DNA from: Escherichia coli
GTDB taxonomy: Bacteria > Pseudomonadota > Gammaproteobacteria > Enterobacterales > Enterobacteriaceae
Length of the DNA: 64,000 nucleotides
Strand: one strand, 5' to 3'
Assembly (NCBI RefSeq): GCF_046105845.1
Contig: NZ_CP151004.1
The translations under genes were made by a program, and so were the position numbers. This document shows, in pieces, positions 1 to 64,000 of this stretch. The notes beneath the pieces are model-generated. The model saw only the letters and a list, made by a program, of their open reading frames with translations, did no database searches and was not told the origin of the DNA. How positions within the stretch are numbered: position 1 is the first letter of the stretch; the number at the start of each line of letters is the position of its first letter.

Positions 1-1
1 T

Positions 2-217
2 ATGGCCCCGAAAGAGGGTCGTCCAGGGATTATTCAGAAGACAGGTGGTGGTGGCGGTTTCATTACCTATATGGCGATGATCCCGCAGAAGAACATTGGC
101 GCATTTGTGGTGGTCACTCGTTCGCCATTGACGCGCTTTAAAAATATGAGCGATGGCATCAATGACCTGGTGACCGAACTGAGCGGGAATAAACCGTTGG
201 TCATCCCCGCGTCCTGA
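2..217 (+). CDS. ampH: Penicillin-binding protein AmpH, 3' end only (partial at window edge)
   Basis: ORF runs off the 5' window edge and ends TGA at 215-217; position next to yaiV/yaiT/hemB matches the K-12 neighbourhood. Confidence 0.55.
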   Translation: MAPKEGRPGIIQKTGGGGGFITYMAMIPQKNIGAFVVVTRSPLTRFKNMSDGINDLVTELSGNKPLVIPAS

Positions 218-3892
<3,675 letters not shown>

Positions 3893-4414
3893 TTGTCATC
3901 CCTCCTCAGGGACGTAATAAGTTGATCCATCAATTATCAATGCATAGAAAACATATTATGTTTCGCGCTAACGATTATGCTGCGTTACAGACGAATGGTT
4001 CAATTATTCTTTCCCCTAAGTCCGAATGTGGACATATATAATTTATGGAGAAAAATACACACCGAATTGATAAAAACACCATATTTCAATATGTTGCAGA
4101 TAATGTTATTTTTGAAACATACGCATCATAAATATCACAAACACAAACCAGACAAACATCCTATCAATATGCAACAAAGTTTTAATTATTCAATTTATAG
4201 CAGCAAAACCAAACCCCAAAAATAATAACCAAGAACTATAAATAAAAATTAAAAATATTTTCAGTGAATATGAAATTATTGCTGTTTCTATTACAAAGAT
4301 GTCCTGGCCTCTCTTCCATTCTCTTCTTGTCAACATCGCGACAACTTTCGTAAAACATCCCCACCCTGCTTCAGGTATACTATGCCCCTCGATTCCACAA
4401 ACATCAGGCAGACC

Positions 4415-5389
4415 ATGACAGACTTAATCCAACGCCCTCGTCGCCTGCGCAAATCTCCTGCGCTGCGCGCTATGTTTGAAGAGACAACACTTAGCCTTAA
4501 CGACCTGGTGTTGCCGATCTTTGTTGAAGAAGAAATTGACGACTACAAAGCCGTTGAAGCCATGCCAGGCGTGATGCGCATTCCAGAGAAACATCTGGCA
4601 CGCGAAATTGAACGCATCGCCAACGCCGGTATTCGTTCCGTGATGACTTTCGGCATCTCTCACCATACCGATGAAACCGGCAGCGACGCCTGGCGGGAAG
4701 ATGGACTGGTGGCGCGTATGTCGCGCATATGCAAGCAGACTGTGCCAGAAATGATCGTCATGTCAGACACTTGTTTCTGTGAATACACTTCTCACGGTCA
4801 CTGCGGTGTGCTGTGCGAGCATGGCGTCGACAACGACGCGACTCTGGAAAATTTAGGCAAGCAAGCCGTGGTTGCAGCTGCTGCAGGTGCAGACTTCATC
4901 GCCCCTTCCGCCGCGATGGACGGCCAGGTACAGGCGATTCGTCAGGCGCTGGACGCTGCGGGCTTTAAAGATACGGCGATTATGTCGTATTCGACCAAGT
5001 TCGCCTCTTCCTTTTATGGTCCGTTCCGTGAAGCTGCCGGAAGCGCATTAAAAGGCGACCGCAAAAGCTATCAGATGAACCCGATGAACCGCCGCGAAGC
5101 GATTCGTGAATCACTGCTGGATGAAGCCCAGGGCGCAGACTGCCTGATGGTTAAACCAGCTGGAGCGTACCTCGACATCGTGCGTGAGCTGCGTGAACGT
5201 ACTGAATTGCCGATTGGTGCGTATCAGGTGAGCGGTGAGTACGCGATGATTAAGTTCGCCGCGCTGGCGGGTGCTATAGATGAAGAGAAAGTCGTGCTCG
5301 AAAGCTTAGGTTCGATTAAGCGTGCGGGTGCGGATCTGATTTTCAGCTACTTTGCGCTGGATCTGGCTGAGAAGAAGATTCTGCGTTAA
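4415..5389 (+). CDS. hemB: Porphobilinogen synthase (delta-aminolevulinate dehydratase)
   Basis: Protein begins [28 protein letters not shown]; start trimmed from track ORF (4382) to the ATG at 4415 giving 324 aa. Confidence 0.93.
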
Positions 5390-5399
5390 TGATCATTAT

Positions 5400-5431
5400 G
5401 CCGGGTTATCCCAACCCGGCATTTCCTCTTC
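5400..5431. terminator. Bidirectional rho-independent terminator between convergent hemB and tauD
   Basis: GCCGGGTT-ATCCC-AACCCGGC followed by ATTTCCTCTTC on the + strand. Confidence 0.55.
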
Positions 5432-6281
5432 ACCCCGCCCGATAAAACGGTTTATCCCCAAGGATCGTCGCCCGATGCATAATCCGCCGCTGTGGCAGGT
5501 AATCCGCATTGGCATAGTGCTGAGTCACGCGATTATCCCAAATCGCAATATCATTCGGTTGCCAGCGCCAGCGCACCTGAAACTCCGGTTTGGTGATATG
5601 GGCAAACAAAAAACTTAACAAGGCTTCGCTCTCTTTCTCGCTCACATCAACAATTCGCGTAGTAAAGCCTTCATTCACAAACAGCGCCTGTTTACCGCTC
5701 ACCGGATGCGTTCGCACCACCGGATGTAGCAACGGCGGGTTTTTCGCGACCGCCTCGCGCCAGCGTTGATGTTCCTCCTCGGTTTTGCGGTATTTGTATT
5801 CCGGGAACGATTTACGGAAATCATGCTCCGCACGCAGCCCGCTCAGCAGCTGGCGGAAGGGAACAGAGAGCGCCTCATAGGCCGCAATACCGCTGGTCCA
5901 GAGCGTATCACCGCCGGTCGAAGGTAACTCTTTAGCTGCCAGAATCGCCCCTGCGGGTGGCGTTTCAATAAATGTCACATCGGTATGCCAGTTGTCGTTA
6001 TCTGGCGGATTATCGTTATGGGTATCCAGCACGATGATCTCGTCAACCCCTTCGGCATGAGGGTAAACAGGGTGAATATGCAGTTCGCCAAAACGCTGGG
6101 CCAGCGCGCGTTGCTGCAGCGGCGTAATGGCCTGTTCACGCAGAAACACCACCTGATGGCGCAGTACCGCATGGTAAAGCTGTTCAAACTGGTTATCACT
6201 TAACGGGCGCGTCAGGTCGGCACCCGTAATTTGTGCGCCAATATACGGCCCCAGCGGGGTAATGCTCAGACGTTCACTCAT
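5430..6281 (-). CDS. tauD: Taurine dioxygenase (alpha-ketoglutarate dependent)
   Basis: 283 aa, begins [23 protein letters not shown]; last gene of tauABCD. Confidence 0.95.
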
Positions 6282-7105
6282 TGTACTTCTCCATGCCAGG
6301 GCGTCAGGCGGCGCTGTAACGCGCGCAGACCCAGTTCTAAAAGAAAGGCGATAATCGCAATCACCGCGATCCCCGCCAGCACCACGTCAGTCGCGAGAAA
6401 TTCACCCGCTGACTGAACCATAAATCCTAAACCGCGCGTCGCGGCAATCAGCTCCGCCGCCACCAGCGTAGACCAGCCCACACCCAGACCAATACGTAAT
6501 CCGGTGAGGATTTCCGGCAGCGCGCCGGGCAAAATGACAAACCACAGCACCTGCGCACGGCTGGCACCCAGAGACTGGGCGGCACGAATGCGAACCTGCT
6601 GCGCGCTTTTCACCCCCGCCAGCGCCGACATCGCCACCGGTGCAAAAATCGCTAAATAGATCAGTAAGATCTTCGAGGTTTCACCAATACCAAACCAGAT
6701 CACCATCAGCGGCAAATACGCCAGCGGCGGCACCGGGCGATACAATTCAATTACCGGATCCAGAATGCCGCGCACCGTCGGGCTTAGTCCCATGGCGATC
6801 CCGACCGGAATGCCGATCAACACCGCCGCAAGTAGCGCCAGCATAATGCGCGTCAGGCTGGCTGCCAGATGCTGCCACAGGGTGGCGTCCATAAATCCCT
6901 GCGGCCCGGCAATGGTGAGCAGTTTTGCCAGTACCTGTTGCGGTGGCGGCAAAAACAGCGGGCTAATCAGGTGCAGCGCCGCGACTGCCCACCATACAGT
7001 GAGCAAAATCGCTAACGTGCCAATGCTTAAGGTCACCTGACGCGAGAGCGGCCAGCGCCATTTCAGCCGACGCGAATGCAGTTTTTCATTAATGAGCACA
7101 CTCAT
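6278..7105 (-). CDS. tauC: Taurine ABC transporter permease
   Basis: 275-aa polytopic membrane protein; start/stop overlaps with tauB and tauD. Confidence 0.93.
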
Positions 7106-7869
7106 GAGAATGCCTCCCGTTGCTCAAATACGCGGCTTAAAACATATTCGCGCATGGCGATGAATTGTGGATCGGACTTGATGCTGCGGCTCGGTTCCCC
7201 GGCAACAAAGCGGCGGGCGAAGTTGAGCGGCAGCCGCTCCAGCACGCGGCCTGGGCCGGGTGAAAGCAGAACCAGTTCAGTCGCCATAAACACCGCTTCT
7301 TCTATATCGTGGGTAATCAACAGCACCTGCTTGCCCGTCTCCTGCCAGAGTTTCAGCAGCAGGGTTTGCATCTGGTCGCGGGTGAAGGCGTCCAGCGCAC
7401 CAAACGGTTCATCGAGTAATAACAGCTGGGGATTTGCCGCCAGCGCGCGGGCAATCCCCACCCGCTGACGTTGACCGCCGGAAAGCTGCCAGATGTAGCG
7501 TTTTTCTGCCCCTTCCAGCCCCACTTTTTTCAGCATCTGGTGCGCGATTTCCAGTCGCTGCATTTTCTCAACACCTGCCAGTTGCAGGCCGAACGCCACG
7601 TTGTCCCGTACATTGCGCCACGGTAGCAGCCCTTCATTCTGAAAAACTACGCCACGCTCTGCTCCCGGCCCCTCAATGCGTTTGCCCGCCAGTTGAATAC
7701 TGCCGTGCTGATAAGGCACAAAACCGGCAATCAGATTCAGCAGGGTGGTTTTACCGCAGCCGGACGGCCCCAGCACCACCAGTAGCTCACCGCTTTCCAG
7801 CGTCAGGTTGATATCTTCCAGTGCCGGTTTGCCGCCATAATCGGCGTAAAGATGAGAGATTTGCAGCAT
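7102..7869 (-). CDS. tauB: Taurine ABC transporter ATP-binding protein
   Basis: 255 aa; Walker [10 protein letters not shown], signature LSGGQRQR. Confidence 0.94.
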
Positions 7870-7881
7870 CTGCGCCTCCTT

Positions 7882-8844
7882 TTATTGCACGAAGCGCGAG
7901 GTCACGTACTGGCTGTAATCATTCGCTACAGCCGGGACTTTGCCCTGCTCTTTCAAAAACTGCGCGGTGTCGATGATCGCTTTGTTCACCGGTCCGGTCA
8001 GTTCTGCCGTTTGCTGCTGCGGCGTCAGATAGGTATTCCCCTTCACCAGCCCCGGAACGTCACCTTCAGGTACGCCGCTTAAACGCGCCAGCTTGCTGAT
8101 GTTTTCCGGCTGTTTCAGCCACGCGTCTGGGTTAGCAATGTACGGTTGCTGAGCATCGATGGCGCTTTTAGCGAACGCTTTCACGACCTCTGGATGTTTC
8201 TCGGCAAAATCTTTGCGCACCACCCAGACGTCCAGCGTCGGCGCACCCCACTGCCCGACCTGTTCAGAATCGGTCAGCACCTTGCCGTCTTTTTCCAGGG
8301 CGTTAACCGCCGGTGCCCAGACATAAGCACCATCAATGTCTCCCCGTTGCCATGCGGCGATAATCGCGGGTGGCTGCAGGTTCACTATCTCCACTTGTCC
8401 GGGTTTTATACCCCAGTGTTTCAGCGCCGCCAGCAGGCTGTAGTGGGTGGTGGAGATAAACGGTACGGCGATGCGTTTGCCAATGAGATCTTCCGGTTTG
8501 CTGATAGTTTTCTTTACCACCAGCGCTTCGGAGTTACCCAGTTTTGACGCCAGTAAGAAGACTTCAATCGGCACCTGTTGGCTGGCTGCCACCGCTAATG
8601 GGCTGGAACCGAGGTTACCGATTTGGACATCGCCTGAAGCCAGCGCCCGCACGATGCTGGCTCCGCTGTCAAACTTACGCCAGTCCACCGTCGCCCCGCT
8701 CTCTTTAGCAAAGGTGTTATCAGCCTGAGCCACTTTCGCCGGTTCAGCGGAGGTTTGATAGGCCACGGTGACGTTCACCGCCTGTGCCTGAAAAGCGATG
8801 AATGCCAGTGCGGCAAGAAGTGTGTTACGCGATGAAATTGCCAT
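7882..8844 (-). CDS. tauA: Taurine ABC transporter periplasmic binding protein
   Basis: 320 aa with signal peptide; first gene of tauABCD. Confidence 0.93.
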   Translation of the reverse strand: MAISSRNTLLAALAFIAFQAQAVNVTVAYQTSAEPAKVAQADNTFAKESGATVDWRKFDSGASIVRALASGDVQIGNLGSSPLAVAASQQVPIEVFLLASKLGNSEALVVKKTISKPEDLIGKRIAVPFISTTHYSLLAALKHWGIKPGQVEIVNLQPPAIIAAWQRGDIDGAYVWAPAVNALEKDGKVLTDSEQVGQWGAPTLDVWVVRKDFAEKHPEVVKAFAKSAIDAQQPYIANPDAWLKQPENISKLARLSGVPEGDVPGLVKGNTYLTPQQQTAELTGPVNKAIIDTAQFLKEQGKVPAVANDYSQYVTSRFVQ

Positions 8845-9450
8845 GATTGTCTGCTCCCCTGTCTTGTTATGGGAGCAGTATTCGCGGACAAAAGAATTTG
8901 ATAAAAGAATTAATCATTATGGGCAATACGTTTTTATTCTTAGCAAAAAAATGGCAAACGATAGATTAGTTATGCATGTATCTACCATGTTAAGACTTAG
9001 TAAGCTGTGATTCAGCATGGATGTGAATAAATAATCAAATAGTTCGTTTTCTTATTTACCATTGACCACATGAATGAATAGATGAGCCATCAAGAAACCA
9101 TTCAGATTTTATATAAAACAGCCCTCATACAATGTCAGTATTTTATATATCATTCACTTAATGAATAAATATAAAATAGTTCACAAAGATATTTTTTAAA
9201 TGCAATTAATTGACAAACTAAATCACATCTAAATACAATATATAAAACAAAATTACCATGTATGCTAAGCAAACAAACATTTAACATATGATATACATAA
9301 ATAAAATCTGTCTCCCTAAAGCCCCGTAGGTTATTAAATAACCATTATTTTTAAGGGTTATTTTTTTTAACAGTATGCTTTTTTAGCATCTGAGGATGTT
9401 GCAGTTGGCTACTGTTCTGCGTTCGCCAGGTTTTCTGCATAATAATTAAA
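8845..9450. promoter_or_regulatory. Long AT-rich divergent intergenic region upstream of tauA and yaiS (tauABCD promoter; sulfate-starvation CysB/Cbl control expected)
   Basis: About 600 bp non-coding, very AT-rich from ~9050-9420; the CysB/Cbl role is established knowledge, individual sites not mapped here. Confidence 0.4.
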
Positions 9451-10137
9451 ATGGAGTGTCATGAATTGGATAAGGTTTTAACTTCTGCGTTGCATTCTTC
9501 CGAGAAAAAGAGGAAAGGTATCCTTGCGATTGGCGCACATCCTGACGATATAGAATTAGGTTGTGGCGCATCGCTTGCTCGACTTGCGAAAAAGGGAATT
9601 TATATCGCAGCCGTTGTCATGACTTCCGGTGATTCTGGTGTAAATGATATTATTGACCGCCATGAAGAATCACGCGAAGCATTAATGATGTTGGGTTGCG
9701 CGCAAACAATACATCTTAATTTTGCCGACACTCGTACCCATTTGCAGCTCAATGATATGATTTCCGCCCTGGAAGACATCATTAAAAATCAAATTCCTTC
9801 TGATGTTGAAATCATGCGGGTATATACCATGCATGATGCCGACCGCCATCAGGATCATCTTGCTGTTTATCAAGCTTCAATGGTTGCCTGCCGAACTATT
9901 CCACAAATTCTCGGCTACGAAACCCCAAGCACCTGGCTTTCATTTATGCCTCAGGTTTTTGAATCCGTTAAAGAAGAATATTTCACAGTCAAACTTGCTG
10001 CATTAAAAAAACATAAAAGCCAGGAACGACGCGATTATATGCGTCATGATCGCCTGCGTGCAGTTGCACAATTTCGCGGGCAACAGGTCAATAGCGATCT
10101 GGGTGAAGGCTTTGTAATTCATAAAATGATTCTTTGA
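9451..10137 (+). CDS. yaiS: PIG-L/LmbE-family N-acetylglucosaminyl deacetylase-like protein
   Basis: 228-aa ORF with the N-terminal LmbE-type motif AIGAHPDDIELGCG; exact start uncertain (no clear SD). Confidence 0.8.
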   Translation: MECHELDKVLTSALHSSEKKRKGILAIGAHPDDIELGCGASLARLAKKGIYIAAVVMTSGDSGVNDIIDRHEESREALMMLGCAQTIHLNFADTRTHLQLNDMISALEDIIKNQIPSDVEIMRVYTMHDADRHQDHLAVYQASMVACRTIPQILGYETPSTWLSFMPQVFESVKEEYFTVKLAALKKHKSQERRDYMRHDRLRAVAQFRGQQVNSDLGEGFVIHKMIL

Positions 10138-10146
10138 GCAAATTGC

Positions 10147-11343
10147 ATGAAAACCTGGATATTTATCTGTATGTCCATAGCAATGTTGCTATGGTTTTTA
10201 AGTACGCTAAAACGTAAACCCAGTCAAAAGAAAGGCTGTATTGACGCAATTATACCTGCTTATAACGAAGGCCCGTGTCTGGCACAGTCACTGGATAATC
10301 TGCTGCGTAACCCTTATTTTTGCCGGGTAATTTGCGTAAACGACGGCTCCACGGACAATACCGAAGCGGTCATGGAGGAAGTCAAACGCAAATGGGGCGA
10401 CCGCTTTGTTGCCGTCACGCAAAAAAATACCGGTAAAGGTGGTGCGCTGATGAATGGCCTCAATTACGCCACCTGCGACCAGGTTTTTTTAAGTGATGCC
10501 GACACCTATGTTCCGCCCGATCAAGACGGAATGGGCTATATGCTGGCAGAAATTGAGCGCGGTGCCGATGCCGTAGGCGGCATTCCCTCTACTGCGTTGA
10601 AAGGCGCGGGTCTGTTACCACACATCCGCGCGACCGTAAAGTTGCCGATGATTGTTATGAAGCGCACGCTACAGCAGCTCGTGGGCGGCGCACCGTTTAT
10701 TATCAGCGGTGCCTGCGGGATGTTCCGTACTGATGTATTGCGTAAGTTCGGTTTCTCAGATCGTACTAAAGTCGAAGACCTTGATCTCACCTGGACATTG
10801 GTGGCAAACGGCTACCGTATTCGGCAGGCGAATCGCTGCATCGTATACCCACAGGAATGCAACAGCCCGCGTGAGGAGTGGCGTCGCTGGCGGCGTTGGA
10901 TTGTGGGCTACGCGGTCTGTATGCGCCTGCATAAAAGACTTTTATTTAGCCGCTTCGGTATCTTCAGTATATTTCCTATGCTGTTGGTTGTGCTTTATGG
11001 CGTTGGGATTTATCTCACTACCTGGTTTAATGAATTCATCACCACCGGGCCGCATGGTGTGGTGTTGGCAATGTTTCCGCTTATCTGGGTCGGCGTAGTT
11101 TGTGTTATTGGTGCTTTTAGCGCCTGGTTTCATCGTTGCTGGTTGTTGGTGCCTTTAGCGCCGCTTTCCGTTGTGTATGTATTATTAGCTTATGCCATCT
11201 GGATTATTTATGGACTTATTGCCTTTTTTACTGGACGCGAACCTCAGCGCGACAAACCCACCCGCTATTCCGCACTGGTGGAAGCGTCAACCGCTTATTC
11301 CCAACCTTCTGCTACAGGAACTGAAAAACTATCTGAAGCTTAA
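10147..11343 (+). CDS. yaiP: Family 2 glycosyltransferase with C-terminal multi-TM domain (processive-synthase-like)
   Basis: 398 aa; N-terminal TM helix, GT-A motifs (NDGSTDNT, SDADTY), WRRWRRW (QxxRW-like) followed by four predicted TM helices. Confidence 0.88.
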   Translation: MKTWIFICMSIAMLLWFLSTLKRKPSQKKGCIDAIIPAYNEGPCLAQSLDNLLRNPYFCRVICVNDGSTDNTEAVMEEVKRKWGDRFVAVTQKNTGKGGALMNGLNYATCDQVFLSDADTYVPPDQDGMGYMLAEIERGADAVGGIPSTALKGAGLLPHIRATVKLPMIVMKRTLQQLVGGAPFIISGACGMFRTDVLRKFGFSDRTKVEDLDLTWTLVANGYRIRQANRCIVYPQECNSPREEWRRWRRWIVGYAVCMRLHKRLLFSRFGIFSIFPMLLVVLYGVGIYLTTWFNEFITTGPHGVVLAMFPLIWVGVVCVIGAFSAWFHRCWLLVPLAPLSVVYVLLAYAIWIIYGLIAFFTGREPQRDKPTRYSALVEASTAYSQPSATGTEKLSEA

Positions 11344-11902
11344 TGTTAAAGAGAAAAACATTCAGATTGCAGACCAGGTAATTATTGATGAAACTGCAGG
11401 TGAAGTTGTTATCGGCGCGAATACCCGTATTTGTCATGGTGCCGTTATTCAGGGTCCGGTAGTGATTGGCGCAAACTGCCTGATAGGTAATTATGCGTTT
11501 ATTCGTCCTGGCACAATAATCAGCAATGGCGTAAAAATTGGTTTTGCCACCGAAATTAAAAATGCGGTTATTGAAGCGGAAGCAACGATTGGTCCGCAAT
11601 GCTTTATCGCCGACTCGGTAGTTGCAAACCAGGCATATTTGGGCGCACAAGTACGTACCAGTAATCATCGTCTGGATGAACAGCCCGTGTCTGTTAGAAC
11701 TCCAGAGGGAATTATCGCTACCGGATGCGATAAATTAGGTTGTTATATCGGGCAGCGTTCACGCCTTGGCGTACAAGTTATTATTTTGCCTGGGCGAATT
11801 ATTTCCCCGAACACGCAACTTGGCCCGCGCGTGATTGTAGAACGTAATTTACCTCCCGGAACTTATTCACTCCGACAAGAACTTATCCGTACAGGAGATT
11901 AA
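11192..11902 (+). CDS. yaiX: Hexapeptide-repeat (left-handed beta-helix) acyl/acetyltransferase, intact YaiX; start uncertain
   Basis: Repeating [LIV]-G-x-x-x-x hexapeptide pattern; no in-frame ATG/GTG/TTG downstream of the yaiP stop (11343), so the ORF must start at ATG 11192 or 11210, overlapping the yaiP 3' end out of frame. Confidence 0.6.
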   Translation: MPSGLFMDLLPFLLDANLSATNPPAIPHWWKRQPLIPNLLLQELKNYLKLNVKEKNIQIADQVIIDETAGEVVIGANTRICHGAVIQGPVVIGANCLIGNYAFIRPGTIISNGVKIGFATEIKNAVIEAEATIGPQCFIADSVVANQAYLGAQVRTSNHRLDEQPVSVRTPEGIIATGCDKLGCYIGQRSRLGVQVIILPGRIISPNTQLGPRVIVERNLPPGTYSLRQELIRTGD

Positions 11903-11903
11903 A

Positions 11904-12677
11904 ATGATAAAACGGACGTTATTAGCGGCGGTCATTTTTAGCGCATTGCCCGCTTATGCCGGGTTAACTTCCATTACCGCGGGCTACGATTTTACCGATT
12001 ATTCTGGCGATCATGGCAACCGTAATTTAGCGTATGCTGAACTGGTGGCGAAAGTTGAAAACGCAACGCTGCTTTTTAATCTTTCCCAGGGGCGTCGTGA
12101 TTATGAAACTGAACATTTCAATGCCACTCGCGGTCAGGGTGCGGTCTGGTATAAATGGAATAACTGGCTGACAACCCGAACGGGTATTGCCTTTGCGGAT
12201 AATACGCCGGTCTTTGCCCGCCAGGATTTTCGTCAGGATATTAACCTGGCACTGTTGCCAAAAACGCTTTTCACGACCGGTTATCGCTACACGAAATATT
12301 ACGATGATGTCGAAGTCGATGCCTGGCAAGGCGGCGTATCACTCTATACTGGCCCGGTGATCACCAGCTATCGCTATACCCATTATGACTCCAGCGATGC
12401 AGGTGGTAGTTACAGCAATATGATTTCCGTGCGTCTGAATGACCCGCGCGGCACTGGTTATACGCAACTATGGCTAAGCCGCGGAACAGGTGCTTACACC
12501 TATGACTGGACGCCAGAAACACGCTACGGCAGCATGAAGAGCGTCAGTTTGCAACGTATTCAACCGCTGACTGAGCAACTTAATCTCGGGCTGACGGCAG
12601 GTAAAGTGTGGTACGACACCCCAACCGATGATTATAACGGTCTGCAACTTGCAGCCCATCTGACCTGGAAATTCTGA
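11904..12677 (+). CDS. yaiO: Outer-membrane beta-barrel protein YaiO
   Basis: 257 aa; signal peptide MIKRTLLAAVIFSALPAYA; C-terminal ...LTWKF; GGAG RBS; starts 2 nt after the yaiX stop. Confidence 0.88.
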   Translation: MIKRTLLAAVIFSALPAYAGLTSITAGYDFTDYSGDHGNRNLAYAELVAKVENATLLFNLSQGRRDYETEHFNATRGQGAVWYKWNNWLTTRTGIAFADNTPVFARQDFRQDINLALLPKTLFTTGYRYTKYYDDVEVDAWQGGVSLYTGPVITSYRYTHYDSSDAGGSYSNMISVRLNDPRGTGYTQLWLSRGTGAYTYDWTPETRYGSMKSVSLQRIQPLTEQLNLGLTAGKVWYDTPTDDYNGLQLAAHLTWKF

Positions 12678-12685
12678 TTCCTTCT

Positions 12686-12707
12686 GCCGCCCGCTATCCG
12701 GGGCGGC
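12686..12707 (+). terminator. GC-rich hairpin downstream of yaiO (candidate terminator, no U-tract)
   Basis: GCCGCCC-loop-GGGCGGC immediately after the yaiO stop. Confidence 0.3.
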
Positions 12708-12787
12708 CTTCCCTGCCGATTAGCCCCACCCCCTTTCCTCTTTGTTTTCCGACCACATTCACCGGATAAATTTTATTCTCCAGTGTT

Positions 12788-12840
12788 ATATACTATAGGG
12801 GGGTATGTATTGACATATAGAATACCCCCCTATAGTATAT
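12788..12840 (+). promoter_or_regulatory. frmRAB promoter-operator: two 19-bp inverted arms with G6/C6 tracts (CsoR/RcnR-family FrmR site type) flanking a TTGACA -35
   Basis: ATATACTATAGGGGGGTAT (12788-12806) and ATACCCCCCTATAGTATAT (12822-12840) are exact reverse complements; TTGACA at 12810-12815; frmR ATG at 12865. Confidence 0.7.
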
Positions 12841-12864
12841 TGCATGCAGATGATGAGGTGCGAA

Positions 12865-13140
12865 ATGCCCAGTACTCCGGAAGAGAAGAAAAAGGTCCTT
12901 ACTCGAGTTCGTCGTATTCGGGGGCAAATTGATGCTCTGGAACGGTCGCTGGAGGGTGATGCCGAATGCCGTGCCATACTCCAACAGATCGCTGCCGTTC
13001 GGGGCGCGGCTAACGGGCTGATGGCAGAAGTGCTTGAAAGCCATATCCGGGAAACGTTTGACCGAAATGACTGCTACAGCCGCGAAGTCAGCCAATCCGT
13101 TGACGACACTATTGAACTGGTTCGTGCCTATCTTAAATAG
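12865..13140 (+). CDS. frmR: Formaldehyde-responsive repressor FrmR (CsoR/RcnR family)
   Basis: 91 aa from ATG at 12865 ([31 protein letters not shown]...) preceded by GAGG; track ORF starts 21 nt earlier. Confidence 0.93.
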
Positions 13141-13144
13141 CTGA

Positions 13145-14284
<1,140 letters not shown>

Positions 14285-14299
14285 TTTCCCGCAGGTTTA

Positions 14300-14352
14300 C
14301 CCGTCCAGTTCAGACGGGGTTCTTAATACTCTCCCCGGGCAGCCGTCCGGGG
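14300..14352 (+). other. Two tandem GC-rich stem-loops in the frmA-frmB intergenic spacer
   Basis: CCCGTC-N7-GACGGG (14300-14318) and CCCCGG-N8-CCGGGG (14333-14352). Confidence 0.3.
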
Positions 14353-14375
14353 GATTAACCGTGAGATAATGACTG

Positions 14376-15209
14376 ATGGAACTCATTGAAAAACATGCCA
14401 GCTTTGGCGGCTGGCAAAATGTGTATCGGCATTATTCCCCATCACTGAAATGTGAAATGAATGTCGGCGTCTATCTCCCACCAAAAGCCGCAAGTGAAAA
14501 ATTGCCGGTGTTGTACTGGCTTTCAGGGCTGACTTGCAACGAGCAGAATTTCATTACTAAATCGGGGATGCAACGTTACGCGGCTGAGCACAACATTATT
14601 GTTGTTGCGCCGGACACCAGTCCGCGAGGCAGTCATGTCGCAGATGCTGACCGTTACGATCTCGGGCAAGGTGCCGGGTTTTACCTGAACGCAACGCAAG
14701 CGCCGTGGAATGAACATTACAAAATGTATGACTATATCCGCAACGAGCTGCCGGATTTAGTGATGCAACATTTTCCGGCAACGGCCAGAAAGTCTATCTC
14801 AGGTCATTCTATGGGCGGGCTGGGCGCACTGGTGCTGGCGTTACGTAACCCAGATGAATATGTCAGCGTCTCGGCGTTTTCGCCCATTGTCTCCCCATCG
14901 CAAGTACCGTGGGGACAGCAAGCCTTTGCCGCATATCTTGGTGAAAAAAAAGATGCCTGGTTGGATTACGACCCGGTGAGTCTTATTTCACAAGGTCAAC
15001 GCGTTGCGGAAATCATGGTTGATCAGGGATTGAGTGATGATTTTTACGCAGAACAGCTGCGGACTCCAAATCTTGAAAAGATCTGCCAGGAGATGAATAT
15101 CAAGACGTTAATCCGTTATCACGAGGGTTATGATCACAGCTATTATTTTGTCTCCAGTTTTATTGGCGAGCATATTGCCTACCACGCCAATAAACTGAAT
15201 ATGCGTTAA
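14376..15209 (+). CDS. frmB: S-formylglutathione hydrolase
   Basis: 277-aa esterase with GHSMGG serine motif. Confidence 0.94.
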   Translation: MELIEKHASFGGWQNVYRHYSPSLKCEMNVGVYLPPKAASEKLPVLYWLSGLTCNEQNFITKSGMQRYAAEHNIIVVAPDTSPRGSHVADADRYDLGQGAGFYLNATQAPWNEHYKMYDYIRNELPDLVMQHFPATARKSISGHSMGGLGALVLALRNPDEYVSVSAFSPIVSPSQVPWGQQAFAAYLGEKKDAWLDYDPVSLISQGQRVAEIMVDQGLSDDFYAEQLRTPNLEKICQEMNIKTLIRYHEGYDHSYYFVSSFIGEHIAYHANKLNMR

Positions 15210-15224
15210 TAATAGTGCACGACT

Positions 15225-15311
15225 GCCGGATGCGGCGTAAACGCCTTATCCGGTCTACGGGTGGCGCGGGAATTTGTAGGCCTGATAAGACGCGTCAGCG
15301 TCGCATCAGGC
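15225..15311. repeat. REP/BIME element (two inverted REP palindromes)
   Basis: GCCGGATGCGGCGTAAACGCCTTATCCGGTCTAC followed by GTAGGCCTGATAAGACGCGTCAGCGTCGCATCAGGC, between convergent frmB and yaiL. Confidence 0.65.
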
Positions 15312-15334
15312 ATCTGCGCACGACTTATCTATGT

Positions 15335-15874
15335 TTACCACATCAAATCATCAGGCACTTTGAAGTCGGCATACGGGTCGTCTTCATCCTGCTCTTCGGC
15401 ACTGAGCGCGCTGTGCAACACAATACTGCTGGCATCACGCTGAGCAATTTTATCGGCAACGCTGGCGGGAATAATGGCGTATTCACCTTCGCTATTGTTA
15501 TCGACCAACAAGCGGGCAATCGCCAGACGACCATTAATCAACTGCGCTTGTGTGAGCTTATCGACAAAAATCTTCTTAATCAGATTACCGTCAGTGAAGT
15601 TAAAACCAATATCGCCATTGGCAATGGTGATTCGGTTCATTTCAATGAGCTGCTTCACCTGGGCTTTATATTCTTTCGCCAACGCCGCTTGTTTTTGCTG
15701 TTCGCTAAGCTGTTTATCACGCTCAAGCTGTGCCTTTTTATTTTCTTCTACCGCCGCCCGAGCTTCACGCGCCTGAACGCGCGATTTTTTCGCCGTTCTC
15801 TCGACCTTCGCCGCTTTTTTGCTGGTGACTAATCCTGCTTTGAGCAACTGCTCTTGTAAGGTAAGTTTTGCCAT
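15335..15874 (-). CDS. yaiL: Uncharacterised DUF2058-type protein YaiL
   Basis: 179 aa from ATG 15874 (MAKLTLQEQLLKAGLV...); lysine/glutamate-rich coiled-coil-like centre. Confidence 0.8.
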   Translation of the reverse strand: MAKLTLQEQLLKAGLVTSKKAAKVERTAKKSRVQAREARAAVEENKKAQLERDKQLSEQQKQAALAKEYKAQVKQLIEMNRITIANGDIGFNFTDGNLIKKIFVDKLTQAQLINGRLAIARLLVDNNSEGEYAIIPASVADKIAQRDASSIVLHSALSAEEQDEDDPYADFKVPDDLMW

Positions 15875-15975
15875 CTTTGTTTCCAAACCCGCTGAATAAT
15901 TTTTAGCGAGTATACCTGTAAACGCCGTAGGTGTATTGGGGGCAAGTCCCTTTCGCCCCTACTTAATAAGGCGCG

Positions 15976-17187
15976 TCAGGCATCGGCGCACGGCTGCATT
16001 CGTGATCTCCGGCTCATCAAAATAAACACTGCCAGGCCGGCAACAAGAATACCCGGCGCAGAAGCGGCCATTACGCCAACCGTGCCAGTGCCTAATGCCA
16101 GCATTTTCCCGGCCAGTAACGGACCGCTCATAGCCCCCAGACGCCCTACCGCCACGGCTGTTCCCACACCTGTTGCGCGGATCTGCGAACTGTAAAACAA
16201 CGGTGCCAGGGCATACAAAACGCTTTGCCCACCTGTCGCAAACAACCCCGCGACGAATCCCGCCAGCAACATACCGTTAAATGACGACACCGTTCCCAGC
16301 GCCAGCAGCGAAGCTAACATGCCGCTATAAATCAGTAGCGACATGGTTACTGGACGCAGCTTATCCATCAATGCGCCCAACATTAACGTCCCGCTTGCCG
16401 CCCCCATTTGCAGGGCAAACATCACCCCTGCCGCCTGCGATGGCTGGAATCCTTGCTCCACCAAAAGCAGCGGTAGCCAGTTGATCAACATGTAGACCAC
16501 CAGCAGAGTGAAGAAATAACACAACCACAGCAGCAGCGTCGCGGTGGCCGTTTCTGGCGCAAATAAGGCACGCAGTGGTGGCGCGGCCTGTTTTTCGCCA
16601 GCGAAAACCACCGACTCTGGCAGCCAGCGCATTAATAGCGGCACCAGAATCAACGGCACCACACCACCTACCCAAAACACCGTTTGCCATGCTAAGTTTG
16701 CCCCCGCGAAACCCAGTGTCGCCGCCAGCGCCGCGCCAATGGGGACACCGCAATACATCAGGCTCACTGCCGTCCCACGAAAACGTGGCCCCGCGGCTTC
16801 AGACGTCAGGGCGATCAGATTCGGCAACGCCGCCCCCAGCCCGACACCGGTCATCAGTCGCGCAAAGACCAGTGAGGGGAAATCCCAGGCAATCGCCGTT
16901 GCCAGTGAGAACAAACCAAACAGCGCAACTGAGCCAATCAAAATGCGCTTGCGACCATAACGGTCCGCCAGCATTCCGCCAACCAACGCGCCGGGTAGCA
17001 AACCGAGTATTCCGGCGCTGAATATCCAGCCCATTTGCATTTTATCGAGTGCGAAAGCCTGGGCGATGCCACCCGCCGCAATGCCAGCCGCCTGAAGATC
17101 CAGCCCTTCCATCAGAGCGACCAAAAAACAAAGCCCGATAGTCAGCATCAGGCGGGATGAAGATGATGAAGGGGTACGAGTCGACAT
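15976..17187 (-). CDS. mhpT: 3-(3-hydroxyphenyl)propionate MFS transporter
   Basis: 403 aa from ATG 17187 (MSTRTPSSSSSRLMLTIGLCFLVALMEG...); 12-TM MFS. Confidence 0.9.
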   Translation of the reverse strand: MSTRTPSSSSSRLMLTIGLCFLVALMEGLDLQAAGIAAGGIAQAFALDKMQMGWIFSAGILGLLPGALVGGMLADRYGRKRILIGSVALFGLFSLATAIAWDFPSLVFARLMTGVGLGAALPNLIALTSEAAGPRFRGTAVSLMYCGVPIGAALAATLGFAGANLAWQTVFWVGGVVPLILVPLLMRWLPESVVFAGEKQAAPPLRALFAPETATATLLLWLCYFFTLLVVYMLINWLPLLLVEQGFQPSQAAGVMFALQMGAASGTLMLGALMDKLRPVTMSLLIYSGMLASLLALGTVSSFNGMLLAGFVAGLFATGGQSVLYALAPLFYSSQIRATGVGTAVAVGRLGAMSGPLLAGKMLALGTGTVGVMAASAPGILVAGLAVFILMSRRSRMQPCADA

Positions 17188-17280
17188 AAGATGAACCTCG
17201 TTGCGAGTGCAGGTGAATCGCGACTGATACATTGCCAGCCGCGTAATCAGAACCATTTAATGACTGCCTACGGGCGAAAT

Positions 17281-17314
17281 GTAGGCCGGACAAGACGTTT
17301 ACGCCGCATCCGGC
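17281..17314. repeat. REP element
   Basis: GTAGGCCGGACAAGACGTTTACGCCGCATCCGGC between mhpE and mhpT. Confidence 0.65.
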
Positions 17315-17362
17315 AGTCGTGCTGGGATGGGCATACAAAATGCACGTTCTCGGCAGTCATCA

Positions 17363-18372
17363 TTATTTGTTGTTGCGCAGATCCAGCGCCACGTCGACGA
17401 TCATATCCTCCTGGCCGCCAACCATCCGGCGTTTGCCCAGCTCAACGAGAATATCCACCGCGCTTAAGCCATAACGCGCCGCCGCCGTTTCACAGTGACG
17501 CAGGAAGCTGGAGTAAACACCGGCGTATCCCAGCGCCAGCGTTTCGCGATCGACTCGTACCGGACGATCCTGCAACGGACGCACCAGGTCGTCAGCGGCA
17601 TCCATTAACGCATAGAGATCGGTCCCATGCTGCCAACCCAGTTTATCCGCGGCGGCAATAAACACTTCCAGCGGCGCGTTACCTGCGCCCGCGCCCATTC
17701 CCGCGAGGCTGGCGTCGATTCGGTCGCAGCCCTCTTCCACCGCCGCGATAGAGTTCGCCACGCCAAGACTCAGGTTATGGTGAGCGTGCATGCCGGTTTG
17801 CGTTTCTGGTTTCAGCACTGCTTTCAGGGCGCGGAAACGGTCACGGATATCGCTCATGTTCATCGCACCGCCAGAATCCACCACATAAATACAGGTCGCA
17901 CCGTAGCCTTCCATCAGCTTTGCCTGCTTTGCGAGATTCTCCGGCGTGGTCATATGGCTCATCATCAGAAAACCAACGGTGTCCATTCCGAGCTCGCGGG
18001 CATACTGAATATGCTGGGCGGAAACATCAGCTTCGGTACAGTGCGTAGCCACACGAACCACCCGCGCGCCAGCCTGCCAGGCATTTTTCAGATCGTGAAT
18101 AGTGCCGATTCCAGGCAGCAACAACGTCGCGATTTTGGCGTGCTTCACCACATCCGCCGCCGCTTCAATCCATTCAAGGTCGCTATGTGCGCCGAAACCA
18201 TAGTTAAAGCTGGAACCTTGCAAACCGTCGCCGTGGGCCACTTCAATCGAATCCACGCGGGCATCGTCCAGTGCTTTGGCAACCTGGCGAACGTTTTCCA
18301 ATGAATACTGATGACGAATGGCGTGCATACCATCACGCAACGTGACGTCCGAGATATAAAGTTTTTTATCGT

Positions 18373-18376
<4 letters not shown>
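17363..18376 (-). CDS. mhpE: 4-hydroxy-2-oxovalerate aldolase
   Basis: 337 aa; HMG/aldolase TIM-barrel; 4-nt overlap with mhpF. Confidence 0.94.
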
Positions 18377-20138
<1,762 letters not shown>

Positions 20139-21005
20139 TTAAGGGCGTGCGAGGAAATTCAGCACCAGTTGATTGAAAGCGTCGGCATGTTCCCACTGCG
20201 CCCAGTGACCACAGTCGCGGAAGATATGCAGTTCAGAACCGGCAATGCCGGACAGCAGACGCAGACCCGCATCCATCGGCACAAAGCGGTCGTTGCGCCC
20301 CCAGACAATCAGGGTTTGCGCTTTGATTTCCGCCAGACGTGGGCCAAAATCCGGGAACTGTTTCGGATTGGCTTCCAGGCTCTTAACGAAGTTTTCCAGG
20401 TGATCGCGGCGCGACAGCATATTATTCAGGCGCGCTTCAAACAGGGCGTCGGTCAAATCGCTGGTATCAAAAACGAAGATATCCATCATCAGCTTCAGGT
20501 TTTCGATAGTCGGCTGACGATAAAGCTGATTCAGTCGCTTAATACCTTCGGTTGGCATCGGCGTAAACAAACTCATGCCGCCCGTACCGCCGCCCATCAG
20601 CACCAGTTTGCCGACGCGCTCCGGCCAGTTAAGAGTGAACGCCACAGAACTGTGGCCGCCCATCGAGTTGCCCAGCAGGTGGATTTTGGCGATATCCAGT
20701 TGATCCACCACGCTTTTCAGGATTCGCGCATTAAGATCCGATCGCGAATCACTATTAACGATCGAATCGCTCTTACCCCAACCCGGACAATCCAGCAGGA
20801 TCACCCGATAGCCCGCCTCTACCAGCGGATCGATATTGCGGCTGAAGTTCGCCCAGCCAGTAGCACCCGGGCCGGAACCGTGCAGCAGGACAACGGTTTC
20901 GTCGCCTTGTCCGCAGTCATTAAAATGGATGCGCAGCGTTTTACCCGCTTCTTCTACATTCAGAAAACGGCTGGTGGCGGCTTCGGTTTGTGGCTGATAA
21001 CTCAT
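20139..21005 (-). CDS. mhpC: 2-hydroxy-6-ketonona-2,4-dienedioate hydrolase (alpha/beta hydrolase)
   Basis: 288 aa from ATG 21005 ([17 protein letters not shown]...); GNSMGG nucleophile elbow; the track ORF extends upstream into mhpB. Confidence 0.9.
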
Positions 21006-21022
21006 CATCTTCTCCTGCATAT

Positions 21023-21967
21023 TCAGTTCTCTGTTCTGGCGCTTAACGAGCCAAATCCGGCAATCCACTCCGGGATTGGGCGGTAATAACGCCCTTCGCT
21101 ACGCCAGTTGCCAAACGCAGAAATAGCGGCAAAAGCGGCGACCCAGGTTTTGATTTCATGTGTCGACTTTCCGGCAATGGCGGAAAGCTCTTCGTTACTG
21201 ACGGCATCCAGTTCCTGTATGCGTCCCTGCTCCAGCAAAGTCATGAACTGGTTATCCCAAATCGGGTTGAGCGGATGCAGCGTTCTCTGATCCTCAACAA
21301 ACTTCTCAGCGGCGCTAATCACCCGTTGCTGACGCAATTCGCGCTCACTGGCGGGTAAATCTTTCCCGCTCCCCAATAGACGGTCGCGCATATGGGCATC
21401 GGCTTTCGCCAGTTCTGGCACCGGCGGCTGATGGGAAAGCCCACCGGACCCAAGGAACAGCACGCGTTTATTGAGAGTGCTGGTGAAACGTCCAATGGCT
21501 TCCCCCAACATGCGGGTACGCTGGAAACCGGGCAGCGGCGTGGCGACACCGTTGATGAACACCGGCAGTACTGGCACCTTATCCAGCCCGCCGAGCAGGA
21601 ACTCCAGCGGCTGGGCGAACCCGTGGTCCACCTGCATACAGTAAGAAACGGCAAGATCGATCCCGCTCTTCATGACGGCATGCGCACAGGCCTCCGCCAG
21701 CTCCACAGGCACGGGCAGCTCACCTGCCGCACTGCCGAAATCACCAATTGCCGTCGCTCCAACGCCTAAACAGAACGGTGGCATCACGTCATAGAAAAAG
21801 CCGTTGTAGTGATCTGGCGCAAACAGCACCACTAGTTCAGGGGAGAAAGCCGCAATACGCTCGCGGGCGCTGGCAATCACGCCATTGACCTCATCGAGTA
21901 CCTCTTGCGCCGGGTCGACATATCCCACCAGCGGCGAGTGGGAAAGACAGTGAAGATAAGCGTGCAT
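21023..21967 (-). CDS. mhpB: 3-(2,3-dihydroxyphenyl)propionate 1,2-dioxygenase (extradiol)
   Basis: 314 aa, begins [19 protein letters not shown]. Confidence 0.94.
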
Positions 21968-21968
21968 A

Positions 21969-23633
21969 TCAGGCTACCTTTTCGACAGAAACGTCGGCAT
22001 CAGGGCGGGTCAGCGTCATTACCGACGCCAGTTTATTCAGCGTATTACCCAGAGTTTGCGGAATGGCGGTGGCGGCAACAAAGCGATCCGGGCGCATCAC
22101 CACCAGCGAAGCATTGTGTTGCGCGAACCAGCTACGCAGGCGACCTTGCGTATCGCCCACGCGTAGTACGCCGTCGTGGTTATCCTGTGCGGTATGAATT
22201 TGCACTTCCGGCACCACCTGAATGAAGCGTGTGCCCAACGCGCGCCACTGCTGGATTTGCTCGTCGCTCATCCCCCACAGTGGATTGCATCCCCAGCCAA
22301 TTACCGCGAAGTTCGCGCCGATCGCGTTATCGAGTAGCGTCACGTCGCCGTTTTCCAGCGTGACTTTCGGCTGAATAAGCATCTTGCCGACCGGAGAGTG
22401 CTTCGCTTCGCCCTCACGCACCAGCGCACCGCCGTAATATTGCGGCATCGGCTTGAAGCGCATTTCGAGGAAGTAGCGTTTTACTGGCGGCAGATAATTC
22501 AGCAGCCAGGAAACGCCGTCACGTAACGTACCCTGCCAGCGTTTCGGCGGAGCCAGCACGTTGCCCGCCGTCACAGACAGGTCAATCATCGCTTTGGCGT
22601 GATCGCGACGTTCTTGTTGATAGGTATCGAGTAGCGCATCACGGGCTTTCCCCTGGATAACCAACGCCAGTTTCCATGCGAGGTTAAAGGCGTCGCGCAT
22701 ACCACTGTTATAGCCCTGCCCCTGCCACACCGGCATGATGTGCGCGGCATCGCCCGCCAGCAGTACGCGATCAATACGAAAACGTTGCGCCAGTCGCGCG
22801 TTGTGGGTGTAGACACGCTGGCGAATCAATTCAACATTGTCCGGATTAGGCAGCACTTTGCTTAACAGCTTGCGCATATTTTGCGGCTCACGCAGCTGTT
22901 CTTCGGTTTCTCCCGGCATCACCATAAATTCAAAGCGACGTACCGCATGAGGCAGCGCGGCAGAAACATACGGGCGCACCGGATCACAACACAAATAGAT
23001 ATGCGGCGTACTTAACGGATCGTTGGCGATATCTACCACAATCCACTGATTTGGCGCAGTTTTACCTTCAAACGGCACATTCAGAGTGCGACGGACAAAA
23101 CTTGCCCCACCATCACAGGCCACCAGCCACTGGGCTTTGACCGTTTCCCGCTGCCCTTCTTCCGTTTTCAGGTGCAAGGTCACTTCGTCATCTTGCTGGC
23201 TGAAGGCCTCCAGCTCGCGGGAAAACAGGCAGCGCACATTCGGAAAACGCGACAATCCTTCCAGCATCACCGCATCGACCTGAGGCTGAATAAAGGCGTT
23301 ACGGCGCGGCCAGCCAAATTCATCGGTCATTGGCTGAATATCAGCAAAACAGCGACCTTTTGGGGTGAGAAAACGCATCGCGTGCCACGGCGTAGTGTGC
23401 GGCAGAACATTATCGACCAGGCCAACCGACTGCATGGTGCGCAGCGCCTCGTCATCAATACCAATCGCACGCGGGTAGTCGATCAACTTATCGAGTTTCT
23501 CCACCACCAGCACGTCAATGCCCATCTGGCCGAGATAGTTCGCCATCATCAGCCCGACCGGACCGGCACCAGCGATCGCCACCTGAACGCTATGGTTAAC
23601 AGCAGGCTGGATGTCAGGGTGTTGTATTGCCAT
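21969..23633 (-). CDS. mhpA: 3-(3-hydroxyphenyl)propionate hydroxylase (FAD monooxygenase)
   Basis: 554 aa; FAD motif [21 protein letters not shown]. Confidence 0.94.
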
Positions 23634-23774
23634 TTCAGTACCTCACGACTCGGACAAAATGCCGTTGCGCGCACAGTACAGCGCAACTTATTTTGTTAAA
23701 AACATGTAAATGATTTTTTATTGTGCGCTCAGTATAGGAAGGGTGTTTTCGGCTACAATCAAAACATGCCCGAA

Positions 23775-23791
23775 TGTGCACCAGGTGCACC
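23775..23791. promoter_or_regulatory. MhpR operator palindrome in the mhpR-mhpA divergent region
   Basis: TGTGCACCAGGTGCACC (GGTGCAC inverted repeat) matches the MhpR site as I recall it from the literature. Confidence 0.6.
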
Positions 23792-23823
23792 ACGTTGTTT
23801 TAACTATATAAATGTCAATTAAT

Positions 23824-24657
23824 ATGCAGAACAATGAGCAGACGGAATACAAAACCGTGCGCGGCTTAACCCGCGGTCTAATGTTATTAAATATGTTAAA
23901 TAAACTTGATGGCGGTGCCAGCGTCGGGCTGCTGGCGGAACTCAGCGGCCTGCATCGCACCACTGTGCGGCGACTGCTGGAGACGCTGCAGGAAGAGGGA
24001 TATGTCCGGCGTAGTCCCTCCGATGATAGTTTCCGTTTGACCATCAAAGTGCGGCAATTAAGCGAAGGATTTCGTGACGAACAGTGGATTTCTGCACTGG
24101 CGGCCCCACTGCTGGGCGATCTGTTGCGCGAAGTGGTATGGCCGACAGATGTGTCCACGCTGGATGTTGATGCAATGGTGGTACGCGAAACCACCCATCG
24201 TTTCAGCCGATTATCTTTTCACCGGGCAATGGTCGGGCGACGGTTACCGCTTCTGAAAACCGCCTCGGGCCTGACCTGGCTGGCCTTTTGCCCGGAACAA
24301 GAACGCAAGGAATTAATCGAGATGTTAGCCTCCCGCCCCGGTGATGACTATCAACTGGCACGGGAACCGTTAAAGCTGGAAGCCATTCTGGCGCGCGCGC
24401 GCAAAGAGGGGTACGGACAGAACTACCGCGGCTGGGATCAAGAAGAAAAGATCGCCTCTATTGCCGTACCGCTGCGCAGTGAACAACGGGTGATTGGCTG
24501 TCTGAATCTGGTGTATATGGCGAGCGCAATGACCATTGAACAGGCAGCGGAAAAGCATCTTCCGGCGCTACAACGGGTGGCAAAACAGATCGAAGAAGGG
24601 GTTGAATCGCAGGCTATTCTGGTGGCCGGACGGCGAAGCGGCATGCATTTACGTTGA
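23824..24657 (+). CDS. mhpR: IclR-family transcriptional activator of the mhp operon
   Basis: 277 aa from ATG 23824; divergent from mhpA. Confidence 0.9.
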   Translation: MQNNEQTEYKTVRGLTRGLMLLNMLNKLDGGASVGLLAELSGLHRTTVRRLLETLQEEGYVRRSPSDDSFRLTIKVRQLSEGFRDEQWISALAAPLLGDLLREVVWPTDVSTLDVDAMVVRETTHRFSRLSFHRAMVGRRLPLLKTASGLTWLAFCPEQERKELIEMLASRPGDDYQLAREPLKLEAILARARKEGYGQNYRGWDQEEKIASIAVPLRSEQRVIGCLNLVYMASAMTIEQAAEKHLPALQRVAKQIEEGVESQAILVAGRRSGMHLR

Positions 24658-24733
24658 CACCATCGAATGGCGCAAAACCTTTCGCGGTATGGCATGATAG
24701 CGCCCGGAAGAGAGTCAATTCAGGGTGGTGAAT
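24654..24733 (+). promoter_or_regulatory. lacI promoter region
   Basis: Classic sequence GACACCATCGAATGGCGCAAAACCTTTCGCGGTATGGCATGATAGCGCCCGGAAGAGAGTCAATTCAGGGTGGTGAAT; -35 GCGCAA 24670-24675, -10 CATGAT 24693-24698. Confidence 0.7.
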
Positions 24734-25816
24734 GTGAAACCAGTAACGCTATACGATGTCGCAGAGTATGCCGGTGTCTCTTATCAGACCGTTTCCCGCG
24801 TGGTGAACCAGGCCAGCCACGTTTCTGCGAAAACGCGGGAAAAAGTGGAAGCGGCGATGGCGGAGCTGAATTACATTCCCAACCGCGTGGCACAACAACT
24901 GGCGGGCAAACAGTCGTTGCTGATTGGCGTTGCCACCTCCAGTCTGGCCCTGCACGCGCCGTCGCAAATTGTCGCGGCGATTAAATCTCGCGCCGATCAA
25001 CTGGGTGCCAGCGTGGTGGTGTCGATGGTAGAACGAAGCGGCGTCGAAGCCTGTAAAGCGGCGGTGCACAATCTTCTCGCGCAACGCGTCAGTGGGCTGA
25101 TCATTAACTATCCGCTGGATGACCAGGATGCCATTGCTGTGGAAGCTGCCTGCACTAATGTTCCGGCTTTATTTCTTGATGTCTCTGACCAGACACCCAT
25201 CAACAGTATTATTTTCTCCCATGAAGACGGTACGCGACTGGGCGTGGAGCATCTGGTCGCATTGGGTCACCAGCAAATCGCGCTGTTAGCAGGTCCATTA
25301 AGTTCTGTCTCGGCGCGTCTGCGTCTGGCGGGCTGGCATAAATATCTCACACGCAATCAAATTCAGCCGATAGCGGAACGGGAAGGCGACTGGAGTGCCA
25401 TGTCCGGTTTTCAACAAACCATGCAAATGCTGAATGAGGGCATCGTTCCCACTGCGATGCTGGTTGCCAACGATCAGATGGCGCTGGGCGCAATGCGCGC
25501 CATTACCGAGTCCGGGCTGCGCGTTGGTGCGGATATCTCGGTAGTGGGATACGACGATACCGAAGACAGCTCGTGTTATATCCCGCCGTTAACCACCATC
25601 AAACAGGATTTTCGCCTGCTGGGGCAAACCAGCGTGGACCGCTTGCTGCAACTCTCTCAGGGCCAGGCGGTGAAGGGCAATCAGCTGTTGCCCGTCTCAC
25701 TGGTGAAAAGAAAAACCACCCTTCCGCCCAATACGCAAACCGCTTCTCCCCAGGCGTTGGCAGATTCTTTAATGCAGCTGGCGCGACAAATTTCCCGACT
25801 CGAAAGCGGGCAGTGA
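24734..25816 (+). CDS. lacI: Lactose operon repressor LacI
   Basis: GTG start at 24734 (MKPVTLYDVAEYAGVSYQTVSRVVNQ...), 360 aa; a few substitutions relative to the K-12 protein as I recall it. Confidence 0.97.
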   Translation: MKPVTLYDVAEYAGVSYQTVSRVVNQASHVSAKTREKVEAAMAELNYIPNRVAQQLAGKQSLLIGVATSSLALHAPSQIVAAIKSRADQLGASVVVSMVERSGVEACKAAVHNLLAQRVSGLIINYPLDDQDAIAVEAACTNVPALFLDVSDQTPINSIIFSHEDGTRLGVEHLVALGHQQIALLAGPLSSVSARLRLAGWHKYLTRNQIQPIAEREGDWSAMSGFQQTMQMLNEGIVPTAMLVANDQMALGAMRAITESGLRVGADISVVGYDDTEDSSCYIPPLTTIKQDFRLLGQTSVDRLLQLSQGQAVKGNQLLPVSLVKRKTTLPPNTQTASPQALADSLMQLARQISRLESGQ

Positions 25817-25829
25817 GCGCAACGCAATT
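25809..25829 (+). promoter_or_regulatory. lac operator O3
   Basis: GGCAGTGAGCGCAACGCAATT overlapping the lacI stop. Confidence 0.85.
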
Positions 25830-25850
25830 AATGTGAGTCAGCTCACTCAT
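25829..25850 (+). promoter_or_regulatory. CRP (CAP) binding site of the lac promoter
   Basis: TGTGA-N6-TCACT centred 61.5 bp upstream of the inferred transcription start at 25901; reads GTCAGC where K-12 has GTTAGC. Confidence 0.85.
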
Positions 25851-25864
25851 TAGGCACCCCAGGC

Positions 25865-25894
25865 TTTACACTTTATGCGTCCGGCTCGTATGTT
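25865..25894 (+). promoter_or_regulatory. lac promoter -35/-10
   Basis: TTTACA (25865-25870), 18-bp spacer, TATGTT (25889-25894). Confidence 0.9.
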
Positions 25895-25900
25895 GTGTGG

Positions 25901-29013
<3,113 letters not shown>

Positions 29014-29019
29014 TAATAA

Positions 29020-30318
<1,299 letters not shown>

Positions 30319-30325
30319 GCAATTA

Positions 30326-30357
30326 ATGTCGGATGCGGCGCGAGCGCCTTATCCGAC
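30326..30357. repeat. REP-like palindrome between lacY and lacA
   Basis: ATGTCGGATGCGGCGCGAGCGCCTTATCCGAC. Confidence 0.45.
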
Positions 30358-30383
30358 CAACATATCAGGACGGAATGATCGCA

Positions 30384-30995
30384 ATGAACATGCCAATGAC
30401 CGAAAGAATAAAAGCAGGCAAGCTATTTACCGATATGTGCGAAGGCTTACCGGAAAAAAGACTTCGTGGGAAAACGTTAATGTATGAGTTTAATCACTCG
30501 CATCCATCAGAAGTTGAAAAAAGAGAAAGCCTGATTAAAGAAATGTTTGCCACGGTAGGGGAAAACGCCTGGGTAGAACCACCCGTCTATTTCTCTTACG
30601 GTTCCAACATCCATATAGGCCGCAATTTTTATGCAAATTTCAATTTAACCATTGTCGATGACTACACGGTAACGATCGGTGATAACGTATTGATTGCACC
30701 CAATGTTACTCTTTCCGTTACGGGACACCCTGTACACCATGAATTGAGAAAAAACGGTGAGATGTACTCTTTTCCGATAACGATTGGCAATAACGTCTGG
30801 ATCGGAAGTCATGTGGTCATTAATCCAGGCGTCACCATCGGGGATAATTCTGTTATTGGCGCGGGTAGTGTCGTCACAAAAGACATTCCACCAAACGTCG
30901 TGGCTGCTGGCGTTCCTTGCCGGGTTATTCGCGTAATAAACGACCGGGATAAGCACTATTATTACAAAGATTATAAAGTTGAACCTTCAGTTTAA
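30384..30995 (+). CDS. lacA: Galactoside O-acetyltransferase (hexapeptide family)
   Basis: 203 aa from ATG 30384 (MNMPMTERIKAGKLFTDMCEGLPEKRLRGKTLMYEFNHSHPSEVEKR...). Confidence 0.96.
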   Translation: MNMPMTERIKAGKLFTDMCEGLPEKRLRGKTLMYEFNHSHPSEVEKRESLIKEMFATVGENAWVEPPVYFSYGSNIHIGRNFYANFNLTIVDDYTVTIGDNVLIAPNVTLSVTGHPVHHELRKNGEMYSFPITIGNNVWIGSHVVINPGVTIGDNSVIGAGSVVTKDIPPNVVAAGVPCRVIRVINDRDKHYYYKDYKVEPSV

Positions 30996-31012
30996 ATAAG
31001 CACTGAAATAAA

Positions 31013-31042
31013 TGTCGGATGCGCCATTGGGCACATCCGACA
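31013..31042. terminator. Convergent hairpin terminator between lacA and cynX
   Basis: TGTCGGATGCGCC-ATT-GGCACATCCGACA; on the minus strand it is followed by TTTATTT. Confidence 0.5.
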
Positions 31043-31082
31043 ATAATTCACTCTTCCATTATATGGCGAAACAAGCGTCGCA

Positions 31083-32237
31083 TCATGCCTCTTTGACCCA
31101 CAGCTGCGGAAAACGTGCTGGTGCAAAACGCAGGGTTATGATCATCAGCCCAACGACGCACAGCGCATGAAACGCCCAGTCCATCAAGTAATTGCCACTG
31201 ATACTACGCAGCACGCCAGAAAACCACGGGGCAAGCCCGGCGATGATAAAACCGATCCCCTGCATAAACGCCACCAGTTTGCCAGCAATAGCGGGTTGCG
31301 CAGAGTGATCGAGCGCCAGCAGCAAACAGAGCGGAAATGCGCCGCCCAGACCTAACCCACACACCATTGCCCACAATACCGGCAATTGCAGCGGCAGCCA
31401 GATAAAGCCGCAGAAACCCACCAGTTGTAACGCCAGCGCCAGCATCAAAAGTTTGCGCCGATCCTGATGGCGAGCCATAGCAGGCATCAGCATAGCTCCT
31501 GCGGCTTGCCCAAGCGTCATCAATGCCAGCAAGGAACCGCTGTACTGCGCGCTGGCACCAATCTCAATATAGAAAGCGGGTAACCAGGCAATCAGGCTGG
31601 CGTAGCCGCCGTTAATCAGACCGAAGTAAACACCCAGCGTCCACGCGCGGGGAGTAAATACCACGCGAACCGGAGTGGTTGTTGTCTTGTGAGAAGAGGC
31701 GACCTCGCGGGCGCTTTGCCACCACCAGGCAAAGAGCGCAACAACGGCAGGCACCGCCCACCAGGCGAGAGTCTGGAACCAAATCTCGCTGTGTTGAACT
31801 AACCAGGGCGTCAGGGCGGCACCAAGTCCACCGCCGCCCATCAGAGCCGCGGACCACAGCCCCATCACCAGTGGCGTACGGTGCTTAAACCGCCGCTTAA
31901 TTACCGAAGGCATCACTGCCTGAATGATGCCGATCCCCACTCCACCAAGCAGTGCGCTGCTAAGCAGCAGCGCACTTTGGGGGTAAAGCTCACGCATCAA
32001 TGCACCGACGGCAATCAGTAACAAACTGATGGCGACGCTGCGACGTTCGCTGACATGCTGATGAAGCCAGCTTCCGGCCAGCGCCAGCCCGCCCATGGTG
32101 ACCACCGGCAGAGCGGTCAACAGGGCTGCCACGCTAAAGCTCATTCCACTCGCCTGACGCAATTGCGGTAGCAGTGGTCCGACGGAGGTGAGCAGTGGTC
32201 GCATATTAAGACCAATCAGCACCAGAACCAGCAGCAT
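31083..32237 (-). CDS. cynX: Cyanate MFS transporter
   Basis: 384 aa from ATG 32237 (MLLVLVLIGLNMRPLLTSVGPLLPQLRQ...); an alternative ATG at 32264 gives 393 aa. Confidence 0.9.
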   Translation of the reverse strand: MLLVLVLIGLNMRPLLTSVGPLLPQLRQASGMSFSVAALLTALPVVTMGGLALAGSWLHQHVSERRSVAISLLLIAVGALMRELYPQSALLLSSALLGGVGIGIIQAVMPSVIKRRFKHRTPLVMGLWSAALMGGGGLGAALTPWLVQHSEIWFQTLAWWAVPAVVALFAWWWQSAREVASSHKTTTTPVRVVFTPRAWTLGVYFGLINGGYASLIAWLPAFYIEIGASAQYSGSLLALMTLGQAAGAMLMPAMARHQDRRKLLMLALALQLVGFCGFIWLPLQLPVLWAMVCGLGLGGAFPLCLLLALDHSAQPAIAGKLVAFMQGIGFIIAGLAPWFSGVLRSISGNYLMDWAFHALCVVGLMIITLRFAPARFPQLWVKEA

Positions 32238-32269
32238 CGTGAACGTCTTTTGATGGTTACGCATGGCTG

Positions 32270-32758
<489 letters not shown>

Positions 32759-32770
32759 TTAAAAATAAGG

Positions 32771-33430
32771 TTACGCTGCGGCCGATTGGCGTAGCGGTAT
32801 GGCACAAACGCGAGGATTAGCTGCCAGTGGTACGAACTGGCGGGTTGCGCCGTCAAAGGCTGCGATGCTGCCGCTTTCAATGTCGTAGACCCAGCCGTGC
32901 AGGGCGATCCGCCCCTCTTCGAGCGCCAGGCGCACCGATGGATGAGTTTGCAAATTAGCCAACTGAGCAATGACGTTTTCACGTACCATCGCCGCAGCTT
33001 TTGACGGTAAATCGGGATGCGGGCGCGCCTCATTAACGACGCGGGCTGAATCGGCATAACGCAGCCAGTGGGAGACGGCAGGCATATGGTCCATGCACTG
33101 ACAGCTGGCAATGGCGGTCATTGCGCCACAGTTGGAATGACCGCAAATCACAATGTCAGATACCCGAAGCGCAGCGACGGCATACTCCACCGAAGCAGAA
33201 ACGCCACCGGGTTCCGGCCCGTAGGAAGGGACAATATTGCCCGCGTTGCGAATAACGAACAGATCGCCAGGCTCACGTTGCGTCACCAGCTCAGGGACCA
33301 GACGGCTGTCGGAGCAGGAGATAAAAAGTGTGCGCGGGCTTTGCTGTGTCGCCAGCTGTTTAAACAAGGCTTCCCGCTTCGGAAATGCCTCGCGCTGGAA
33401 TTTAAGGAATCCATCAATAATCTCTTTCAC
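32771..33430 (-). CDS. cynT: Carbonic anhydrase (beta class)
   Basis: 219 aa; GTG start; begins [43 protein letters not shown]. Confidence 0.95.
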
Positions 33431-33539
33431 CGTTAACCTCTGTCTGTCTCTGGAATGAGAGGCAGACTACTCGCCGATTGTCATAAGGTAAAAGTCTCAT
33501 TTATGATGAGTTCTATTGGATTTACTTATAGGTTGGCGA

Positions 33540-34439
33540 ATGCTCTCTCGACATATCAATTATTTTCTTGCCGTGGCTGAACATGGCAGCTTTACCCGTG
33601 CCGCCAGTGCGTTGCACGTCTCCCAGCCTGCGCTTTCCCAGCAGATTCGCCAGTTAGAGGAGAGTTTAGGCGTGCCGCTGTTTGACCGTAGCGGGCGAAC
33701 TATTCGTCTCACTGATGCAGGAGAAGTCTGGCGACAGTACGCCAGCCGGGCGTTACAGGAACTGGGGGCGGGTAAACGGGCGATTCATGATGTTGCCGAT
33801 CTGACGCGAGGATCGCTGCGTATCGCCGTCACTCCCACCTTTACAAGCTACTTTATCGGCCCTTTAATGGCAGATTTCTATGCGCGCTACCCCGGCATCA
33901 CGCTCCAGCTACAGGAAATGTCGCAGGAGAAAATCGAAGATCTGCTTTGCCGCGACGAGCTGGACGTTGGGATTGCCTTCGCGCCTGTGCATTCGCCGGA
34001 GCTGGAGGCAATTCCTTTACTGACAGAAAGTTTAGCGTTAGTCGTGGCGCAACATCATCCGCTGGCTGACCATGAACAGGTGGCGTTAAGTCGCTTGCAT
34101 GATGAAAAACTGGTCCTGCTCAGCGCGGAATTTGCCACCAGAGAGCAAATTGACCACTACTGCGAGAAAGCGGGGCTACATCCACAGGTGGTCATTGAGG
34201 CGAACTCAATTAGCGCGGTTCTGGAGCTGATTCGCCGCACTTCCCTTTCCACATTGTTACCAGCAGCGATTGTCACACAACATGACGGGCTTAAAGCTAT
34301 TTCTCTTGCCCCGCCACTACTGGAGAGAACGGCGGTTTTGTTGCGGCGGAAAAATAGCTGGCAGACAGCCGCCGCGAAGGCATTTTTGCACATGGCGTTG
34401 GAGGAATGTGCGGATGTTGGCGGGCATGAATCACGGTAG
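33540..34439 (+). CDS. cynR: LysR-family activator of the cyn operon
   Basis: 299 aa from ATG 33540 ([41 protein letters not shown]...); divergent from cynT. Confidence 0.93.
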
Positions 34440-34478
34440 CCACTGACACAGGTCAGTGGCTCTTCAACGCAGAGGAAA

Positions 34479-35762
34479 TTACCGTTTGTAATCGATGGCT
34501 TCTGGCTGCTCCAGATATACGGTGGTTTGTGCTGGTTGGGTGCTGGCAATCACCTTACCGCCACGTACCGAATAGCGCACCGGAACCTGACGGCGCAGCG
34601 CGTCAAACCCATTTTCAGCCGGCAGGATAATCAGGTTGGCGCTGTTTCCGGCGGCAATGCCGTAATCCTGCAAATTCAACGTCCTGGCACTGTGGTGGGT
34701 GATTAAATTCAGGCCATCGTTAATCTGCCCGTAGCCCATCAGCTGGCAAACATGCAGCCCCATATGCAGCACTTGCAGCATATTCGCCGTTCCCAGCGGA
34801 TACCACGGATCGAAGACATCATCGTGACCAAAGCAGACGTTAATGCCGGACTCCAGCATCTCTTTAACGCGCGTGATGCCGCGACGTTTTGGATAGGTAT
34901 CGAAACGTCCTTGTAGATGAATATTGACCAACGGGTTGGCGACAAAGTTAATACCGGACATTTTCAGCAAGCGGAACAGGCGTGAGGTATACGCCCCGTT
35001 ATAGGAGTGCATTGCCGTGGTGTGGCTGGCGGTGACTCGCGCGCCCATGCCTTCACGGTGCGCCAGGGCTGCAACGGTTTCGACAAAGCGCGACTGTTCG
35101 TCATCGATCTCATCACAGTGAACGTCGATGAGACGGTCGTATTTTTGCGCCAGGGCGAAGGTTTTATGCAGCGACTCCACGCCGTATTCACGGGTAAATT
35201 CAAAATGCGGAATCGCCCCCACTACATCTGCCCCTAAGCGTAACGCCTCTTCCAGCAACGCTTCACCGTTGGGATACGACAAAATCCCTTCCTGCGGGAA
35301 GGCGACGATTTGCAGATCAATCCACGGCGCGACTTCCTGCTTCACTTCCAGCATTGCTTTCAGCGCAGTCAGCGTTGCGTCCGAAACATCGACATGGGTA
35401 CGCACATGCTGAATGCCGTTGGCAATCTGCCATTTCAGCGTTTGCCAGGCGCGTTGTTTCACATCGTCATGGGTTAATAACGCTTTGCGCTCGGCCCAGC
35501 GTTCAATGCCTTCAAACAGCGTGCCGGACTGATTCCAGTTCGGTTGTCCGGCGGTTTGCGTGGTGTCCAGGTGAATATGCGGCTCCACAAACGGCGGTAT
35601 AACTAAACCTTGTTCGGCATCCAGGCTGTTTTCAGTTATGGGCATCACCCCGGATTGCGCATCAATGGCGCTGATTTTTCCGTCCAGCAGATGAATCTGC
35701 CACAGCCCCTCTTTGCCGGGTAACCGGGCGTTAATAATTGTCTGTAAAGCGTTATTCGACAC
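34479..35762 (-). CDS. codA: Cytosine deaminase
   Basis: 427 aa from GTG 35762 preceded by GGAGG ([16 protein letters not shown]...); amidohydrolase HxH motif (FVEPHIHLD). Confidence 0.95.
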
Positions 35763-37011
35763 TGTTAGCCTCCACATGCGTCATTGCTGCTGTCGTTTTG
35801 CGATTCAAAATCGGGTTAAGGATCAGATAGCTCAGCGCGCCACCTAATACCGCGTTGACCGGAACAATACCCGGTAACCAGTGGCCTGCGGCAATCCCCA
35901 GCGCGACCGCCAGAATCGCCACCCAATTGACACTCATCATACGCGTGGTCGCAAAGTGCTCATAGCGGCGACGGTTCATCAGATAGTCAGCGATGATCAC
36001 GCCCCCTACCGGAGGAATAGCTGCCGAAAGGAAGGTCAGCCAGCCGACAAAATTGTTATACAGCCATAATGCGCAGACCGTACCGATAATACCGTTGATT
36101 ACCGAAAGGGTTTTGCTCGACATACCAGTAATGTTGGCGAAACCTAAGCCCGACGCATAGAGCGCGTTATCGTTGGTGGTCCAGATATTCAGCCCCAGCA
36201 CCACAATCGCAGGCAGCAGCAGACCCTGAGCAATCATCACATCAGAGATATCCGCCATCCCCAGTGCCGCCGCGCCCGCTGCACCGAAAATAAACATCAA
36301 CGAGTTGCCGAGGAAAAAGGCCACCATCGCCACCAGCACCGCCAGTTTGGCATTACGACCAAACCGGACAAAGTCAGCGGTGAGCGTGCCCGCACTGATA
36401 AATGACCCCACAACCAGCGCCAGCGCGACATTGAAATCTAACGGTTGTGCGGGAACGACCGCTTTTAATGCGTCCAGGCCGCCCATGCCGTTAACGGCCA
36501 ACCACACGGAATAACCGCCAAGACAGGCGATAGCCGGAACTGCAATCACCGAAAGAACCATCAGCGCCGAAATGCCAAAGAAGACGGTGACGGTCATCAG
36601 TAAACCGGAGACGGCAATCAGCAAATTAATATCCAGCCCGGTTGCCTTGCCCACCGGAATGGCAAACATCGCCACGCCAACGCCAAACCAGCCAACCTGG
36701 GTGCCGCCCAGCAGCAGTGAAGGCAGCCATGAGCCTTTAACACCAAAAGAGAAGCGAGCAAGAAGATGAGTGGTCAGGCCGGTTTTTGCGCCAATGTAAC
36801 CAAGAAATGAAGTGTAAATACCGAGGAGAAGATTACCGATGAGGACTGCGAGGAAGAAATCATGATAGCTAAGACCGGTTCCGAGAGTGCCGCCGGTCCA
36901 CATACTGGCGGAAAAGAAGGTTAATCCCAGCATGACGAACGTCAATGCCAATACCCCTTTCCGCGCCGACTGCGGGACTGGCCCTTGGCTAAAGTTGTTA
37001 TCTTGCGACAC
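35752..37011 (-). CDS. codB: Cytosine permease (NCS1 family)
   Basis: 419 aa; GTG start with G-rich SD; 11-nt overlap with codA. Confidence 0.94.
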
Positions 37012-37079
37012 GAAATTCCCCCTTTTTGCTGTCTGAAACCCAAAAAATCCGCCGCATTCTATTCATCTGAAGATAAAAA

Positions 37080-37093
37080 GCAATCGTTTTCGT
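37080..37093 (-). promoter_or_regulatory. Candidate PurR box upstream of codBA
   Basis: Minus strand reads ACGAAAACGATTGC, close to the PurR consensus ACGCAAACGTTTGC-type palindrome, about 70 bp upstream of the codB start. Confidence 0.4.
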
Positions 37094-37171
37094 AGGGAAA
37101 TATATTTTTTATATGAATGAGTGCAAAAAGGTGGGGGAAAAATTATCGGTGTAAAAACAGTGGGTAGCCAT

Positions 37172-37242
37172 AATAAGACGCGGTAAGCGTCGCATCAGGC
37201 ATCGGCGCATGGTGTCGGATGCGCCAGGCGACGCATCCGACA
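37172..37242. repeat. REP-like element plus 11-bp-stem palindrome downstream of prpE
   Basis: ATAAGACGCGGTAAGCGTCGCATCAGGCATCGGCGCATGG, then TGTCGGATGCG-N8-CGCATCCGACA (37213-37242); the hairpin is a near-copy of the one at 31013-31042. Confidence 0.5.
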
Positions 37243-37247
37243 ATAAC

Positions 37248-39134
37248 CTACTCTTCCATCGCCTGGCGGATCTGATCCAACGACGCAGGATCATCAATGG
37301 TCGTCAGATCCCCAGGATCGCGTCCTTCACAAATCGCCTGGATCGTGCGGCGCAGCATTTTTCCGGATCGCGTTTTCGGCAATTGCGAGACAAACCAGAC
37401 GTGCGCCGGGCGACCAAAGTTGCCAATCTGGCTGTCCACCAGCGCCATAATCGCCTTCTCTTGCGAATGCGCCACCTCGCGGTCTTCCAGACTGTCGCTC
37501 TCTTTCGGAATGACAAACGCCACCGCCACCTGCCCTTTCAGCGCATCTTTCACCCCAACCACCGCCACTTCGGCAACGCCCGGATGACTGGAGATACTCT
37601 CTTCAATCTCGCGCGTCCCCAGCCGATGCCCGGCAACGTTAATCACATCGTCAGTGCGCCCGAGAATAAAGTGATAACCGTCAGCATCGCGGATACCCCA
37701 GTCAAAAGTGGCGTACACCGGACGGGAAAACAGCGACCAGTACGTCTTCACAAAGCGGTCGTCGTCGCCCCAGATGGTCTGAATACAGCCCGGCGGCAGC
37801 GGCCCTTCTACCACCAGCATCCCTTTCTCGTTGACGCCACACGGTTCGCCGGTGACTTCATTAAGCAACTGCACGTTATAGCCATACATCGGCACGCCGG
37901 GGCTTCCCAGACGCGTCGGCCTGTCGTCCAGACCGCGAGCAATCGCCATAATCGGCCAGCCGGATTCGGTCTGCCAGTAGTTGTCGATGACCGGCACATC
38001 CAGCGTATTGCTCACCCAACTGGCGGTCGGCTCGTCCAGCGGTTCTCCAGCCAGATAGAGCACTTCCAGCGACGAGAGATCGTGTTTGCGAATTTCAGCG
38101 GTAGGGAATTTTTTCAGCACGCGTATGGCGGTCGGCGCTGAGAACATGCGGCTAACCTGATATTTCTCGACGATTTTCCACCACACGCCGCAGTCCGGCC
38201 AGGTCGGTAATCCTTCGTAAACGATAGTCGCCATCCCCGCCAGCAGCGGCGCGTAGACGATATACGAATGCCCCACCACCCAGCCGATATCCGAAGCACA
38301 AAAGAACACACCGCCCGCTTTGCCGCCAAAAATGGTGTCCATCGAGGTCGCCAGCGCCACCGCATATCCGCCGACGTCACGCTGCACGCCTTTAGGTTTG
38401 CCGGTCGTGCCGGAAGTGTAGAGAATGCAGGAGGTTTCGTTGGATTCCAGCCACGCCACTGGCACCCGCGCGCCGATGTGTTGATGGCGCAACGACGCGA
38501 AATCGACATCCCGCCCGCTGACGCGCGCCATTTTCGCCAGCCCGCGATCCACCAGTAAAACGTGGCGCGGCTGATGCTGCGCCTGACTTATCGCATCGTC
38601 GAGTAATTTTTTATAGGGAATGATTTTGCCACCGCGCGCTCCGGCATCAGCCGAGACAATCAGCACCGGTTTAGCGTCATCAATTCGCGCCGCCACGCTG
38701 TGCGAGGCAAATCCCCCAAACACCACCGAATGAATAGCGCCAATGCGCGCGCAGGCCAGCAGGGTAATATGCGCTTCGGCAATCATCGGCATATACACCA
38801 GCACCCGATCGCCACGCTGCACGCCCAATGAACGCAACATTGAGGCCACCGCGTTCACTTCGTCATGCAGCTGACGAAAGGTAAAGGTGCGCTCTTCTTC
38901 TGTTTCCGAAGAGACGGCAATCAGCGCCAGCGCCTCTGGCTGTTTCTCCAGCCAGCGGTCGATAGCGTTGTGGCACAAGTTGGTTCGGCCTTCACAAAAC
39001 CAACGGGCAAACGGCGGATTGCTGTGATCAAGCGTTTGCGTAAAGGGCGTCTGCCAGTCAATACGCCGGGCCTGCTCGGCCCAGAACTTCTCCGGTTCGT
39101 TAATCGAACGCTGATAAAATTCGCTAAAAGACAT
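37248..39134 (-). CDS. prpE: Propionate-CoA ligase (propionyl-CoA synthetase)
   Basis: 628-aa acyl-CoA synthetase, begins MSFSEFYQRSINEPEKFWAEQARRIDW. Confidence 0.95.
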   Translation of the reverse strand: MSFSEFYQRSINEPEKFWAEQARRIDWQTPFTQTLDHSNPPFARWFCEGRTNLCHNAIDRWLEKQPEALALIAVSSETEEERTFTFRQLHDEVNAVASMLRSLGVQRGDRVLVYMPMIAEAHITLLACARIGAIHSVVFGGFASHSVAARIDDAKPVLIVSADAGARGGKIIPYKKLLDDAISQAQHQPRHVLLVDRGLAKMARVSGRDVDFASLRHQHIGARVPVAWLESNETSCILYTSGTTGKPKGVQRDVGGYAVALATSMDTIFGGKAGGVFFCASDIGWVVGHSYIVYAPLLAGMATIVYEGLPTWPDCGVWWKIVEKYQVSRMFSAPTAIRVLKKFPTAEIRKHDLSSLEVLYLAGEPLDEPTASWVSNTLDVPVIDNYWQTESGWPIMAIARGLDDRPTRLGSPGVPMYGYNVQLLNEVTGEPCGVNEKGMLVVEGPLPPGCIQTIWGDDDRFVKTYWSLFSRPVYATFDWGIRDADGYHFILGRTDDVINVAGHRLGTREIEESISSHPGVAEVAVVGVKDALKGQVAVAFVIPKESDSLEDREVAHSQEKAIMALVDSQIGNFGRPAHVWFVSQLPKTRSGKMLRRTIQAICEGRDPGDLTTIDDPASLDQIRQAMEE

Positions 39135-39173
39135 AATGCTCTCCTGTTGAACTTACGCCTTACCGCTGTTTGC

Positions 39174-40625
39174 TTAAATGACGTACAGGTCGAGATACTC
39201 ATTGACCGGCATCTGTTCCAGGCGAGTTCTGTCGAGAGAAACCTCCAGAATGCGCTGCTGTTGGCGAGTCGGGAACTGGCGCGCGAGATTGATTTTGAAT
39301 TTATCGACCAGTTTCGGAATACCATCCTGACGGCGGCGAGCATGACCAATGGGGTACTCCACCACCACTTCTTCAAATCGTGTGCCGTCGGTGAACTCAA
39401 GGGTAATGGCATTGGCGATGGCACGTTTTTCCGGGTCGTGGTAGTCAGCGGTAAATGCCGGATCTTCAAAGCAATTGATCTTCTCGCGCAGGGCGTCGAT
39501 GCGTTTATCTTGCGCAACGTTGTCCTCGTAATCTGCCGCCGTTAAGCGTCCGAACAGCAGCGGGATCGCCACCATGTACTGAATGCAGTGATCGCGGTCT
39601 GCCGGGTTATTGAGCGGTCCTTTTTTGTCGATGATGCGAATACAGGCTTCGTGGGTGCGAATGGTCACTTTTTCGATATCTGCCGCCGTTTTGCCTGCTG
39701 CCTGCATCTGTTCATAGAGCGTCATCGCTGCTTCAACTGCCGTCTGGGAGTGGAACTCCGCCGGGAAGGAGATTTTGAACAGCACATTTTCCATCACGTA
39801 AGAACCGTACGGGCGCTGGAAGCGGAACGATTCACCTTTGAAGGAGACGTCGTAGAAGCCCCACACAGGCGCAGTCAGGGCTGACGGGTAACCCATTTCG
39901 CCCGTTTTCGCCATCAGTGCCAGACGTACCGCGCGGGAAGTGGCATCGCCCGCCGCCCAGGATTTACGCGTGCCGGTGTTCGGCGCATGGCGATAGGTGC
40001 GCAACGACTGACCGTCCACCCACGCCAGCGAAACGGCGTTGAGGATTTCCTCGCGGGTCAGGCCGAGCATTTCTGCAACCACGGCGGTGGAAGCCACTTT
40101 CACTAACAGAACGTGGTCGAGGCCGACGCGGTTAAAGGAGTTTTCCAGCGCGATGCAGCCCTGTATTTCATGGGCTTTGATCATTCCGGTCAGCACCTGT
40201 TTCATGGTCAACGGCGCTTTGCCGCTGGCGACCGCGTTGCGCGAAAGCCAGTCCGCCGTTGCCAGAATGCCACCGAGGTTGTCGGAAGGATGGCCCCACT
40301 CCGCCGCCAGCCAGGTATCGTTGAAATCGAGCCAGCGGATCATCGCGCCGATGTTAAATGCCGCCTGGACGGGGTCGAGCTGGAACTGAGTTCCGGGGAC
40401 GCGCACGCCGTTAGGTACGACGGTGCCAGGAACAATTGGCCCCAGCAGTTTTTTACAGGCCGGGTATTCGAGAGCTTCCAGACCGCAGCCGAGCGTGTCG
40501 AGCAGGCAGTAATGTGCGGTCTCGTAGGCCACTCTGGAGCTGATTTCGTAGTTCATCACGTAATCGACGATATCAACGATTTCACGATCAAATTCCGGGC
40601 GGATGTTATTGATTTGAGCTGACAT
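39174..40625 (-). CDS. prpD: 2-methylcitrate dehydratase
   Basis: 483 aa, begins [30 protein letters not shown]. Confidence 0.95.
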
Positions 40626-40658
40626 TGGGTACGTTTCCTTATTGTTATTCGTAGAGGT

Positions 40659-41828
40659 TTACTGGCGCTTATCCAGCGCGACAAACTGGCGGTCTTCCGG
40701 TCCAACATAATTGGCGGAAGGACGGATAATTTTGTTGTCCTGACGTTGTTCGATAATGTGCGCCGCCCAGCCGGTGACGCGGGCGATAACAAACAGTGGT
40801 GTGAACATCTCGGTGGGAACGCCCATCATGTTGTAGGAAACAGCGGAGAACCAGTCGAGATTGGGGAACATCTTTTTGCTCTCCCACATCACCGTTTCCA
40901 GGCGATCGGCGATGTTGTACATCTTCAGCGAGCCGCCTTCCTGCGAGAGCTGCTTCGCCACACGTTTGATCACCTGATGACGCGGGTCGGCGATGGTATA
41001 AACCGGATGACCAAAACCAATGACCACTTCTTTGTTTTCCACCCGCTTGCGGATATCGGCTTCGGCTTCGTCCGGCGTTTCGTAGCGTTGCTGGATCTCC
41101 AGCGACACTTCATTCGCCCCGCCGTGCTTCGGCCCGCGCAGTGCACCAATCGCGCCAATAATCGCGGAATACATATCAGAGCCGGTGCCCGCAATCACCC
41201 GGCTGGTAAAGGTGGAGGCGTTAAACTCGTGTTCGGCGTACAGCACCAGCGAAATATGCATCGCCTTTTCCCAGCTTTGCGACGGCTTTTCGCCATGCAG
41301 CAGATGCAGGAAGTGACCGCCGATGGAGTCGTCATCGGTTTCCGGCTGAATGCGTTCGCCGTTGTGGCTGTAGTGATACCAGTAGAGAAGAATCGAGCTA
41401 AGTGACGCCAGCAGTTTGTCGGCAATATCCCGCGCGCCAGAGACGGTATGCCCCTCTTTTTCTGGCAGCGTGCAGCCGAGCGCGGAAACGCCGGTGCGCA
41501 TAACATCCATCGGGTGCGACGCCGCCGGTAAGGCTTCCAGCACGGTACGCACGTTAGCCGGTAAACCGCGCAGGGCTTTCAGTTTCGTTTTGTAGGCGGC
41601 GAGTTCGTCACGGGTCGGCAGTTTGCCGTGGATCAGCAGGTGCGCCACTTCTTCAAATTCGCAATGTTCCGCCAGATCAAGAATATCGTAGCCGCGGTAA
41701 TGCAGGTCGTTGCCGCTTTTACCCACGGTGCAGAGCGCCGTATTGCCCGCCGGAACGCCGGATAGTGCCACAGATTTTTTCGGTTTAATGACATGGGTAC
41801 TGTTTTGCAGGATCGTTGTGTCGCTCAT
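40659..41828 (-). CDS. prpC: 2-methylcitrate synthase
   Basis: 389-aa citrate-synthase family protein. Confidence 0.95.
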
Positions 41829-41872
41829 GTTGTCCTCGTCATTTGTAGGGTCGAGATATTTTTCGTTGTGTT

Positions 41873-42763
41873 TTATTTCGCCTGGCTACGGGCAAACAGG
41901 TCGTCGAGCTTCTCTTCGTACTGGTAGTAGTTGATGCTTTCGTACAGCTCGTTGCGGGTTTGCATGGTGTCGATGACGCTTTTCTGCGTGCCTTCCTGGC
42001 GCAGGACGTTGTAGACATGTTCGGCGGCGCGGTTCATGGCGCGAAACGCTGAAAGCGGGTACAGCGCCATTGCAACATGGGCACTGCGTAATTCATCGGT
42101 AGTAAACAGCGGTGTTGCGCCAAATTCGGTAATGTTGGCGAGGATCGGCACCTGCACCGCATCGGCAAACTGGCGGTACATGGCGAGTTCGGTAATCGCC
42201 TCCGGGAACAACATCTCGGCACCCGCTTCAACATAGGCCTGCGCACGCTCAATCGCCGCATCCAGCCCCTCTACCGCCAGCGCATCGGTGCGCGCCATGA
42301 TCACAAAATCAGGATCGGTTTTCGCATCCACCGCCGCGCGGATCCGATCCACCATCTCCTCTTTCGAGACGATCGCTTTGTTCGGACGATGACCGCAGCG
42401 TTTCGCACCAACCTGATCTTCAACATGCAATCCTGCCGCACCGGCTTTAATCATCGATTTCACGGTGCGCGCCACGTTAAAGGCCGAAGAACCAAAACCG
42501 ATATCCGCATCCACCAGCAGCGGCAGCGAACAAACGTCGGTGATACGGCGAATATCTGTCAGCACGTCATCAAGAGTAGAAATACCGAGATCCGGCAGCC
42601 CCAGCGAACCTGCTGCCACGCCACCGCCGGAAAGATAAATCGCCTGATATCCGGCACGCTGCGCCAGAAGCGCATGGTTAGCGTTGATGGTGCCGACAAT
42701 CTGCAATGGATTTTCTTTAGTCAGTGCAGCGCGAAACGCTTTACCTGGAGAGTGTAGAGACAT
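41873..42763 (-). CDS. prpB: 2-methylisocitrate lyase
   Basis: 296-aa PEP-mutase/isocitrate-lyase family protein. Confidence 0.95.
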
Positions 42764-42810
42764 AGCCCATCCTTTGTTATCAACTTGTTATTTGCGTTGA
42801 TAAAGACAAA

Positions 42811-42825
42811 GCAAGGGGTGTGCCA
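42811..42825 (-). promoter_or_regulatory. Sigma-54 (-24/-12) promoter of prpBCDE
   Basis: Minus strand reads TGGCAC-ACCCC-TTGC (GG-N10-GC spacing), about 36 nt upstream of the prpB ATG; prpR next door encodes a sigma-54 activator. Confidence 0.7.
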
Positions 42826-43001
42826 CAATTGCCTTAATAAAATTAAATGTTTAATTTCAATTTGTTAGCAATATAGTCATGAAGTAATCCGCAAATATGC
42901 GTTTCAGTTAACGTTTCAGGCAATGTTTCACCGCGTTTCATTGCAACAATTATGAAACAAGACTAAACCCAATATTCGGTTTCTTAACTTTGCGGTGCGC
43001 T

Positions 43002-44588
43002 ATGGCACATCCACCACGGCTGAATGACGACAAACCGGTTATCTGGACGGTATCTGTAACGCGCCTGTTCGAGCTGTTTCGCGATATCAGCCTCGAGTTT
43101 GATCACCTGGCGAATATCACCCCTATTCAGCTTGGCTTTGAAAAAGCGGTGACCTACATCCGCAAAAAACTGGCAAACGAACGGTGCGACGCCATCATCG
43201 CTGCTGGCTCTAACGGCGCATATCTTAAAAGTCGCCTGTCAGTGCCGGTTATTTTGATTAAACCGAGCGGCTACGATGTGTTACAGGCACTGGCAAAAGC
43301 CGGAAAGCTCACCTCTTCTATCGGCGTTGTCACTTATCAGGAAACTATTCCGGCGCTGGTGGCGTTTCAAAAAACCTTTAATTTGCGCCTCGACCAACGT
43401 AGCTACATTACCGAAGAAGACGCGCGCGGGCAGATTAACGAGCTGAAAGCTAACGGCACCGAAGCGGTGGTCGGCGCGGGGCTGATTACCGATTTGGCAG
43501 AAGAAGCCGGAATGACCGGAATTTTTATCTATTCCGCCGCCACCGTGCGCCAGGCATTCAGCGATGCGCTGGATATGACGCGCATGTCGTTACGCCATAA
43601 CACTCACGATGCCACCCGTAACGCCCTGCGTACTCGTTACGTGCTGGGCGATATGCTCGGTCAATCACCACAGATGGAACAGGTGCGGCAGACTATTTTG
43701 CTGTATGCCCGCTCCAGTGCGGCGGTGTTGATTGAGGGGGAAACGGGGACGGGCAAAGAGCTGGCGGCCCAGGCGATTCATCGGGAATATTTTGCCCGCC
43801 ACGATGCGCGACAGGGCAAAAAGTCGCATCCGTTTGTTGCCGTCAACTGCGGGGCGATTGCCGAATCGCTGCTGGAAGCAGAGCTGTTTGGCTATGAGGA
43901 AGGGGCGTTTACCGGCTCGCGACGCGGAGGACGCGCCGGACTGTTCGAAATTGCCCACGGCGGCACGCTGTTTCTTGACGAGATAGGCGAAATGCCTCTG
44001 CCATTGCAGACTCGGCTGTTACGAGTGCTGGAAGAAAAAGAGGTCACTCGCGTCGGCGGGCATCAGCCTGTTCCGGTGGATGTGCGGGTCATTAGCGCCA
44101 CTCACTGCAATCTGGAAGAAGATATGCGGCAAGGGCAGTTTCGCCGTGACCTGTTTTATCGGCTGAGTATTTTGCGTCTGCAATTACCGCCACTGCGTGA
44201 GCGAGTGGCGGATATTCTGCCACTGGCGGAAAGCTTTTTGAAAGTGTCTCTGGCTGCGCTCTCCGCCCCGTTTTCTGCCGCCTTACGCCAGGGGTTACAG
44301 GCAAGCGAAACCGTGCTGGTGCACTACGACTGGCCGGGCAATATTCGAGAACTGCGCAATATGATGGAGCGACTGGCGCTGTTTTTAAGTGTGGAACCGA
44401 CGCCGGATTTAACGCCGCAATTTTTGCAGCTGCTACTGCCGGAGCTGGCGCGCGAGTCGGCGAAAATTCCCGCTCCACGCTTACTGACACCACAACAGGC
44501 ACTGGAGAAATTTAAAGGCGATAAAACAGCAGCGGCGAATTATTTAGGCATAAGCCGGACGACGTTCTGGCGGCGGCTGAAAAACTGA
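43002..44588 (+). CDS. prpR: Sigma-54-dependent transcriptional activator of prpBCDE
   Basis: 528 aa from ATG 43002 ([15 protein letters not shown]...); AAA+ domain with GETGTGKE Walker A and GAFTGS; C-terminal HTH. Confidence 0.94.
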
Positions 44589-44688
44589 ACTGCCGAATGC
44601 AGCGCGAACGCTTTATCCGGCATAAATTTCAATAGATGATGATCACCGATAAACTTACGCATCGGGGATGTTTACATAGGTTTCAGAA

Positions 44689-44964
44689 TTACTTCTTCTT
44701 ATAAATATTTGCCGTGCCGTGGATCTTATTGTCAGTTTGACCAGAGGTCAGCACCAACACATCAGCCCCTTTTTCATCGGCTTTTTTGATCAAATCTTCT
44801 TTCGCATCTGCGGTCGACATTTCATTACTGGTTGAAATATCACCTATTTTTTCATATTGCGATTCAACCTTTTCAAATTCCGCTTTGGTCATTAATTCTG
44901 CGGCATAGACATTGGTAACGGCAAACGCTAACGCACCGACTAACATTTTAGAGATTATTTTCAT
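44689..44964 (-). CDS. yahO: Small periplasmic DUF1471-family protein YahO
   Basis: 91 aa with signal peptide ([21 protein letters not shown]). Confidence 0.85.
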
Positions 44965-45110
44965 ATTACGGCTCCAGAGTTGTTATCACACTATCACCCA
45001 CCGACATTATTGGGTTGATTAATAATTAGTTCAGTCAGGGCATAAACGCCAGTAACCGGAAATAAGACACTTTGTGATCTCTCTCGCACCCGATTATTTT
45101 TGGTAGAAAT

Positions 45111-45782
45111 ATGATGCAGTTAGTTCACTTATTTATGGATGAAATCACTATGGATCCTTTGCATGCCGTTTACCTGACCGTAGGACTGTTCGTGATTACT
45201 TTTTTTAATCCGGGAGCCAATCTCTTTGTGGTAGTACAAACCAGCCTGGCTTCCGGTCGACGCGCAGGGGTGCTGACCGGGCTGGGCGTGGCGCTGGGCG
45301 ATGCATTTTATTCCGGGTTGGGTTTGTTTGGTCTTGCAACGCTAATTACGCAGTGTGAGGAGATTTTTTCGCTTATCAGAATCGTCGGCGGCGCTTATCT
45401 CTTATGGTTTGCGTGGTGCAGCATGCGCCGCCAGTCAACACCGCAAATGAGCACACTACAACAACCGATTAACGCCCCCTGGTATGTCTTTTTTCGCCGC
45501 GGATTAATTACCGATCTCTCTAACCCGCAAACCGTTTTATTTTTTATCAGTATTTTCTCAGTAACATTAAATGCCGAAACACCAACATGGGCACGTTTAA
45601 TGGCCTGGGCGGGGATTGTGCTCGCATCAATTATCTGGCGAGTCTTTCTTAGTCAGGCGTTTTCTTTGCCCGCAGTGCGTCGTGCTTATGGGCGTATGCA
45701 ACGCGTTGCCAGTCGGGTTATTGGTGCAATTATTGGTGTATTCGCGCTACGCCTGATTTACGAAGGGGTGACGCAGCGGTGA
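45111..45782 (+). CDS. yahN: LysE/RhtB-family amino-acid exporter-like membrane protein
   Basis: 223-aa polytopic membrane protein. Confidence 0.85.
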   Translation: MMQLVHLFMDEITMDPLHAVYLTVGLFVITFFNPGANLFVVVQTSLASGRRAGVLTGLGVALGDAFYSGLGLFGLATLITQCEEIFSLIRIVGGAYLLWFAWCSMRRQSTPQMSTLQQPINAPWYVFFRRGLITDLSNPQTVLFFISIFSVTLNAETPTWARLMAWAGIVLASIIWRVFLSQAFSLPAVRRAYGRMQRVASRVIGAIIGVFALRLIYEGVTQR

Positions 45783-45798
45783 GCAGATAATTTACTCT

Positions 45799-46044
45799 CT
45801 ACGTAATCAACCTGATTTGCCGAATCCCGACCATCGGCGATGATAGCCCCCGTAATGCGTGGTCCTTATTTCCGATAAGTTTACTTGAGTCTTTAGCTTC
45901 CCATTTCAGCCCACTCTCCCCTGTGTGGGCTTTTTTCATTGCTCTGACCCGTCCTGAATAGCCAAACAATGGCAATGTTCCACTTTGCAGGGATGATAAT
46001 AAGGGGATCTGATTCAGAAGAGTTTTGAAAAGTTGGACCGCCAT
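45799..46044 (-). CDS. yahM: Small uncharacterised protein YahM
   Basis: 81 aa from ATG 46044 (MAVQLFKTLLNQ...); length and position match K-12 yahM as I recall; no recognisable domain. Confidence 0.5.
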   Translation of the reverse strand: MAVQLFKTLLNQIPLLSSLQSGTLPLFGYSGRVRAMKKAHTGESGLKWEAKDSSKLIGNKDHALRGLSSPMVGIRQIRLIT

Positions 46045-46456
46045 CGAGGCCTCGAACCCCGTACCATACAACAATCCTGGTTGTCGTCTGCTCTTCCTGA
46101 TGAGCTAATGGCGGTTTTTGATATGAGCCTTACAGCATATTTTCTGTCAGGCTTGAGTGCGATGCGTAAGATACAGAAAAGACCCCACACAAACATGATG
46201 GAATTATGATTTTTTTCATATGAATGTCAACCCACACATTCACAAAACATCTGCATGAGATCATTTTTTATACACCGTATAGCTGCGAAACCACTGCTGA
46301 TGCTTTTTTAAGCGAAGTGTCGCCGATCACAACAAAATATCGGCGAAAAAGGCGGTGGAATGCCATTTGGCATACGGATATACAGATGAAATGATCACCT
46401 GCTTTGCGATTCACTCTCTGGTGGAATAACAACTCGCAGGTGGACCCCTTTCTGAA

Positions 46457-47272
46457 CTAAAGAGTGTAGCGGATTTTAACGTGCTTATTTACAGGATAAT
46501 ATCTGTCACCTAATTCCTGCACTCTATTAGATATCCATTGATTTAATCGCGCATCATCTCTGTATGTTTTTACGTCCAGAACAGAGAGCAATAACATCAC
46601 CAGTGATTCAGGAAAAACAGGGTAGATATTTTTTAAGTGTAATAATAATCCATGCGCAAGCGCCTGCTTAATGGGTGCGTCGGTCTCCGGAATAGACGAC
46701 ATTTCGCGAAGCCATTTTTCCACATGCATACACTCTTTCCCTTTAGGGAAAAGTCTCAGCAAAGGCATATGGTGTTCAAGAAGAATACATTTGCAATCTG
46801 TTCGCACTGAATCGATAAACTGCACTAATTTCTTAAGCCCGGTAAAGCGTCCAGCCTGCACGTTTGCTTTAATATCAAGAAACGCATCATCCTGGTCATA
46901 TACCCAAACTGTCCCTTTTTGATTTTCAAGTATGCGAAAAACAAACTTAACCGGGTGATCAGGGTAATCCATCCAGTCATAAAACCCAGGGAAATCACTA
47001 AACTGCACATTTATGGTGAGTGCGTTATCGTCTGACCACTCACAGTCTCGTACGGCAGCCATGAGATGAATGAGTTTGTCATCATCGACTAAATCATCAC
47101 GACAATCATAAGGATAATCATAATATTGTTTAATCAAAACCTTGAATATATCGACACAGGAAACCAGGGAGCTTTTGATATCCTCTGGTAACTGATTGTT
47201 TTTAACCGTATTAAGTATGCTTTGTTGCGTATATGGCATCAAATTATTGTGCGGAGCTTTTAATGATATCAT
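46457..47272 (-). CDS. yahL: Uncharacterised protein YahL
   Basis: 271 aa; AT-rich ORF; no recognisable motif. Confidence 0.8.
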   Translation of the reverse strand: MISLKAPHNNLMPYTQQSILNTVKNNQLPEDIKSSLVSCVDIFKVLIKQYYDYPYDCRDDLVDDDKLIHLMAAVRDCEWSDDNALTINVQFSDFPGFYDWMDYPDHPVKFVFRILENQKGTVWVYDQDDAFLDIKANVQAGRFTGLKKLVQFIDSVRTDCKCILLEHHMPLLRLFPKGKECMHVEKWLREMSSIPETDAPIKQALAHGLLLHLKNIYPVFPESLVMLLLSVLDVKTYRDDARLNQWISNRVQELGDRYYPVNKHVKIRYTL

Positions 47273-47437
47273 CGCGATCTCTCTTAAATAAAAATAAACG
47301 TCGCAGATAATAAAGCTCTGATTAAACCAGGCACTATCAGAAATCGCTCATAACTAACGTGTGAAGTATTGTGTCCTGGAGGGAGTTAATTTAACAATTT
47401 GAATTTACGTTATAGGTTTTACTGCTACTTTGATATT

Positions 47438-47479
47438 ATTTCGCTCTCCTTAACTAAAAAGTTAAGTGGAGAGCGAAAT
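47438..47479. other. Stem-loop downstream of yahK
   Basis: ATTTCGCTCTCCTTAAC-TAAAAA-GTTAAGTGGAGAGCGAAAT, 36 nt after the yahK stop. Confidence 0.35.
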
Positions 47480-47514
47480 TAATATGTTAAACCACAGGAT
47501 ATTTATTAATTTTT

Positions 47515-48564
47515 TCAGTCTGTTAGTGTGCGATTATCGATAACAAAACGATATTTCACATCACCACGCAGCATTCGCTCATAGGCTTCATTAATTTGAT
47601 CGGCCCGAATCATCTCTATATCAGCCACGATGCCATGTTCGGCGCAAAAATCGAGCATCTCCTGAGTTTCTGGAATGCCGCCAATCATAGAGCCGGCTAT
47701 CGCGCGGCGTTTCATGATCAGGTTGAAAACTTCCGGCGATTTATGCGGTGTCGCAGGCGCACCAACCAGCGTCATGGTGCCATCGCGCTTCAGCAAGGTG
47801 GTAAAATCGTCGAGATTATGTGGCGCAGCTACTGTATTCAAAATGAAATCGAAACTCTTCAGATGAGCCGCCATCTCATCGGCATTGCGTGAGTTAACAA
47901 CTTCATCGGCCCCCAGGGCTTTTGCCGCTTCGCGTTTTGACTCCGAAGTGGTAAATGCCACCACATGTGCCCCCATCGCGTGGGCCAGCTTAATCCCCAT
48001 ATGTCCCAGACCGCCGATGCCAACCACGCCCACTTTTTTACCCGGCCCGGCCTGCCAGTGACGTAGCGGCGAGTATGTGGTGATCCCTGCACACAATAAA
48101 GGAGCCACCGCCGCCAGCTGCTCTTGCGGGTGACGAATACGCAGAACATATCGCTCATGAACGACGATCTGTTGTGAGTAGCCGCCCAGCGTATGGCCCG
48201 GTTCGTCCGGCGTCGGCGAGTTATAGGTGCCGGTCATGTGATCACAGTAGTTTTCCAGCCCGTCTTCACACTCTTCGCAATGTTTACAACTGTCGACAAT
48301 GCAGCCGACACCGACCAGATCGCCCGTCGCATGTTTTTCTACCTGATCACCAACGGCTACCACACGCCCTACAATTTCATGGCCCGGCACGCAGGGATAA
48401 ACCGTCCCCGCCCACTCGGAACGGACCTGGTGGATATCGGAATGGCAGACGCCACAGTAAGCGATTTCAATTTTGACATCATGCGGTCCCGGTTCACGCC
48501 TGGTAATATCCATCGGTTCCAGCGGTTGTTTAGCGGAATATGCACCAACAGCTTTGATCTTCAT
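47515..48564 (-). CDS. yahK: NADPH-dependent aldehyde reductase (Zn-dependent MDR alcohol dehydrogenase)
   Basis: 349 aa; Zn ligand motif GHEIVGRV and Rossmann GVVGIGGLGHMG; AGGAG RBS. Confidence 0.93.
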   Translation of the reverse strand: MKIKAVGAYSAKQPLEPMDITRREPGPHDVKIEIAYCGVCHSDIHQVRSEWAGTVYPCVPGHEIVGRVVAVGDQVEKHATGDLVGVGCIVDSCKHCEECEDGLENYCDHMTGTYNSPTPDEPGHTLGGYSQQIVVHERYVLRIRHPQEQLAAVAPLLCAGITTYSPLRHWQAGPGKKVGVVGIGGLGHMGIKLAHAMGAHVVAFTTSESKREAAKALGADEVVNSRNADEMAAHLKSFDFILNTVAAPHNLDDFTTLLKRDGTMTLVGAPATPHKSPEVFNLIMKRRAIAGSMIGGIPETQEMLDFCAEHGIVADIEMIRADQINEAYERMLRGDVKYRFVIDNRTLTD

Positions 48565-48650
48565 TGTGTTTACTCCTGATTAGCTATGTGTATTTGGCGA
48601 TGCCTGATATGTCATCGCGGCAAAACGCGTCCATTGAATATAGCCAATAT

Positions 48651-49607
48651 TTAAACCACCCGATCCAGCCCCAACATGCCGCGAGCCTGAATGAAACAGA
48701 GCAGCAACGTTCCCCATAAGGCCATCGTCAGGTAGGGACTTATACCGAGAATATTGAAGCCGCTTTCAATAATTTGCAGAAGAAACAGCGCCAGCACCAT
48801 ACCAATTATCCGCCCGCTGCCGCCGTCCGGATTAACCCCGCCGAGTACTGCCGCGAGGATTGACACCAGCAAGTACGATTCGCCATAAGAGGCCTTAGCC
48901 GAGTTGAGTTTCGACATCATCAAAAATGCCGCTACCGCACAAAGCAAGGCGGAAATGACATACACCCATATCAGCACCCGACGAGTGTTAATACCGGAGT
49001 AAAGTGTTGCTCGTTCGTTAGAACCAATCAGATAAATGGATTTACCGAGCGGCGTTTTCTCCAGCAATATCCACAGCCCCAGCGCCACTGCGGCAAACAA
49101 CCACATCGGTAGCGGAATACCGAACCATTGCGCATGATTCAACCACAGCACCCATGAGGGATAATTGGCAATGGCGCTACCACCTGTCACCAGAATATTT
49201 ATCCCTTTGAGCAACGTCATCATCCCAAGCGTTGCAAGAATTGGCGACACTCGAATACCAGCAATCAATACGCCGTTACATAAACCGATTATCACCGCCG
49301 CGCCAGCGCCCGCCAGTAACGTAGCGACAACCGTAGCAATACCCGGTGGATACTGAGTCGCCACCCACGCCATCACCAGTGAACAGGCGTTAGCAGTGGC
49401 AATAATTGACAAGTTAATGCCACCGCAAAGCATGGTCACCGCCATAGCCAACGCCAGAATGCCCAGCACGGGCATTTGCGAAGCGACGGACTGGAAATTA
49501 CTTATCGACCAGAAAATCTCCGGCATAGTAATGCTGAACGCGGCAACCGTTAGCACCAGCAGGCCGATCAAGTAAAACTCAACGTTATTACGCCACGATT
49601 TTTTCAT
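48651..49607 (-). CDS. Sugar-type ABC transporter permease (second of two)
   Basis: Polytopic membrane protein; ATG 49607 overlaps the stop of the upstream permease (ATGA). Confidence 0.8.
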   Translation of the reverse strand: MKKSWRNNVEFYLIGLLVLTVAAFSITMPEIFWSISNFQSVASQMPVLGILALAMAVTMLCGGINLSIIATANACSLVMAWVATQYPPGIATVVATLLAGAGAAVIIGLCNGVLIAGIRVSPILATLGMMTLLKGINILVTGGSAIANYPSWVLWLNHAQWFGIPLPMWLFAAVALGLWILLEKTPLGKSIYLIGSNERATLYSGINTRRVLIWVYVISALLCAVAAFLMMSKLNSAKASYGESYLLVSILAAVLGGVNPDGGSGRIIGMVLALFLLQIIESGFNILGISPYLTMALWGTLLLCFIQARGMLGLDRVV

Positions 49608-50575
49608 AGCAGACTCCGGTTCTGATGCTGACTCCACGCCGTGGCGCTAATGCTGGCAACGATGATGATGCCTGTGATCAATGTTTGCCAGTAAGACGAG
49701 ACTCCCAATAAATTTAGCCCGTTTTGCATCACTGCCAACAACACCACGCCGAGCAAAGTACCGGTTAACGTGCCGCGCCCGCCGAGCAAACTAGTGCCGC
49801 CAAGCACCACCGCAGCCAGTACTGTCAGCTCATAACCCAGAAGAGAATCGGGGGCGACAGTCATCACCGTCCACGACTGCACTACACCCGCAGCGCCAGA
49901 CATCAATCCCATATAGCCATAGACGAAAAGTTGCAGTTTCAGCACGCTAAAGCCGATGCGACTGGCTGATTCACGATTCCCGCCAAGGGCATAAATTTTG
50001 CGCCCTACACTGGTGAAATTCATGATAAACGCTGTCAGCAGCACCACCGTAATCATGGCGATCAGCGGCAGACCAAGGCCATAGTCATAGCCGTCAGCAT
50101 CGGTGTACTTGAACAACATTATCCCCTGCTCAAACCACGGCGGAAAGTCGTACAGCCACACACCTTTACTCAACCATAACAGCAGGCCATAGAAAATATT
50201 CAGCGTCGAAATGGTGATGATGATAGACGGCACCCGTAGGCGATTAACCAGTAAGGCGTTTATTAAGCCAAGTAAAATGCCGATGCCGCCCGCCAGGGCA
50301 AACGCGACAGCAAAGTTGCCACCAATTTTTTGCAGCAACAGCACCATGCCGTATTGCGCAATGATGGTCATTGCCGGAAACGAAATATCAATCCCACCGG
50401 AAATTAACACCACAAACAAACCACAGGCGAGAATAGTCAACATGGCATAGTTATTGGCGAGATCGTACAAATTACCGAATGTCAGAAACTCGTCGCTGCG
50501 CCAGGCAAGGCCGACAAACAGCCCCACAATCAGTAATGCCAGCCAGAATTCATGGCGTTTTTTCAGTTCAGCCAT
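49604..50575 (-). CDS. Sugar-type ABC transporter permease (first of two)
   Basis: 323-aa polytopic membrane protein; start overlaps the ATPase stop. Confidence 0.8.
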   Translation of the reverse strand: MAELKKRHEFWLALLIVGLFVGLAWRSDEFLTFGNLYDLANNYAMLTILACGLFVVLISGGIDISFPAMTIIAQYGMVLLLQKIGGNFAVAFALAGGIGILLGLINALLVNRLRVPSIIITISTLNIFYGLLLWLSKGVWLYDFPPWFEQGIMLFKYTDADGYDYGLGLPLIAMITVVLLTAFIMNFTSVGRKIYALGGNRESASRIGFSVLKLQLFVYGYMGLMSGAAGVVQSWTVMTVAPDSLLGYELTVLAAVVLGGTSLLGGRGTLTGTLLGVVLLAVMQNGLNLLGVSSYWQTLITGIIIVASISATAWSQHQNRSLL

Positions 50576-52052
50576 TTACCACCTCCGCAATTCTGGCCTG
50601 AGAACTGCTGTCAGGCAGGAAGCTATGGGTGATCTGACCTTTTTGCATTACCAAAATCCGGTGGCTTTGATACCACGCTTCTTCAATTTCATCGCAGATC
50701 ATCAATACCGCAATGCCATGAGCCGCCAGATCGCTGATAATGCCGTATATTCCTGCTTTGTTGGCGATATCAACACCGACTGTCGGGCTATCGAGAATCA
50801 ACAGTCGTGGCCCAATCGCCAGCCATTTGGCGATCGATACTCGCTGCGCGTTACCCCCGGAAAGCGTATTCACCGGGAGATGTGGGTCAGAGACTTTGAT
50901 GGTCAATGCCTTGATTAGCCTGTCCACCAGGTCACGCACTTTAGCTTCACTCAGAAAGCCGAAGCGATCTTTTACCTTGTGAAAAACAGTGCTAATGATG
51001 TTGTCTTCAATAGATTGCGCCATCACCAAACCGCGCGACATGCGATCTTCCGAAACATAACCAATACCGTGGCGGATGGCGTCCTGGTTACTATGCAGTG
51101 TAACCGGCTGACCGTTGATGAGGATCTCACCAGCATCCGGTCGGGTCATACCAAACAGACTCAGACATAATTCCGTGCGCCCCGCACCAAGCAGGCCAAC
51201 AATCGACACCACTTCGCCCGCTTCCACCCGCAAGTTAATATTTTGATATTCCCCCTGACGACTTAAATTACGCACCTCCAGCACCCGGGTGCTGGATTTT
51301 CCCTGCCACAACTCTCGCACCTGATATTCAAACTCCTGGCCGGTCATCAGGAAACCGAGTTGTTTTGTGGTCATCTCTGCAGCCGGAAAGGTCCCGACCA
51401 GCTCACCATCTTTCAACACTGAAATACGGTCGGAAACTTCCATCACTTCTTCCAGACGATGACTGACGAAGACCACGCAGATCCCGCGTTCCCGCAATTG
51501 ATGCACCACCTGTAATAACCCTTGCACTTCCTGATGGGTCAGCGAAGCGGTGGGTTCATCCATCACGATCAACCGTGCGTCCTGCGCCAGTGCACGGCAA
51601 ATTGCCACCAGCTGACAGCGGGCAATTGAAAGCTCAGAAACGAGCGTATCCAGTGGCAATGTGACGTTAATACTGGTCATTGCCGCCTGCGCCACCTCAC
51701 GCAGACGACGGCGGTTAACAAACAGACCGTGGTGATAGTGATTCACGGCGATATTCTCCCAGACACTCAGGTTAGGAAATAAAGAGAGGTCCTGATAAAT
51801 CACCTGAATCCCCTGCGCCACCGAAGCGGCGGGTGTCAGCTTTGACCAGTTTTTCCCACCAAGCGTAATTTCCGCCCCCTCATCCGGGCGATAAACACCG
51901 GACATAATTTTAATCAACGTCGATTTACCACAGCCGTTTTGCCCGGCAAGGCAGTGCACCTCACCCGACATAAAGTCGAGAGAAACATCGCGCAGCGCTC
52001 GCGTGGCATGAAACGTTTTGTTGATATGACGAAGGGAAAGGAAGGTTTCCAT
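50568..52052 (-). CDS. Sugar-type ABC transporter ATP-binding protein with duplicated nucleotide-binding domains
   Basis: Walker A GQNGCGKST in the first half and LSGGNAQR signature in the second; two-NBD architecture typical of ribose/AI-2-type importers; ATG 52052 preferred over the TTG at 52067. Confidence 0.85.
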   Translation of the reverse strand: METFLSLRHINKTFHATRALRDVSLDFMSGEVHCLAGQNGCGKSTLIKIMSGVYRPDEGAEITLGGKNWSKLTPAASVAQGIQVIYQDLSLFPNLSVWENIAVNHYHHGLFVNRRRLREVAQAAMTSINVTLPLDTLVSELSIARCQLVAICRALAQDARLIVMDEPTASLTHQEVQGLLQVVHQLRERGICVVFVSHRLEEVMEVSDRISVLKDGELVGTFPAAEMTTKQLGFLMTGQEFEYQVRELWQGKSSTRVLEVRNLSRQGEYQNINLRVEAGEVVSIVGLLGAGRTELCLSLFGMTRPDAGEILINGQPVTLHSNQDAIRHGIGYVSEDRMSRGLVMAQSIEDNIISTVFHKVKDRFGFLSEAKVRDLVDRLIKALTIKVSDPHLPVNTLSGGNAQRVSIAKWLAIGPRLLILDSPTVGVDIANKAGIYGIISDLAAHGIAVLMICDEIEEAWYQSHRILVMQKGQITHSFLPDSSSQARIAEVVNG

Positions 52053-52074
52053 AGCATCCCCTGGCAATAAGAAT

Positions 52075-52090
52075 CGGGGCTTTCGCCCCG
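52075..52090 (-). other. Perfect hairpin between the binding-protein and ATPase genes
   Basis: CGGGGC-TTTC-GCCCCG. Confidence 0.4.
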
Positions 52091-52100
52091 AAGAAATGGA

Positions 52101-53087
52101 TTAATAAAGTGAGTCGATATTGTCTTTGTTGACCAGTAATACCTTATGGAAACGGATAATTCGCTTATCCATATCTACGTCGGCCTTACCGAGATTCTCC
52201 ATTTCTAATCCAGGTTTGATCTCTTCACCCTTCAGCAACGTGCTGGCGACGGCCGCGAGTGCGTAACCTGCAGAGGCCGGATCGTAAGTAATCCCTTCAG
52301 TGATATCACCACTTTTAATCAGTGATGCCGCCTGTGAAGGGATCATCATGCCATAGACTGCGACTTTATTTTTCGCCCGTTTCTCTTTCACTGCACGTCC
52401 CGCGCCAATCGGACCGTTTGAACCAAAGGAGACAACCGCTTTCAAGTCAGGATAGGTTTTCATCAGGTCCAGTGTGGTTCGACGTGAGTCATCCACACTC
52501 TCGGCAACCGGCATGCGGCGGGTAACTTCATGCATATCCGGGTAATGCTCTTTCTGGTATTTCACCAGCAAGTCAGCCCATAAGTTATGCTGCGGCACGG
52601 TCAAACTACCCACGTAAATCACATAGCCGCCCTTGCCACCCATGCGTTTCGCCATATGCTCAACATATTCAGCGGCAAATTTTTCGTTATCAATGATTTC
52701 GATATCCCAGTTAGCACTTGGCTGACCGGGGGATTCGTTGGTCAGAACCACAATTCCGGCATCTCGCGCTTTTTTGAATACCGGTTCCAGCACGTTGGCA
52801 TCGTTTGGCACAATTGTAATTGCATTAACCTTACGGGCGATTAAATCCTCAATGATTTTAACCTGTTGCGGAGCATCAGTACTTGAAGGCCCCACCTGTG
52901 ACGCATTAACACCAAAGGCTTTACCCGCCTCGACCACACCTTCGCCCATGCGATTAAACCAAGGCATACCATCGACTTTAGAGATATTCACCACGACTTT
53001 TTCCGCTGCCTGGAGCGGCGCAGAAATTAGCGCAGCGCCTAATAACAGCGAAGACACCATATTGATAACAAAACGTTTATTCATCAT
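52101..53087 (-). CDS. Periplasmic substrate-binding protein (type 1 sugar-binding fold, RbsB/LsrB-like)
   Basis: 328 aa; signal peptide ending LQAAEK; GAGG RBS; C-terminal ...KVLLVNKDNIDSLY resembles the LsrB C-terminus as I recall it. Confidence 0.8.
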   Translation of the reverse strand: MMNKRFVINMVSSLLLGAALISAPLQAAEKVVVNISKVDGMPWFNRMGEGVVEAGKAFGVNASQVGPSSTDAPQQVKIIEDLIARKVNAITIVPNDANVLEPVFKKARDAGIVVLTNESPGQPSANWDIEIIDNEKFAAEYVEHMAKRMGGKGGYVIYVGSLTVPQHNLWADLLVKYQKEHYPDMHEVTRRMPVAESVDDSRRTTLDLMKTYPDLKAVVSFGSNGPIGAGRAVKEKRAKNKVAVYGMMIPSQAASLIKSGDITEGITYDPASAGYALAAVASTLLKGEEIKPGLEMENLGKADVDMDKRIIRFHKVLLVNKDNIDSLY

Positions 53088-53244
53088 TTCAGCCTCATTG
53101 CAGGGTAGTCAGGAAGTGTTCGCCCAAATTAGCGCGCTGGAGAGAATAAGAATTTTCGAATATTTTTATGCAGAATAAACAGCCCTATTTCAGGCAGCTA
53201 TTAAAAATTTGGTTATAAATATGGACAAAACGGGCAGAAACAAT

Positions 53245-53266
53245 AAGTGTGACAATCATCACGTAA
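53245..53266 (-). promoter_or_regulatory. Candidate CRP site upstream of the ABC transporter operon
   Basis: AAGTGTGACAATCATCACGTAA (TGTGA-N6-TCACG), about 170 bp upstream of the binding-protein ATG. Confidence 0.5.
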
Positions 53267-53337
53267 AAAATAGCAAAATAAACAAAATTAGCGATACTTT
53301 ATGTTTGTGAGCTTATTTCGCGTAGAAAAATAGTTAT

Positions 53338-53748
53338 CTACACAACGTCAATAAGGGCATATTCTTCAAAGATAACGTCCATTTCGGGTGAATAGTATCC
53401 TTCTGCCTGGAAAAAACGACGGTGTTCATTACGCCAATATTCAAGACTGAGGTCACCTTCACCTTCCTTACGGGCAAGCTCCGCGGTGACATCAGAAAAG
53501 CGCAGTAAATGCAGGCCAATCACTCTGATAACACAGACAGGCTCACCACGGCTATTTTCTACAATCTTATACTCACCAATCATCGGAAATGCGTTGTCTT
53601 CAATACATCCCGCCAGCGAACCACAGGAAGCTGTTTTAACACCAGTCGCAATCAACGTTGCGAGGTGATCGGCCAACGCTGCTGAATCGCCAAAAGTACA
53701 AAAGGAAGCATGGGGATATTTTTGTGAGATTTTTTCTTTTATGGTCAT
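53338..53748 (-). CDS. Small ASCH-like domain protein (putative)
   Basis: 136 aa from ATG 53748 (MTIKEKISQKYP...); a G-x-K-T motif (GVKTASCG) and overall size resemble ASCH/YqfB-type proteins; weak RBS. Confidence 0.4.
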   Translation of the reverse strand: MTIKEKISQKYPHASFCTFGDSAALADHLATLIATGVKTASCGSLAGCIEDNAFPMIGEYKIVENSRGEPVCVIRVIGLHLLRFSDVTAELARKEGEGDLSLEYWRNEHRRFFQAEGYYSPEMDVIFEEYALIDVV

Positions 53749-54047
53749 GAGAATATTTTCGCGATTACGGAAAAACAAATCACATCTTAATTACTGTTGA
53801 TAACCATCAGCAAGAGTATCATTGGTTTTTCGATACTGAATCTTTTTTATCCGAAGCAGGTCACATTTATGGCCTGATAAATACCTTTGTTAAAACTCAC
53901 TTTTGTGTATTTCTCTCAAATAATCCCCTGGAAATTATGCCGGGAGATTATAAAGTTCAGGATCATTCATTAGCAAACCATTGCTGCCCCACTCCCTGGG
54001 GCTTTAAATCTCTTACGATTCACCATTGCAGGCGTTTCAAATGCGTA

Positions 54048-55430
54048 TCAACCTGCCACACTCCCCCACACCAGTTGTCCTTTATGGAACGTTGCCGTTC
54101 TCGGCGAGATACGCGCCACCGCCTCGGCGGAACAGGAGGCGTCCACCAGCACAAAACTGGCGTCATCCTGCGCTTTGGGCCACACGCGCTCGCCTTTTTC
54201 ATTCAGCGGCAATACATCGCCAGTGGCTAAAAACAGCGAACGGGACAAATTCTGTTCGTTAGGGCGAATATAGAGCTGCGCGTACAGATTGGCTTTTTCC
54301 AGCATGTCGCCCAGGCCGTAAGGTGACCAGTGGTCGATAACGCTGTCAGTTCCTGTCATGACTTTTACGCCTTTGTCGTGCAGTTGTTTGAGCGGCATAT
54401 GCAGCGTGCCAATCGGCACCGTCGAAGCGATAGAAATTTGCTGCGCCGCCATCCGGTGCGCCAGTTCATCTACCTGTTGTTCGTTGAGCGTTGCCAGCGC
54501 GAAGGCGTGGCTGATGGTCAGCTTGCCCTTCAGCTGTGGCGTTTTCTCTACCGTTTCAACCATATAGTTGATGGCTGCCACGCCTGCCGGAGTGGTTTCG
54601 TGCAGGTGAATATCGACGCCTTTGTCGTAGTCCAGCGCAATCTGGAACATGGTGTCGAGGGATTTTTCCATCGCGCCATCAACACTGGTTGGGTCCAGCC
54701 CGCCGACGTAATGCGCCCCCGCCTGCATCGCTTCGCGCATTAAGGGTTCTGATTTCGACAGCAGCAAACCGTGCTGCGGGAAGGCGACAATTTCACACTC
54801 GAAGCCCGCCTGACGTCGCGCCAGCACCGCCTGCAAATTTTGCAGATTTTTCAGGCCGGAAACCGGTTCGATATTGCAGTGGCTGCGGGCAATGGTAGTG
54901 CCTTTCGACTGCAATAAATCGATCAGTTTTTCCGCTCGTTCCTGAGTGTACGGTTGCAGCTCCGGCAGCATTTTCTGCTCGAGTTTGATCATGTCCTGGA
55001 TGGTGGTGCCTGCCGGGCGATTGAGCGAGCGCCACGGCCCGCCGTAAAAGGTTTTGTCGAGATGAATATGCATGTCACGGGTGGTGGGCAGCATCAGCTT
55101 ACCGCCAGCGTCATAGTGCGGCAGCGTGGCGTCCGGATGCTGCTTGTTCTCGCGCAGGGCAACAATTTTGCCGTTCTGAATCTCTACGGTCTGGTGCGCC
55201 GTGCGGGTCTGTACCGCCACGCCATTTTCGTAGTCAAAACCGGTTTCCAGCAGCACGTTGTCGAGATAGTAGTGCGGGTCAGTGATTTTCATGGTGTTAT
55301 TCGCGTCGCAGTGGGTTGTGCCAGAGACTGCCGCATGGGCGAGCGGCACAGAGGTACCAAACAGCGCGGCGGCGGTGACCATCTTACCGCTCTGGCTCAG
55401 AAACTCACGGCGGCTATTGTTTTTTTTCAT
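54048..55430 (-). CDS. yahJ: Tat-exported amidohydrolase-superfamily deaminase-like protein
   Basis: 460 aa; twin-arginine signal MKKNNSRREFLSQSGKMVTAAALFGTSVPLAHA; metal-dependent amidohydrolase HxH motif (MHIHLD). Confidence 0.9.
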   Translation of the reverse strand: MKKNNSRREFLSQSGKMVTAAALFGTSVPLAHAAVSGTTHCDANNTMKITDPHYYLDNVLLETGFDYENGVAVQTRTAHQTVEIQNGKIVALRENKQHPDATLPHYDAGGKLMLPTTRDMHIHLDKTFYGGPWRSLNRPAGTTIQDMIKLEQKMLPELQPYTQERAEKLIDLLQSKGTTIARSHCNIEPVSGLKNLQNLQAVLARRQAGFECEIVAFPQHGLLLSKSEPLMREAMQAGAHYVGGLDPTSVDGAMEKSLDTMFQIALDYDKGVDIHLHETTPAGVAAINYMVETVEKTPQLKGKLTISHAFALATLNEQQVDELAHRMAAQQISIASTVPIGTLHMPLKQLHDKGVKVMTGTDSVIDHWSPYGLGDMLEKANLYAQLYIRPNEQNLSRSLFLATGDVLPLNEKGERVWPKAQDDASFVLVDASCSAEAVARISPRTATFHKGQLVWGSVAG

Positions 55431-55439
55431 CTTACGTCC

Positions 55440-56390
55440 TTACGTTTTAATAATATGGGTGCCCGTTTCGCCACGCAGCGCCGCGGGCAGGCATTCCGGC
55501 GTGGTGATAATCACTTCTTTACCGCCCTGTTCCAGGAACGTCAGGCTGGCGATGATTTTTGGCAACATGCTGCCAGGCGGAAAATGCCCTTCCTGCATAT
55601 AGCGGGTCATGGTGGCAATATCCACCCGATCCAGCGCCTGCTGCTGCGGTTTGCCAAAGTGAATACACACTTTTTCGACGCCGGTGGTGATCACCAGAAT
55701 GTCGGCGTGAATTTCACGGGCCAATAGCGCGGTAGAGAGATCTTTGTCGATAACCGCGTCCACACTTTGGTAATCTCCCGCTTCGGTGCGCACCACAGGA
55801 ATTCCGCCGCCGCCCGCGCCAATCACCACAAAGCCTTGTTGGATCAGCGCCTTAATGGCCGGTGCTTCGACAATACGTTTCGGTTCCGGCGAGGCGACCA
55901 CGCGGCGATAGCCCCGTCCGGCATCTTCAACAAAACGCCAGTCAGGGTTTGCCTTTTGTAATTCGTCACGCTGGCTTTCACTAAAGAATGCGCCGATGGG
56001 CTTGGTGGGATGGGCAAACCCCGGATCGTTTTTATCCACTTCCACCTGAGTCACCACGGTGACGGCTTTTTTCTCGCCGTGACGCGCCAGTCGGTTATTC
56101 AGCGCCTGTTGGATCAGATAGCCAATGCCGCCTTGCGTATCCGCCACACAGTTCGCCAGCGGCGTTAAGGGCAGCCCTTCGCGCTCGTGGGCTATCTCCG
56201 CGCGGCGTAAATCCAGACCGACCTGCGGCCCGTTGCCGTGGGTCAGCACAATGTCGTAATCGGAAGCCAGCATTTCCAGCACCGTATCGGCCACGGCTTT
56301 CACCGCCTCCGCCTGATGCTCAATCGACTGGCTGGCGTTATCTTTGATAATGCTGTTGCCACCAATGGCAACGACCACAAGTTCTTTCAT
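55440..56390 (-). CDS. yahI: Carbamate kinase-like protein
   Basis: 316 aa from ATG 56390 (MKELVVVAIGGNSI...THGNGPQVG); amino-acid kinase fold. Confidence 0.9.
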   Translation of the reverse strand: MKELVVVAIGGNSIIKDNASQSIEHQAEAVKAVADTVLEMLASDYDIVLTHGNGPQVGLDLRRAEIAHEREGLPLTPLANCVADTQGGIGYLIQQALNNRLARHGEKKAVTVVTQVEVDKNDPGFAHPTKPIGAFFSESQRDELQKANPDWRFVEDAGRGYRRVVASPEPKRIVEAPAIKALIQQGFVVIGAGGGGIPVVRTEAGDYQSVDAVIDKDLSTALLAREIHADILVITTGVEKVCIHFGKPQQQALDRVDIATMTRYMQEGHFPPGSMLPKIIASLTFLEQGGKEVIITTPECLPAALRGETGTHIIKT

Positions 56391-56484
56391 GTTGTTATGT
56401 CCGCTACAGAGGGTGATGGGGTTATGAGAGTGAGGTTGCCCCTCTCCCCAGAAGGGAGAAGGGATCGTAAGGTGCGTTTGCAGG

Positions 56485-57903
56485 TCAGACGCCGTAACGT
56501 TCGCACCAGCCAAGAATGGCTTTTTCGAAGCAGGCGAATGGTGGATGCACAATGCCCGCGCCAATCATGCCGACGCCCGCATCTTTATGGGCGATGGCGG
56601 TGTTGATCACTGGCAGAATGCCGCTACTGCCCACGCGGGTGATGTCGATTGCCGACGGCACGCCCATAAAACCGAGCAGCGGAATGGTGACGTTGGGGTT
56701 TTCACCGAGAGTGATTTCACGCATCTGGCGGGAGAAATCGATAGCCTCTTCCACCGTGCCGCCCACCAGCGCAACGATTGCAGGCGCGGTCGCCATGGCA
56801 AATCCGCCAATGCCGTAGGTTTCAGTGATGGCGCTGTCGCCGATATCCAGCCCCGAATCTTCCGGCTTATAACCGGCAAACATCGGCCCGATCACCTGCT
56901 GCGCCGGACCGGTAAACCATTGCCCCGGTAATCCGCTGACCCGCAGGCCGAACTCGACGCCGTTACGCGCCATGGTGGTCACCACAGTGCTGTATTCGAT
57001 GCCGTGCGCCGCATCCATCGCCGCTTTACACATCGCCATCCACGTCGGGCCGGAGAAGTAGTCACTGCTGGCGACAAACTCAAACACTTCGCGCTGTTGC
57101 TCGACGGAGTAGCCCGCCTGAATAATCCCCGGCGTCAGCGCCTGAATCAGCAGCGTCGTCCCGGCGTTATTGCGGTTATGGCACTCATCGCCCATATGCA
57201 GCGCCTGCGCCAGCATTAAGCGCAGATCGATCTCGCCGATAATTTTCATCGCATCGCGCAGCATGGGCCCCTGCACATCGCGCATCCAGTTGAGGCGGTC
57301 GATCACGCTCTGGTCGTTAGCGCCCATACGCAAAATCTTCGCCATCTGCTCGCTCATATTGGTGTAAGCGATGTTGCCGTAGGTTTTGTTTTTCACGATG
57401 TGCATAAACATCGAGGCCGAGGTAACACCCGCCATCGATCCCACACAGTCGTGTTCATGGCACGGCGAGAAGGTGATCTCCCCGGAGGCCGCCAGGTCAG
57501 CCGCCTCGTCGAGATCTTTCGCCAGCCCTTCGAACACCAGCGCCCCGGTGACCGCGCCTTTCATTGCGCCGCACATTTTTTCCCAGGTCACTGGCGGCCC
57601 GGCGTGAAGAATGGTTTTCGGCGTCATTCCCGGCACCACGTTAATCGCCTGATCAAAACCAATCAGCACCGGATGCGACTGGATAATGCGCTCCAGCGCC
57701 TGCTGGTTAGCGGCGGCGATTTTGTCCGCCAGCGGGGAATCGGCAATGTTGTCCAGCGCCTGCACCACCTGCATATTGCCCTGCCCCGGCGGCGTCCAGT
57801 CGAGTTGAGTCACTTCTACATGCTGCTTTTTCAGGTCATCGCTAAACATGGCGATGCCGACGTTAATAACGTTCAATGGTTGGCTAAACAGTGACTGGCT
57901 CAT
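56485..57903 (-). CDS. yahG: DUF1116-family protein (YlbE paralog)
   Basis: 472 aa; start overlaps the yahF stop. Confidence 0.88.
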   Translation of the reverse strand: MSQSLFSQPLNVINVGIAMFSDDLKKQHVEVTQLDWTPPGQGNMQVVQALDNIADSPLADKIAAANQQALERIIQSHPVLIGFDQAINVVPGMTPKTILHAGPPVTWEKMCGAMKGAVTGALVFEGLAKDLDEAADLAASGEITFSPCHEHDCVGSMAGVTSASMFMHIVKNKTYGNIAYTNMSEQMAKILRMGANDQSVIDRLNWMRDVQGPMLRDAMKIIGEIDLRLMLAQALHMGDECHNRNNAGTTLLIQALTPGIIQAGYSVEQQREVFEFVASSDYFSGPTWMAMCKAAMDAAHGIEYSTVVTTMARNGVEFGLRVSGLPGQWFTGPAQQVIGPMFAGYKPEDSGLDIGDSAITETYGIGGFAMATAPAIVALVGGTVEEAIDFSRQMREITLGENPNVTIPLLGFMGVPSAIDITRVGSSGILPVINTAIAHKDAGVGMIGAGIVHPPFACFEKAILGWCERYGV

Positions 57904-59450
57904 CAGGCTTCCTCCCCTTTGCAGATAAATTCACGCGCCAGCAATCCGGTATTGGTGCTACTGCTGGCCAGAGTCACTCCGGCATCAAGCAGCATCTGGC
58001 TTTGTTGTTCTAATGATGGCGTATCAAGATCGGTACCCAGCACATAGGCGAGAATGATCAACTCACGTCCTTCGGCAGCGGCGATCGCTTTCGCCTCTTT
58101 GATCGCCTCGATGGTGGAACCGACCGGATCTTCATGCGATCCAAATCCGAGCACAAAATCCATCACGATCACCGCCACTTCTGGATCGCGCGCCTCTTCG
58201 ATCAAGCGGCTGATACGGTTGGTCGGGTCAATCATTGGATGCGGCTTGCCGTTGGTGAAGTCGTCATCGCCAAAGTCGAGGAAGGTGTGTTTGATGCTGC
58301 GGTTGATATCTTGCAGGCGGAATTCAGGATCGGGCTGAATATTGCTGTAGACATCGCCATGTTTTTCCATCACCGCGAACATGGTTTCGTCACACAGCGT
58401 ACCGCCGCAGAACAGGCCACGAATGTATTTCTGCTGCGGTTGCAGGCGAGCGCGCACGTCAGCAATCAACGACTGGTTCAGCGTATGCAGCTCGAGATGT
58501 TCCTGTTTCACGCCGGAGAGCATCACCGCTTTCAATGCCGCCTCTTTACTGCCGCGGGCAAACTGTAGCCCCTGCTCATCCACTGGCGTTTCGCCACGAC
58601 CGAGGAAGCAGACCACCACCGGCTTGCGGCAGGCACGTGCGCGTTCCAGCACTTTGCGGGCCACCGCAGGCGCAGGCGGTTTGGAGATAAGCACAATGAT
58701 TTCAGTTTGCGGATCGTTTTCCAGCATCCCGATGGCGTCGAGCATCATCAGGCCGCCGATTTTCTCGCTCAGGTCGCGCCCGCCGGTGCCAATCAGTTGC
58801 GAAACGCCGCCGCCAAATTCATGGATACGGACGCTCAGCTCCTGGCTGCCGGTGCCAGATGCGCCAACAATACCGATGTTGCCGCGACGCACGGCGTTAC
58901 CAAAGCAGAGCGCCGCGCCGTTGATAATCGCCGTGCCGCAGTCTGGCCCCATCATCAGCAGCCCTTTTTCGTGGGCCAGTTGTTTGAGCGCCAGTTCATC
59001 TTCAACTGAGACGTTATCGGAAAACAGCATCACGTTAAGATCGTTTTGCAGTGCCTGACGCGCTTCGCGAGCAGCAAACAGACCGTTGACCGAAATCACC
59101 GCCAGGTTACTTTCCGGGATATGCTTTTTGGCGCTGGCAATAGTGGCGTAACGCGCCTCGTGCGAGCCGCTTTGCGCTTTGGTGTTGAACAGTTCTTCAA
59201 TCTCCACCAGCAACTGCTCGTTGTCTGCGCCCGCTTTGCCGTTAATGACAATCATCAGGTCGCCGTTTTTCGCCTGCTCCAGCTCCGGCGTCAGCAGCCC
59301 TAAATTCTTCAGTACGCCTTTGTTCATTTCGGTCGCCATCGCCACAAATGCCTGCTCGACGCCGTCGAGTTTATTTGCACGCGTGGAGATAGACATCAGC
59401 GAGACAGAATCAAAATAGGTATTCGGTTTAATGACTATTTTAACTGACAT
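57903..59450 (-). CDS. yahF: FdrA-like protein (succinyl-CoA-synthetase-alpha-like CoA-binding fold)
   Basis: 515 aa; GGAGGG RBS. Confidence 0.88.
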   Translation of the reverse strand: MSVKIVIKPNTYFDSVSLMSISTRANKLDGVEQAFVAMATEMNKGVLKNLGLLTPELEQAKNGDLMIVINGKAGADNEQLLVEIEELFNTKAQSGSHEARYATIASAKKHIPESNLAVISVNGLFAAREARQALQNDLNVMLFSDNVSVEDELALKQLAHEKGLLMMGPDCGTAIINGAALCFGNAVRRGNIGIVGASGTGSQELSVRIHEFGGGVSQLIGTGGRDLSEKIGGLMMLDAIGMLENDPQTEIIVLISKPPAPAVARKVLERARACRKPVVVCFLGRGETPVDEQGLQFARGSKEAALKAVMLSGVKQEHLELHTLNQSLIADVRARLQPQQKYIRGLFCGGTLCDETMFAVMEKHGDVYSNIQPDPEFRLQDINRSIKHTFLDFGDDDFTNGKPHPMIDPTNRISRLIEEARDPEVAVIVMDFVLGFGSHEDPVGSTIEAIKEAKAIAAAEGRELIILAYVLGTDLDTPSLEQQSQMLLDAGVTLASSSTNTGLLAREFICKGEEA

Positions 59451-60303
59451 AATTCCCTCCGTAGGTTTGGCTCAGCGCACAACCATCGGCCATGCCATAC
59501 AGCATGTCGCAGCCGGAACTGGAGCCAATATGTTTAATTTTTTCTATTGCCTGAGTTGCGTTCCCAGGGATGTCATAAATAATGTTATGAATAAAACGAT
59601 GAATATTTTCCCGGCAGCGTTGTTGTAATGCGGCTTCCAGCGTTATGGCACTTAATAACGTGGTATTATTTCTGCCGCGTTGCAGACCGAGATAAAATTC
59701 CTCTTTGTATTTTTCCGCCGGATGTCCGGAAATAAATAAAATAAGCGCCAGACCTGTTAAATAATCGTCGGCTGATGGCGTAAGGCCAATCCCTAAGCCC
59801 ATCATACTGGCGACTGCTGAGGCGATATTTTGTTTATCGTTTACGGCCTGAATAACTGCCCGTCGTTTAATATGTAATTCTTTATTTAACGCCTGATAAA
59901 ACGGATTATCGCCGCAATAATTAAACAGGGTTTCATTTTCCCCCAGGTGCTGATGAATAATGTCATGCCACTGTTGCCAGGCGATAAGGTGAAAATTCAC
60001 AGCGGTCATTTGCAAGGTTGGGGACAGCCAACGCCGACAACGACTCATCTCTATATGAAGATGTTGACCAACCGTAATGCCTTGATCGTCAAACTGAACC
60101 TTATCACCATGCCGGAACAGACCATCAAAGTGAGTGAGTGCCAACCGACAACTGTTTGGCGCATTGTCATACTCTTCACAAAGCAGCGTCAGCAACTGCT
60201 GGCGGGCCGGAAGTGCGATATTTACCGCTCTGGCAAAGACCTGTTCAACCTGTCCTTGCCCCCGCTGTGCCAGAAAATCCGCATCCGCAGTTAGCGCCCA
60301 CAC
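59440..60303 (-). CDS. yahE: Uncharacterised protein YahE (YlbF-like)
   Basis: 287 aa; GTG start; 11-nt overlap with yahF. Confidence 0.8.
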   Translation of the reverse strand: MWALTADADFLAQRGQGQVEQVFARAVNIALPARQQLLTLLCEEYDNAPNSCRLALTHFDGLFRHGDKVQFDDQGITVGQHLHIEMSRCRRWLSPTLQMTAVNFHLIAWQQWHDIIHQHLGENETLFNYCGDNPFYQALNKELHIKRRAVIQAVNDKQNIASAVASMMGLGIGLTPSADDYLTGLALILFISGHPAEKYKEEFYLGLQRGRNNTTLLSAITLEAALQQRCRENIHRFIHNIIYDIPGNATQAIEKIKHIGSSSGCDMLYGMADGCALSQTYGGNYVS

Positions 60304-60342
60304 ACACCGTCTTTCTGGTGTGTTGATAGCAAGCCTCCCGGT

Positions 60343-60948
60343 TTATGCACCTGCGGCAATCAGTAACTGTGCAATCTCTTCAAAGCCTCGTTCCCGCGCC
60401 AGTTCCAGCGGCGTTTTGCCATATTTATCCGTCATGTGCGGGCTGGCACCGTGTTCCAGCAATAACTGGACAATCGCCTGCTGTTTAATCCCGCCATCAT
60501 TAAGCACAATTGCTTCCAGTAGCGGCGTCCAGCCAACATGGTTGGTCTGGTTAACGTTAATCTCCGTATGCGCCAAAAGCTCTTTTACAATACTTAAATG
60601 GCCTTTTTCACAGGCAGGCGTCAGGCCGACACCGCCAAAACGGGTGACGCAATTAAGATCAGGTTTAGCCGGTAAAATAATCCGTAACAGGGTTAAATCG
60701 CCGGTCAGGCAGCTAATTAAAAAAGGATTTGAACATATTTGATCTTGCTTATTAATATCCGCTCCGGCATCAATTAATGCCTGAACGCAAGCATATTGCT
60801 GATATAAACTTGCCAGCGTAATTGCCGTTTTCCCCTGACGATCGCAGGTATTAATATCGACACCCAGCGCAAGGCATGTTTTTACTTTATCGATATCACC
60901 CTGTTGCGCAGCCAATAAATAGTCGGCAGGTAGATTTTTTATAGTCAT
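60343..60948 (-). CDS. yahD: Ankyrin-repeat protein
   Basis: 201 aa with repeated ankyrin-like units (e.g. GKTAITLASLYQQYACVQALIDAGADIN, GWTPLLEAIVLNDGGIKQQAIVQLLLEHGASPH). Confidence 0.88.
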   Translation of the reverse strand: MTIKNLPADYLLAAQQGDIDKVKTCLALGVDINTCDRQGKTAITLASLYQQYACVQALIDAGADINKQDQICSNPFLISCLTGDLTLLRIILPAKPDLNCVTRFGGVGLTPACEKGHLSIVKELLAHTEINVNQTNHVGWTPLLEAIVLNDGGIKQQAIVQLLLEHGASPHMTDKYGKTPLELARERGFEEIAQLLIAAGA

Positions 60949-61053
60949 TCACATTCCCCTGGTTTTTGTGGCTGTTTTCGATGAATTGAGAATAGCAACG
61001 ATAATCTGATAAAAGAACCCGCTTAAATTTAATTCGCCGTATTTCGCCTTTTT

Positions 61054-61070
61054 GTTGAATGATGTTCAAC
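61054..61070. promoter_or_regulatory. Perfect palindrome GTTGAA-N5-TTCAAC in the yahD-yahC divergent region
   Basis: Seen directly; candidate regulator site. Confidence 0.3.
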
Positions 61071-61205
61071 AATCTTTTCGCAGTGTGCGGTAGTGCAATA
61101 TTTGTTTCTTTGACCCGATACCCTTTCACTCAATCAGGTTTTATTTCTCTATAGTCTGCACATGTAAGAGTAGCTTTCGTCCATGTCTAACCAGAGGGGA
61201 ACAAG

Positions 61206-61703
61206 ATGAACGGACTCACGGCAACGGGTGTCACCGTCGGTATTTGTGCAGGGCTTTGGCAGTTAGTGTCTTCACATGTCGGGCTCTCTCAGGGATGGGA
61301 ATTATTAGGAACTATTGGCTTCGTCGCCTTTTGCAGTTTTTATGCCGTAGGCGGCGGTAAATCGGGGTTTATCAGAAGCCTGGCGGTTAATTATTCTGGG
61401 ATGGTGTGGGCGTTTTTCGCCGCGCTGGCTGCCGGTTGGCTGGCCTCGGTGAGTGGATTGTCCACGTTCTGGGCGAGCGTGATTATGACTGTACCCTTCT
61501 CGGCGGTGGTGGTCTGGCAAGGACGTTTCGGTTTATTGTCTTTTATTCCCGGAGGCTTTCTCGGCATGACGCTATTTTTTGCCAGCGGGATGAACTGGAC
61601 GGTGACATTACTGGGTTTTCTGGCGGGTAACTGCGTGGGGATAATTTCAGAATATGGCGGACAAAAATTAAGCGAAGCGACGACTAAACGCGACGGGTAT
61701 TAA
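61206..61703 (+). CDS. yahC: Inner-membrane protein YahC
   Basis: 165 aa with four predicted TM helices. Confidence 0.85.
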   Translation: MNGLTATGVTVGICAGLWQLVSSHVGLSQGWELLGTIGFVAFCSFYAVGGGKSGFIRSLAVNYSGMVWAFFAALAAGWLASVSGLSTFWASVIMTVPFSAVVVWQGRFGLLSFIPGGFLGMTLFFASGMNWTVTLLGFLAGNCVGIISEYGGQKLSEATTKRDGY

Positions 61704-61794
61704 AAGTTATTCAAAAATGATTATCTATCTTTAACCGATACCTCTACAGTCATGGCTGGAGAAATTCATATTCGATAATGGCGGGAATGGTTTA

Positions 61795-62727
61795 ATGAAC
61801 TCAATTTTTACCGAAGAGAATCTGTTGGCATTTACTACCGCTGCGCGTTTTGGCAGCTTCAGTAAAGCCGCAGAAGAGTTGGGTTTAACCACTTCCGCCA
61901 TTAGCTACACCATCAAGCGAATGGAAACAGGGCTGGATGTGGTGCTGTTCACTCGCAGTACCCGAAGCATTGAGTTAACGGAGTCCGGGCGTTATTTTTT
62001 CCGCAAAGCTACCGACCTGCTGAATGATTTTCACGCCATCAAACGCAGCATCGATACTATTTCGCAGGGTATAGAAGCACGGGTGCGCATTTGTATTAAC
62101 CAACTGCTTTATACGCCCAAACACACCGCACGCTTATTACAGGTACTGAAAAAGCAGTTTCCAACCTGCCAGATTACCGTGACGACCGAAGTGTATAACG
62201 GCGTCTGGGATGCGATTATTAATAATCAGGCGAATATTGCTATCGGCGCGCCCGACACACTGCTGGACGGCGGCGGCATTGATTACACGGAGATTGGCGC
62301 AATTCGCTGGGCTTTTGCTATCGCCCCGGATCACCCATTAGCCTTTGTGCCGGAGCCGATCGCCGAAAGCCAACTGCGTCTCTATCCTAATATCATGGTG
62401 GAGGACACCGCGCATACGATTAATAAAAAAGTGGGCTGGTTGCTGCATGGGCAGGAGTCGATTCTGGTGCCAGATTTCAACACCAAATGTCAGTGCCAGA
62501 TTTTAGGTGAAGGAATTGGTTTTTTGCCGGATTACATGGTCCGTGAGGCGATGGCGCAATCCCTGCTGGTTACCCGACAAATCCATAATCCGCGCCAGGA
62601 TTCACGCATGTTACTCGCAACTCAGCATTCTGCTACGGGTCAGGTGACGCAGTGGATTAAAAAACAATTTTCGCCAAATGGCATATTAACGGGGATCTAT
62701 CAGGATTTACTGCATCGGGAGAATTAA
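61795..62727 (+). CDS. yahB: LysR-family transcriptional regulator
   Basis: 310 aa; N-terminal HTH (FSKAAEELGLTTSAISYTIKRME). Confidence 0.9.
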   Translation: MNSIFTEENLLAFTTAARFGSFSKAAEELGLTTSAISYTIKRMETGLDVVLFTRSTRSIELTESGRYFFRKATDLLNDFHAIKRSIDTISQGIEARVRICINQLLYTPKHTARLLQVLKKQFPTCQITVTTEVYNGVWDAIINNQANIAIGAPDTLLDGGGIDYTEIGAIRWAFAIAPDHPLAFVPEPIAESQLRLYPNIMVEDTAHTINKKVGWLLHGQESILVPDFNTKCQCQILGEGIGFLPDYMVREAMAQSLLVTRQIHNPRQDSRMLLATQHSATGQVTQWIKKQFSPNGILTGIYQDLLHREN

Positions 62728-62768
62728 TCGCTGCCAACCTCCCGATGCGCTGTGAATAGCGGTTTACA

Positions 62769-63857
62769 TCAACCACCTGCTTTCATTACCCATTCAGAGA
62801 TAAATTTATTACCCGGTACTGGCGGAGAGTACAAATAGCCCTGCAAAAAGTGAACGCCTTTGCCGATCATTAAATCCGCCTGCTCCTGGGTTTCTACCCC
62901 TTCCGCCACGATACTCAGACCAGGCTTACGCGCCAGTTCGACAATATTGTCCACAATATGACCGGATATTTCGTCCACGCTCGCCATTTGCACAAATGAC
63001 TTATCGATCTTAATAAAATCGACCGGAAACGCCTGCAGATAACGATAGGTCGCATAACCCGTACCAAAGTCATCCAGCGCAAAGGTAATGTTGTGCTGAT
63101 GAAGGCTGTCAAATATCGCTCTGGCTTCTGGCGTTACCGGAATAGGGTTACGTTCCGTTAGCTCGAGAACCAGTTTGATTTTATCGTTACCTAATTTCTT
63201 AACCAGGTTCAGACACTCTTTTTCAAATCCCGCAGCCAAAAAACAACCCGCCGAGACGTTGATGCCAATATGGAAATTATCCGGCAGCAAATGTTTTACC
63301 GGCATCAGAATATCCGCAGTCTGTTTCATCAACTGGCGAGTCATTATGACGATAAGACCAGATGACTCCGCCAGAGGAATAAACTGATCCGGTGGGATAA
63401 TTCCCGTTTGTGGATGTTCCCAGCGGACAAGCACCTCACAGCCCGTCAGTACCCCAGTCTGCGCGCAGAAAACCGGTTGGATCCACGGTTTAAACTCATG
63501 GTTTTCCAACGCCAGACTGATGGCTTCAGGCGTGACGATATGGTGATAGTGATTATCATTAATATATTTGTGACTATTATTACCCGTGGCGGATATGATC
63601 TCCGGATTGTACTGAAAGAAAATATCCCGCCAGAAAGTAATATCACTCTGAATCCCCAGTTTCTCAAAGAGCTGTTTCTTTTGATGTGAAATGGTCTTTG
63701 CACTGCGATTTCTGTACTGTGATATTTCTGTTACAGACATTCCCTGCATCAGCAGCTTGAGTAGCAGTCGTTCTTTCTCGGATACGCTACCAGGCAATGA
63801 CAAATGAACCGTTGTACCGAACTCTTGCAGAAAAACACGAAAATCACATGAATTCAT
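62769..63857 (-). CDS. pdeL: c-di-GMP phosphodiesterase PdeL (LuxR-type HTH plus EAL domain)
   Basis: 362 aa from ATG 63857 (MNSCDFRVFLQEFGTT...); EAL motif (VLELTERNP). Confidence 0.9.
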   Translation of the reverse strand: MNSCDFRVFLQEFGTTVHLSLPGSVSEKERLLLKLLMQGMSVTEISQYRNRSAKTISHQKKQLFEKLGIQSDITFWRDIFFQYNPEIISATGNNSHKYINDNHYHHIVTPEAISLALENHEFKPWIQPVFCAQTGVLTGCEVLVRWEHPQTGIIPPDQFIPLAESSGLIVIMTRQLMKQTADILMPVKHLLPDNFHIGINVSAGCFLAAGFEKECLNLVKKLGNDKIKLVLELTERNPIPVTPEARAIFDSLHQHNITFALDDFGTGYATYRYLQAFPVDFIKIDKSFVQMASVDEISGHIVDNIVELARKPGLSIVAEGVETQEQADLMIGKGVHFLQGYLYSPPVPGNKFISEWVMKAGG

Positions 63858-64000
63858 GAACACACCTTTTATCTTTTATCGCTGTTCAGTATGAGTGATT
63901 ACCTGTGGATTCCTGAGCACACATAAGGGGTAACCATAAACATCAGCGATGCCATACGCATAACATCCCACATCACTATCAAAAAGATTATCTTTACCTC

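Follow-up and report, generated by a model that had tools for sequence, protein, structure and literature searches.

A sugar-type ABC importer between yahK and yahJ of Escherichia coli is very probably the Aau transporter of EHEC, with predicted direct AraC/CRP control and a deletion-type dimorphism

In Escherichia coli K-12 MG1655, yahJ (b0324) and yahK (b0325) adjoin each other across a 376-bp spacer that holds no transporter. In the E. coli DNA analysed here (a stretch of 64,000 nucleotides, hereafter the window), the same two genes (yahK, 47515-48564; yahJ, 54048-55430) enclose four co-directional minus-strand open reading frames for a periplasmic solute-binding protein (SBP), an ATPase with two nucleotide-binding domains (NBDs) and two permeases. 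Which transporter is this, what does it import, how is it regulated, and was it gained by some strains or lost by others? The original prediction had proposed a strain-variable importer of unrecognised substrate, inserted as cargo behind a CRP site. The four-gene importer, its position and its variability were all borne out by our analysis. The sequence comparisons make us very confident that the locus is the published Aau (AauABCD) transporter of EHEC, with putative direct AraC/CRP control and a dimorphism of the deletion type.

The operon opens with aauA (52101..53087, minus strand), which encodes the SBP, a protein of 328 aa whose signal peptide ends at ...PLQA, followed by AEK. Next come, on the same strand, aauB (50568..52052) for a 494-aa ABC ATPase with two fused NBDs, and the permease genes aauC (49604..50575; 323 aa) and aauD (48651..49607; 318 aa counted from ATG). 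The ATG start of aauB agrees with RefSeq, the mechanical ORF beginning at a TTG (52067); for aauD the ATG lies at 49607 and the mechanical ORF begins at a GTG (49637). ATGA-type overlaps had been expected between consecutive genes, which is correct for aauC/aauD (4 nt) and incorrect elsewhere: aauB and aauC overlap by 8 nt (ATGGCTGA), and aauA and aauB do not overlap, being separated by a 48-nt spacer. This spacer contains a GC-rich hairpin (52074..52091, minus strand; TCGGGGCGAAAGCCCCGA and then a T-rich tail) that gives a terminator-like match. In every genus examined a stable hairpin is found directly 3' of the aauA stop, with varying stem sequences. It could be an intra-operon attenuator or an mRNA stabiliser, probably ensuring that AauA outnumbers the membrane complex. 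A fifth gene, absent from the original description, separates the operon from yahJ and encodes an ASCH-domain protein (53338..53748, minus strand; RefSeq annotation of O157:H7 SS17 and strain 19KM1831), identical to that of SS17 in 134 of 136 residues. The ASCH gene is not part of the transporter, and it belongs to the same segment missing from K-12 (the O-island 17 region).

The locus is a CUT2-family ABC importer, of the sugar type as had been predicted. AauA matches Pfam Peripla_BP_4 (PF13407, 5.6e-63), the two-NBD ATPase gives full-length NCBIfam matches to AraG, YtfR, XylG and RbsA, all under the equivalog cut-offs, and both permeases match RbsC, AraH and LsrD. It is none of rbs, lsr, ara, xyl, mgl, als or ytf, since every NCBIfam equivalog score falls far under its cut-off. 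LsrACDB and RhaSTPQ, which contain the nearest named SBP families in NCBIfam, share with Aau the Peripla_BP_4 fold class and the CUT2 type, but differ in gene order and neighbours; with the RhaS equivalog AauA scores 137 against a cut-off of 342. In contrast to the novelty first claimed for it, the SBP is nearly identical to a characterised protein: 326 of its 328 residues (99.4%) are those of AauA from EHEC (PDB 9I1M, E = 1e-213). Its identity to 3D02 from Klebsiella is about 93%. The transporter itself is therefore already known, having been published as Aau (Z0415-Z0419, O-island 17) by Cottam et al. in Nat Commun in 2024 (PMC11127945) and 2025 (PMC12307932).

The remaining proteins agree equally well with those of O157:H7 SS17 (489 of 494 residues in AauB, 320 of 323 in AauC, 316 of 318 in AauD), so that all four are 98.9-99.4% identical and occupy the same slot, from yahK to ASCH/yahJ. 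The window is collinear with SS17 over 12.4 kb at 97.4% nucleotide identity; its host strain is not O157, and the complete genome closest to it shows 98.8% identity over the locus. Gene number, gene order, chromosomal position and ligand-contact residues are the same as in Aau of EHEC O157:H7, the D-ribulose-coordinating residues listed in PMC12307932 (K37, W43, E118, H167, E196 and S223) being present in AauA six out of six with the same numbering. The differences are allelic only, at 2-5 substitutions per protein. The ATPase of the window's strain is intact, whereas in EDL933/TUV93-0 a premature stop divides aauB into Z0416/Z0417 (TUV93-0 stop: PMC11127945).

Because the proteins are 99% identical to EHEC Aau, we assign D-ribulose transport to the operon in the window, and its AauA would bind this sugar with high affinity. 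In isothermal titration calorimetry (ITC), EHEC AauA showed a Kd of 1.98 uM for D-ribulose versus 598 uM for L-arabinose, and the AauA crystal contains D-ribulose (PMC12307932). AauA would thus take alpha-D-ribulofuranose in the periplasm (Kd ~2 uM), and L-arabinose only weakly (~600 uM), and would pass its ligand on to the paired permeases AauC and AauD, with import powered by the double-domain ATPase AauB. Imported D-ribulose is phosphorylated by AraB, the L-ribulokinase (PMC12307932), since E. coli has no dedicated D-ribulokinase at the aau locus, and then enters the pentose phosphate pathway.

The name of the system, "accessory L-arabinose uptake", reflects the reading of 2024 (PMC11127945), and Aau could be primarily an extra L-arabinose scavenger for which D-ribulose is a side activity. 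Induction occurs only by L-arabinose via AraC, and overexpression of aau partly restores growth of an araE mutant (PMC11127945). Moreover, in Providencia, Budviciaceae, Chelonobacter and Testudinibacter the orthologous operon has araC and araB/araA as neighbours, and AraC-type sites are found in most genera. However, we regard this reading as unlikely in view of the two binding constants and the crystallised ligand, and aau deletion causes no growth defect on L-arabinose. In this respect, the six D-ribulose contact residues are also the same in the SBP of Citrobacter amalonaticus, a species whose locus (L063) corresponds to the D-ribulose-specific Rbl system of C. rodentium (PMC12307932). Rbl (rblABCD plus the D-ribulokinase RblK) has the same CUT2 architecture as Aau, but responds to D-ribulose whereas Aau responds to L-arabinose (PMC12307932). 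Among the Rbl-like loci (L061-L082), the SBPs are 58-64% identical to AauA with identical D-ribulose contact residues; unlike Aau, Rbl-type loci also encode a pentulose kinase of the FGGY family (TIGR01315, 695 bits in C. amalonaticus).

How does an importer of D-ribulose come to answer to L-arabinose? Transcription from a ~300-bp aau promoter fusion needs both AraC and L-arabinose (PMC11127945). AraC, the main regulator, had been missed by the original prediction. Upstream of aauA we found an AraC-type, I1-I2-like direct repeat (53199..53236, minus strand) in a 17+4+17 layout, made of an I1-like half-site TGCCCGTTTTGTCCATA (53236-53220), the spacer TTTA and an I2-like half-site TAACCAAATTTTTAATA (53215-53199); in the Klebsiella orthologue it reads TAGTATTATTATCCATA-ttta-TAGCTGAATATTACCTG. 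It lies between a CRP-like site and a predicted -10 hexamer, TATTCT (53172..53177, minus strand), read from the sequence 21 nt downstream of I2; Klebsiella has the same hexamer and Franconibacter has TACTCT. The predicted transcription start falls near 53165, leaving a 5' UTR of ~78 nt, and a Shine-Dalgarno GAGG precedes the aauA ATG by 8 nt. A generic promoter scan did not call the TATTCT -10, which is in keeping with a promoter that has a poor -35 and depends on an activator.

This arrangement is similar to that of ParaBAD of K-12, which has the same 17+4+17 layout (TAGCATTTTTATCCATA-agat-TAGCGGATCCTACCTGA). The order CRP-11nt-I1-4nt-I2-21nt-TATTCT in Paau compares with CRP-13nt-I1-4nt-I2-20nt-TACTGT in ParaBAD, every spacing agreeing within 2 bp. 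The layout thus has the 17-bp direct repeat, 21 bp centre to centre, abutting the -35 and with CRP directly upstream, of a ParaBAD-type promoter. A CRP site, two 17-bp half-sites 4 bp apart reaching the -35 and a weak -10 are common to Paau and the AraC/CRP promoters of araBAD, araFGH and araE, but the half-sites are more degenerate in E. coli Paau: I1 begins TGCC instead of TAGC (TGCC...TCCATA), I2 is weak (TAAC...TAATA), and the site as a whole is a poorer match than in Klebsiella or Pasteurellaceae. Among four aligned E. coli-level sequences the block from I1 to the ATG is nearly invariant, with one substitution, in O157. In a divergent Escherichia lineage with 91-93% identical coding DNA, the block has three differing positions (two substitutions and one 2-nt indel), and the I1-I2 repeat itself is invariant in this ~90%-identity lineage. 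The CRP and I1-I2 composite was found in 47 of 60 loci of the AauA clade, always with an 11-12 nt gap, a count that overstates the number of independent observations as the loci are phylogenetically related; it was found in none of 20 Rbl-like loci, a further difference from Aau, and in none of 12000 dinucleotide shuffles. AraC dependence could in principle be indirect. According to the promoter layout, we expect control of aau by AraC and CRP to be direct and built like that of ParaBAD: AraC would bind I1-I2 (53236-53199), overlapping the -35 region, CRP-cAMP would bind 11 nt further upstream (53263-53248), and the operon would fire only with L-arabinose present and glucose scarce.

The CRP-like site lies exactly at 53248..53263, where it had been predicted (CGTGATGATTGTCACA on the operon strand, minus; TGTGACAATCATCACG on the plus strand), with 9 of 10 core bases and its centre ~90 nt upstream of the predicted transcription start. 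We think it rather improbable that the match is due to chance, without any part in regulation, and that AraC alone matters. The pattern with up to one mismatch does occur four times in the 64-kb window versus 1.9 expected, which is within chance for the bare pattern; furthermore, aau is strongly induced in glucose-containing MEM-HEPES, and CRP is not invoked in PMC11127945 or PMC12307932. Against chance, the half-sites are kept within Escherichia while the N6 spacer changes, the spacing to I1 is 11-12 nt in 47 of 60 orthologous loci from several families, and it agrees with the CRP-AraC arrangement at ParaBAD. A CRP-like site is found at the equivalent position in Klebsiella, Franconibacter, Mangrovibacter, Symbiopectobacterium, Yersinia and Pasteurellaceae. 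The site is thus credible because of its position and its conservation across genera, and not because of the bare pattern; it is probably functional.

Regarding the origin of the locus, aau is carried by 2207 of 5426 complete E. coli genomes (~41%), with K-12 among the strains that lack it, and its distribution among phylogroups has been reported (PMC11127945). A BLASTN comparison with the window showed that the K-12 spacer retains, in order, the 3'-terminal 72 nt of aauD, annotated as a pseudogene fragment, and the 3'-terminal 48 nt of the ASCH gene. Relative to the window, the MG1655 spacer misses the segment 48723..53315 (4593 bp), replaced by 63 nt of unrelated filler, and has a second gap (53386-53984), replaced by 23 nt. 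The scar is identical in Nissle 1917, of phylogroup B2. The locus is dimorphic in E. coli, and the aau-less strains examined (K-12-like and Nissle 1917) have a single deletion scar in common. The empty allele arose by deletion, because the aauD and ASCH remnants are in order and the same scar occurs in Nissle 1917, so that the original description of the locus as inserted cargo is not supported.

Both PMC11127945 and PMC12307932 call the locus a horizontally acquired O-island. A recent insertion, with the K-12 arrangement as the ancestral empty site, could explain why K-12 and most strains of phylogroups A and B2 lack the locus, why it is patchy across Enterobacterales (the best 80 genome matches include none from Salmonella, E. 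fergusonii or E. albertii) and why the SBPs of Klebsiella, Franconibacter and Mangrovibacter are unusually close (90-92%). Nevertheless, we give this history little credit. The empty allele has 72 nt of aauD and 48 nt plus 22 nt of the ASCH gene in order, remnants that are impossible in an untouched site, and the same scar is shared by phylogroups A and B2. G+C of the locus (0.49-0.53) is like that of its flanks and typical of E. coli, and no mobility genes (integrase, IS), repeats or tRNA were found at its borders; a genomic island gained by insertion would be expected to show an intact empty site, and mobility genes, repeats or atypical composition. Divergence of aau also tracks that of its neighbour: it is 97.6-98.9% identical to O157, with 97.8% for the flanking yahK, and 91-93% identical to the divergent Escherichia, where it also adjoins yahK, with 88.6% for yahK. 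An older transfer of aau into the ancestor of Escherichia may still have taken place.

The distribution of the regulatory link extends further than the genus. Escherichia and Klebsiella share the composite of CRP and AraC I1-I2 sites with Yersinia, Aeromonas and Pasteurellaceae, and in Pasteurellaceae, Budviciaceae and Providencia the orthologous operon adjoins araC, sometimes with araB or araA as well. This position beside araC suggests that the AraC link is ancestral. Taken with the conserved composite promoter and the single deletion shared by K-12 and B2, the araC adjacency leads us to favour, with some reserve, the reading that Aau has long belonged, under direct control, to the gammaproteobacterial AraC/CRP regulon and is not an island acquired by EHEC that "hijacks" AraC. 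In many Pasteurellaceae the module consists of araC-aauABCD and then an FGGY kinase.

The remaining proposal, that Aau is an autoinducer-2 (AI-2) importer of the LsrB type, is effectively refuted. It comes from the RefSeq/PGAP name "autoinducer 2 ABC transporter substrate-binding protein", used in every annotated E. coli genome examined, and from LsrB structures being distant PDB relatives of AauA (E about 1e-21 to 1e-24), but AauA reaches 111 bits with the NCBIfam LsrB equivalog (cut-off 384) and is 29% identical to K-12 LsrB. Six conserved residues of LsrB (K35, D116, D166, Q167, P220 and A222, all confirmed in the K-12 LsrB sequence) reportedly serve for AI-2 binding, as the criterion of Pereira et al. 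2009; the residues at these positions in AauA are K, E, Q, H, F and S, so that one of six is kept. Unlike the K-12 lsr locus, aau has yahK, the ASCH gene and yahJ in place of lsrK/R/F/G neighbours and places its SBP gene first, not in the order lsrACDB, and the experimentally determined ligand of AauA is D-ribulose. The RefSeq product name is thus misleading.

Aau confers a fitness advantage in mouse-gut competition (PMC11127945), and the importance of the system for many E. coli including EHEC, a gut advantage through co-use of D-ribulose when L-arabinose is present, is already published. What we add to PMC11127945 and PMC12307932 is a promoter map with putative AraC I1-I2 and CRP sites and a predicted start, the scar of K-12 and Nissle 1917 as a deletion, and the araC adjacency in other families. 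If K-12 lost aau by deletion rather than EHEC gaining it, the framing of the locus would shift from pathogenicity-island cargo to an ancestral regulon member retained in B1/E/D. If the old-regulon reading is true, the Pasteurellaceae module could be a self-contained, AraC-controlled pathway for a pentulose, perhaps D-ribulose.

Between yahK (47515-48564) and yahJ (54048-55430), four co-directional ORFs occupy the minus strand, at the positions and in the order that the original prediction had given. They encode a periplasmic binding protein of 328 aa (aauA, 52101-53087), an ATPase of 494 aa with two nucleotide-binding domains (aauB, 50568-52052, from ATG) and two permeases of 323 aa (aauC, 49604-50575) and 318 aa (aauD, 48651-49607, from ATG). 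The aauB gene is intact, with no premature stop, unlike the EDL933/TUV93-0 allele. ATGA-type overlaps had been claimed between consecutive genes; this holds for aauC/aauD and, in the extended form ATGGCTGA (8-nt overlap), for aauB/aauC, but not for aauA/aauB, which are 48 nt apart with a GC-rich hairpin in the spacer. This stable hairpin (52074-52091, minus strand) stands immediately 3' of the aauA stop codon. Hairpins after aauA were found in every genus checked (related loci L004-L006, L010, L012, L024, L031, L045, L050 and L064), with stems of unrelated sequence between genera. Such conservation suggests that the structure itself has a role, which could be attenuation or mRNA stabilisation favouring the binding protein.

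The locus is near-identical to a characterised transporter. Of the 328 residues of AauA in the window, 326 are the same in PDB 9I1M, the AauA structure from the EHEC "accessory L-arabinose uptake" (Aau) system (PMC12307932), which is encoded by Z0415-Z0419 in O-island 17 (PMC11127945); identity to 3D02, a structural-genomics entry from Klebsiella, is about 93%. Each of the four proteins shares 98.9-99.4% identity with its O157:H7 SS17 counterpart, and the window is collinear with that genome over a 12.4-kb segment at 97.4% nucleotide identity. The system is thus already known and well characterised. A promoter fusion of about 300 bp had L-arabinose as its sole inducer, induction was lost in an araC mutant and regained on complementation, the aau deletion mutant was outcompeted in the streptomycin-treated mouse gut, and the locus is found mainly in phylogroups B1 and E (PMC11127945). 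AauA binds D-ribulose with a Kd of 1.98 uM, compared with 598 uM for L-arabinose, and its crystal holds alpha-D-ribulose, contacted by K37, W43, E118, H167, E196 and S223 (PMC12307932). D-ribulose neither induces the operon nor, alone, allows EHEC growth; when L-arabinose is present, it is imported and then phosphorylated by AraB (PMC12307932). All six contact residues are present in the AauA of the window. Consequently, the description of the locus as an accessory sugar importer was right, while that of its substrate as unknown was wrong.

According to NCBIfam, the Aau components fall in the CUT2 class. Alignments of the aauB product with AraG, YtfR, XylG and RbsA are full-length, and the permeases align with RbsC, AraH and LsrD, in both cases below every equivalog cut-off. 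AauA is a Pfam Peripla_BP_4 protein, and its NCBIfam scores are so far under the curated cut-offs of RhaS, LsrB, AlsB, RbsB, XylF and MglB that none of these names applies. In RefSeq/PGAP its product name is "autoinducer 2 ABC transporter substrate-binding protein" (e.g. WP_038430809.1, WP_001042105.1). With the LsrB equivalog it scores 111 bits, where the cut-off is 384, it is 29% identical to K-12 LsrB, and lsrK, lsrR, lsrF and lsrG are absent among the aau neighbours when these are compared with the K-12 lsr locus. By the six-residue LsrB criterion that reportedly comes from Pereira et al. 2009, AauA keeps only one of the six AI-2-binding residues, all of which were confirmed in the K-12 LsrB sequence. 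The RefSeq name is misleading, because AauA fails all the LsrB tests done and its D-ribulose ligand has been determined experimentally.

The operon had been described as inserted between yahK and yahJ. In MG1655, the 376 bp between yahJ and yahK are not a clean empty site. We compared window 48723-53315 with MG1655 342507-342884 (L084) and with Nissle 1917 (L085). The MG1655 spacer consists, in order, of yahJ downstream sequence (window 54155-53985), a 23-nt filler, 70 nt equal to window 53385-53316, a 63-nt filler, and the sequence starting at window position 48722, which comprises the final 72 nt of aauD and the yahK leader. The aauD remnant is annotated by RefSeq as a truncated pseudogene. 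The 70-nt piece holds the final 48 nt of an ASCH-domain protein gene (53338-53748, minus strand, located between the aau promoter and yahJ), all that remains of that gene in the scar of K-12 and Nissle, and 22 nt beyond it. Nissle 1917, of phylogroup B2, has the same breakpoints and filler as MG1655. With ordered aauD and ASCH gene remnants in MG1655 and an identical scar in Nissle 1917, the claim of an insertion is not sustained. Neither filler has a significant match in the island or the rest of the window. When the 63-nt filler was aligned locally with the aau promoter, to see whether it derives from it, the score was 18 (shuffle mean 15.1, maximum 25), which is not significant.

The G+C content of the operon (0.49-0.53) is ordinary for E. 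coli, and no mobility genes are found at its borders. The aau genes and yahK have diverged in parallel, in comparison with O157 as well as with L031, an Escherichia genome of about 90% identity in which aau also adjoins yahK. An older horizontal origin is possible: among the 80 best genome matches there was no locus from Salmonella, E. fergusonii or E. albertii, and the proteins of Klebsiella, Franconibacter and Mangrovibacter are 90-92% identical. For the present alleles, the simplest account is that aau was already at its present position in the Escherichia ancestor, and that one deletion allele then arose which is now common to many A and B2 strains. The full locus is present in 2207 of 5426 complete genomes.

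Some further observations concern the genomes compared. In L031 (labelled E. coli SCPM-O-B-8794; 5343-7000), the promoter side of aau abuts a match to window 62669-63982 (pdeL/yahB), so the yahB-yahJ block (window ~53.4-62.7 kb) is absent there and aau-yahK is kept. L003 (SFEK01000152.1, 4748 bp, labelled "MAG: Bacteroidales bacterium") encodes a complete aau operon, its DNA is 98.8% identical to window 48600-53347, and it almost certainly comes from E. coli and was mis-binned into a Bacteroidales metagenome-assembled genome. Strain 19KM1831 is collinear with the window except for 2231-3809, a stretch in the region of the ehaB autotransporter that finds no alignment there; on either side of it identity is 95.7-96.6%, lower than the 98.6% of the rest of the window.

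A CRP site had also been proposed upstream of the operon. The CRP-like site CGTGATGATTGTCACA (53263-53248, operon strand) is one of four of equal quality in the window against 1.9 expected, which is not significant as a stand-alone statistic, and the CRP claim thus rests on context and conservation. Downstream on the operon strand, the CRP site is followed by 11 nt, TGCCCGTTTTGTCCATA, TTTA, TAACCAAATTTTTAATA, 21 nt and TATTCT. The K-12 araBAD promoter has the same order: CRP site, 13 nt, TAGCATTTTTATCCATA (araI1), AGAT, TAGCGGATCCTACCTGA (araI2), 20 nt and TACTGT. The I1/I2 nomenclature and the functions of the elements are well known for the AraC system (Schleif). The orthologous Klebsiella promoter, TAGTATTATTATCCATA-TTTA-TAGCTGAATATTACCTG, is a still better match. 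We scored a composite of a CRP site (up to 2 mismatches), a gap of 8-15 nt and TAGC-N7-TCCATA-N4-TAGC (up to 3 mismatches). Among loci with a binding protein sharing at least 68% identity with AauA, which are related and not independent, 47 of 60 carry it, and in all 47 the gap measures 11 or 12 nt. The more distant clade resembling Rbl, the D-ribulose utilisation locus of Citrobacter rodentium with its own kinase RblK, had none (0/20 loci), nor did any of 12000 dinucleotide shuffles. The AauA-clade loci span Enterobacteriaceae, Yersiniaceae, Budviciaceae, Aeromonas and Pasteurellaceae, across which the promoter sequence around the composite is not conserved. Within Escherichia, the CRP half-sites are constant and the N6 spacer is variable. 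Between I1 and the start codon there is almost no change, with 2 substitutions and one 2-nt indel even in an Escherichia lineage with aau coding DNA only 91-93% identical. A generic scan for sigma-70 promoters gave no call at the aau promoter; it picked out a good match upstream of the ASCH gene (53976-53947, TTGCTA-18-TATAAT).

We propose that Paau would be directly co-activated by AraC and CRP, with a predicted transcription start near 53165. For aau, neither PMC11127945 nor PMC12307932 mentions CRP or cAMP, or a binding site for AraC; direct AraC/CRP control is thus a prediction, read from the promoter sequence, and it agrees with the published araC dependence. The candidate CRP site is plausible by its position upstream of the AraC-type repeat and its conservation over genera.

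The orthologous loci are also linked to ara genes. Many Pasteurellaceae have araC-aauABCD, and Chelonobacter and Testudinibacter have araC-aauABCD-araB. In Budviciaceae, araB, an araFGH-like transporter and araC precede aauABCD, which in Providencia is followed by araC, araB and araA. In Mannheimia, the regulator scores 384 bits with the NCBIfam AraC equivalog, above the cut-off of 208. The AauA orthologues of Klebsiella and Mannheimia, like the Rbl-like binding protein, have the same six D-ribulose contact residues. In most Pasteurellaceae, a conserved 531-aa FGGY kinase gene directly follows the last permease (L050, Mannheimia haemolytica, 11350-12945; also L041, L046, L048, L051, L052, L056, L059 and L060). 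No PDB relatives of this kinase were found at 1e-10, BLASTP matched it to neither AraB nor the Rbl-type pentulose kinase, and its match to XylB is only weak; the enzyme could represent a third ribulokinase type.

We found no earlier comparative account of this transporter in the AraC regulon among the papers searched, an incomplete set; one may exist elsewhere, for example in regulon databases. In summary, what is added here to the published work on Aau is incremental: a map of the promoter, the scar of a deletion and a conserved AraC/CRP signature. The linkage of aau to ara genes in several families, together with the shared contact residues, suggests that its AraC link is ancestral and not an EHEC-specific co-option.

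Follow-up and report, generated by a model that had tools for sequence, protein, structure and literature searches.

Does the short hairpin between the first two genes of an accessory sugar ABC operon of Escherichia coli set how much binding protein is made relative to the rest of the transporter, and does it act on transcription or on mRNA decay? It is the obvious candidate for setting the subunit ratio of this system (Aau). An earlier note on this DNA had suggested that it could be a partial terminator or an RNase barrier. Here the window (the whole 64-kb stretch of DNA analysed) is compared with orthologous operons and with published data on related systems.

The aau operon and its expression

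The operon consists of four transporter genes.

53087-52101, - strand (52101..53087): periplasmic substrate-binding protein gene, Z0415, 328 aa, Pfam PF13407
52052-50568, - strand (50568..52052): ABC ATPase gene, Z0416-7, with tandem ATP-binding domains, 494 aa from ATG 52052
50575-49604, - strand (49604..50575): permease gene 1, Z0418, overlapping the end of the ATPase gene
49607-48651, - strand (48651..49607): permease gene 2, Z0419, last of the operon

Together with an upstream ASCH-domain gene (53338-53778, - strand, just upstream of the aau promoter region), these genes are inserted between yahJ and yahK, and of 5426 complete E. coli genomes, 2219 have the yahJ-yahK insert. Among published primers, the one for RT-qPCR of Z0415 has an exact match at 53038-53059, a cloning primer matches the start of permease 1 (MAELKKRHEF) and a reverse cloning primer the end of permease 2 (PMC11127945). 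Because the Z0415 RT-qPCR and cloning primers match, the operon is identified as the published Aau system, Z0415-Z0419 of O-island 17. The published Z0417 RT-qPCR primer has no match in the window at ≤ 2 mismatches.

Aau (accessory L-arabinose uptake) is induced only by L-arabinose and depends on AraC, promoter activity being abolished in a strain lacking araC; EHEC requires it to compete in the mouse gut, where it confers a 10- to 100-fold advantage (PMC11127945). Arabinose induces Z0415 26.5-fold, Z0417 43-fold and Z0418 7-fold (PMC11127945). As the downstream genes are co-induced from a single AraC-dependent promoter, transcription must read through past the hairpin, which rules out a full terminator (PMC11127945). 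The fold change of Z0417 is greater than that of Z0415, but fold-induction does not report absolute mRNA ratios (PMC11127945), and the ratio of binding-protein to ATPase mRNA is not derivable from the published RNA-seq, which gives fold changes and no absolute levels.

An AraC half-site-like direct repeat with 21-bp spacing (TGCCCGTTTTGTCCATA, TTTA, TAACCAAATTTTTAATA; 53199-53236, - strand) sits approximately 110 to 150 nt upstream of the binding-protein ATG, in keeping with the AraC dependence reported for the Aau promoter. Half-site matches by themselves are no more frequent in the window than chance predicts (36 versus 42.8 expected). At the other end of the operon, no terminator-like hairpin was found between the last permease gene and yahK (48565-48650, - strand). 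The best stem there is weak and lacks a U tract, so aau transcription may continue into yahK.

The ATPase gene is intact in the window (494 aa), and tblastn alignments of orthologues start at residue 1 of the form beginning at ATG 52052 in most loci. The RefSeq start in TW14359 and others is likewise the ATG 48 nt past the binding-protein stop. In the RefSeq annotation of strain 19KM1831 the ATPase begins at a later ATG (MSGEV..., 467 aa; window 51969-52052; 9149 versus 9230 in the E. coli locus L001), and so lacks the first 27 residues, which lie just ahead of the Walker A motif. As the orthologue alignments cover the longer form from its first residue, this shorter annotation is probably wrong.

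A G-C hairpin in the 48-nt spacer

The spacer between the binding-protein and ATPase genes is the sole junction in the operon without gene overlap; the permease gene junctions further downstream overlap. It contains the following features.

52053-52100, - strand: spacer between the binding-protein and ATPase genes, 48 nt (ORF coordinates)
52074-52091, - strand: intercistronic stem-loop U-CGGGGC-GAAA-GCCCCG-A, with its core at 52075-52090
52066-52073, - strand: U-rich tail UUCUUAUU, directly 3' of the stem, 6 U in 8
52057-52062, - strand: Shine-Dalgarno sequence AGGGGA of the ATPase gene, 11 nt past the hairpin and 4 nt before the ATG

Direct reading of the + strand gives CGGGGC-TTTC-GCCCCG at 52075-52090, exactly as the earlier note had described it, and CGGGGC-GAAA-GCCCCG on the coding (-) strand. 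The spacer length of 48 nt given there agrees with the ORF coordinates, and the same gap is present in the RefSeq annotation of O157:H7 TW14359. The U-rich run that it had placed after the hairpin on the coding strand is indeed there, as UUCUUAUU, although the U tract is interrupted. As mRNA, the spacer has the sequence UCCAUUUCU-U-CGGGGC-GAAA-GCCCCG-A-UUCUUAUUGCC-AGGGGA-UGCU-AUG, the binding-protein stop TAA being at 52103-52101 and the ATPase ATG at 52052-52050.

The stem has six G-C pairs (52090-52085 with 52080-75) closed by a GNRA tetraloop, and U52091 and A52074 can form a seventh, optional closing pair. Folded alone, the hairpin has a dG of -14.3 kcal/mol with seven pairs and -12.4 with six, and its stem is the centroid structure of the region. 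It begins 9 to 10 nt past the stop codon of the binding-protein gene, the first of the operon, which is just outside a terminating ribosome. Because the stem ends 11 nt before the Shine-Dalgarno sequence of the ATPase gene, the ATPase is presumably initiated independently and not by coupling. The Shine-Dalgarno motif CCAGGGGAUGC is common to the orthologues of Klebsiella, Franconibacter and Symbiopectobacterium.

Several known kinds of element were considered and rejected. REP/BIME elements are about 35 nt long, carry the REP consensus and occur in many copies per genome. The aau hairpin is too short (16 to 18 nt), lacks the REP consensus and is single copy, a 66-nt query occurring once per genome in 2217 genomes and once in the window. 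An RNase III site would need roughly 20 bp, for which a 6- to 7-bp stem appears far too short. A terminator acting on the opposite strand was discarded, the + strand tail being AAGAAAUGG. No Rfam 15 family reaches its gathering score over the hairpin (best RF02866, 16.4 bits versus 48, E = 1.9), and a scan of 51700-52500 at a permissive E-value gave noise only.

The window alone does not separate the hairpin from chance

Judged from the window alone, the hairpin does not exceed chance expectation. Across the 64 kb of the window, perfect 6-bp hairpins made of G and C only, with 3- to 8-nt loops, occur 4 times, versus 7.8 ± 3.5 in shuffles; 7 to 15 of 100 dinucleotide shuffles of the E. coli spacer yield an equally stable hairpin; and the fold of the 76-nt region has a z-score of -1.08. 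In a scan for terminator-like sites, the surrounding 10 kb held 9 versus 11.5 expected, the hairpin being the top match on the - strand.

Variation within E. coli does not help. The hairpin is invariant among the sampled alleles except in one strain with a 1-nt deletion, and the common polymorphism of the spacer is C/T at position -3 of the ATG. This invariance is uninformative, however, since E. coli alleles are 98 to 100% identical to each other and so too alike to show selection. The exceptional strain (E. coli Z1323PEC0010, L083) has lost the 5' C of the stem, which leaves a 5-bp GGGGC/GCCCC helix and offers a naturally occurring case in which the effect of stem strength could be seen.

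Figures of this kind, together with the shortest stem of the 79 compared below, and one of the weakest, are what would be seen if the E. coli hairpin were a chance palindrome or a decaying remnant without present function. As in-window tests fail to separate it from chance, the case for the hairpin rests on comparison with other genomes.

A hairpin is present at the same junction in all 79 orthologous operons compared

Scanning one genome per species gave 80 loci with orthologous binding-protein genes, and in all 80 the ATPase gene follows on the same strand. Hairpins were compared at the 79 loci where the start of the ATPase gene is complete (78 of the 80, plus the E. coli locus L001), which cover Enterobacterales, Pasteurellaceae, Vibrionaceae, Aeromonas and Ferrimonas. 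For each spacer the best local hairpin was computed and compared with 100 shuffles.

A stable spacer hairpin (dG ≤ -10 kcal/mol) was found in 79 of 79 loci, a count that overstates the number of independent observations because the orthologues share phylogeny. Median dG was -16.8 versus a shuffle mean of -7.6, and in 52 of the 79 loci at most 5 of 100 shuffles matched the native hairpin. The stems themselves differ: approximately 20 unrelated stem sequences occur across clades, among them the following.

E. coli: CGGGGC / GCCCCG
Franconibacter (stem-loop): CGGGGCGG-GCGA-CCGCCCCG
Aeromonas: GGUGGCGCCA / UGGCGCCACC
Yersinia: GCAGAGCCGG...CCGGCUCUGC
Providencia and Budvicia: CGUCCUUGCC...GGCAAGGACG
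Pasteurellaceae: AUAUGGGUUC...GAACCCAUAU
Pasteurellaceae (Rodentibacter): CCGGGUUC...GAACCCGG
Vibrio, Photobacterium and Morganella: GGGC(A/G)G...C(U/C)GCCC

Within clades, substitutions preserve pairing. In the Yersinia stems 95.8% of cells are paired and 5 pairs have changed on both sides, a covariation score reached by 0 of 500 shuffles; in those of Vibrio, Photobacterium and Morganella 96.1% are paired, with 3 pairs changed on both sides. When the partner columns were slid in the Yersinia and the Vibrionaceae and Morganella alignments, pairing fell to 30 to 70%. Comparison of sequences thus shows a hairpin conserved in structure, not in sequence, and apparently selected.

A chance palindrome or decaying remnant in E. 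coli consequently looks improbable. A hairpin occupies the same junction in 79 of 79 orthologues and in the K-12 paralogues described below, and Klebsiella, Franconibacter and Symbiopectobacterium, nearest relatives of the E. coli copy, keep the outer CGGGGC...GCCCCG and differ only in that their stems are extended inward by paired bases.

Some loci stand out. A 4.7-kb contig labelled as a Bacteroidales metagenome-assembled genome (L002, SFEK01000152.1) has a spacer identical to that of E. coli, and its binding protein and ATPase show 99.6 to 99.7% amino-acid identity to those of E. coli; the contig probably comes from E. coli and was misassigned in binning. The spacers of Budvicia aquatica (L027, spacer 146-268) and Yersinia aldovae (L034, spacer 66-189) share an insert of approximately 125 nt with 77% identity, which matches an ERIC/IRU consensus (74 to 80% over 54 nt). 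In the Y. aldovae locus the best hairpin was not the one usual in Yersinia past the stop codon. A second common insertion, of approximately 100 to 200 nt, lies downstream of the hairpin in four other Yersinia loci (L025, L030, L031 and L032), where the hairpin stays 14 nt past the stop codon. Four Vibrio/Photobacterium loci (L070, L078, L080 and L081) have extra sequence upstream of the hairpin, which is 18 to 19 nt from the ATG. Two Atlantibacter loci (L010 and L015), with spacers of 104 to 106 nt, contain two tandem strong hairpins, each with a dG of approximately -20 to -27 kcal/mol.

The position of the hairpin bears on a translational role, in which it would break coupling or lower 30S loading, or its GCCCC 3' arm would pair with the GGGG of the Shine-Dalgarno sequence, so that ATPase synthesis would be set low with RNA levels unchanged. 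The median distance from stop codon to stem is 14 nt and that from stem to ATG 22 nt; the latter is narrowly distributed (16 to 33 nt in short spacers), and the long-spacer Vibrio loci just mentioned keep the hairpin close to the ATG and away from the stop, as such a role would predict. Furthermore, the minimum-free-energy fold in E. coli pairs CAUUUCU with GGGGAUG around the hairpin. This extra pairing, however, has an ensemble frequency of 0.05, depends on G-U pairs and is absent from the centroid. The idea that it sequesters the Shine-Dalgarno sequence was rejected, as it has no counterpart in other clades, whose Shine-Dalgarno sequences vary without matching complementarity. The Yersinia insertions also separate hairpin and ATG while leaving the hairpin at the stop codon. 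A translational role is thus very unlikely.

Stem and U tail: terminator or barrier

The stem has so far been treated alone, but an intrinsic terminator also needs its U tract. The E. coli copy has the G+C-rich stem-loop of such a terminator (six G-C pairs and one U-A pair, with a 4-nt loop), and a leaky intrinsic (Rho-independent) terminator could be the main mechanism in E. coli, with partial release at UUCUUAUU and the rest of the polymerases reading through. U tails were counted in two ways: with stems trimmed to G-C pairs, and as a sliding U-maximum that credits U residues paired into the base of the stem, which covers those paired with upstream A residues in Pasteurellaceae stems.

By the sliding window, a count of 6 or more U in 8 close to the stem end is reached by only 3 of the 79 orthologous hairpins: the E. 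coli-type loci L001 and L002 and one Silvania locus. The E. coli tail, with 6 U in 8, is the highest of the 79. By comparison, of 47 strong hairpins past the last permease gene of the same loci, 15 attain that value, and many of these are canonical terminators (a stem and then UUUUUU). The U-maxima of intercistronic and operon-end hairpins do not differ significantly as a whole (Mann-Whitney P = 0.17), the difference being confined to the upper tail. With stems trimmed to G-C pairs, the mean number of U residues in the first 8 nt is 3.2 versus approximately 2.2 expected from spacer composition.

The d'Aubenton-Carafa-type score d, the formula of which is reportedly that of d'Aubenton-Carafa 1990, is above 0 in only 3 to 5 of the 79 loci. 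The E. coli hairpin scores +13 if the U-A pair is counted (7-bp stem) and -10 if it is left out (6-bp stem).

The terminator features (stem plus U tract) are thus not conserved in the orthologues, while the stem alone is present in all. Since the stem is kept in 79 of 79 loci and the U tail in 3 of 79, selection seems to have kept the stem and not the stem with its U tract. Termination cannot then be the conserved function, as 76 of the 79 hairpins lack a comparable tail, and an RNase barrier is favoured for that role. The aau hairpin has the structural marks of a 3' protective stem-loop, namely placement past the first gene, conservation in orthologues and compensatory changes. The kind of element proposed in the earlier note has therefore held up, given the 79 orthologues, the K-12 paralogues and the data on mgl; of its two options, the RNase barrier is supported as the conserved role, and a partial terminator is possible in E. 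coli, whose copy has the U-rich tail that would allow some leaky termination.

How far termination goes in E. coli itself is a separate matter. There the stem, tetraloop and 6 U in 8 form the top terminator-like match on the - strand with a positive d for the 7-bp stem, the documented read-through (PMC11127945) fits partial termination, and internal stem-loops of Clostridia give 21 to 96% termination in reporter constructs in spite of U-poor tails (PMC9045158). Termination rather than decay could therefore dominate with so U-rich a tail. Against this, the U tract is interrupted, d becomes negative when the U-A pair is left out, terminator-like matches in the region are not above shuffle expectation, and the mglB hairpin has a similar tail and yet belongs to a set of protective structures reported to be without the U tract needed for Rho-independent termination (PMC5927463). 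That leaky termination is the main mechanism in E. coli is therefore a credible but rather doubtful proposition.

A proposed mechanism

We consider it somewhat better than an even chance (roughly 0.55) that the hairpin is a 3'-end protective stem-loop, by which a binding-protein-only mRNA would outlast the ATPase-permease part of the aau transcript. The full transcript starts from the promoter upstream of the binding-protein gene, as the published co-induction shows, and its distal part would be lost when an endonuclease cuts downstream of the hairpin. The 3'-to-5' exonucleases PNPase and RNase II would, if malE-malF and mglB-mglA are a guide, be halted by the GNRA-capped G-C stem, so that the binding-protein message would survive and stay translated. 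On this analysis, 3' ends should form at the hairpin and Z0415 mRNA should be in excess. In E. coli some RNA polymerases probably also stop in the UUCUUAUU tail, so that leaky intrinsic termination at the acquired U-rich tail may contribute to the same 3' end. The exonuclease barrier would be the conserved core function and leaky termination an addition specific to E. coli.

A hairpin in this position might instead protect a 5' end. After cleavage by RNase E upstream of it, it would stabilize the ATPase-permease mRNA; it lies close to the ribosome-binding site of the ATPase gene, and 5' protective structures downstream of RNase E sites are described where a middle or distal gene is stabilized (PMC5927463). 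However, in the ABC operons that Dar and Sorek examined it is reported to be invariably the binding-protein gene that is stabilized, and the mapped end in the paralogous mglB-mglA is a 3' end at the hairpin (PMC5927463). Only 9 nt separate stop codon and stem, and we regard 5' stabilization as most improbable.

A further proposal is a translation-gated attenuator, in which an ancestral protective hairpin gained its U-rich tail in E. coli. As the stem is only 9 to 10 nt past the stop, a ribosome that follows RNA polymerase closely and pauses at the UAA would sit over its 5' arm and so prevent termination, which would take place when transcription is uncoupled. The ratio of Aau binding protein to transporter would then not be fixed and would track transcription-translation coupling and hence growth state in the gut. 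We think this unlikely.

Comparison with known systems

The protective stem-loop proposed here has well-studied counterparts, and the aau hairpin adds an example and not a concept, as the principle has been known since malEFG. The malE-malF structure lies past the first, binding-protein gene, as in aau, and its stem-loops block 3'-to-5' exonucleases, which leads to an excess of binding-protein mRNA and protein (Newbury et al. 1987, via PMC5927463). The mal element is a REP/BIME repeated throughout the genome, whereas the aau hairpin occurs once per genome and is without REP consensus. Dar and Sorek found that 3' ends of stabilized segments sit just past stable hairpins without U tracts, and the stabilized gene is the binding-protein gene in malEFG and in four other ABC transport operons named in their main text (PMC5927463).

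Internal stem-loops past binding-protein genes also set the ratio of binding protein to translocator in cellulolytic Clostridia (Wu et al. 2022, PMC9045158). They resemble aau in lying in the spacer past the binding-protein gene, and their tails are often U-poor. They differ in their Gram-positive hosts, longer stems (dG -10 to -38) and termination assigned by reporter constructs; in most aau orthologues the U tail is absent.

The paralogous operons of K-12 are closer. The araF-araG spacer has a 10-bp hairpin, CCCCUCUGCA-UGA-UGCAGAGGGG, without a U tract, and a comparable hairpin is found in the xylF-xylG spacer; that of ytfQ-ytfR contains true REP elements. Like aau, araF-araG belongs to the AraC regulon, has arabinose as substrate and carries its hairpin in the binding-protein/ATPase spacer; it differs in its longer stem, the lack of a U-rich tail and an unrelated sequence.

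The closest likeness is to mglB-mglA of K-12. Both are monosaccharide ABC importers with a PF13407 binding protein, a tandem-domain ATPase and the same gene order, and both have a G-C hairpin approximately 10 nt past the stop codon with a U-rich but interrupted tail behind it (UUAUUGUA in mgl versus UUCUUAUU in aau). The mgl stem is longer and more stable (9 bp, dG -17.7, versus 6 to 7 bp and -12 to -14 in aau), and the sequences are unrelated. A Term-seq 3' end lies directly after GGGCGCAGU-CUAUU-ACUGCGCCC-UUAUU in mglB-mglA, and mglB exceeds mglA in half-life by a ratio of 2.65 and in steady-state mRNA by one of 3.04 (PMC5927463).

The orthologue set, in which approximately 20 unrelated stems, most of them lacking a U tract, occupy a single operon junction, amounts to a clean experiment of nature. 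It supports the view that RNA barriers made of structure only, and not terminators, are the conserved device by which proteobacterial sugar ABC operons obtain an excess of binding protein.

Follow-up and report, generated by a model that had tools for sequence, protein, structure and literature searches.

Five intact open reading frames, all on the minus strand, occupy positions 54048-60303 of the window, that is, of the whole 64,000-nucleotide stretch of Escherichia coli DNA that was analysed. They are yahJ (54048-55430; 460 aa), predicted to encode an amidohydrolase-superfamily deaminase with a Tat signal peptide (encoded at approximately 55332-55430), yahI (55440-56390; 316 aa), encoding a carbamate kinase paralogue, yahG (56485-57903; 472 aa), encoding an AllG-family (DUF1116) subunit with an N-terminal extension of about 57 residues, yahF (57903-59450; 515 aa), encoding an AllF/FdrA-family subunit, and yahE (59440-60303; 287 aa), encoding an AllH-family (DUF2877) subunit. 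The RefSeq names for the stretch are yahE, fdrA (yahF), yahG, yahI and yahJ. For yahI the ATG at 56390 was used, which is the RefSeq start in a 99% identical strain; a longer TTG-start ORF reaching 56564 was also called. The gene junctions are operon-like, with overlaps of 11 bp between yahE and yahF and 1 bp between yahF and yahG, and 9 bp separating yahI from yahJ. Between yahG and yahI, on the same strand, lies a 94 bp interval (56391-56484) that corresponds to an empty transporter slot.

The preliminary description had delimited the cluster to these five genes. All five are real and intact, yet the interval proved too narrow, as the functional unit also takes in yahD and yahB. The first of these (60343-60948, minus strand) encodes an ankyrin-repeat protein and is the first gene of the operon, while yahB (61795-62727, plus strand) encodes a LysR-type regulator and is divergent from it. 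The intervening yahC (61206-61703, plus strand) encodes a small DUF1097 membrane protein whose membership in the unit is uncertain. The cluster and its divergent LysR gene yahB are located between betT/pdeL and yahK, and at least 80% of the 54048-60303 stretch is held by 5016 of 5426 complete E. coli genomes, making it ordinary E. coli chromosome.

Homology of YahF, YahG and YahE to FdrA, YlbE and YlbF, which the preliminary description had put forward, is borne out by alignment for all three proteins. By BLASTP against K-12, YahF is 39% identical to FdrA (AllF) over 513 aa (E 3e-103), YahG 45% identical to YlbE (AllG) over 415 aa (E 2e-119) and YahE 25% identical to YlbF (AllH) over 273 aa (E 1e-10). 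Profile searches for FdrA, DUF1116, DUF2877 and carbamate kinase all gave matches: YahE falls in Pfam AllH (PF11392, 3.6e-28), YahG in Pfam AllG (PF06545, 6e-89) and YahF in the NCBIfam FdrA subfamily (492 bits, cut-off 433). YahF is composed of an HMA-like N-terminal domain, a CoA-binding domain and a CoA-ligase-like domain, and its closest solved structure is that of FdrA (3DMY, 6.5e-83). YahG matches a yah-type G protein of known structure (PDB 3CLQ) with an E value of 2e-195. In addition, the C-terminal tail of AllF (residues 513-554) has a match in residues 12-53 of YahG (E 3e-6), which indicates that this segment is carried by the G protein in the yah type and by the F protein in the all type. 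YahI is likewise a carbamate kinase paralogue, being 38% identical to K-12 YbcF (AllK; E 1e-57) and fitting the NF009007 carbamate kinase subfamily over its full length (residues 1-316; 649.9 bits, cut-off 266). Its score against the arcC equivalog TIGR00746 is slightly below the cut-off (347.7 versus 358.25), so that it represents a distinct carbamate kinase subfamily.

In E. coli, anaerobic breakdown of allantoin has an oxamate branch encoded by the allFGHK operon, in which AllFGH catalyses the reversible conversion of oxalurate and Pi to oxamate and carbamoyl phosphate. The AllFGH/AllK system has reportedly been studied by Kim and Kim in 2022, 2024 and 2025. Work published in 2024 identified AllFGH, purified and assayed, as oxamic transcarbamylase (PMC11326118), and AllK is a catabolic carbamate kinase (PMC9843812), so the premise that fdrA-ylbE-ylbF act together with a carbamate kinase in an oxamate step is sound. 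Apart from the four pairs of counterparts described above, and the regulators YahB and AllS (38% identity), the yah and all clusters share a tightly packed, single-operon organization and, presumably, their chemistry, namely phosphorolytic release of carbamoyl phosphate from an acyl-urea and its use to form ATP. They differ in gene order (E-F-G-I in yah, F-G-H-K in all), in the position of the 40-50-residue tail of AllF, found at the N-terminus of YahG, in the dispensability of YahE in many lineages and in the addition to the yah module of an ankyrin protein, a deaminase and a dedicated transporter. The yah cluster also lies outside the allantoin (ALL) gene cluster, in which the oxamate carbamoyltransferase genes are under the control of AllS and ArcA.

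For comparison, 80 related loci from other species were examined, of which 70 are complete and have enough flanking sequence on each side. The genes of the module stay together as a block, mostly with the layout B|D-(E)-F-G-P-I-J (51 of 70 loci), where P stands for the transporter gene, or B-C|D-E-F-G-I-J (11 of 70); in Firmicutes the layout is PucR|(Ank)-E-F-G-transporter-CK-deaminase. A yah-type G protein has over 7300 matches among database proteins at E<=1e-100. When YahF and YahG of E. coli are compared with their counterparts in Firmicutes, Betaproteobacteria and Alphaproteobacteria, identity is 61-79% (72-79% for YahG in Brevibacillus, Janthinobacterium and Bosea), whereas to AllF and AllG of the same genome it is just 41-46%. 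The yah type is thus an old, separate orthologous group, a distance that the label "paralog" understates even though the homology to the all proteins holds. A recent duplication of the all genes is ruled out by the same values, identity being higher across phyla than within a genome. No allantoin genes were found around the module in any of the 80 loci.

The composition of the module is not invariant. YahE, YahF and YahG are all present in the window, as the three-subunit analogy with AllFGH supposes, but yahE is absent from 25 of the 80 related loci. YahJ is absent in Pantoea, Janthinobacterium and the plasmid copy, and the carbamate kinase gene, linked to the module in nearly all loci, is absent near it in Sporosarcina, Trichococcus and the organism from which 3CLQ derives. 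Gammaproteobacteria, Bosea and Trichococcus have a YahJ-family deaminase in the module, Bacillales one with a guanine-deaminase-like CDA fold; the presence of two unrelated folds argues that deamination is an integral step.

In 58 of the 70 complete loci yahG is followed by a 514-524-aa permease or an NCS1 transporter, and in Lactobacillales by a protein of about 10 transmembrane segments. The K-12 slot is a 421-bp gap with yahH/REP23 (PMC4765031, PMC11551758); no repeat block was found in the 94-bp slot of the present sequence. E. coli has lost the module's own transporter gene, which is present elsewhere, including in complete, permease-bearing copies of the module on E. coli IncF plasmids. 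Public sources name the slot permease "xanthine permease" or "AGZA family", yet it has no sequence match in Pfam, NCBIfam or PDB and its profile matches that of a bona fide NCS2 protein weakly (hhalign probability 5%). Its structural model (pLDDT 70) adopts a 7+7 fold matched in Foldseek by SVCT1, UraA and AZG1/2 and equally well by SLC26/BicA anion carriers (TM-score about 0.47), so that the modelled fold does not discriminate nucleobase carriers from anion carriers. The NCS1 transporter found in the slot is closest to allantoin permease. Taken with the public names and the modelled fold, this suggests that the slot transporters may be of nucleobase- or ureide-like types. An ABC importer (48651-53087) and an ASCH gene (53338-53748) do adjoin yahJ, as pointed out in the preliminary description, but a link to the module is unsupported: this block occurs in 2211 of 5426 E. 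coli genomes (41%) and beside the module in none of the 80 loci from other species.

YahJ begins with MKKNNSRREFLSQSGKMVTAAALFGTSVPLAHA, a canonical twin-arginine signal in which the motif SRREFL is followed by a hydrophobic stretch and by AHA, which fits the AxA cleavage-site pattern. The arginine pair is kept in 72 of 72 YahJ orthologues, 57 of which conform to the strict [ST]RRx[FL][LIV] motif, and YahJ is among the listed E. coli Tat substrates (PMC7549933), in agreement with the predicted export noted earlier. The protein scores 716 bits against NF005312 (cut-off 447) and its closest solved structures are AtzC-type hydrolases (6NBO, 4e-44; 2QT3, 3e-30), with cytosine deaminase next. Alignment reveals that it retains H121/H123, Q219, H275-x-x-E278, H308 and D362, common to CodA, of which H121, H123, H275, E278, H308 and D362 are invariant across YahJ, CodA, the Bosea enzyme and the Serratia orthologue. 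YahJ possesses the full active-site signature (HxH, Q, HxxE, H, D) of the mononuclear cytosine-deaminase/AtzC-type deaminases, a subtype in which HxH follows strand 1, HxxE strand 5, the His strand 6 and the Asp strand 8. It differs from these enzymes in its low identity (just 23-30%), in the replacement of CodA Asp314 by Ser and in having a Tat signal and about 45 extra N-terminal residues. Assignment as a cytosine deaminase equivalog was rejected (NF005759, only 69.9 bits versus a cut-off of 403), as was membership in the cytosine deaminase subfamilies PRK07572 (103 versus 438 bits) and PRK09230 (83 versus 483 bits). The codA gene itself lies in the same window as yahJ.

Profile searches detect ankyrin repeats in YahD, whose counterparts in Klebsiella, Serratia, Pantoea, Brevibacillus and Janthinobacterium share 55-75% identity with it. 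All proteobacterial loci examined carry its gene co-linear with those for F and G, most Firmicute loci contain an Ank or Ank-TPR gene and an Ank-TPR fusion replaces YahD in Bosea, Sporosarcina, Bacillus ndiopicus and Trichococcus. These patterns point to YahD as a conserved partner of the F/G enzyme, one that has no counterpart in the allFGHK operon. The top NCBIfam matches of YahB are AllS (268 bits, under the equivalog cut-off of 372) and then PunR, and it shares 38% identity with K-12 AllS over 290 aa (E 4e-73). Its gene adjoins the operon in 67 of the 70 complete loci and, by analogy with AllS, which directly activates allFGHK (PMC12535856), YahB is likely a local, inducer-responsive activator. 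In turn, yahC is confined to permease-less loci (Escherichia, Klebsiella, Kluyvera, Raoultella, Citrobacter amalonaticus and Pseudocitrobacter) and was never seen together with a permease gene among the loci compared.

Several other readings of the cluster were considered. YahEFG could be a second oxamic transcarbamylase, an oxalurate isozyme serving other conditions or another oxalurate source, given its membership in the same three protein families and the adjacent carbamate kinase. An allH deletion mutant kept 1.2 mM oxamate, compared to 17.7 mM in the wild type, and plasmid-borne allFG or allGH restored 7% and 16% of wild-type oxamate, respectively, to a triple allFGH deletion mutant (Kim and Kim 2024); in our reading, which is not that of the authors, this residual oxamate could mean that YahE or YahF substitutes for the missing subunit. 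However, K-12 mutants deleted for allF or allG form no oxamate even though their yahEFG genes are intact (PMC11326118), so the yah cluster does not replace AllFGH in either, and both the identity pattern, typical of a distinct conserved specificity, and the occurrence of the yah type outside allantoin genes in all 80 loci, with partners that the all type does not have (ankyrin protein, deaminase, own transporter and own regulator), make this role improbable. The notion that YahF is an acyl-CoA synthetase activating an organic acid, which persists in its current RefSeq name "acyl-CoA synthetase FdrA" and draws on its CoA_binding and Ligase_CoA domains and weak matches to the succinyl-CoA synthetase alpha subunit, seems the least credible of all. 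The ATP-grasp beta-subunit partner is absent, no His aligns with the SucD phosphohistidine in YahF or AllF, a purified transcarbamylase contains AllF, of the same family, as one of its subunits (PMC11326118) and the carbamate kinase is linked to the module in nearly all loci.

It is also conceivable, if unlikely, that the E. coli cluster is a cryptic, non-working remnant. No transporter gene fills the slot, which measures 94 bp here and, with yahH/REP, 421 bp in K-12, no laboratory phenotype or inducing condition has been reported, and the permease-bearing IncF copies occur as if the chromosomal one were insufficient. Nevertheless, all E. coli yah genes are under purifying selection (dN/dS versus K-12 of 0.02-0.13, with similar values versus Klebsiella aerogenes), the ORFs are intact in most E. 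coli genomes (5016 of 5426) and the permease-less layout is maintained in six genera. Furthermore, ribosome footprints have been reported across the yah region in EHEC (PMC4765031) and loss of yahJ caused a mild competitive disadvantage in mice (deletion mutant, competitive index 0.70; PMC7549933). Somewhat more doubtful still is a synthetic direction, in which YahI would supply carbamoyl phosphate for YahDEFG to carbamoylate an amide or heteroaryl amine, as in the making or modification of a ureide. Both reactions are reversible and AllFGH kinetics were measured in the direction of carbamoyl phosphate plus oxamate to oxalurate (PMC11326118), but the gene context, made up of uptake-type transporters, deaminases and regulators of the PucR type or similar to AllS, is catabolic throughout and includes no genes for biosynthesis, and carbamate kinases of the YahI type are known from ATP-yielding pathways (PMC9843812).

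The same four-part logic is found in the arginine deiminase (arcABCD) and agmatine deiminase systems, where a hydrolytic deiminase converts a guanidino or amidine group to a ureido group, carbamoyl phosphate is then formed by a transcarbamylase and ATP by a carbamate kinase, and the operon also encodes a dedicated transporter. Homology with these is limited to the carbamate kinase: the yah transcarbamylase is of the AllFGH type and not of the ATCase/OTCase fold, and the deaminase belongs to the amidohydrolase superfamily or CDA fold, not to the guanidino-group-modifying enzymes, and is predicted to be periplasmic in gammaproteobacteria. Other modules of this kind are the allFGHK genes of nitrifiers, which neighbour genes for biuret and triuret hydrolases (PMC12625717), and the ExPEC genomic region GR29, which combines an F/G/carbamate-kinase module with CodB-like and RutB-like genes (PMC12928451). 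They show the FdrA/DUF1116/carbamate-kinase core to be a cassette that can be reused with varied upstream hydrolases and nucleobase-type transporters, although in both cases the hydrolases are isochorismatase-like and not of the YahJ type, and no ankyrin partner has been reported.

The reading we favour, with slightly better than even confidence, is a four-step catabolic scheme. Judging from its sequence signatures, YahJ would be exported folded through Tat to the periplasm and there hydrolytically deaminate an amino- or imino-substituted N-heterocycle, or an acyl-guanidine, to a ureide (acyl-urea); in Firmicutes a cytoplasmic deaminase, either guanine-deaminase-like with a CDA fold or a signal-less YahJ-family enzyme, would take its place. 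The product would then be imported by the transporter encoded after yahG, as gene order suggests, or by another carrier in E. coli, where the gene is absent. YahF-YahG, with YahE and YahD, would convert ureide and phosphate to carbamoyl phosphate and an amide or amine, by homology to the biochemically proven AllFGH, and YahI may transfer the phosphate to ADP, yielding ATP, NH3 and CO2. That a periplasmic deaminase feeding a cytoplasmic enzyme requires an importer, lost in E. coli, counts against the scheme, and the lineages lacking YahE, YahJ or the carbamate kinase show that its four steps are not invariant. The literature search, moreover, recovered no enzymatic, genetic or expression study of any of these steps. 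Deaminases of two unrelated folds, together with PucR or AllS-like regulators, point to an amino-substituted heterocycle as substrate, probably a relative of the purines or pyrimidines. Against this, no ring-opening hydrolase is encoded in the operon, so that the ring would have to open spontaneously or by action of the F/G enzyme, unless the substrate is linear. The earlier proposal of carbamoyl phosphate release from a different ureide is reasonable in this light, as far as homology and gene context can suggest. On balance, yahB|yahD-E-F-G-(empty slot)-I-J would be the form taken in E. coli, without the transporter, by an ancient catabolic operon spread across phyla, which probably turns a nitrogen-rich ring compound into carbamoyl phosphate and then ATP.

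The five yah genes named in the preliminary description were recovered as open reading frames on the minus strand of E. coli chromosomal sequence: yahE (59440-60303, 287 aa), yahF (57903-59450, 515 aa), yahG (56485-57903, 472 aa), yahI (55440-56390, 316 aa) and yahJ (54048-55430, 460 aa). The RefSeq labels in the top genome match (99.0% identical) agree, being yahE, fdrA (for yahF), yahG, yahI and yahJ. On the same strand lies yahD (60343-60948, 201 aa), from which yahC (61206-61703), a DUF1097 membrane-protein gene, and the LysR gene yahB (61795-62727) diverge. The gene junctions are of operon type, with an 11-bp overlap between yahE and yahF, a 1-bp overlap between yahF and yahG and a spacing of 9 bp between yahI and yahJ; the 94 bp between yahG and yahI are the sole real gap of the operon. 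Promoter and terminator scans of positions 53000-62000 returned fewer sites than shuffled sequence; one of these sites resembles a promoter and falls in the interval separating yahJ from the ASCH gene.

Matches to the 6.3-kb cluster occur in 5112 of the 5426 complete E. coli genomes and cover at least 80% of its length in 5016 of these; a single genome of the 5426 matches the whole stretch at 99% identity or more. The reading frames are intact in over 90% of E. coli genomes, and dN/dS relative to K-12 is 0.02-0.13 for each gene from yahB to yahJ, with similar values relative to Klebsiella aerogenes. This argues against decay, the loss of a transporter notwithstanding, and makes it less likely that the E. 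coli cluster is a dead remnant. Synonymous divergence from K-12 is 0.06 in yahE versus 0.15-0.20 in yahD, yahF, yahG, yahI, yahJ, yahB and yahC, suggesting a regional recombination mosaic.

In pairwise comparisons with the K-12 allantoin-region proteins, YahF aligned with FdrA (AllF; 39% identity over 513 aa, E = 3e-103), YahG with YlbE (AllG; 45% over 415 aa, E = 2e-119), YahE with YlbF (AllH; 25% over 273 aa, E = 1e-10) and YahI with YbcF (AllK; 38%, E = 1e-57). The best curated match of YahB is AllS (38% full-length identity), so that five yah genes have counterparts in the all locus. Both former DUFs, now the Pfam families AllG and AllH, match YahG and YahE, and in NCBIfam YahF scores above the FdrA-subfamily cut-off and YahI far above that of the carbamate kinase subfamily. 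The homologies that had been proposed for the cluster thus hold, and the literature premise behind them is sound: Kim and Kim measured oxamic transcarbamylase activity with purified AllF-AllG-AllH (PMC11326118), having earlier shown YbcF to be a catabolic carbamate kinase (PMC9843812), and later reported activation of allFGHK by AllS and ArcA (PMC12535856). The yah genes are not mentioned in these three papers. Some RefSeq records already label YahE 'AllH family protein', so the paralogy to the all genes is visible in public annotation and is not new. No functional study of the yah genes was found in the full-text literature, the search of which also covered the DUF1116 and DUF2877 names; the yah genes surface there in genome lists, in a survey of Tat substrates, in a note on ribosome profiling of yahH and in y-ome tallies. 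In E. coli K-12, the yahC-yahM region is among the stretches where uncharacterised genes remain densely clustered (PMC11551758).

Residues 12-53 of YahG (window 57745-57870) match the C-terminal tail of K-12 AllF (residues 513-554). This segment of about 42 residues forms the C-terminus of AllF in the all operon, whereas in every yah-type operon it lies at the N-terminal end of YahG. The gene boundary has shifted, moving the segment between adjacent subunit genes, a pattern expected if the two subunits bind each other. Also, the all operon lacks the ankyrin partner that the yah-type module has. YahE yields a confident structure model, for which no solved relative was found. That YahF acts as a CoA ligase is less likely: an SCS-like phosphohistidine is unsupported, the SucD histidine aligning with a non-histidine residue in both YahF and AllF, in a region where the alignment is loose, and this lack of conservation speaks against the old 'acyl-CoA synthetase' name.

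Neighbourhoods of YahE relatives in Klebsiella, Serratia and Pantoea alike consist of a LysR gene divergent from genes for an ankyrin protein, E, F, G and, further on, carbamate kinase, in some cases followed by YahJ. In Brevibacillus a PucR gene diverges from an Ank-E-F-G-NCS1-carbamate kinase-CDA deaminase-permease array, Janthinobacterium has the order Ank-E-F-G-permease-carbamate kinase-LysR, and in Bosea a PucR gene diverges from permease-(Ank-TPR)-E-F-G-carbamate kinase, adjoined by a YahJ-like amidohydrolase. E. coli YahG is 78, 79 and 72% identical to the proteins of Brevibacillus, Janthinobacterium and Bosea, respectively, versus 46% to AllG of the same genome; for YahF the values are 67, 72 and 61%, versus 41% to AllF of the same genome. 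This identity matrix rules out a recent duplication of allFGHK and indicates that the yah type is a separate and strongly constrained orthologous group, rather than a young duplicate.

In a YahG-alignment scan with one genome per species, at least 525 of 600 candidate stretches were confirmed, and seed proteins were mapped onto the best 80 loci, 70 of which have room on both sides. Among these 70, yahB diverges from yahD-(yahE)-yahF-yahG-permease-yahI-yahJ in 51 proteobacterial loci, two further loci add an upstream extra CDA deaminase to this order, and five are Firmicute and Bosea forms, four of them with PucR. Also among the 70 loci, yahB-yahC divergent from yahD-yahE-yahF-yahG-yahI-yahJ was found eleven times (Escherichia, Klebsiella, Kluyvera, Raoultella, Citrobacter amalonaticus and Pseudocitrobacter), and three proteobacterial loci (Janthinobacterium, Herminiimonas and Pantoea) are without yahJ and have LysR upstream or downstream. 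Searched with a yah-type G protein, the database yields more than 7300 matching proteins at E<=1e-100; among them is the PDB entry 3CLQ, which was deposited under the label 'uncharacterized protein'. The ankyrin protein is encoded in all proteobacterial loci examined, and Ank or Ank-TPR in most Firmicute loci. yahE is absent from 25 of the best 80 loci (handles L036, L039-L045, L047-L056, L058, L059, L061, L062, L064, L075, L087 and L088), belonging to Enterobacter, Leclercia, Lelliottia, Silvania, Aeromonas cavernicola and one Serratia; their yahD-yahF spacing is about 110-150 bp and no AllH-like sequence could be detected in the 10 kb to each side. The regulators of the module are PucR-type or AllS/PunR-like LysR proteins, and the PucR family takes its name from the purine-catabolism regulator. 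As judged from the census and the identity matrix, the module is larger than the boundaries first drawn around it, including an ankyrin protein, a regulator and a transporter, and also older.

The core is nearly always accompanied by a deaminase of varying kind: Tat-signal YahJ in gammaproteobacteria, two YahJ-subfamily enzymes without a signal in Trichococcus, a sister-subfamily amidohydrolase in Bosea and, in Bacillales, a 152-aa CDA-fold protein, to which the closest solved structures are those of guanine deaminase from B. subtilis and guanosine deaminase from plants. The substitution of one deaminase fold by another, unrelated one argues that the pathway requires deamination. The N-terminus of YahJ, MKKNNSRREFLSQSGKMVTAAALFGTSVPLAHA, is a textbook twin-arginine signal, and its RR motif is kept in all 72 orthologues recovered. 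YahJ figures among the Tat substrates listed for E. coli, and an ExPEC strain with yahJ deleted showed a competitive index of 0.70 when tested in mice (PMC7549933). It belongs to amidohydrolase subfamily NF005312, its nearest solved relatives being AtzC-type hydrolases and then cytosine deaminase, and in alignment with CodA the HxH, strand-4 Gln, HxxE, strand-6 His and strand-8 Asp are all kept. These residues constitute the mononuclear deaminase signature of the amidohydrolase superfamily, unlike the binuclear site with a carboxylated lysine that ring-opening hydantoinases and allantoinases possess, and YahJ is therefore read as a predicted periplasmic hydrolytic deaminase and not as a ring opener. 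CodA is itself a paralogue of YahJ within the window, about 23-25% identical and alike in its active-site residues; codA (34479-35762) lies 17 kb away together with codB, encoding an NCS1 permease (34479-37011 for the pair).

In Serratia, Pantoea and a second E. coli copy, a 514-516-aa membrane protein is encoded between G and the kinase. This permease is 65-90% identical across Proteobacteria and Firmicutes and is named 'xanthine permease' or 'AGZA family permease' in the sources. Sequence searches against Pfam (even at E<=10), NCBIfam and the PDB were all empty, its hhalign comparison with one NCS2 protein was weak, and a fold search returned a 7+7 elevator fold, common to nucleobase and anion carriers alike. 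The position directly after G is occupied in Bacillales by an NCS1 transporter whose closest match is allantoin permease (444 bits, under the equivalog cut-off) and in Lactobacillales (loci L095, 11198-12379, and L096, 11485-12669) by a protein of 393-394 aa that has roughly 10 hydrophobic segments, of no known family, with no NCBIfam match and no Pfam match on record, the two copies being 68% identical. In Trichococcus, a protein with three tandem Rid domains adjoins it. A transporter after G is thus the rule elsewhere and E. coli the exception. The yahG-yahI spacer of the window (56391-56484) is a clean 94 bp, and that of K-12 is 421 bp, holding 'yahH' and REP23 (PMC4765031, PMC11551758). 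The missing importer may account for the lack of a K-12 phenotype. Loci of the Escherichia type have lost the permease and carry the DUF1097 gene yahC, which among the best 80 of the at least 525 loci occurs only where the permease is missing and never alongside it. yahC could encode a replacement carrier, or the pattern could be a coincidence stemming from one ancestral rearrangement.

A second, complete yah-type operon is carried by E. coli plasmids that are large and, for the most part, conjugative or mobilizable; it consists of a LysR gene divergent from Ank-E-F-G-permease-carbamate kinase; the permease is kept and yahJ is missing. At least 80% of the plasmid-operon query is covered by 69 plasmid records, fully annotated in the IncFIA/FIB/FIC plasmid NZ_CP025329.1 (locus L092, 6270-13386), where IS elements flank it; L003 is a further example. 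Plasmid and chromosomal YahI are 94% identical, and YahE only 52-53%.

Between yahJ and yahK, a 5.4-kb block (window 48651-53778) encodes a CUT2-type sugar-like ABC importer, the binding protein of which most resembles those for rhamnose and AI-2, and a protein with an ASCH domain, whose nearest solved structures (1T62 and 3S9X) are both uncharacterised proteins. The block is present in 2211 of the 5426 complete E. coli genomes, O157:H7 included; K-12 is without it, with only remnant matches of about 70-270 bp. The inclusion of these genes in the cluster is unsupported: the block lies beside the cluster in none of 80 other-species loci (the best 80 of at least 525), and a functional link was dropped because it never accompanies the cluster outside E. 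coli. Such a link is conceivable for E. coli specifically, although no support for it was seen.

Homologies, gene architecture, the export signal and active-site signatures together best support a scheme of four steps, the chemistry of which is predicted. An amidine- or guanidine-type group would be deaminated to a ureide in the periplasm (in the cytoplasm in Firmicutes), the product would be taken up, YahF-YahG together with YahE and YahD would cleave the ureide with phosphate to carbamoyl phosphate, and YahI would make ATP. The logic is that of the arginine and agmatine deiminase pathways, here with an enzyme of the AllFGH type. In outline, this upholds the earlier proposal of a second carbamoyl-phosphate-yielding module, which was incomplete as to boundaries and context. 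It is unlikely that YahEFG is a redundant oxalurate enzyme, given that oxamate is not formed when allF or allG is deleted (PMC11326118) and that the pattern of conservation points to a specificity of its own. Yet an allFGH triple deletion mutant is partly rescued by allFG or allGH alone (PMC11326118), so that, in our interpretation, YahE or YahF may engage in subunit cross-talk. A biosynthetic role of the module is likewise less likely than the catabolic scheme.

The main weakness of the four-step scheme is that no ring-opening enzyme is encoded in the operon, leaving three options: a linear substrate, spontaneous opening of the deaminated ring, or cleavage of a cyclic acyl-urea by the F/G enzyme. 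Following the last of these, we would suggest only tentatively, as a rather doubtful extension, that the yah-type module represents a third kind of 'deiminase pathway' in which ATP arises by substrate-level phosphorylation, and that its substrate is a cyclic acyl-guanidine or amidine derived from the metabolism of purines, pyrimidines or creatinine-type compounds; creatinine, guanine- or isocytosine-like bases, iminoallantoin/guanidinohydantoin and amino-s-triazines would be among the candidates. Deamination would produce a cyclic acyl-urea, which the F/G(/E) enzyme, assisted by the ankyrin protein, would open or cleave with phosphate; from the resulting carbamoyl phosphate, or an N-substituted form of it, YahI would make ATP. 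Whereas ATP-dependent hydantoinases consume ATP, such a ring cleavage would yield it. Creatinine, guanine/xanthine, s-triazines, biuret/allophanate and malonurate were weighed as substrates of the module, and the evidence prefers none of them.

If the four-step scheme is correct, one more fermentative route from a nitrogen-rich compound to ATP and ammonia would exist in E. coli and in several thousand further bacteria, including numerous Enterobacterales of the gut and urinary tract and Bacillales of soil; the route would use a type of transcarbamylase recognised only in 2024. This would be of practical interest for gut and urinary nitrogen metabolism (urate, creatinine and nucleobase breakdown products) and for the annotation of thousands of genes still called 'acyl-CoA synthetase FdrA' or 'DUF1116', and the comparative anatomy of the module narrows the search for its substrate.

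Follow-up and report, generated by a model that had tools for sequence, protein, structure and literature searches.

The window analysed here, a stretch of 64,000 nucleotides from Escherichia coli (contig NZ_CP151004.1 of assembly GCF_046105845.1), contains an open reading frame at positions 54048-55430 on the minus strand which, when translated, was recognized as E. coli yahJ and encodes a product of 460 amino acids. The N-terminus of YahJ reads MKKNNSRREFLSQSGKMVTAAALFGTSVPLAHAAVSG (translation of 54048-55430, minus strand) and the precursor can be written as MKKNNSRREFLSQSGKMVTAAALFGTSVPLAHA|AVSG, with the predicted cut at the bar. The ATG at 55430-55428 is the first start codon downstream of the preceding in-frame stop; it is located 9 nt past the stop codon of yahI and has a Shine-Dalgarno-like sequence, AAGGA, upstream. 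Three features were delimited within the gene:

55332-55430, minus strand: predicted signal peptide of YahJ, codons 1-33, MKKNNSRREFLSQSGKMVTAAALFGTSVPLAHA, with n-region, twin-arginine motif, h-region and A-H-A (from translation, the conservation profile and TatP, PMC7549933)
55395-55415, minus strand: Tat consensus S6-R7-R8-E9-F10-L11-S12 (from conservation in 94 orthologues, synonymous Arg codons and 86/88 loci)
54048-55331, minus strand: predicted mature YahJ, residues 34-460 and the stop codon, with a variable linker (residues 34-46) followed by an AtzC/CodA-type amidohydrolase (beta-sandwich and TIM barrel)

An earlier note on this DNA had described an N-terminus with the motif S-R-R-x-F-L, a hydrophobic stretch and an AxA site, and all of these were confirmed by translation and conservation. 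The span that it gave for the signal, 55335-55430, had the correct start but was one codon short, ending at His32, and was replaced by 55332-55430. The two Arg codons of the motif are at 55407-55412, and SRREFLS agrees with the consensus S/T-R-R-x-F-L-K in 6/7 positions, the final K being S in YahJ. The h-region, MVTAAALFGTSVPLA, is uncharged and moderately hydrophobic (mean KD 1.58, only somewhat lower than the 1.93 of the neighbouring Sec signal, that of an ABC binding protein) and is followed by an AxA site, A-H-A, at residues 31-33. Tat signals are longer than typical Sec signals, and that of YahJ is 33 amino acids long. Tat-specific signals typically, though not always, have a basic Sec-avoidance residue in the c-region; no K or R was present in the YahJ c-region TSVPLAHA and the net charge of mature residues 1-10 is -1. 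The absence of such a residue agrees with the Tat/Sec promiscuity reported for the isolated signal (ssYahJ).

Profile searches contributed little for this region. The Pfam Tat-signal HMMs, which are very short and whose weak matches are dropped by the HMMER filters, gave no match on the whole of YahJ or on its isolated N-terminus at E≤10, and in NCBIfam, where the Tat-signal models are likewise very short, the N-terminus matched TIGR02811 alone (E = 0.13). A loose Tat rule that we wrote ourselves flagged 2 of the window's 150 six-frame ORFs with a length of 80 aa or more, while shuffled N-termini gave a chance level of 0.25 matches per set, so that the motif match in YahJ is by itself no more than mildly unusual. 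The other ORF caught by the rule, at 48193-48579, is an antisense shadow ORF within yahK, and the rule was therefore dropped as evidence.

The conservation of the signal was examined in 94 orthologues (70-98% identity), among which R7 was conserved in 100%, R8 in 99%, F10 in 100%, L11 in 95%, K16 in 96% and A33 in 97%, while the mean conservation of linker residues 34-46 in the same 94 sequences was 36%. Of 88 related loci, 86 retained the pattern RRx[F][L/I]; one of the two exceptions was cut at a contig edge and the other had R-H. At the DNA level 59 distinct sequences of the motif were found, with 4 different Arg codons at one of the twin positions and 6 at the other. That the twin arginines are held through synonymous codon change while the linker drifts is the decisive evidence for a Tat motif in YahJ.

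The signal has a restricted distribution. Most homologues at 46% identity or less are about 400 aa long, begin at query residues ~50-57 and have no N-terminal extension, and extensions with RR were found in few clades (Enterobacterales, Aeromonas, Microvirga, Caulobacter and Priestia). The NCBIfam model NF005312 begins at YahJ residue 49 and the AF2 model of YahJ is disordered across residues 1-42. As judged from these comparisons, the signal is an N-terminal addition confined to certain clades. An RR-bearing homologue with 51% identity to YahJ is located directly upstream of tatA-tatC in Priestia, and a uracil/xanthine transporter is encoded divergently upstream of it. In Bacillus subtilis, PhoD with TatAd-TatCd provides a case of a Tat substrate gene that adjoins its own translocase genes. 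The Priestia locus resembles it, the YahJ homologue being followed directly by tatA and tatC, whereas yahJ of E. coli is unlinked to tat genes.

The Tat signal of YahJ is already known from the literature, and YahJ appears among the Tat substrates in both TATFIND and TatP lists. One table built on TATFIND includes b0324 yahJ as such a substrate (PMC3027627). For an E. coli YahJ with two different residues in the n-region, TatP 1.0 predicted the same peptide, which likewise ends in ...LAHA at the cleavage site (PMC7549933). According to a secondary source, which cites Tullman-Ercek 2007 and Fisher 2008, ssYahJ translocates reporters to the periplasm of E. coli through Tat and Sec, and it has also been put to use in V. 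natriegens to tag proteins for export (PMC6788121). Given that YahJ has been listed as a Tat substrate of E. coli for some twenty years and that its signal already serves for tagging proteins for export, the finding of a Tat signal adds nothing new. No export experiments on native YahJ (fractionation, tat mutants or N-terminal sequencing) were found in the searchable literature. TatP, TATFIND, the reporter literature, conservation and the Priestia tatA-tatC genes all point in the direction taken by the earlier note, namely that the signal is of Tat type and that YahJ, as a consequence, is most likely periplasmic. Deletion of yahJ caused a mild in vivo defect in a mouse competition assay (CI 0.70, p = 0.02; PMC7549933).

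Based on profile, structure and model comparisons, the mature domain of YahJ can confidently be assigned as a predicted amidohydrolase of the AtzC/CodA type in which the metal ligands are intact. These ligands are H121, H123, H275, H308 and D362 (HxH / His / His / Asp), and in the homologue alignment H121, H123, D125, H275, H277 and D362 were invariant and H308 was at least 90% conserved. YahJ matches Pfam Amidohydro_3/1 and reached 716 bits with NF005312 (cut-off 447) over residues 49-459. The AF2 model had a pLDDT of 90.6, with residues 1-42 below 50. PDB entry 6nbo was matched by phmmer at E = 3.8e-44 and by Foldseek at E = 3e-35 with a target-normalised TM of 0.89, and AtzC and CodA were also found. 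AtzC (N-isopropylammelide isopropylaminohydrolase) and CodA (cytosine deaminase) are mononuclear-metal amidohydrolases that have the fold and the metal site in common with YahJ, but the sequence identity is just 20-28%, and they are cytoplasmic and without signal peptide whereas YahJ has a 46-residue N-terminal extension. Identity with cytosine deaminase was considered and rejected: these models scored 70-103 bits against cut-offs of 403-483, and YahJ is placed apart from them in a separate NCBIfam subfamily, NF005312. Given these scores below the curated cut-offs, YahJ should not be named cytosine deaminase.

Upstream of yahJ, the following genes form the yah cluster and its divergent neighbours:

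55440-56390, minus strand: yahI, carbamate kinase family, cytoplasmic (NF009007, 649 bits)
56485-57903, minus strand: yahG, AllG-like (DUF1116; Pfam PF06545 AllG, E = 4.5e-89)
57903-59450, minus strand: yahF (annotated fdrA), AllF-like subunit with CoA-ligase fold (Pfam and NCBIfam scans)
59440-60303, minus strand: yahE, AllH-like (DUF2877; Pfam PF11392 AllH)
60343-60948, minus strand: yahD, ankyrin-repeat protein without signal peptide (present in 55/71 classifiable loci)
61206-61703, plus strand: yahC, DUF1097 membrane protein, divergent (seen only in clusters without the 515-aa permease described below)
61795-62727, plus strand: yahB, LysR-type regulator, a conserved divergent neighbour (locus comparison)

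The gene is the same as yahJ (b0324) of E. coli K-12, with DNA that is 95.4% identical across yahI-yahJ. The K-12 signal has K3/N4 in place of E3/S4 and is otherwise identical, with the same SRREFLS and the same ...LAHA end. The two strains differ in that a REP/'yahH' insert between yahG and yahI is missing here, and in that an ASCH and ABC module follows yahJ here and is deleted in K-12.

The 71 classifiable loci were distributed over four types: 39 had the order ank-E-F-G-permease-I-J, 10 had the YahC version, 6 contained only the ankyrin gene and yahJ, and 16 contained yahJ alone. Across genera, YahD thus accompanies Tat-type YahJ more persistently than any other neighbour, the six loci with only these two genes included. 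The permease of the first type is a 515-aa membrane protein encoded between yahG and yahI in most genera (39 loci), and the E. coli yahJ cluster is without it. The conserved neighbours of yahJ are YahD, the AllFGH-like YahEFG, the carbamate kinase YahI and, in most genera, the nucleobase-permease-like 515-aa protein. The latter is labelled 'xanthine permease' or 'AGZA family' in the source annotations; our sequence searches of Pfam, NCBIfam and PDB gave nothing and hhalign against the Priestia NCS2 permease showed no similarity, and the label 'xanthine permease' thus rests on source annotations only. A structure model of this protein was unusable (pLDDT 44), the alignment being too shallow (84-100% identity). 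On E. coli IncF plasmids the cluster is found with the permease and without yahJ, which indicates that the cytoplasmic part may not depend on YahJ.

The cluster can be compared with allFGH-allK, which encodes oxamic transcarbamylase and a catabolic carbamate kinase that act in the anaerobic degradation of allantoin (PMC11326118, PMC9843812); AllFGH is the experimentally defined oxamic transcarbamylase (PMC11326118), and the yah genes are without mention in that paper. YahE, YahF and YahG match the AllH, AllF and AllG families, respectively, and YahI is a carbamate kinase. By analogy, this suggests that the yah cluster is a paralogous route in which a ureido compound would be converted to carbamoyl phosphate and further to ATP. 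Unlike allFGH-allK, the yah cluster also has a putatively exported amidohydrolase and an ankyrin protein, joined in most genera by a permease.

On the downstream side of yahJ the window contains an Escherichia-specific accessory module:

53338-53748, minus strand: gene for an ASCH-domain protein, 299 bp downstream of yahJ
48651-53084, minus strand: CUT2/sugar-type ABC importer (binding protein 52101-53084, ATPase 50568-52052, permeases 49604-50575 and 48651-49607)

If periplasmic YahJ and the adjacent ABC importer were one unit, YahJ would convert a substrate and the importer would take up the product. The same strand and the adjacent order of yahJ, ASCH, binding protein, ATPase and two permeases are in line with such a unit, as are the predicted periplasmic location of both YahJ and the binding protein and the fact that E. 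coli, being without the 515-aa permease of other genera, would need another importer. We nevertheless regard it as improbable, given how loosely the module is linked to yahJ. The ASCH gene and the four ABC genes were complete in 2213/5426 E. coli genomes, as compared with 5101/5426 that had the yahJ region, and K-12 has deleted the module with yahJ left intact, the scars being the 3' ends of the ASCH gene (70 bp) and of a permease gene. Among the other-species loci that had at least 5.5 kb of downstream flank the module was found in 0/72, and these include clusters of Citrobacter, Klebsiella and Kluyvera in which the 515-aa permease is missing as well; linkage of yahJ with the importer genes was consequently not conserved across strains and species. 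The spacers between the genes, 299 bp and 253 bp long, together with a promoter-like site (10-of-12) after yahJ, suggest that yahJ and the module may be transcribed separately. The binding protein is of the sugar type (Peripla_BP_4) with an ordinary Sec signal, MMNKRFVINMVSSLLLGAALISAPLQA, and in NCBIfam it was nearest to rhamnose and AI-2 sugar-type binders and not to nucleobase-type ones. The ASCH/ABC module is an accessory, Escherichia-specific and often-deleted neighbour that lies outside the conserved system, and the adjoining importer, which had been taken as an argument in the earlier note, loses its force. The suggestion that the substrate is modified outside the cell before uptake is still plausible from other neighbours, i.e. 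the 515-aa permease of 39 loci and the Priestia transporter, but not from the adjacent ABC importer.

Two other explanations concern the N-terminus itself. It could act in vivo chiefly as a Sec signal, the twin arginines being incidental, and this would be compatible with the recognition of ssYahJ by both Tat and Sec (as reported second-hand in PMC6788121), with the lack of a basic residue in the c-region, the net charge of the mature N-terminus and the fairly hydrophobic h-region, and with the silence of the very short Tat-signal HMMs. We give this explanation little credence, since RR, F and L are essentially invariant in over 60 species although their codons have changed synonymously, and a Sec signal would not require such invariance; moreover, tatA-tatC adjoin the Priestia homologue and the cargo is a metal-dependent enzyme whose relatives in the family fold in the cytoplasm. 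Alternatively, YahJ could also, or instead, be produced in the cytoplasm from an internal start at Met47 and work alongside YahEFGI. Met47 precedes the conserved YYLDNV strand by 8 residues, at the point where the homologues of ~400 aa start, and every other enzyme of the operon is cytoplasmic. However, Met is only 43% conserved at this column among orthologues, no Shine-Dalgarno-like sequence was found ahead of it and selection at the protein level clearly acts on the 46 codons upstream. Such a start is very unlikely, and dual localisation via Met47 was rejected for now on the grounds of the poorly conserved Met and the missing Shine-Dalgarno sequence.

The best explanation, and in our judgement a highly probable one, is that the first 33 codons of yahJ encode a cleavable Tat signal peptide, that YahJ is exported and that the ABC/ASCH module is accessory. 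The amidohydrolase domain (residues ~47-460) would then presumably fold and take up its metal in the cytoplasm, the Tat translocase would recognise SRREFLS, YahJ would be moved to the periplasm and signal peptidase I would cut at the predicted site after A-H-A. On reporters, the signal is reported by a secondary source (PMC6788121) to function via Sec as well, which agrees with its lack of a basic Sec-avoidance residue.

With regard to the pathway, we tentatively propose, at somewhat less than an even chance, that YahJ catalyses the initial reaction of the route, acting outside the cytoplasm on a nucleobase-like N-heterocycle, and that the product would be imported and then degraded by YahEFG and YahI. 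Import would occur by the 515-aa permease in most genera and by the uracil/xanthine transporter in Priestia, and the imported product would be broken down in the cytoplasm by the AllFGH-like YahEFG carbamoyltransferase and the carbamate kinase YahI. We infer a possible nucleobase-like substrate from the fold family, the gene neighbours and the annotators' names for the permease.

A more complete version, a hitherto undescribed catabolic route that is split by the inner membrane, is speculative and rather unlikely as a whole: Tat-exported YahJ attacking a nucleobase-like heterocycle in the periplasm, a permease (with YahC instead in Escherichia, Klebsiella and Kluyvera), YahEFG and YahI yielding carbamoyl phosphate and ATP, and YahD as a partner of YahJ. 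The unclassified and very highly conserved 515-aa permease would here import the YahJ product, and YahD, which stays beside YahJ even where the two genes stand alone, might be a dedicated cytoplasmic partner of YahJ, in the role of chaperone, of inhibitor before export or of hitch-hiker. The comparative data separate the truly conserved neighbours of yahJ from the non-conserved ABC importer, and the survey sharpens the open y-gene problem of YahJ and provides a concrete, testable picture of a pathway split between periplasm and cytoplasm.

For the stand-alone copies of yahJ, found in Serratia, Xenorhabdus, Photorhabdus, Shewanella and Labrys, no common neighbour theme was seen. LysR regulators occurred occasionally nearby, as did an isochorismatase-family gene, and the ABC system close to the stand-alone yahJ of Serratia is part of a xylose-type operon.

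The earliest possible start of yahJ is the ATG at 55430, which lies 9 nt past the yahI stop codon and has an AAGGA ribosome-binding sequence upstream. The product begins with MKKNNSRREFLSQSGKMVTAAALFGTSVPLAHA and continues, after the predicted cleavage site, with AVSGTTHCDANNT. The twin-arginine (Tat) signal peptide that the earlier note had placed at 55335-55430 was located correctly but drawn one codon short, as judged from the translation. The 21 kb around the site were 98.6% identical to E. coli strain WP4-S18-ESBL-07. On the minus strand yahD is followed by yahE, yahF/fdrA, yahG, yahI and yahJ, and yahJ in turn by an ASCH-domain gene, the four genes of an ABC importer and yahK; yahC and yahB are divergent from yahD-yahJ.

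Features in and around the yahJ cluster
48193-48579, plus strand: antisense shadow ORF inside yahK, N-terminus MARFVRRRRVIGAGHVITVVF...
53338-53748, minus strand: ASCH-domain gene (136 aa), starting 299 bp past yahJ
54048-55430, minus strand: yahJ (460 aa)
55332-55430, minus strand: YahJ signal peptide (33 codons)
56391-56484: gap between yahG and yahI (94 bp)
60343-60948: yahD, signal-less ankyrin-repeat protein
61206-61703: yahC (DUF1097)

A loose Tat-motif rule of our own was matched by 2 of 150 six-frame ORFs of at least 80 aa in the window (0.25 expected from shuffles), one of them the shadow ORF in yahK, an antisense artefact. The rule is not very specific, and the shadow ORF shows how weak Tat calls based on the motif only are. 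Short curated Tat-signal HMMs gave no response on YahJ. Among 94 YahJ orthologues (70-98% identity), residues R7, R8, F10, L11, K16 and A33 were 95-100% conserved, and mean conservation was 36% for the 13 residues past the cleavage site versus 87% for the mature domain. RRxF[L/I] was kept in 86 of 88 loci obtained from a scan of species-representative genomes and earlier look-ups, the other two being a contig-edge truncation and an R-H variant. Four and six different codons were used at the two arginine positions (59 distinct motif DNA sequences), and selection has therefore acted on the protein and not on the DNA. Conservation at the protein level is thus strong evidence for a real Tat signal, and the twin-arginine observation was confirmed.

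The signal was already known. TatP 1.0 applied to an ExPEC genome listed YahJ with the signal MKESNSRREFLSQSGKMVTAAALFGTSVPLAHA, and in the same study a yahJ deletion gave a competitive index of 0.70 in mice (p = 0.02) (PMC7549933); b0324 yahJ is also among the TATFIND-predicted substrates (PMC3027627). The YahJ signal peptide (ssYahJ) has been employed as an export tag in a paper that, citing earlier work, reports Tat/Sec promiscuity (PMC6788121), which fits a c-region without a basic residue, a mature N-terminus of net charge -1 and a fairly hydrophobic h-region. No report of native YahJ localisation was found in a literature search.

Independent evidence for Tat comes from the gene order in Priestia (Bacillaceae; L009:8374-12438), where a YahJ homologue of 51% identity with an SRRRFIS motif is directly followed by tatA and then tatC, and a divergent upstream gene codes for a uracil/xanthine transporter scoring above the equivalog cut-off. 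Dedicated Tat translocases encoded next to their substrates are known from Firmicutes, an example being TatAd/Cd beside PhoD in B. subtilis, and the Priestia pair looks like such a translocase beside a YahJ-type enzyme.

The enzyme family is cytoplasmic, and the signal is an addition to it. Representatives of 50%-identity clusters were searched exhaustively: of the homologues sharing no more than 46% identity, most were about 400 aa long, began at positions matching YahJ residues ~50-57 and had no hydrophobic N-terminus, and the RR extension was confined to a few clades (Enterobacterales, Aeromonas, Shewanella, Microvirga, Caulobacter and Priestia). The NCBIfam subfamily model NF005312 starts at residue 49, and the AlphaFold2 model (mean pLDDT 90.6) falls below 50 over residues 1-42. 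The folded part resembles AtzC (6nbo, Foldseek E = 3e-35) and cytosine deaminase, with an intact mononuclear metal site (H121, H123, H275, H308, D362). The name cytosine deaminase was rejected, since YahJ scores far under the cut-offs of the cytosine-deaminase models.

The earlier note had coupled a periplasmic YahJ to the adjacent importer; the location is supported, the coupling is not. The 299-bp gap between yahJ and the ASCH gene contains a 10-of-12 promoter-like site, and a further 253 bp separate the ASCH gene from the binding-protein gene, whose product is of the sugar type (Peripla_BP_4, nearest to rhamnose and AI-2 binders) with an ordinary Sec signal. Among 5426 complete E. coli genomes, 2213 had the full module (ASCH gene plus importer) and 5101 the yahJ region. 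Of 72 other-species loci with 5.5 kb or more of sequence beyond the 3' end of yahJ, none contained the module; no ASCH homologue occurred in any of the loci surveyed. In K-12, all that remains between yahJ and yahK is a 70-bp piece from the 3' end of the ASCH gene and ~70 bp from the final permease gene (L002:12594-12727, matching 53316-53385 and ~48651-48722). The difference therefore reflects deletion of the 5-kb module from the K-12 lineage, not its insertion in the window. This pattern of a ~3% remnant recurs in about 2800 E. coli genomes.

Other neighbours were conserved, as seen in 71 classifiable loci.

Architectures of yahJ loci
39 loci: LysR and, divergently, ankyrin-YahE-YahF-YahG-(515-aa membrane protein)-YahI-YahJ
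10 loci: YahC (DUF1097) version without the 515-aa protein (Escherichia, Klebsiella/Raoultella, Kluyvera, Pseudocitrobacter, one Citrobacter)
6 loci: LysR, then ankyrin-YahJ only
16 loci: yahJ by itself or amid unrelated genes

YahI is a carbamate kinase, and YahE, YahF and YahG are members of the AllH, AllF and AllG families, respectively, whose E. coli founders make up oxamic transcarbamylase (PMC11326118). The 515-aa protein (for example L005:6942-8492; also L007 and L016-L076, 39 loci) is polytopic and 512-530 aa long, and in most genera its gene occupies the position between yahG and yahI. Identity is 84-100% within Enterobacterales and Aeromonas, falling to 65-80% for the copies from Firmicutes and from other Proteobacteria. 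The protein had no match in Pfam, NCBIfam or PDB scans; its labels in the source records are 'xanthine permease', 'AGZA family xanthine/uracil permease-like' or 'adenine/guanine/hypoxanthine permease'. YahC and this protein were mutually exclusive (YahC only, n = 10; 515-aa protein only, n = 39; both, n = 0), which suggests that they replace each other functionally.

The comparisons show a conserved Tat-type signal on a catalytically intact AtzC/CodA-like enzyme, whose gene is transcribed together with those for the AllFGH-like proteins and the carbamate kinase of the cytoplasm. YahJ would fold and bind metal in the cytoplasm, then be exported by Tat and cleaved after Ala33. Tentatively, and with some doubt, we propose that periplasmic YahJ converts a nucleobase-like compound, that the cluster's own permease imports the product and that the cell gains carbamoyl phosphate and ATP. 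Against this model, E. coli has lost the permease from the yahG-yahI slot, and E. coli IncF plasmids have the permease cluster without yahJ. Given that the permease and not the ABC module is conserved, the idea of modification outside the cell before uptake may be right in spirit, without the importer that had been named as partner.

The signal-less ankyrin protein stayed with Tat-type YahJ more consistently than any other neighbour (L006:9367-10008; L008:2976-3611; L049, L050, L054, L057, L061, L063, L064, L090) and was its sole conserved partner in Cedecea, Pluralibacter, alphaproteobacterial contigs and Erwinia, where the two reading frames share 8 nt. It may be a chaperone, an inhibitor or a hitch-hiker for the Tat substrate.

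The K-12 yahG-yahI slot holds REP elements annotated yahH; the gap in the window is clean, and copies of that REP-type repeat lie at 15218-15325 and 17281-17321. The permease was matched by 65 E. coli plasmid records. The one inspected, IncF plasmid p8R-1 (CP110411.1 24109-43653), carries a second yah-like cluster without yahJ (LysR, ankyrin, DUF2877, FdrA, DUF1116, 'xanthine permease', carbamate kinase), flanked by IS1 and Tn3-family elements, its permease ~89% identical to that of Serratia. The ASCH protein has relatives with solved but uncharacterised structures (1t62, 3s9x). Some ASCH proteins, e.g. E. coli YqfB, are N4-acylcytidine amidohydrolases, and such an activity here would be a loose echo of the pyrimidine-like theme of YahJ. 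When 54056-59538 and 60123-62664 were compared with two Pseudocitrobacter loci, yahF-yahJ DNA was 93-96% identical and yahB-yahE ~74%, suggesting that the yahFGIJ segment was exchanged recently between genera.

Follow-up and report, generated by a model that had tools for sequence, protein, structure and literature searches.

Comparative analysis of the yahD-yahC control region of Escherichia coli indicates that a palindrome between these divergent genes probably serves the LysR-type regulator YahB as its primary recognition site at an activator-dependent yahD promoter. We assign this reading, which is drawn from sequence comparison, a probability of about 0.62. The kind of system is ordinary, namely a LysR-type operator pair at an activator-dependent promoter, and the new part is its assignment to YahB. 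YahB is an orphan among the LysR-type regulators of E. coli K-12, with no target, effector or binding site known, and yahDEFG-yahIJ belongs to the uncharacterised 'y-ome'; no description of a YahB site or of yah operon regulation was found in the literature searched. A defined operator would provide a handle for effector screens and for the design of reporters for inducing conditions, and it would also offer a test of whether the yah cluster constitutes a second, AllS-like pathway for carbamoyl compounds.

The yah locus and its palindrome

The DNA analysed here (the window, 64,000 nucleotides) is E. coli sequence in the reverse of the K-12 orientation. The proposed target, yahD (60343-60948, minus strand), encodes an ankyrin-repeat protein and is the first gene of the yahDEFG... 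operon; its neighbours on one side are yahE, within 57903-60303, and yahF (57903-59450, minus strand). Divergent from yahD is yahC (61206-61703, plus strand), which encodes a DUF1097 membrane protein. The proposed binder is encoded by yahB (61795-62727, plus strand) and carries HTH_1 and LysR_substrate domains. Beyond it lies pdeL (62769-63863, minus strand), which in E. coli is 1.7 kb from the palindrome. In E. coli yahB is thus downstream of yahC and not divergent from yahD, and yahC intervenes in other enterics too.

By family, YahE matches AllH, YahF matches FdrA/AllF and YahG matches AllG, and YahI is a carbamate-kinase paralogue. The genes yahE, yahF, yahG and yahI (window 57903-60303) are paralogues of ylbF (AllH), fdrA (AllF), ylbE (AllG) and the carbamate kinase gene ybcF of the allantoin region (locus L028, 16681-21333). 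With YahB being a paralogue of AllS, the yah regulator and enzymes appear to be a duplicated module.

The palindrome, referred to as site 1, occupies positions 61052-61072, reads TTGTTGAA-TGATG-TTCAACAA and is centred at 61062. An earlier note on this DNA had reported the elements GTTGAA (61054-61059) and TTCAAC (61065-61070) around the spacer TGATG. These are present exactly, but the perfect arms extend over 8 bp rather than 6 bp (TTGTTGAA at 61052-61059 and TTCAACAA at 61065-61072). Its distances of about 140 bp to yahC and about 110 bp to yahD agree with our values of 144 bp to the yahC ATG (61206) and 114 bp to the yahD ATG (60948), both measured from the centre. The core, TGAA-N5-TTCA (61056-61068), is a T-N11-A box in which T61056 and A61068 lie inside the perfect 8-bp arms.

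Inverted repeats with 6-bp arms and a 5-bp spacer occurred 14 times in the 64-kb window, for a random expectation of about 16, and two repeats had 8-bp arms with a 5-bp spacer. No second copy of the palindrome was found within the window when 3 mismatches were allowed. First-order Markov simulations of the 257-bp intergenic region gave P = 0.07 for a repeat with 6-bp arms and a 5-bp spacer, and P = 0.045 for any repeat with 8-bp arms and a spacer of 0-10. Judged from this single sequence alone, the palindrome is marginally non-random; we take it to be more than a chance occurrence because it is conserved across loci. A 77-codon GTG-initiated open reading frame on the minus strand (window 60896-61129) overlaps the palindrome and the yahD promoter elements and is probably spurious.

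The palindrome arms are conserved in enterobacteria

A search for relatives of YahC in species-representative genomes identified 19 loci in Escherichia, Citrobacter, Raoultella, Kluyvera, Klebsiella, Enterobacter and Pseudocitrobacter. The order yahF-yahE-yahD with divergent yahC-yahB was found at 18 of the 19 loci, the contig of the remaining one being too short to show gene order, and pdeL was adjacent at only three, all of them Escherichia. Alignment of the yahD-yahC intergenic regions gave the enterobacterial form of the palindrome as ATT[AG]TTGAA-N5-TT[CT]AA[CT]AAT. Across 18 enterobacterial regions the information content was 1.73 bits per position in the arms, 0.83 in the spacer, 0.96-0.99 in the immediate flanks and 1.30 over the region as a whole. 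Changes in the arms were not compensatory, since all four combinations (G..C, A..C, G..T and A..T) were seen at one position pair in the alignment. Such independent changes are expected of two protein half-sites and not of a base-paired stem.

The region was present in 5068 of 5426 complete E. coli genomes. A 61-bp query matched 1625 genomes at 99% identity or more and 3438 at 95-99%, so that over this query about one third of E. coli genomes have the window allele. The K-12 MG1655 sequence, TTGTTGAATAATATTCAACAA, is a perfect 21-bp palindrome (NC_000913.3 335156-335176) whose only departures from the window are at two spacer positions, 61061 and 61064 (both A in K-12); outside the palindrome there is one further difference, at 61043. 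Polymorphisms among the E. coli sequences that we sampled fell in the spacer or flanks and never in the arms. In one swine isolate (L033, NZ_CP016404.1 1069002-1069113) an IS1 element is inserted just left of the palindrome, at about window position 61046. With the palindrome cut off in this way from both the second dyad and the yahD promoter (described below), the isolate is a natural mutant in which yahD should be uncoupled from the site.

The proteins of the cluster differed in their degree of conservation. YahB was 91-98% identical among enteric loci, as compared with 55-64% for YahE, 72-81% for YahD and 72-84% for YahC, and is under unusually strong constraint for a local regulator.

The palindrome accompanies yahD in other lineages

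Genomic contexts were fetched for YahB homologues of 53-84% identity. Aeromonas, Zophobihabitans, Pragia and a lake metagenome contig (L118) share a dyad upstream of yahD of the form ATTRTTGAA-N5-TTYAAYAAT, and a more degenerate version is found in Herminiimonas. The classical LysR arrangement, in which yahB is directly divergent from yahD, is seen in three of these lineages. In Aeromonas cavernicola and Zophobihabitans entericus the two genes are separated without yahC by regions containing ATTGTTGAA-AATAA-TTCAATAAT and ATTATTGAT-TAAGA-TTCAATAAT, respectively, and the third case, L118, has ATTGTTGAA-AACCA-TTCAATAAT. Pragia fontium, which has a reduced set consisting only of yahD, a yahJ-like gene and yahB, carries ATTGTTGAA-TAGTA-TTCAATAAT upstream of yahD, and the betaproteobacterium Herminiimonas contaminans carries the degenerate ATTGTTAAG-AAAAA-TTCAAAAAT upstream of yahD. 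In Pasteurella testudinis a 23-bp perfect palindrome, ACCTTTGAA-TAAAA-TTCAAAGGT, has the same TTGAA-N5-TTCAA core with different outer arms. Neither yah genes nor the palindrome were found near a YahB-like protein of Providencia sneebia (76% identity). A scan of metagenome contigs for ATTGTTGAANNNNNTTCAATAAT returned at least 120 loci, almost all of them AT-rich chance matches, and was uninformative on specificity; L118 was the only contig with yah genes among the matches listed.

Two of these loci had features of their own. The Pasteurella layout differs from the others in that the interval from the palindrome to a TATAGT -10 element contains a perfect CRP site, with another perfect CRP site upstream and the second dyad on the far side. 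At 319-421 of this locus (L023), two TGAA-N5-TTCA dyads stand between a pair of perfect CRP consensus sites (TGTGATCAGCCTCACA and TGTGATGTTTGTCACA). The array is nearly symmetrical, with spacings of about 27, 33 and 27.5 bp, and is located upstream of TATAGT and yahD. In H. contaminans (L155, 1752-2300) the yah cluster is directly downstream of apparent tRNA genes and a segment of about 130 bp is duplicated. The apparent tRNA genes together with the duplication suggest that the Herminiimonas cluster is an acquired island.

Architecture of the predicted yahD promoter

A second, weaker dyad (site 2, 61023-61037; TTAAA-TTTAA-TTCGC) is centred at 61030, 32 bp from site 1 toward yahD, and is conserved at 1.90 bits per position. 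A dyad at 32-33 bp on the yahD side of the palindrome was present in six lineages (E. coli, Aeromonas, Zophobihabitans, Pragia, L118 and Herminiimonas), reading TTAAAAAGCATTCAC in Aeromonas and TTGAACATCATTCAT in Zophobihabitans. Two such dyads in one region occurred in 1.7% of shuffled sequences. Next to site 2, the conserved block AAAAGAACCCGC (61011-61022; 1.81 bits per position) appears to cover the predicted -35 region of yahD and contains no TTGACA-like hexamer. Farther toward the gene is the predicted extended -10 element of the yahD promoter, TGCTATTCT (60989-60997, minus strand; 1.91 bits per position), which corresponds to the block GAGAATAGCAAC (60988-60999) when that block is read on the yahD strand.

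The extended -10 pattern TGnTAnnnT was kept in every lineage. Moreover, the centres of the palindrome and of the -10 hexamer were 70.5 bp apart in five lineages (E. coli, Aeromonas, Zophobihabitans, L118 and Herminiimonas) and 71.5 bp apart in Pragia. From these elements we infer that yahD transcription would start at about 60982, giving a 34-nt leader and placing the palindrome at about -80 and the second dyad at about -48. A scan for consensus promoters and terminators detected nothing in the yahD-yahC intergenic region or between yahC and yahB, and the proposed promoter elements therefore rest on conservation. The arms are conserved while the spacer is free, the distance to a conserved promoter element is fixed, and the arrangement extends over two proteobacterial classes. 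These findings support the earlier proposal that the palindrome is a candidate operator for a dimeric regulator.

A further conserved element, site 3 (TGTGCGGTAGTGCAAT, 61084-61099), lies on the yahC side of the palindrome, its centre (61091.5) being 29.5 bp away, and is conserved at 1.68 bits per position; its conserved stretch, at 61084-61097, is TGTGCGGTAGTGCA. Enterics, Aeromonas and Zophobihabitans share the motif TGTGCG..(T)GCA at the same 29.5-bp offset, on the side facing away from yahD (window 61084-61099, L020 5756-5771 and L025 8683-8698). Compared with the CRP site TGTGA-N6-TCACA, the E. coli sequence TGTGC-N6-GCAAT has 4 mismatches, and those of other enterics and Aeromonas have 3. 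As matches with 3 mismatches occurred in 63% of shuffles, assignment of site 3 as a CRP site in E. coli is statistically unsupportable. It probably binds another factor.

YahB is the probable regulator

The earlier note had named YahB or PdeL as the possible regulator. The YahB half of this suggestion is favoured by the co-occurrence of yahB with the palindrome at every locus examined, by the T-N11-A box and by a core geometry shared with PunR. No regulator other than YahB accompanies the palindrome across all gene orders and across both Gamma- and Betaproteobacteria. Its recognition helix, TTSAISYTIKRME, is conserved among orthologues. The best NCBIfam models for YahB were AllS and PunR, with both matches under the cut-offs of the models. 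YahB is 38% identical to AllS (49% in the DNA-binding domain) and 29% identical to PunR (45% in the DNA-binding domain).

PunR (YdhB) provides the nearest precedent for the site. Its operator in the punR-punC intergenic region is a 23-bp palindrome, TsttwTCAAwAwwwTTGaaGGCA, that was first predicted by phylogenetic footprinting and then validated by ChIP-exo, fluorescence polarisation and EMSA, with binding in vitro only when adenine was present (PMC8376909). The site proposed here for YahB, a paralogue of PunR, shares with it the same 4-5-4 core geometry (TCAA-N5-TTGA for PunR and TGAA-N5-TTCA for yah) and the position of an activator site upstream of the target promoter. The two differ by one base per half-site (C in PunR and G in yah) and in the outer arms (GGCA and ACAA, respectively), and the YahB site is a predicted one.

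In the one genome-wide binding experiment on YahB, a published ChIP-exo of YahB-8myc in glucose M9, no peak fell in the yah region; the three peaks that were called, near ygjD, nlpI and yhcC, were very weak, with a signal/noise of 1.3-2.0 (PMC8464067 Dataset S4). This negative result counts weakly against binding by YahB. We gave it low weight because the cluster was silent under those growth conditions and the cells received no effector, because the tag was C-terminal, and because PunR offers a precedent: binding that depends on an effector would explain a negative YahB ChIP result without inducer. RNA-seq from the same study showed next to no expression of the cluster (base means: yahB 76, yahC 5.6 and yahD 13; PMC8464067 supplements).

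In the mechanism that we propose, a YahB tetramer would occupy both dyads, at about -80 and about -48. Site 1 would serve as the high-affinity recognition site and site 2 as a second YahB site of the activation type; being three helical turns apart, the dyads would lie on the same face of the DNA. The effector-bound tetramer would then activate yahDEFG-yahIJ, the paralogue of the AllS-controlled genes for oxamate carbamoyltransferase and carbamate kinase. YahB may also influence the divergent yahC promoter.

LysR-type regulators are commonly cited as having a recognition site at about -65 and an activation site at about -35. The yah region resembles their operators in that a 13-bp T-N11-A dyad is embedded in a longer palindrome, a weaker second dyad lies nearer to a promoter that has no -35 element, and the site is close to a LysR-type gene. 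It differs in that the predicted positions of -80 and -48, counted from the predicted start, are 32 bp apart and thus farther upstream and wider than -65/-35, and in that yahC lies between the site and yahB in E. coli. The more upstream predicted positions and the lack of a divergent yahB in E. coli are points against the YahB reading, as are the identity of the core to the MetR consensus considered below and the Providencia sneebia locus, where a YahB-like protein occurs away from any yah genes or palindrome.

AllS, which activates the allD operon of the allantoin regulon, is the closest characterised relative of YahB, and the yah enzymes are paralogous to AllH (YlbF), AllF (FdrA), AllG (YlbE) and YbcF. 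Nevertheless, the allD-fdrA intergenic region differs in that it has no TTGAA-N5-TTCAA; it contains only TTATTTGAA...TTAATAA, with another spacing and beside a good CRP site. When the allD-fdrA and allS-allA intergenic regions were compared with the yah site, no convincing common dyad was found. In the K-12 allD-fdrA region (L028, 16549-16594) the good CRP-type site TGTGATATTCATCACC is beside the AT-rich partial dyad TTATTTGAATTCTTTTGTTAATAA, a layout that is loosely yah-like with a different spacing.

Other explanations of the palindrome

Binding by MetR, the LysR-type methionine regulator, is another reading of the E. coli sequence, as the core at 61056-61068 is an exact match to the MetR consensus TGAANNNNNTTCA (quoted in PMC3353975), with all 8 specified bases and their spacing identical. 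However, this agreement is not kept in most other genera. The consensus is matched in Escherichia, Pseudocitrobacter, Aeromonas, Pragia and Pasteurella, whereas Citrobacter, Kluyvera, Raoultella, Klebsiella and Enterobacter have TTTA instead of TTCA in the right half, thereby replacing the C that defines a MetR site with T. Furthermore, conservation of the yah site runs 4-5 bp past the MetR core on both sides to cover 21-23 bp, and the palindrome follows yahB and yahD rather than genes of methionine metabolism. Its neighbours are genes for ankyrin, DUF1097, AllH/AllF/AllG-like and carbamate-kinase-like proteins, and no association with methionine or one-carbon genes was found. YahB itself shares only about 24-26% identity with MetR, and 27% within the DNA-binding domain. 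The region between metE and metR, which is the classical MetR target, contains no exact match, indicating that the MetR consensus is loose. Taken together, we regard MetR as an improbable owner of the site. PdeL, a protein with a LuxR-type HTH and an EAL domain whose binding would couple the yah cluster to c-di-GMP, is less probable still, to the point that we give it almost no weight. Its gene is close by in E. coli, and one preprint describes PdeL as binding DNA in dimeric or tetrameric form, with palindromic boxes as its targets, and as binding the region upstream of pdeL (10.1101/2021.10.01.462762). However, the palindrome is conserved at loci other than the three of 19 at which pdeL is adjacent, and the 874 bp upstream of pdeL, which we examined whole in place of the published boxes because their sequences are given only in a figure, contain neither GTTGAA nor TTCAAC, the best match having 5 mismatches in 16. 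The PdeL half of the earlier suggestion is unsupported, and nothing that we found supports a link between the yah cluster and c-di-GMP signalling; at the yah locus the evidence argues against one.

The palindrome could instead be a functional operator for a different transcription factor encoded elsewhere, such as a global regulator, with YahB acting at another conserved block. This is unlikely, though we take it seriously: at least four other conserved blocks are present in the region, the YahB ChIP-exo result was negative, and the perfect CRP site beside the Pasteurella palindrome shows that other factors act there. Yet it is YahB alone that is conserved together with the site across Gamma- and Betaproteobacteria, and the spacing is unlike that of the nearest known AT-rich dyads, which are Cra (TGAA-N4-TTCA), the ARG box (TGAAT-N4-ATTCA) and FNR (TTGAT-N4-ATCAA). 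The Cra and ArgR sites resemble the yah site in being built from TGAA(T)/(A)TTCA half-sites; in the latter, however, these are arranged as TGAA-N5-TTCA, equivalent to TGAAT-N3-ATTCA, and a spacing change of one base misaligns the half-sites. A Cra-type site with the TGAA-N4-TTCA spacing, GCTGAATGGATTCAGT, is found upstream of pdeL. Readings of the NtrC, sigma-54, Fur, IHF, Fis, ArcA and PhoP types were dropped for wrong spacing or orientation, as judged by eye against their consensus sequences. We also considered whether the palindrome arose by chance or forms a DNA or RNA hairpin with no protein partner. The marginal improbability in one sequence (P = 0.045-0.07) and a possible RNA fold of about -7 kcal/mol agree with such an origin, but deep conservation at a fixed distance from a promoter element does not, the arm changes point to half-site recognition over a stem, and scans for Rfam families and terminators gave no Rfam match and no terminator-like feature. 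This explanation is accordingly very improbable. Lastly, YahD might be a protein partner that modulates YahB at the operator and not a catabolic enzyme, forming an ankyrin-LysR feedback loop, possibly with cross-recognition of TGAA-N5-TTCA by MetR. In line with this idea, the yahD-yahB pair persists in Pragia fontium, where the carbamoyltransferase genes are absent, and the palindrome always precedes yahD. We consider such a loop a long shot.

Possible promoter signals in and upstream of yahC

On the yahC side of the intergenic region, TATAGT (61150-61155, plus strand) is the likely -10 element of yahC and is nearly invariant in enterobacterial loci that have this gene. A Reg-Seq preprint reports sigma-factor footprints at the yahC promoter, where the primary pattern is followed by a second one about 100 bp downstream (10.1101/2025.05.13.653802). 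A published YfeC ChIP-exo peak is listed for yahC at 334131-334162, with a signal/noise of 56 and a flag for bound RNAP. If its coordinates follow an older version of the K-12 sequence, this peak would lie about 80-115 bp inside yahC (window about 61288-61319). The YfeC peak, the second Reg-Seq pattern and the RNA-seq base mean of 76 for yahB as against 5.6 for yahC hint at an internal promoter within yahC that drives yahB.
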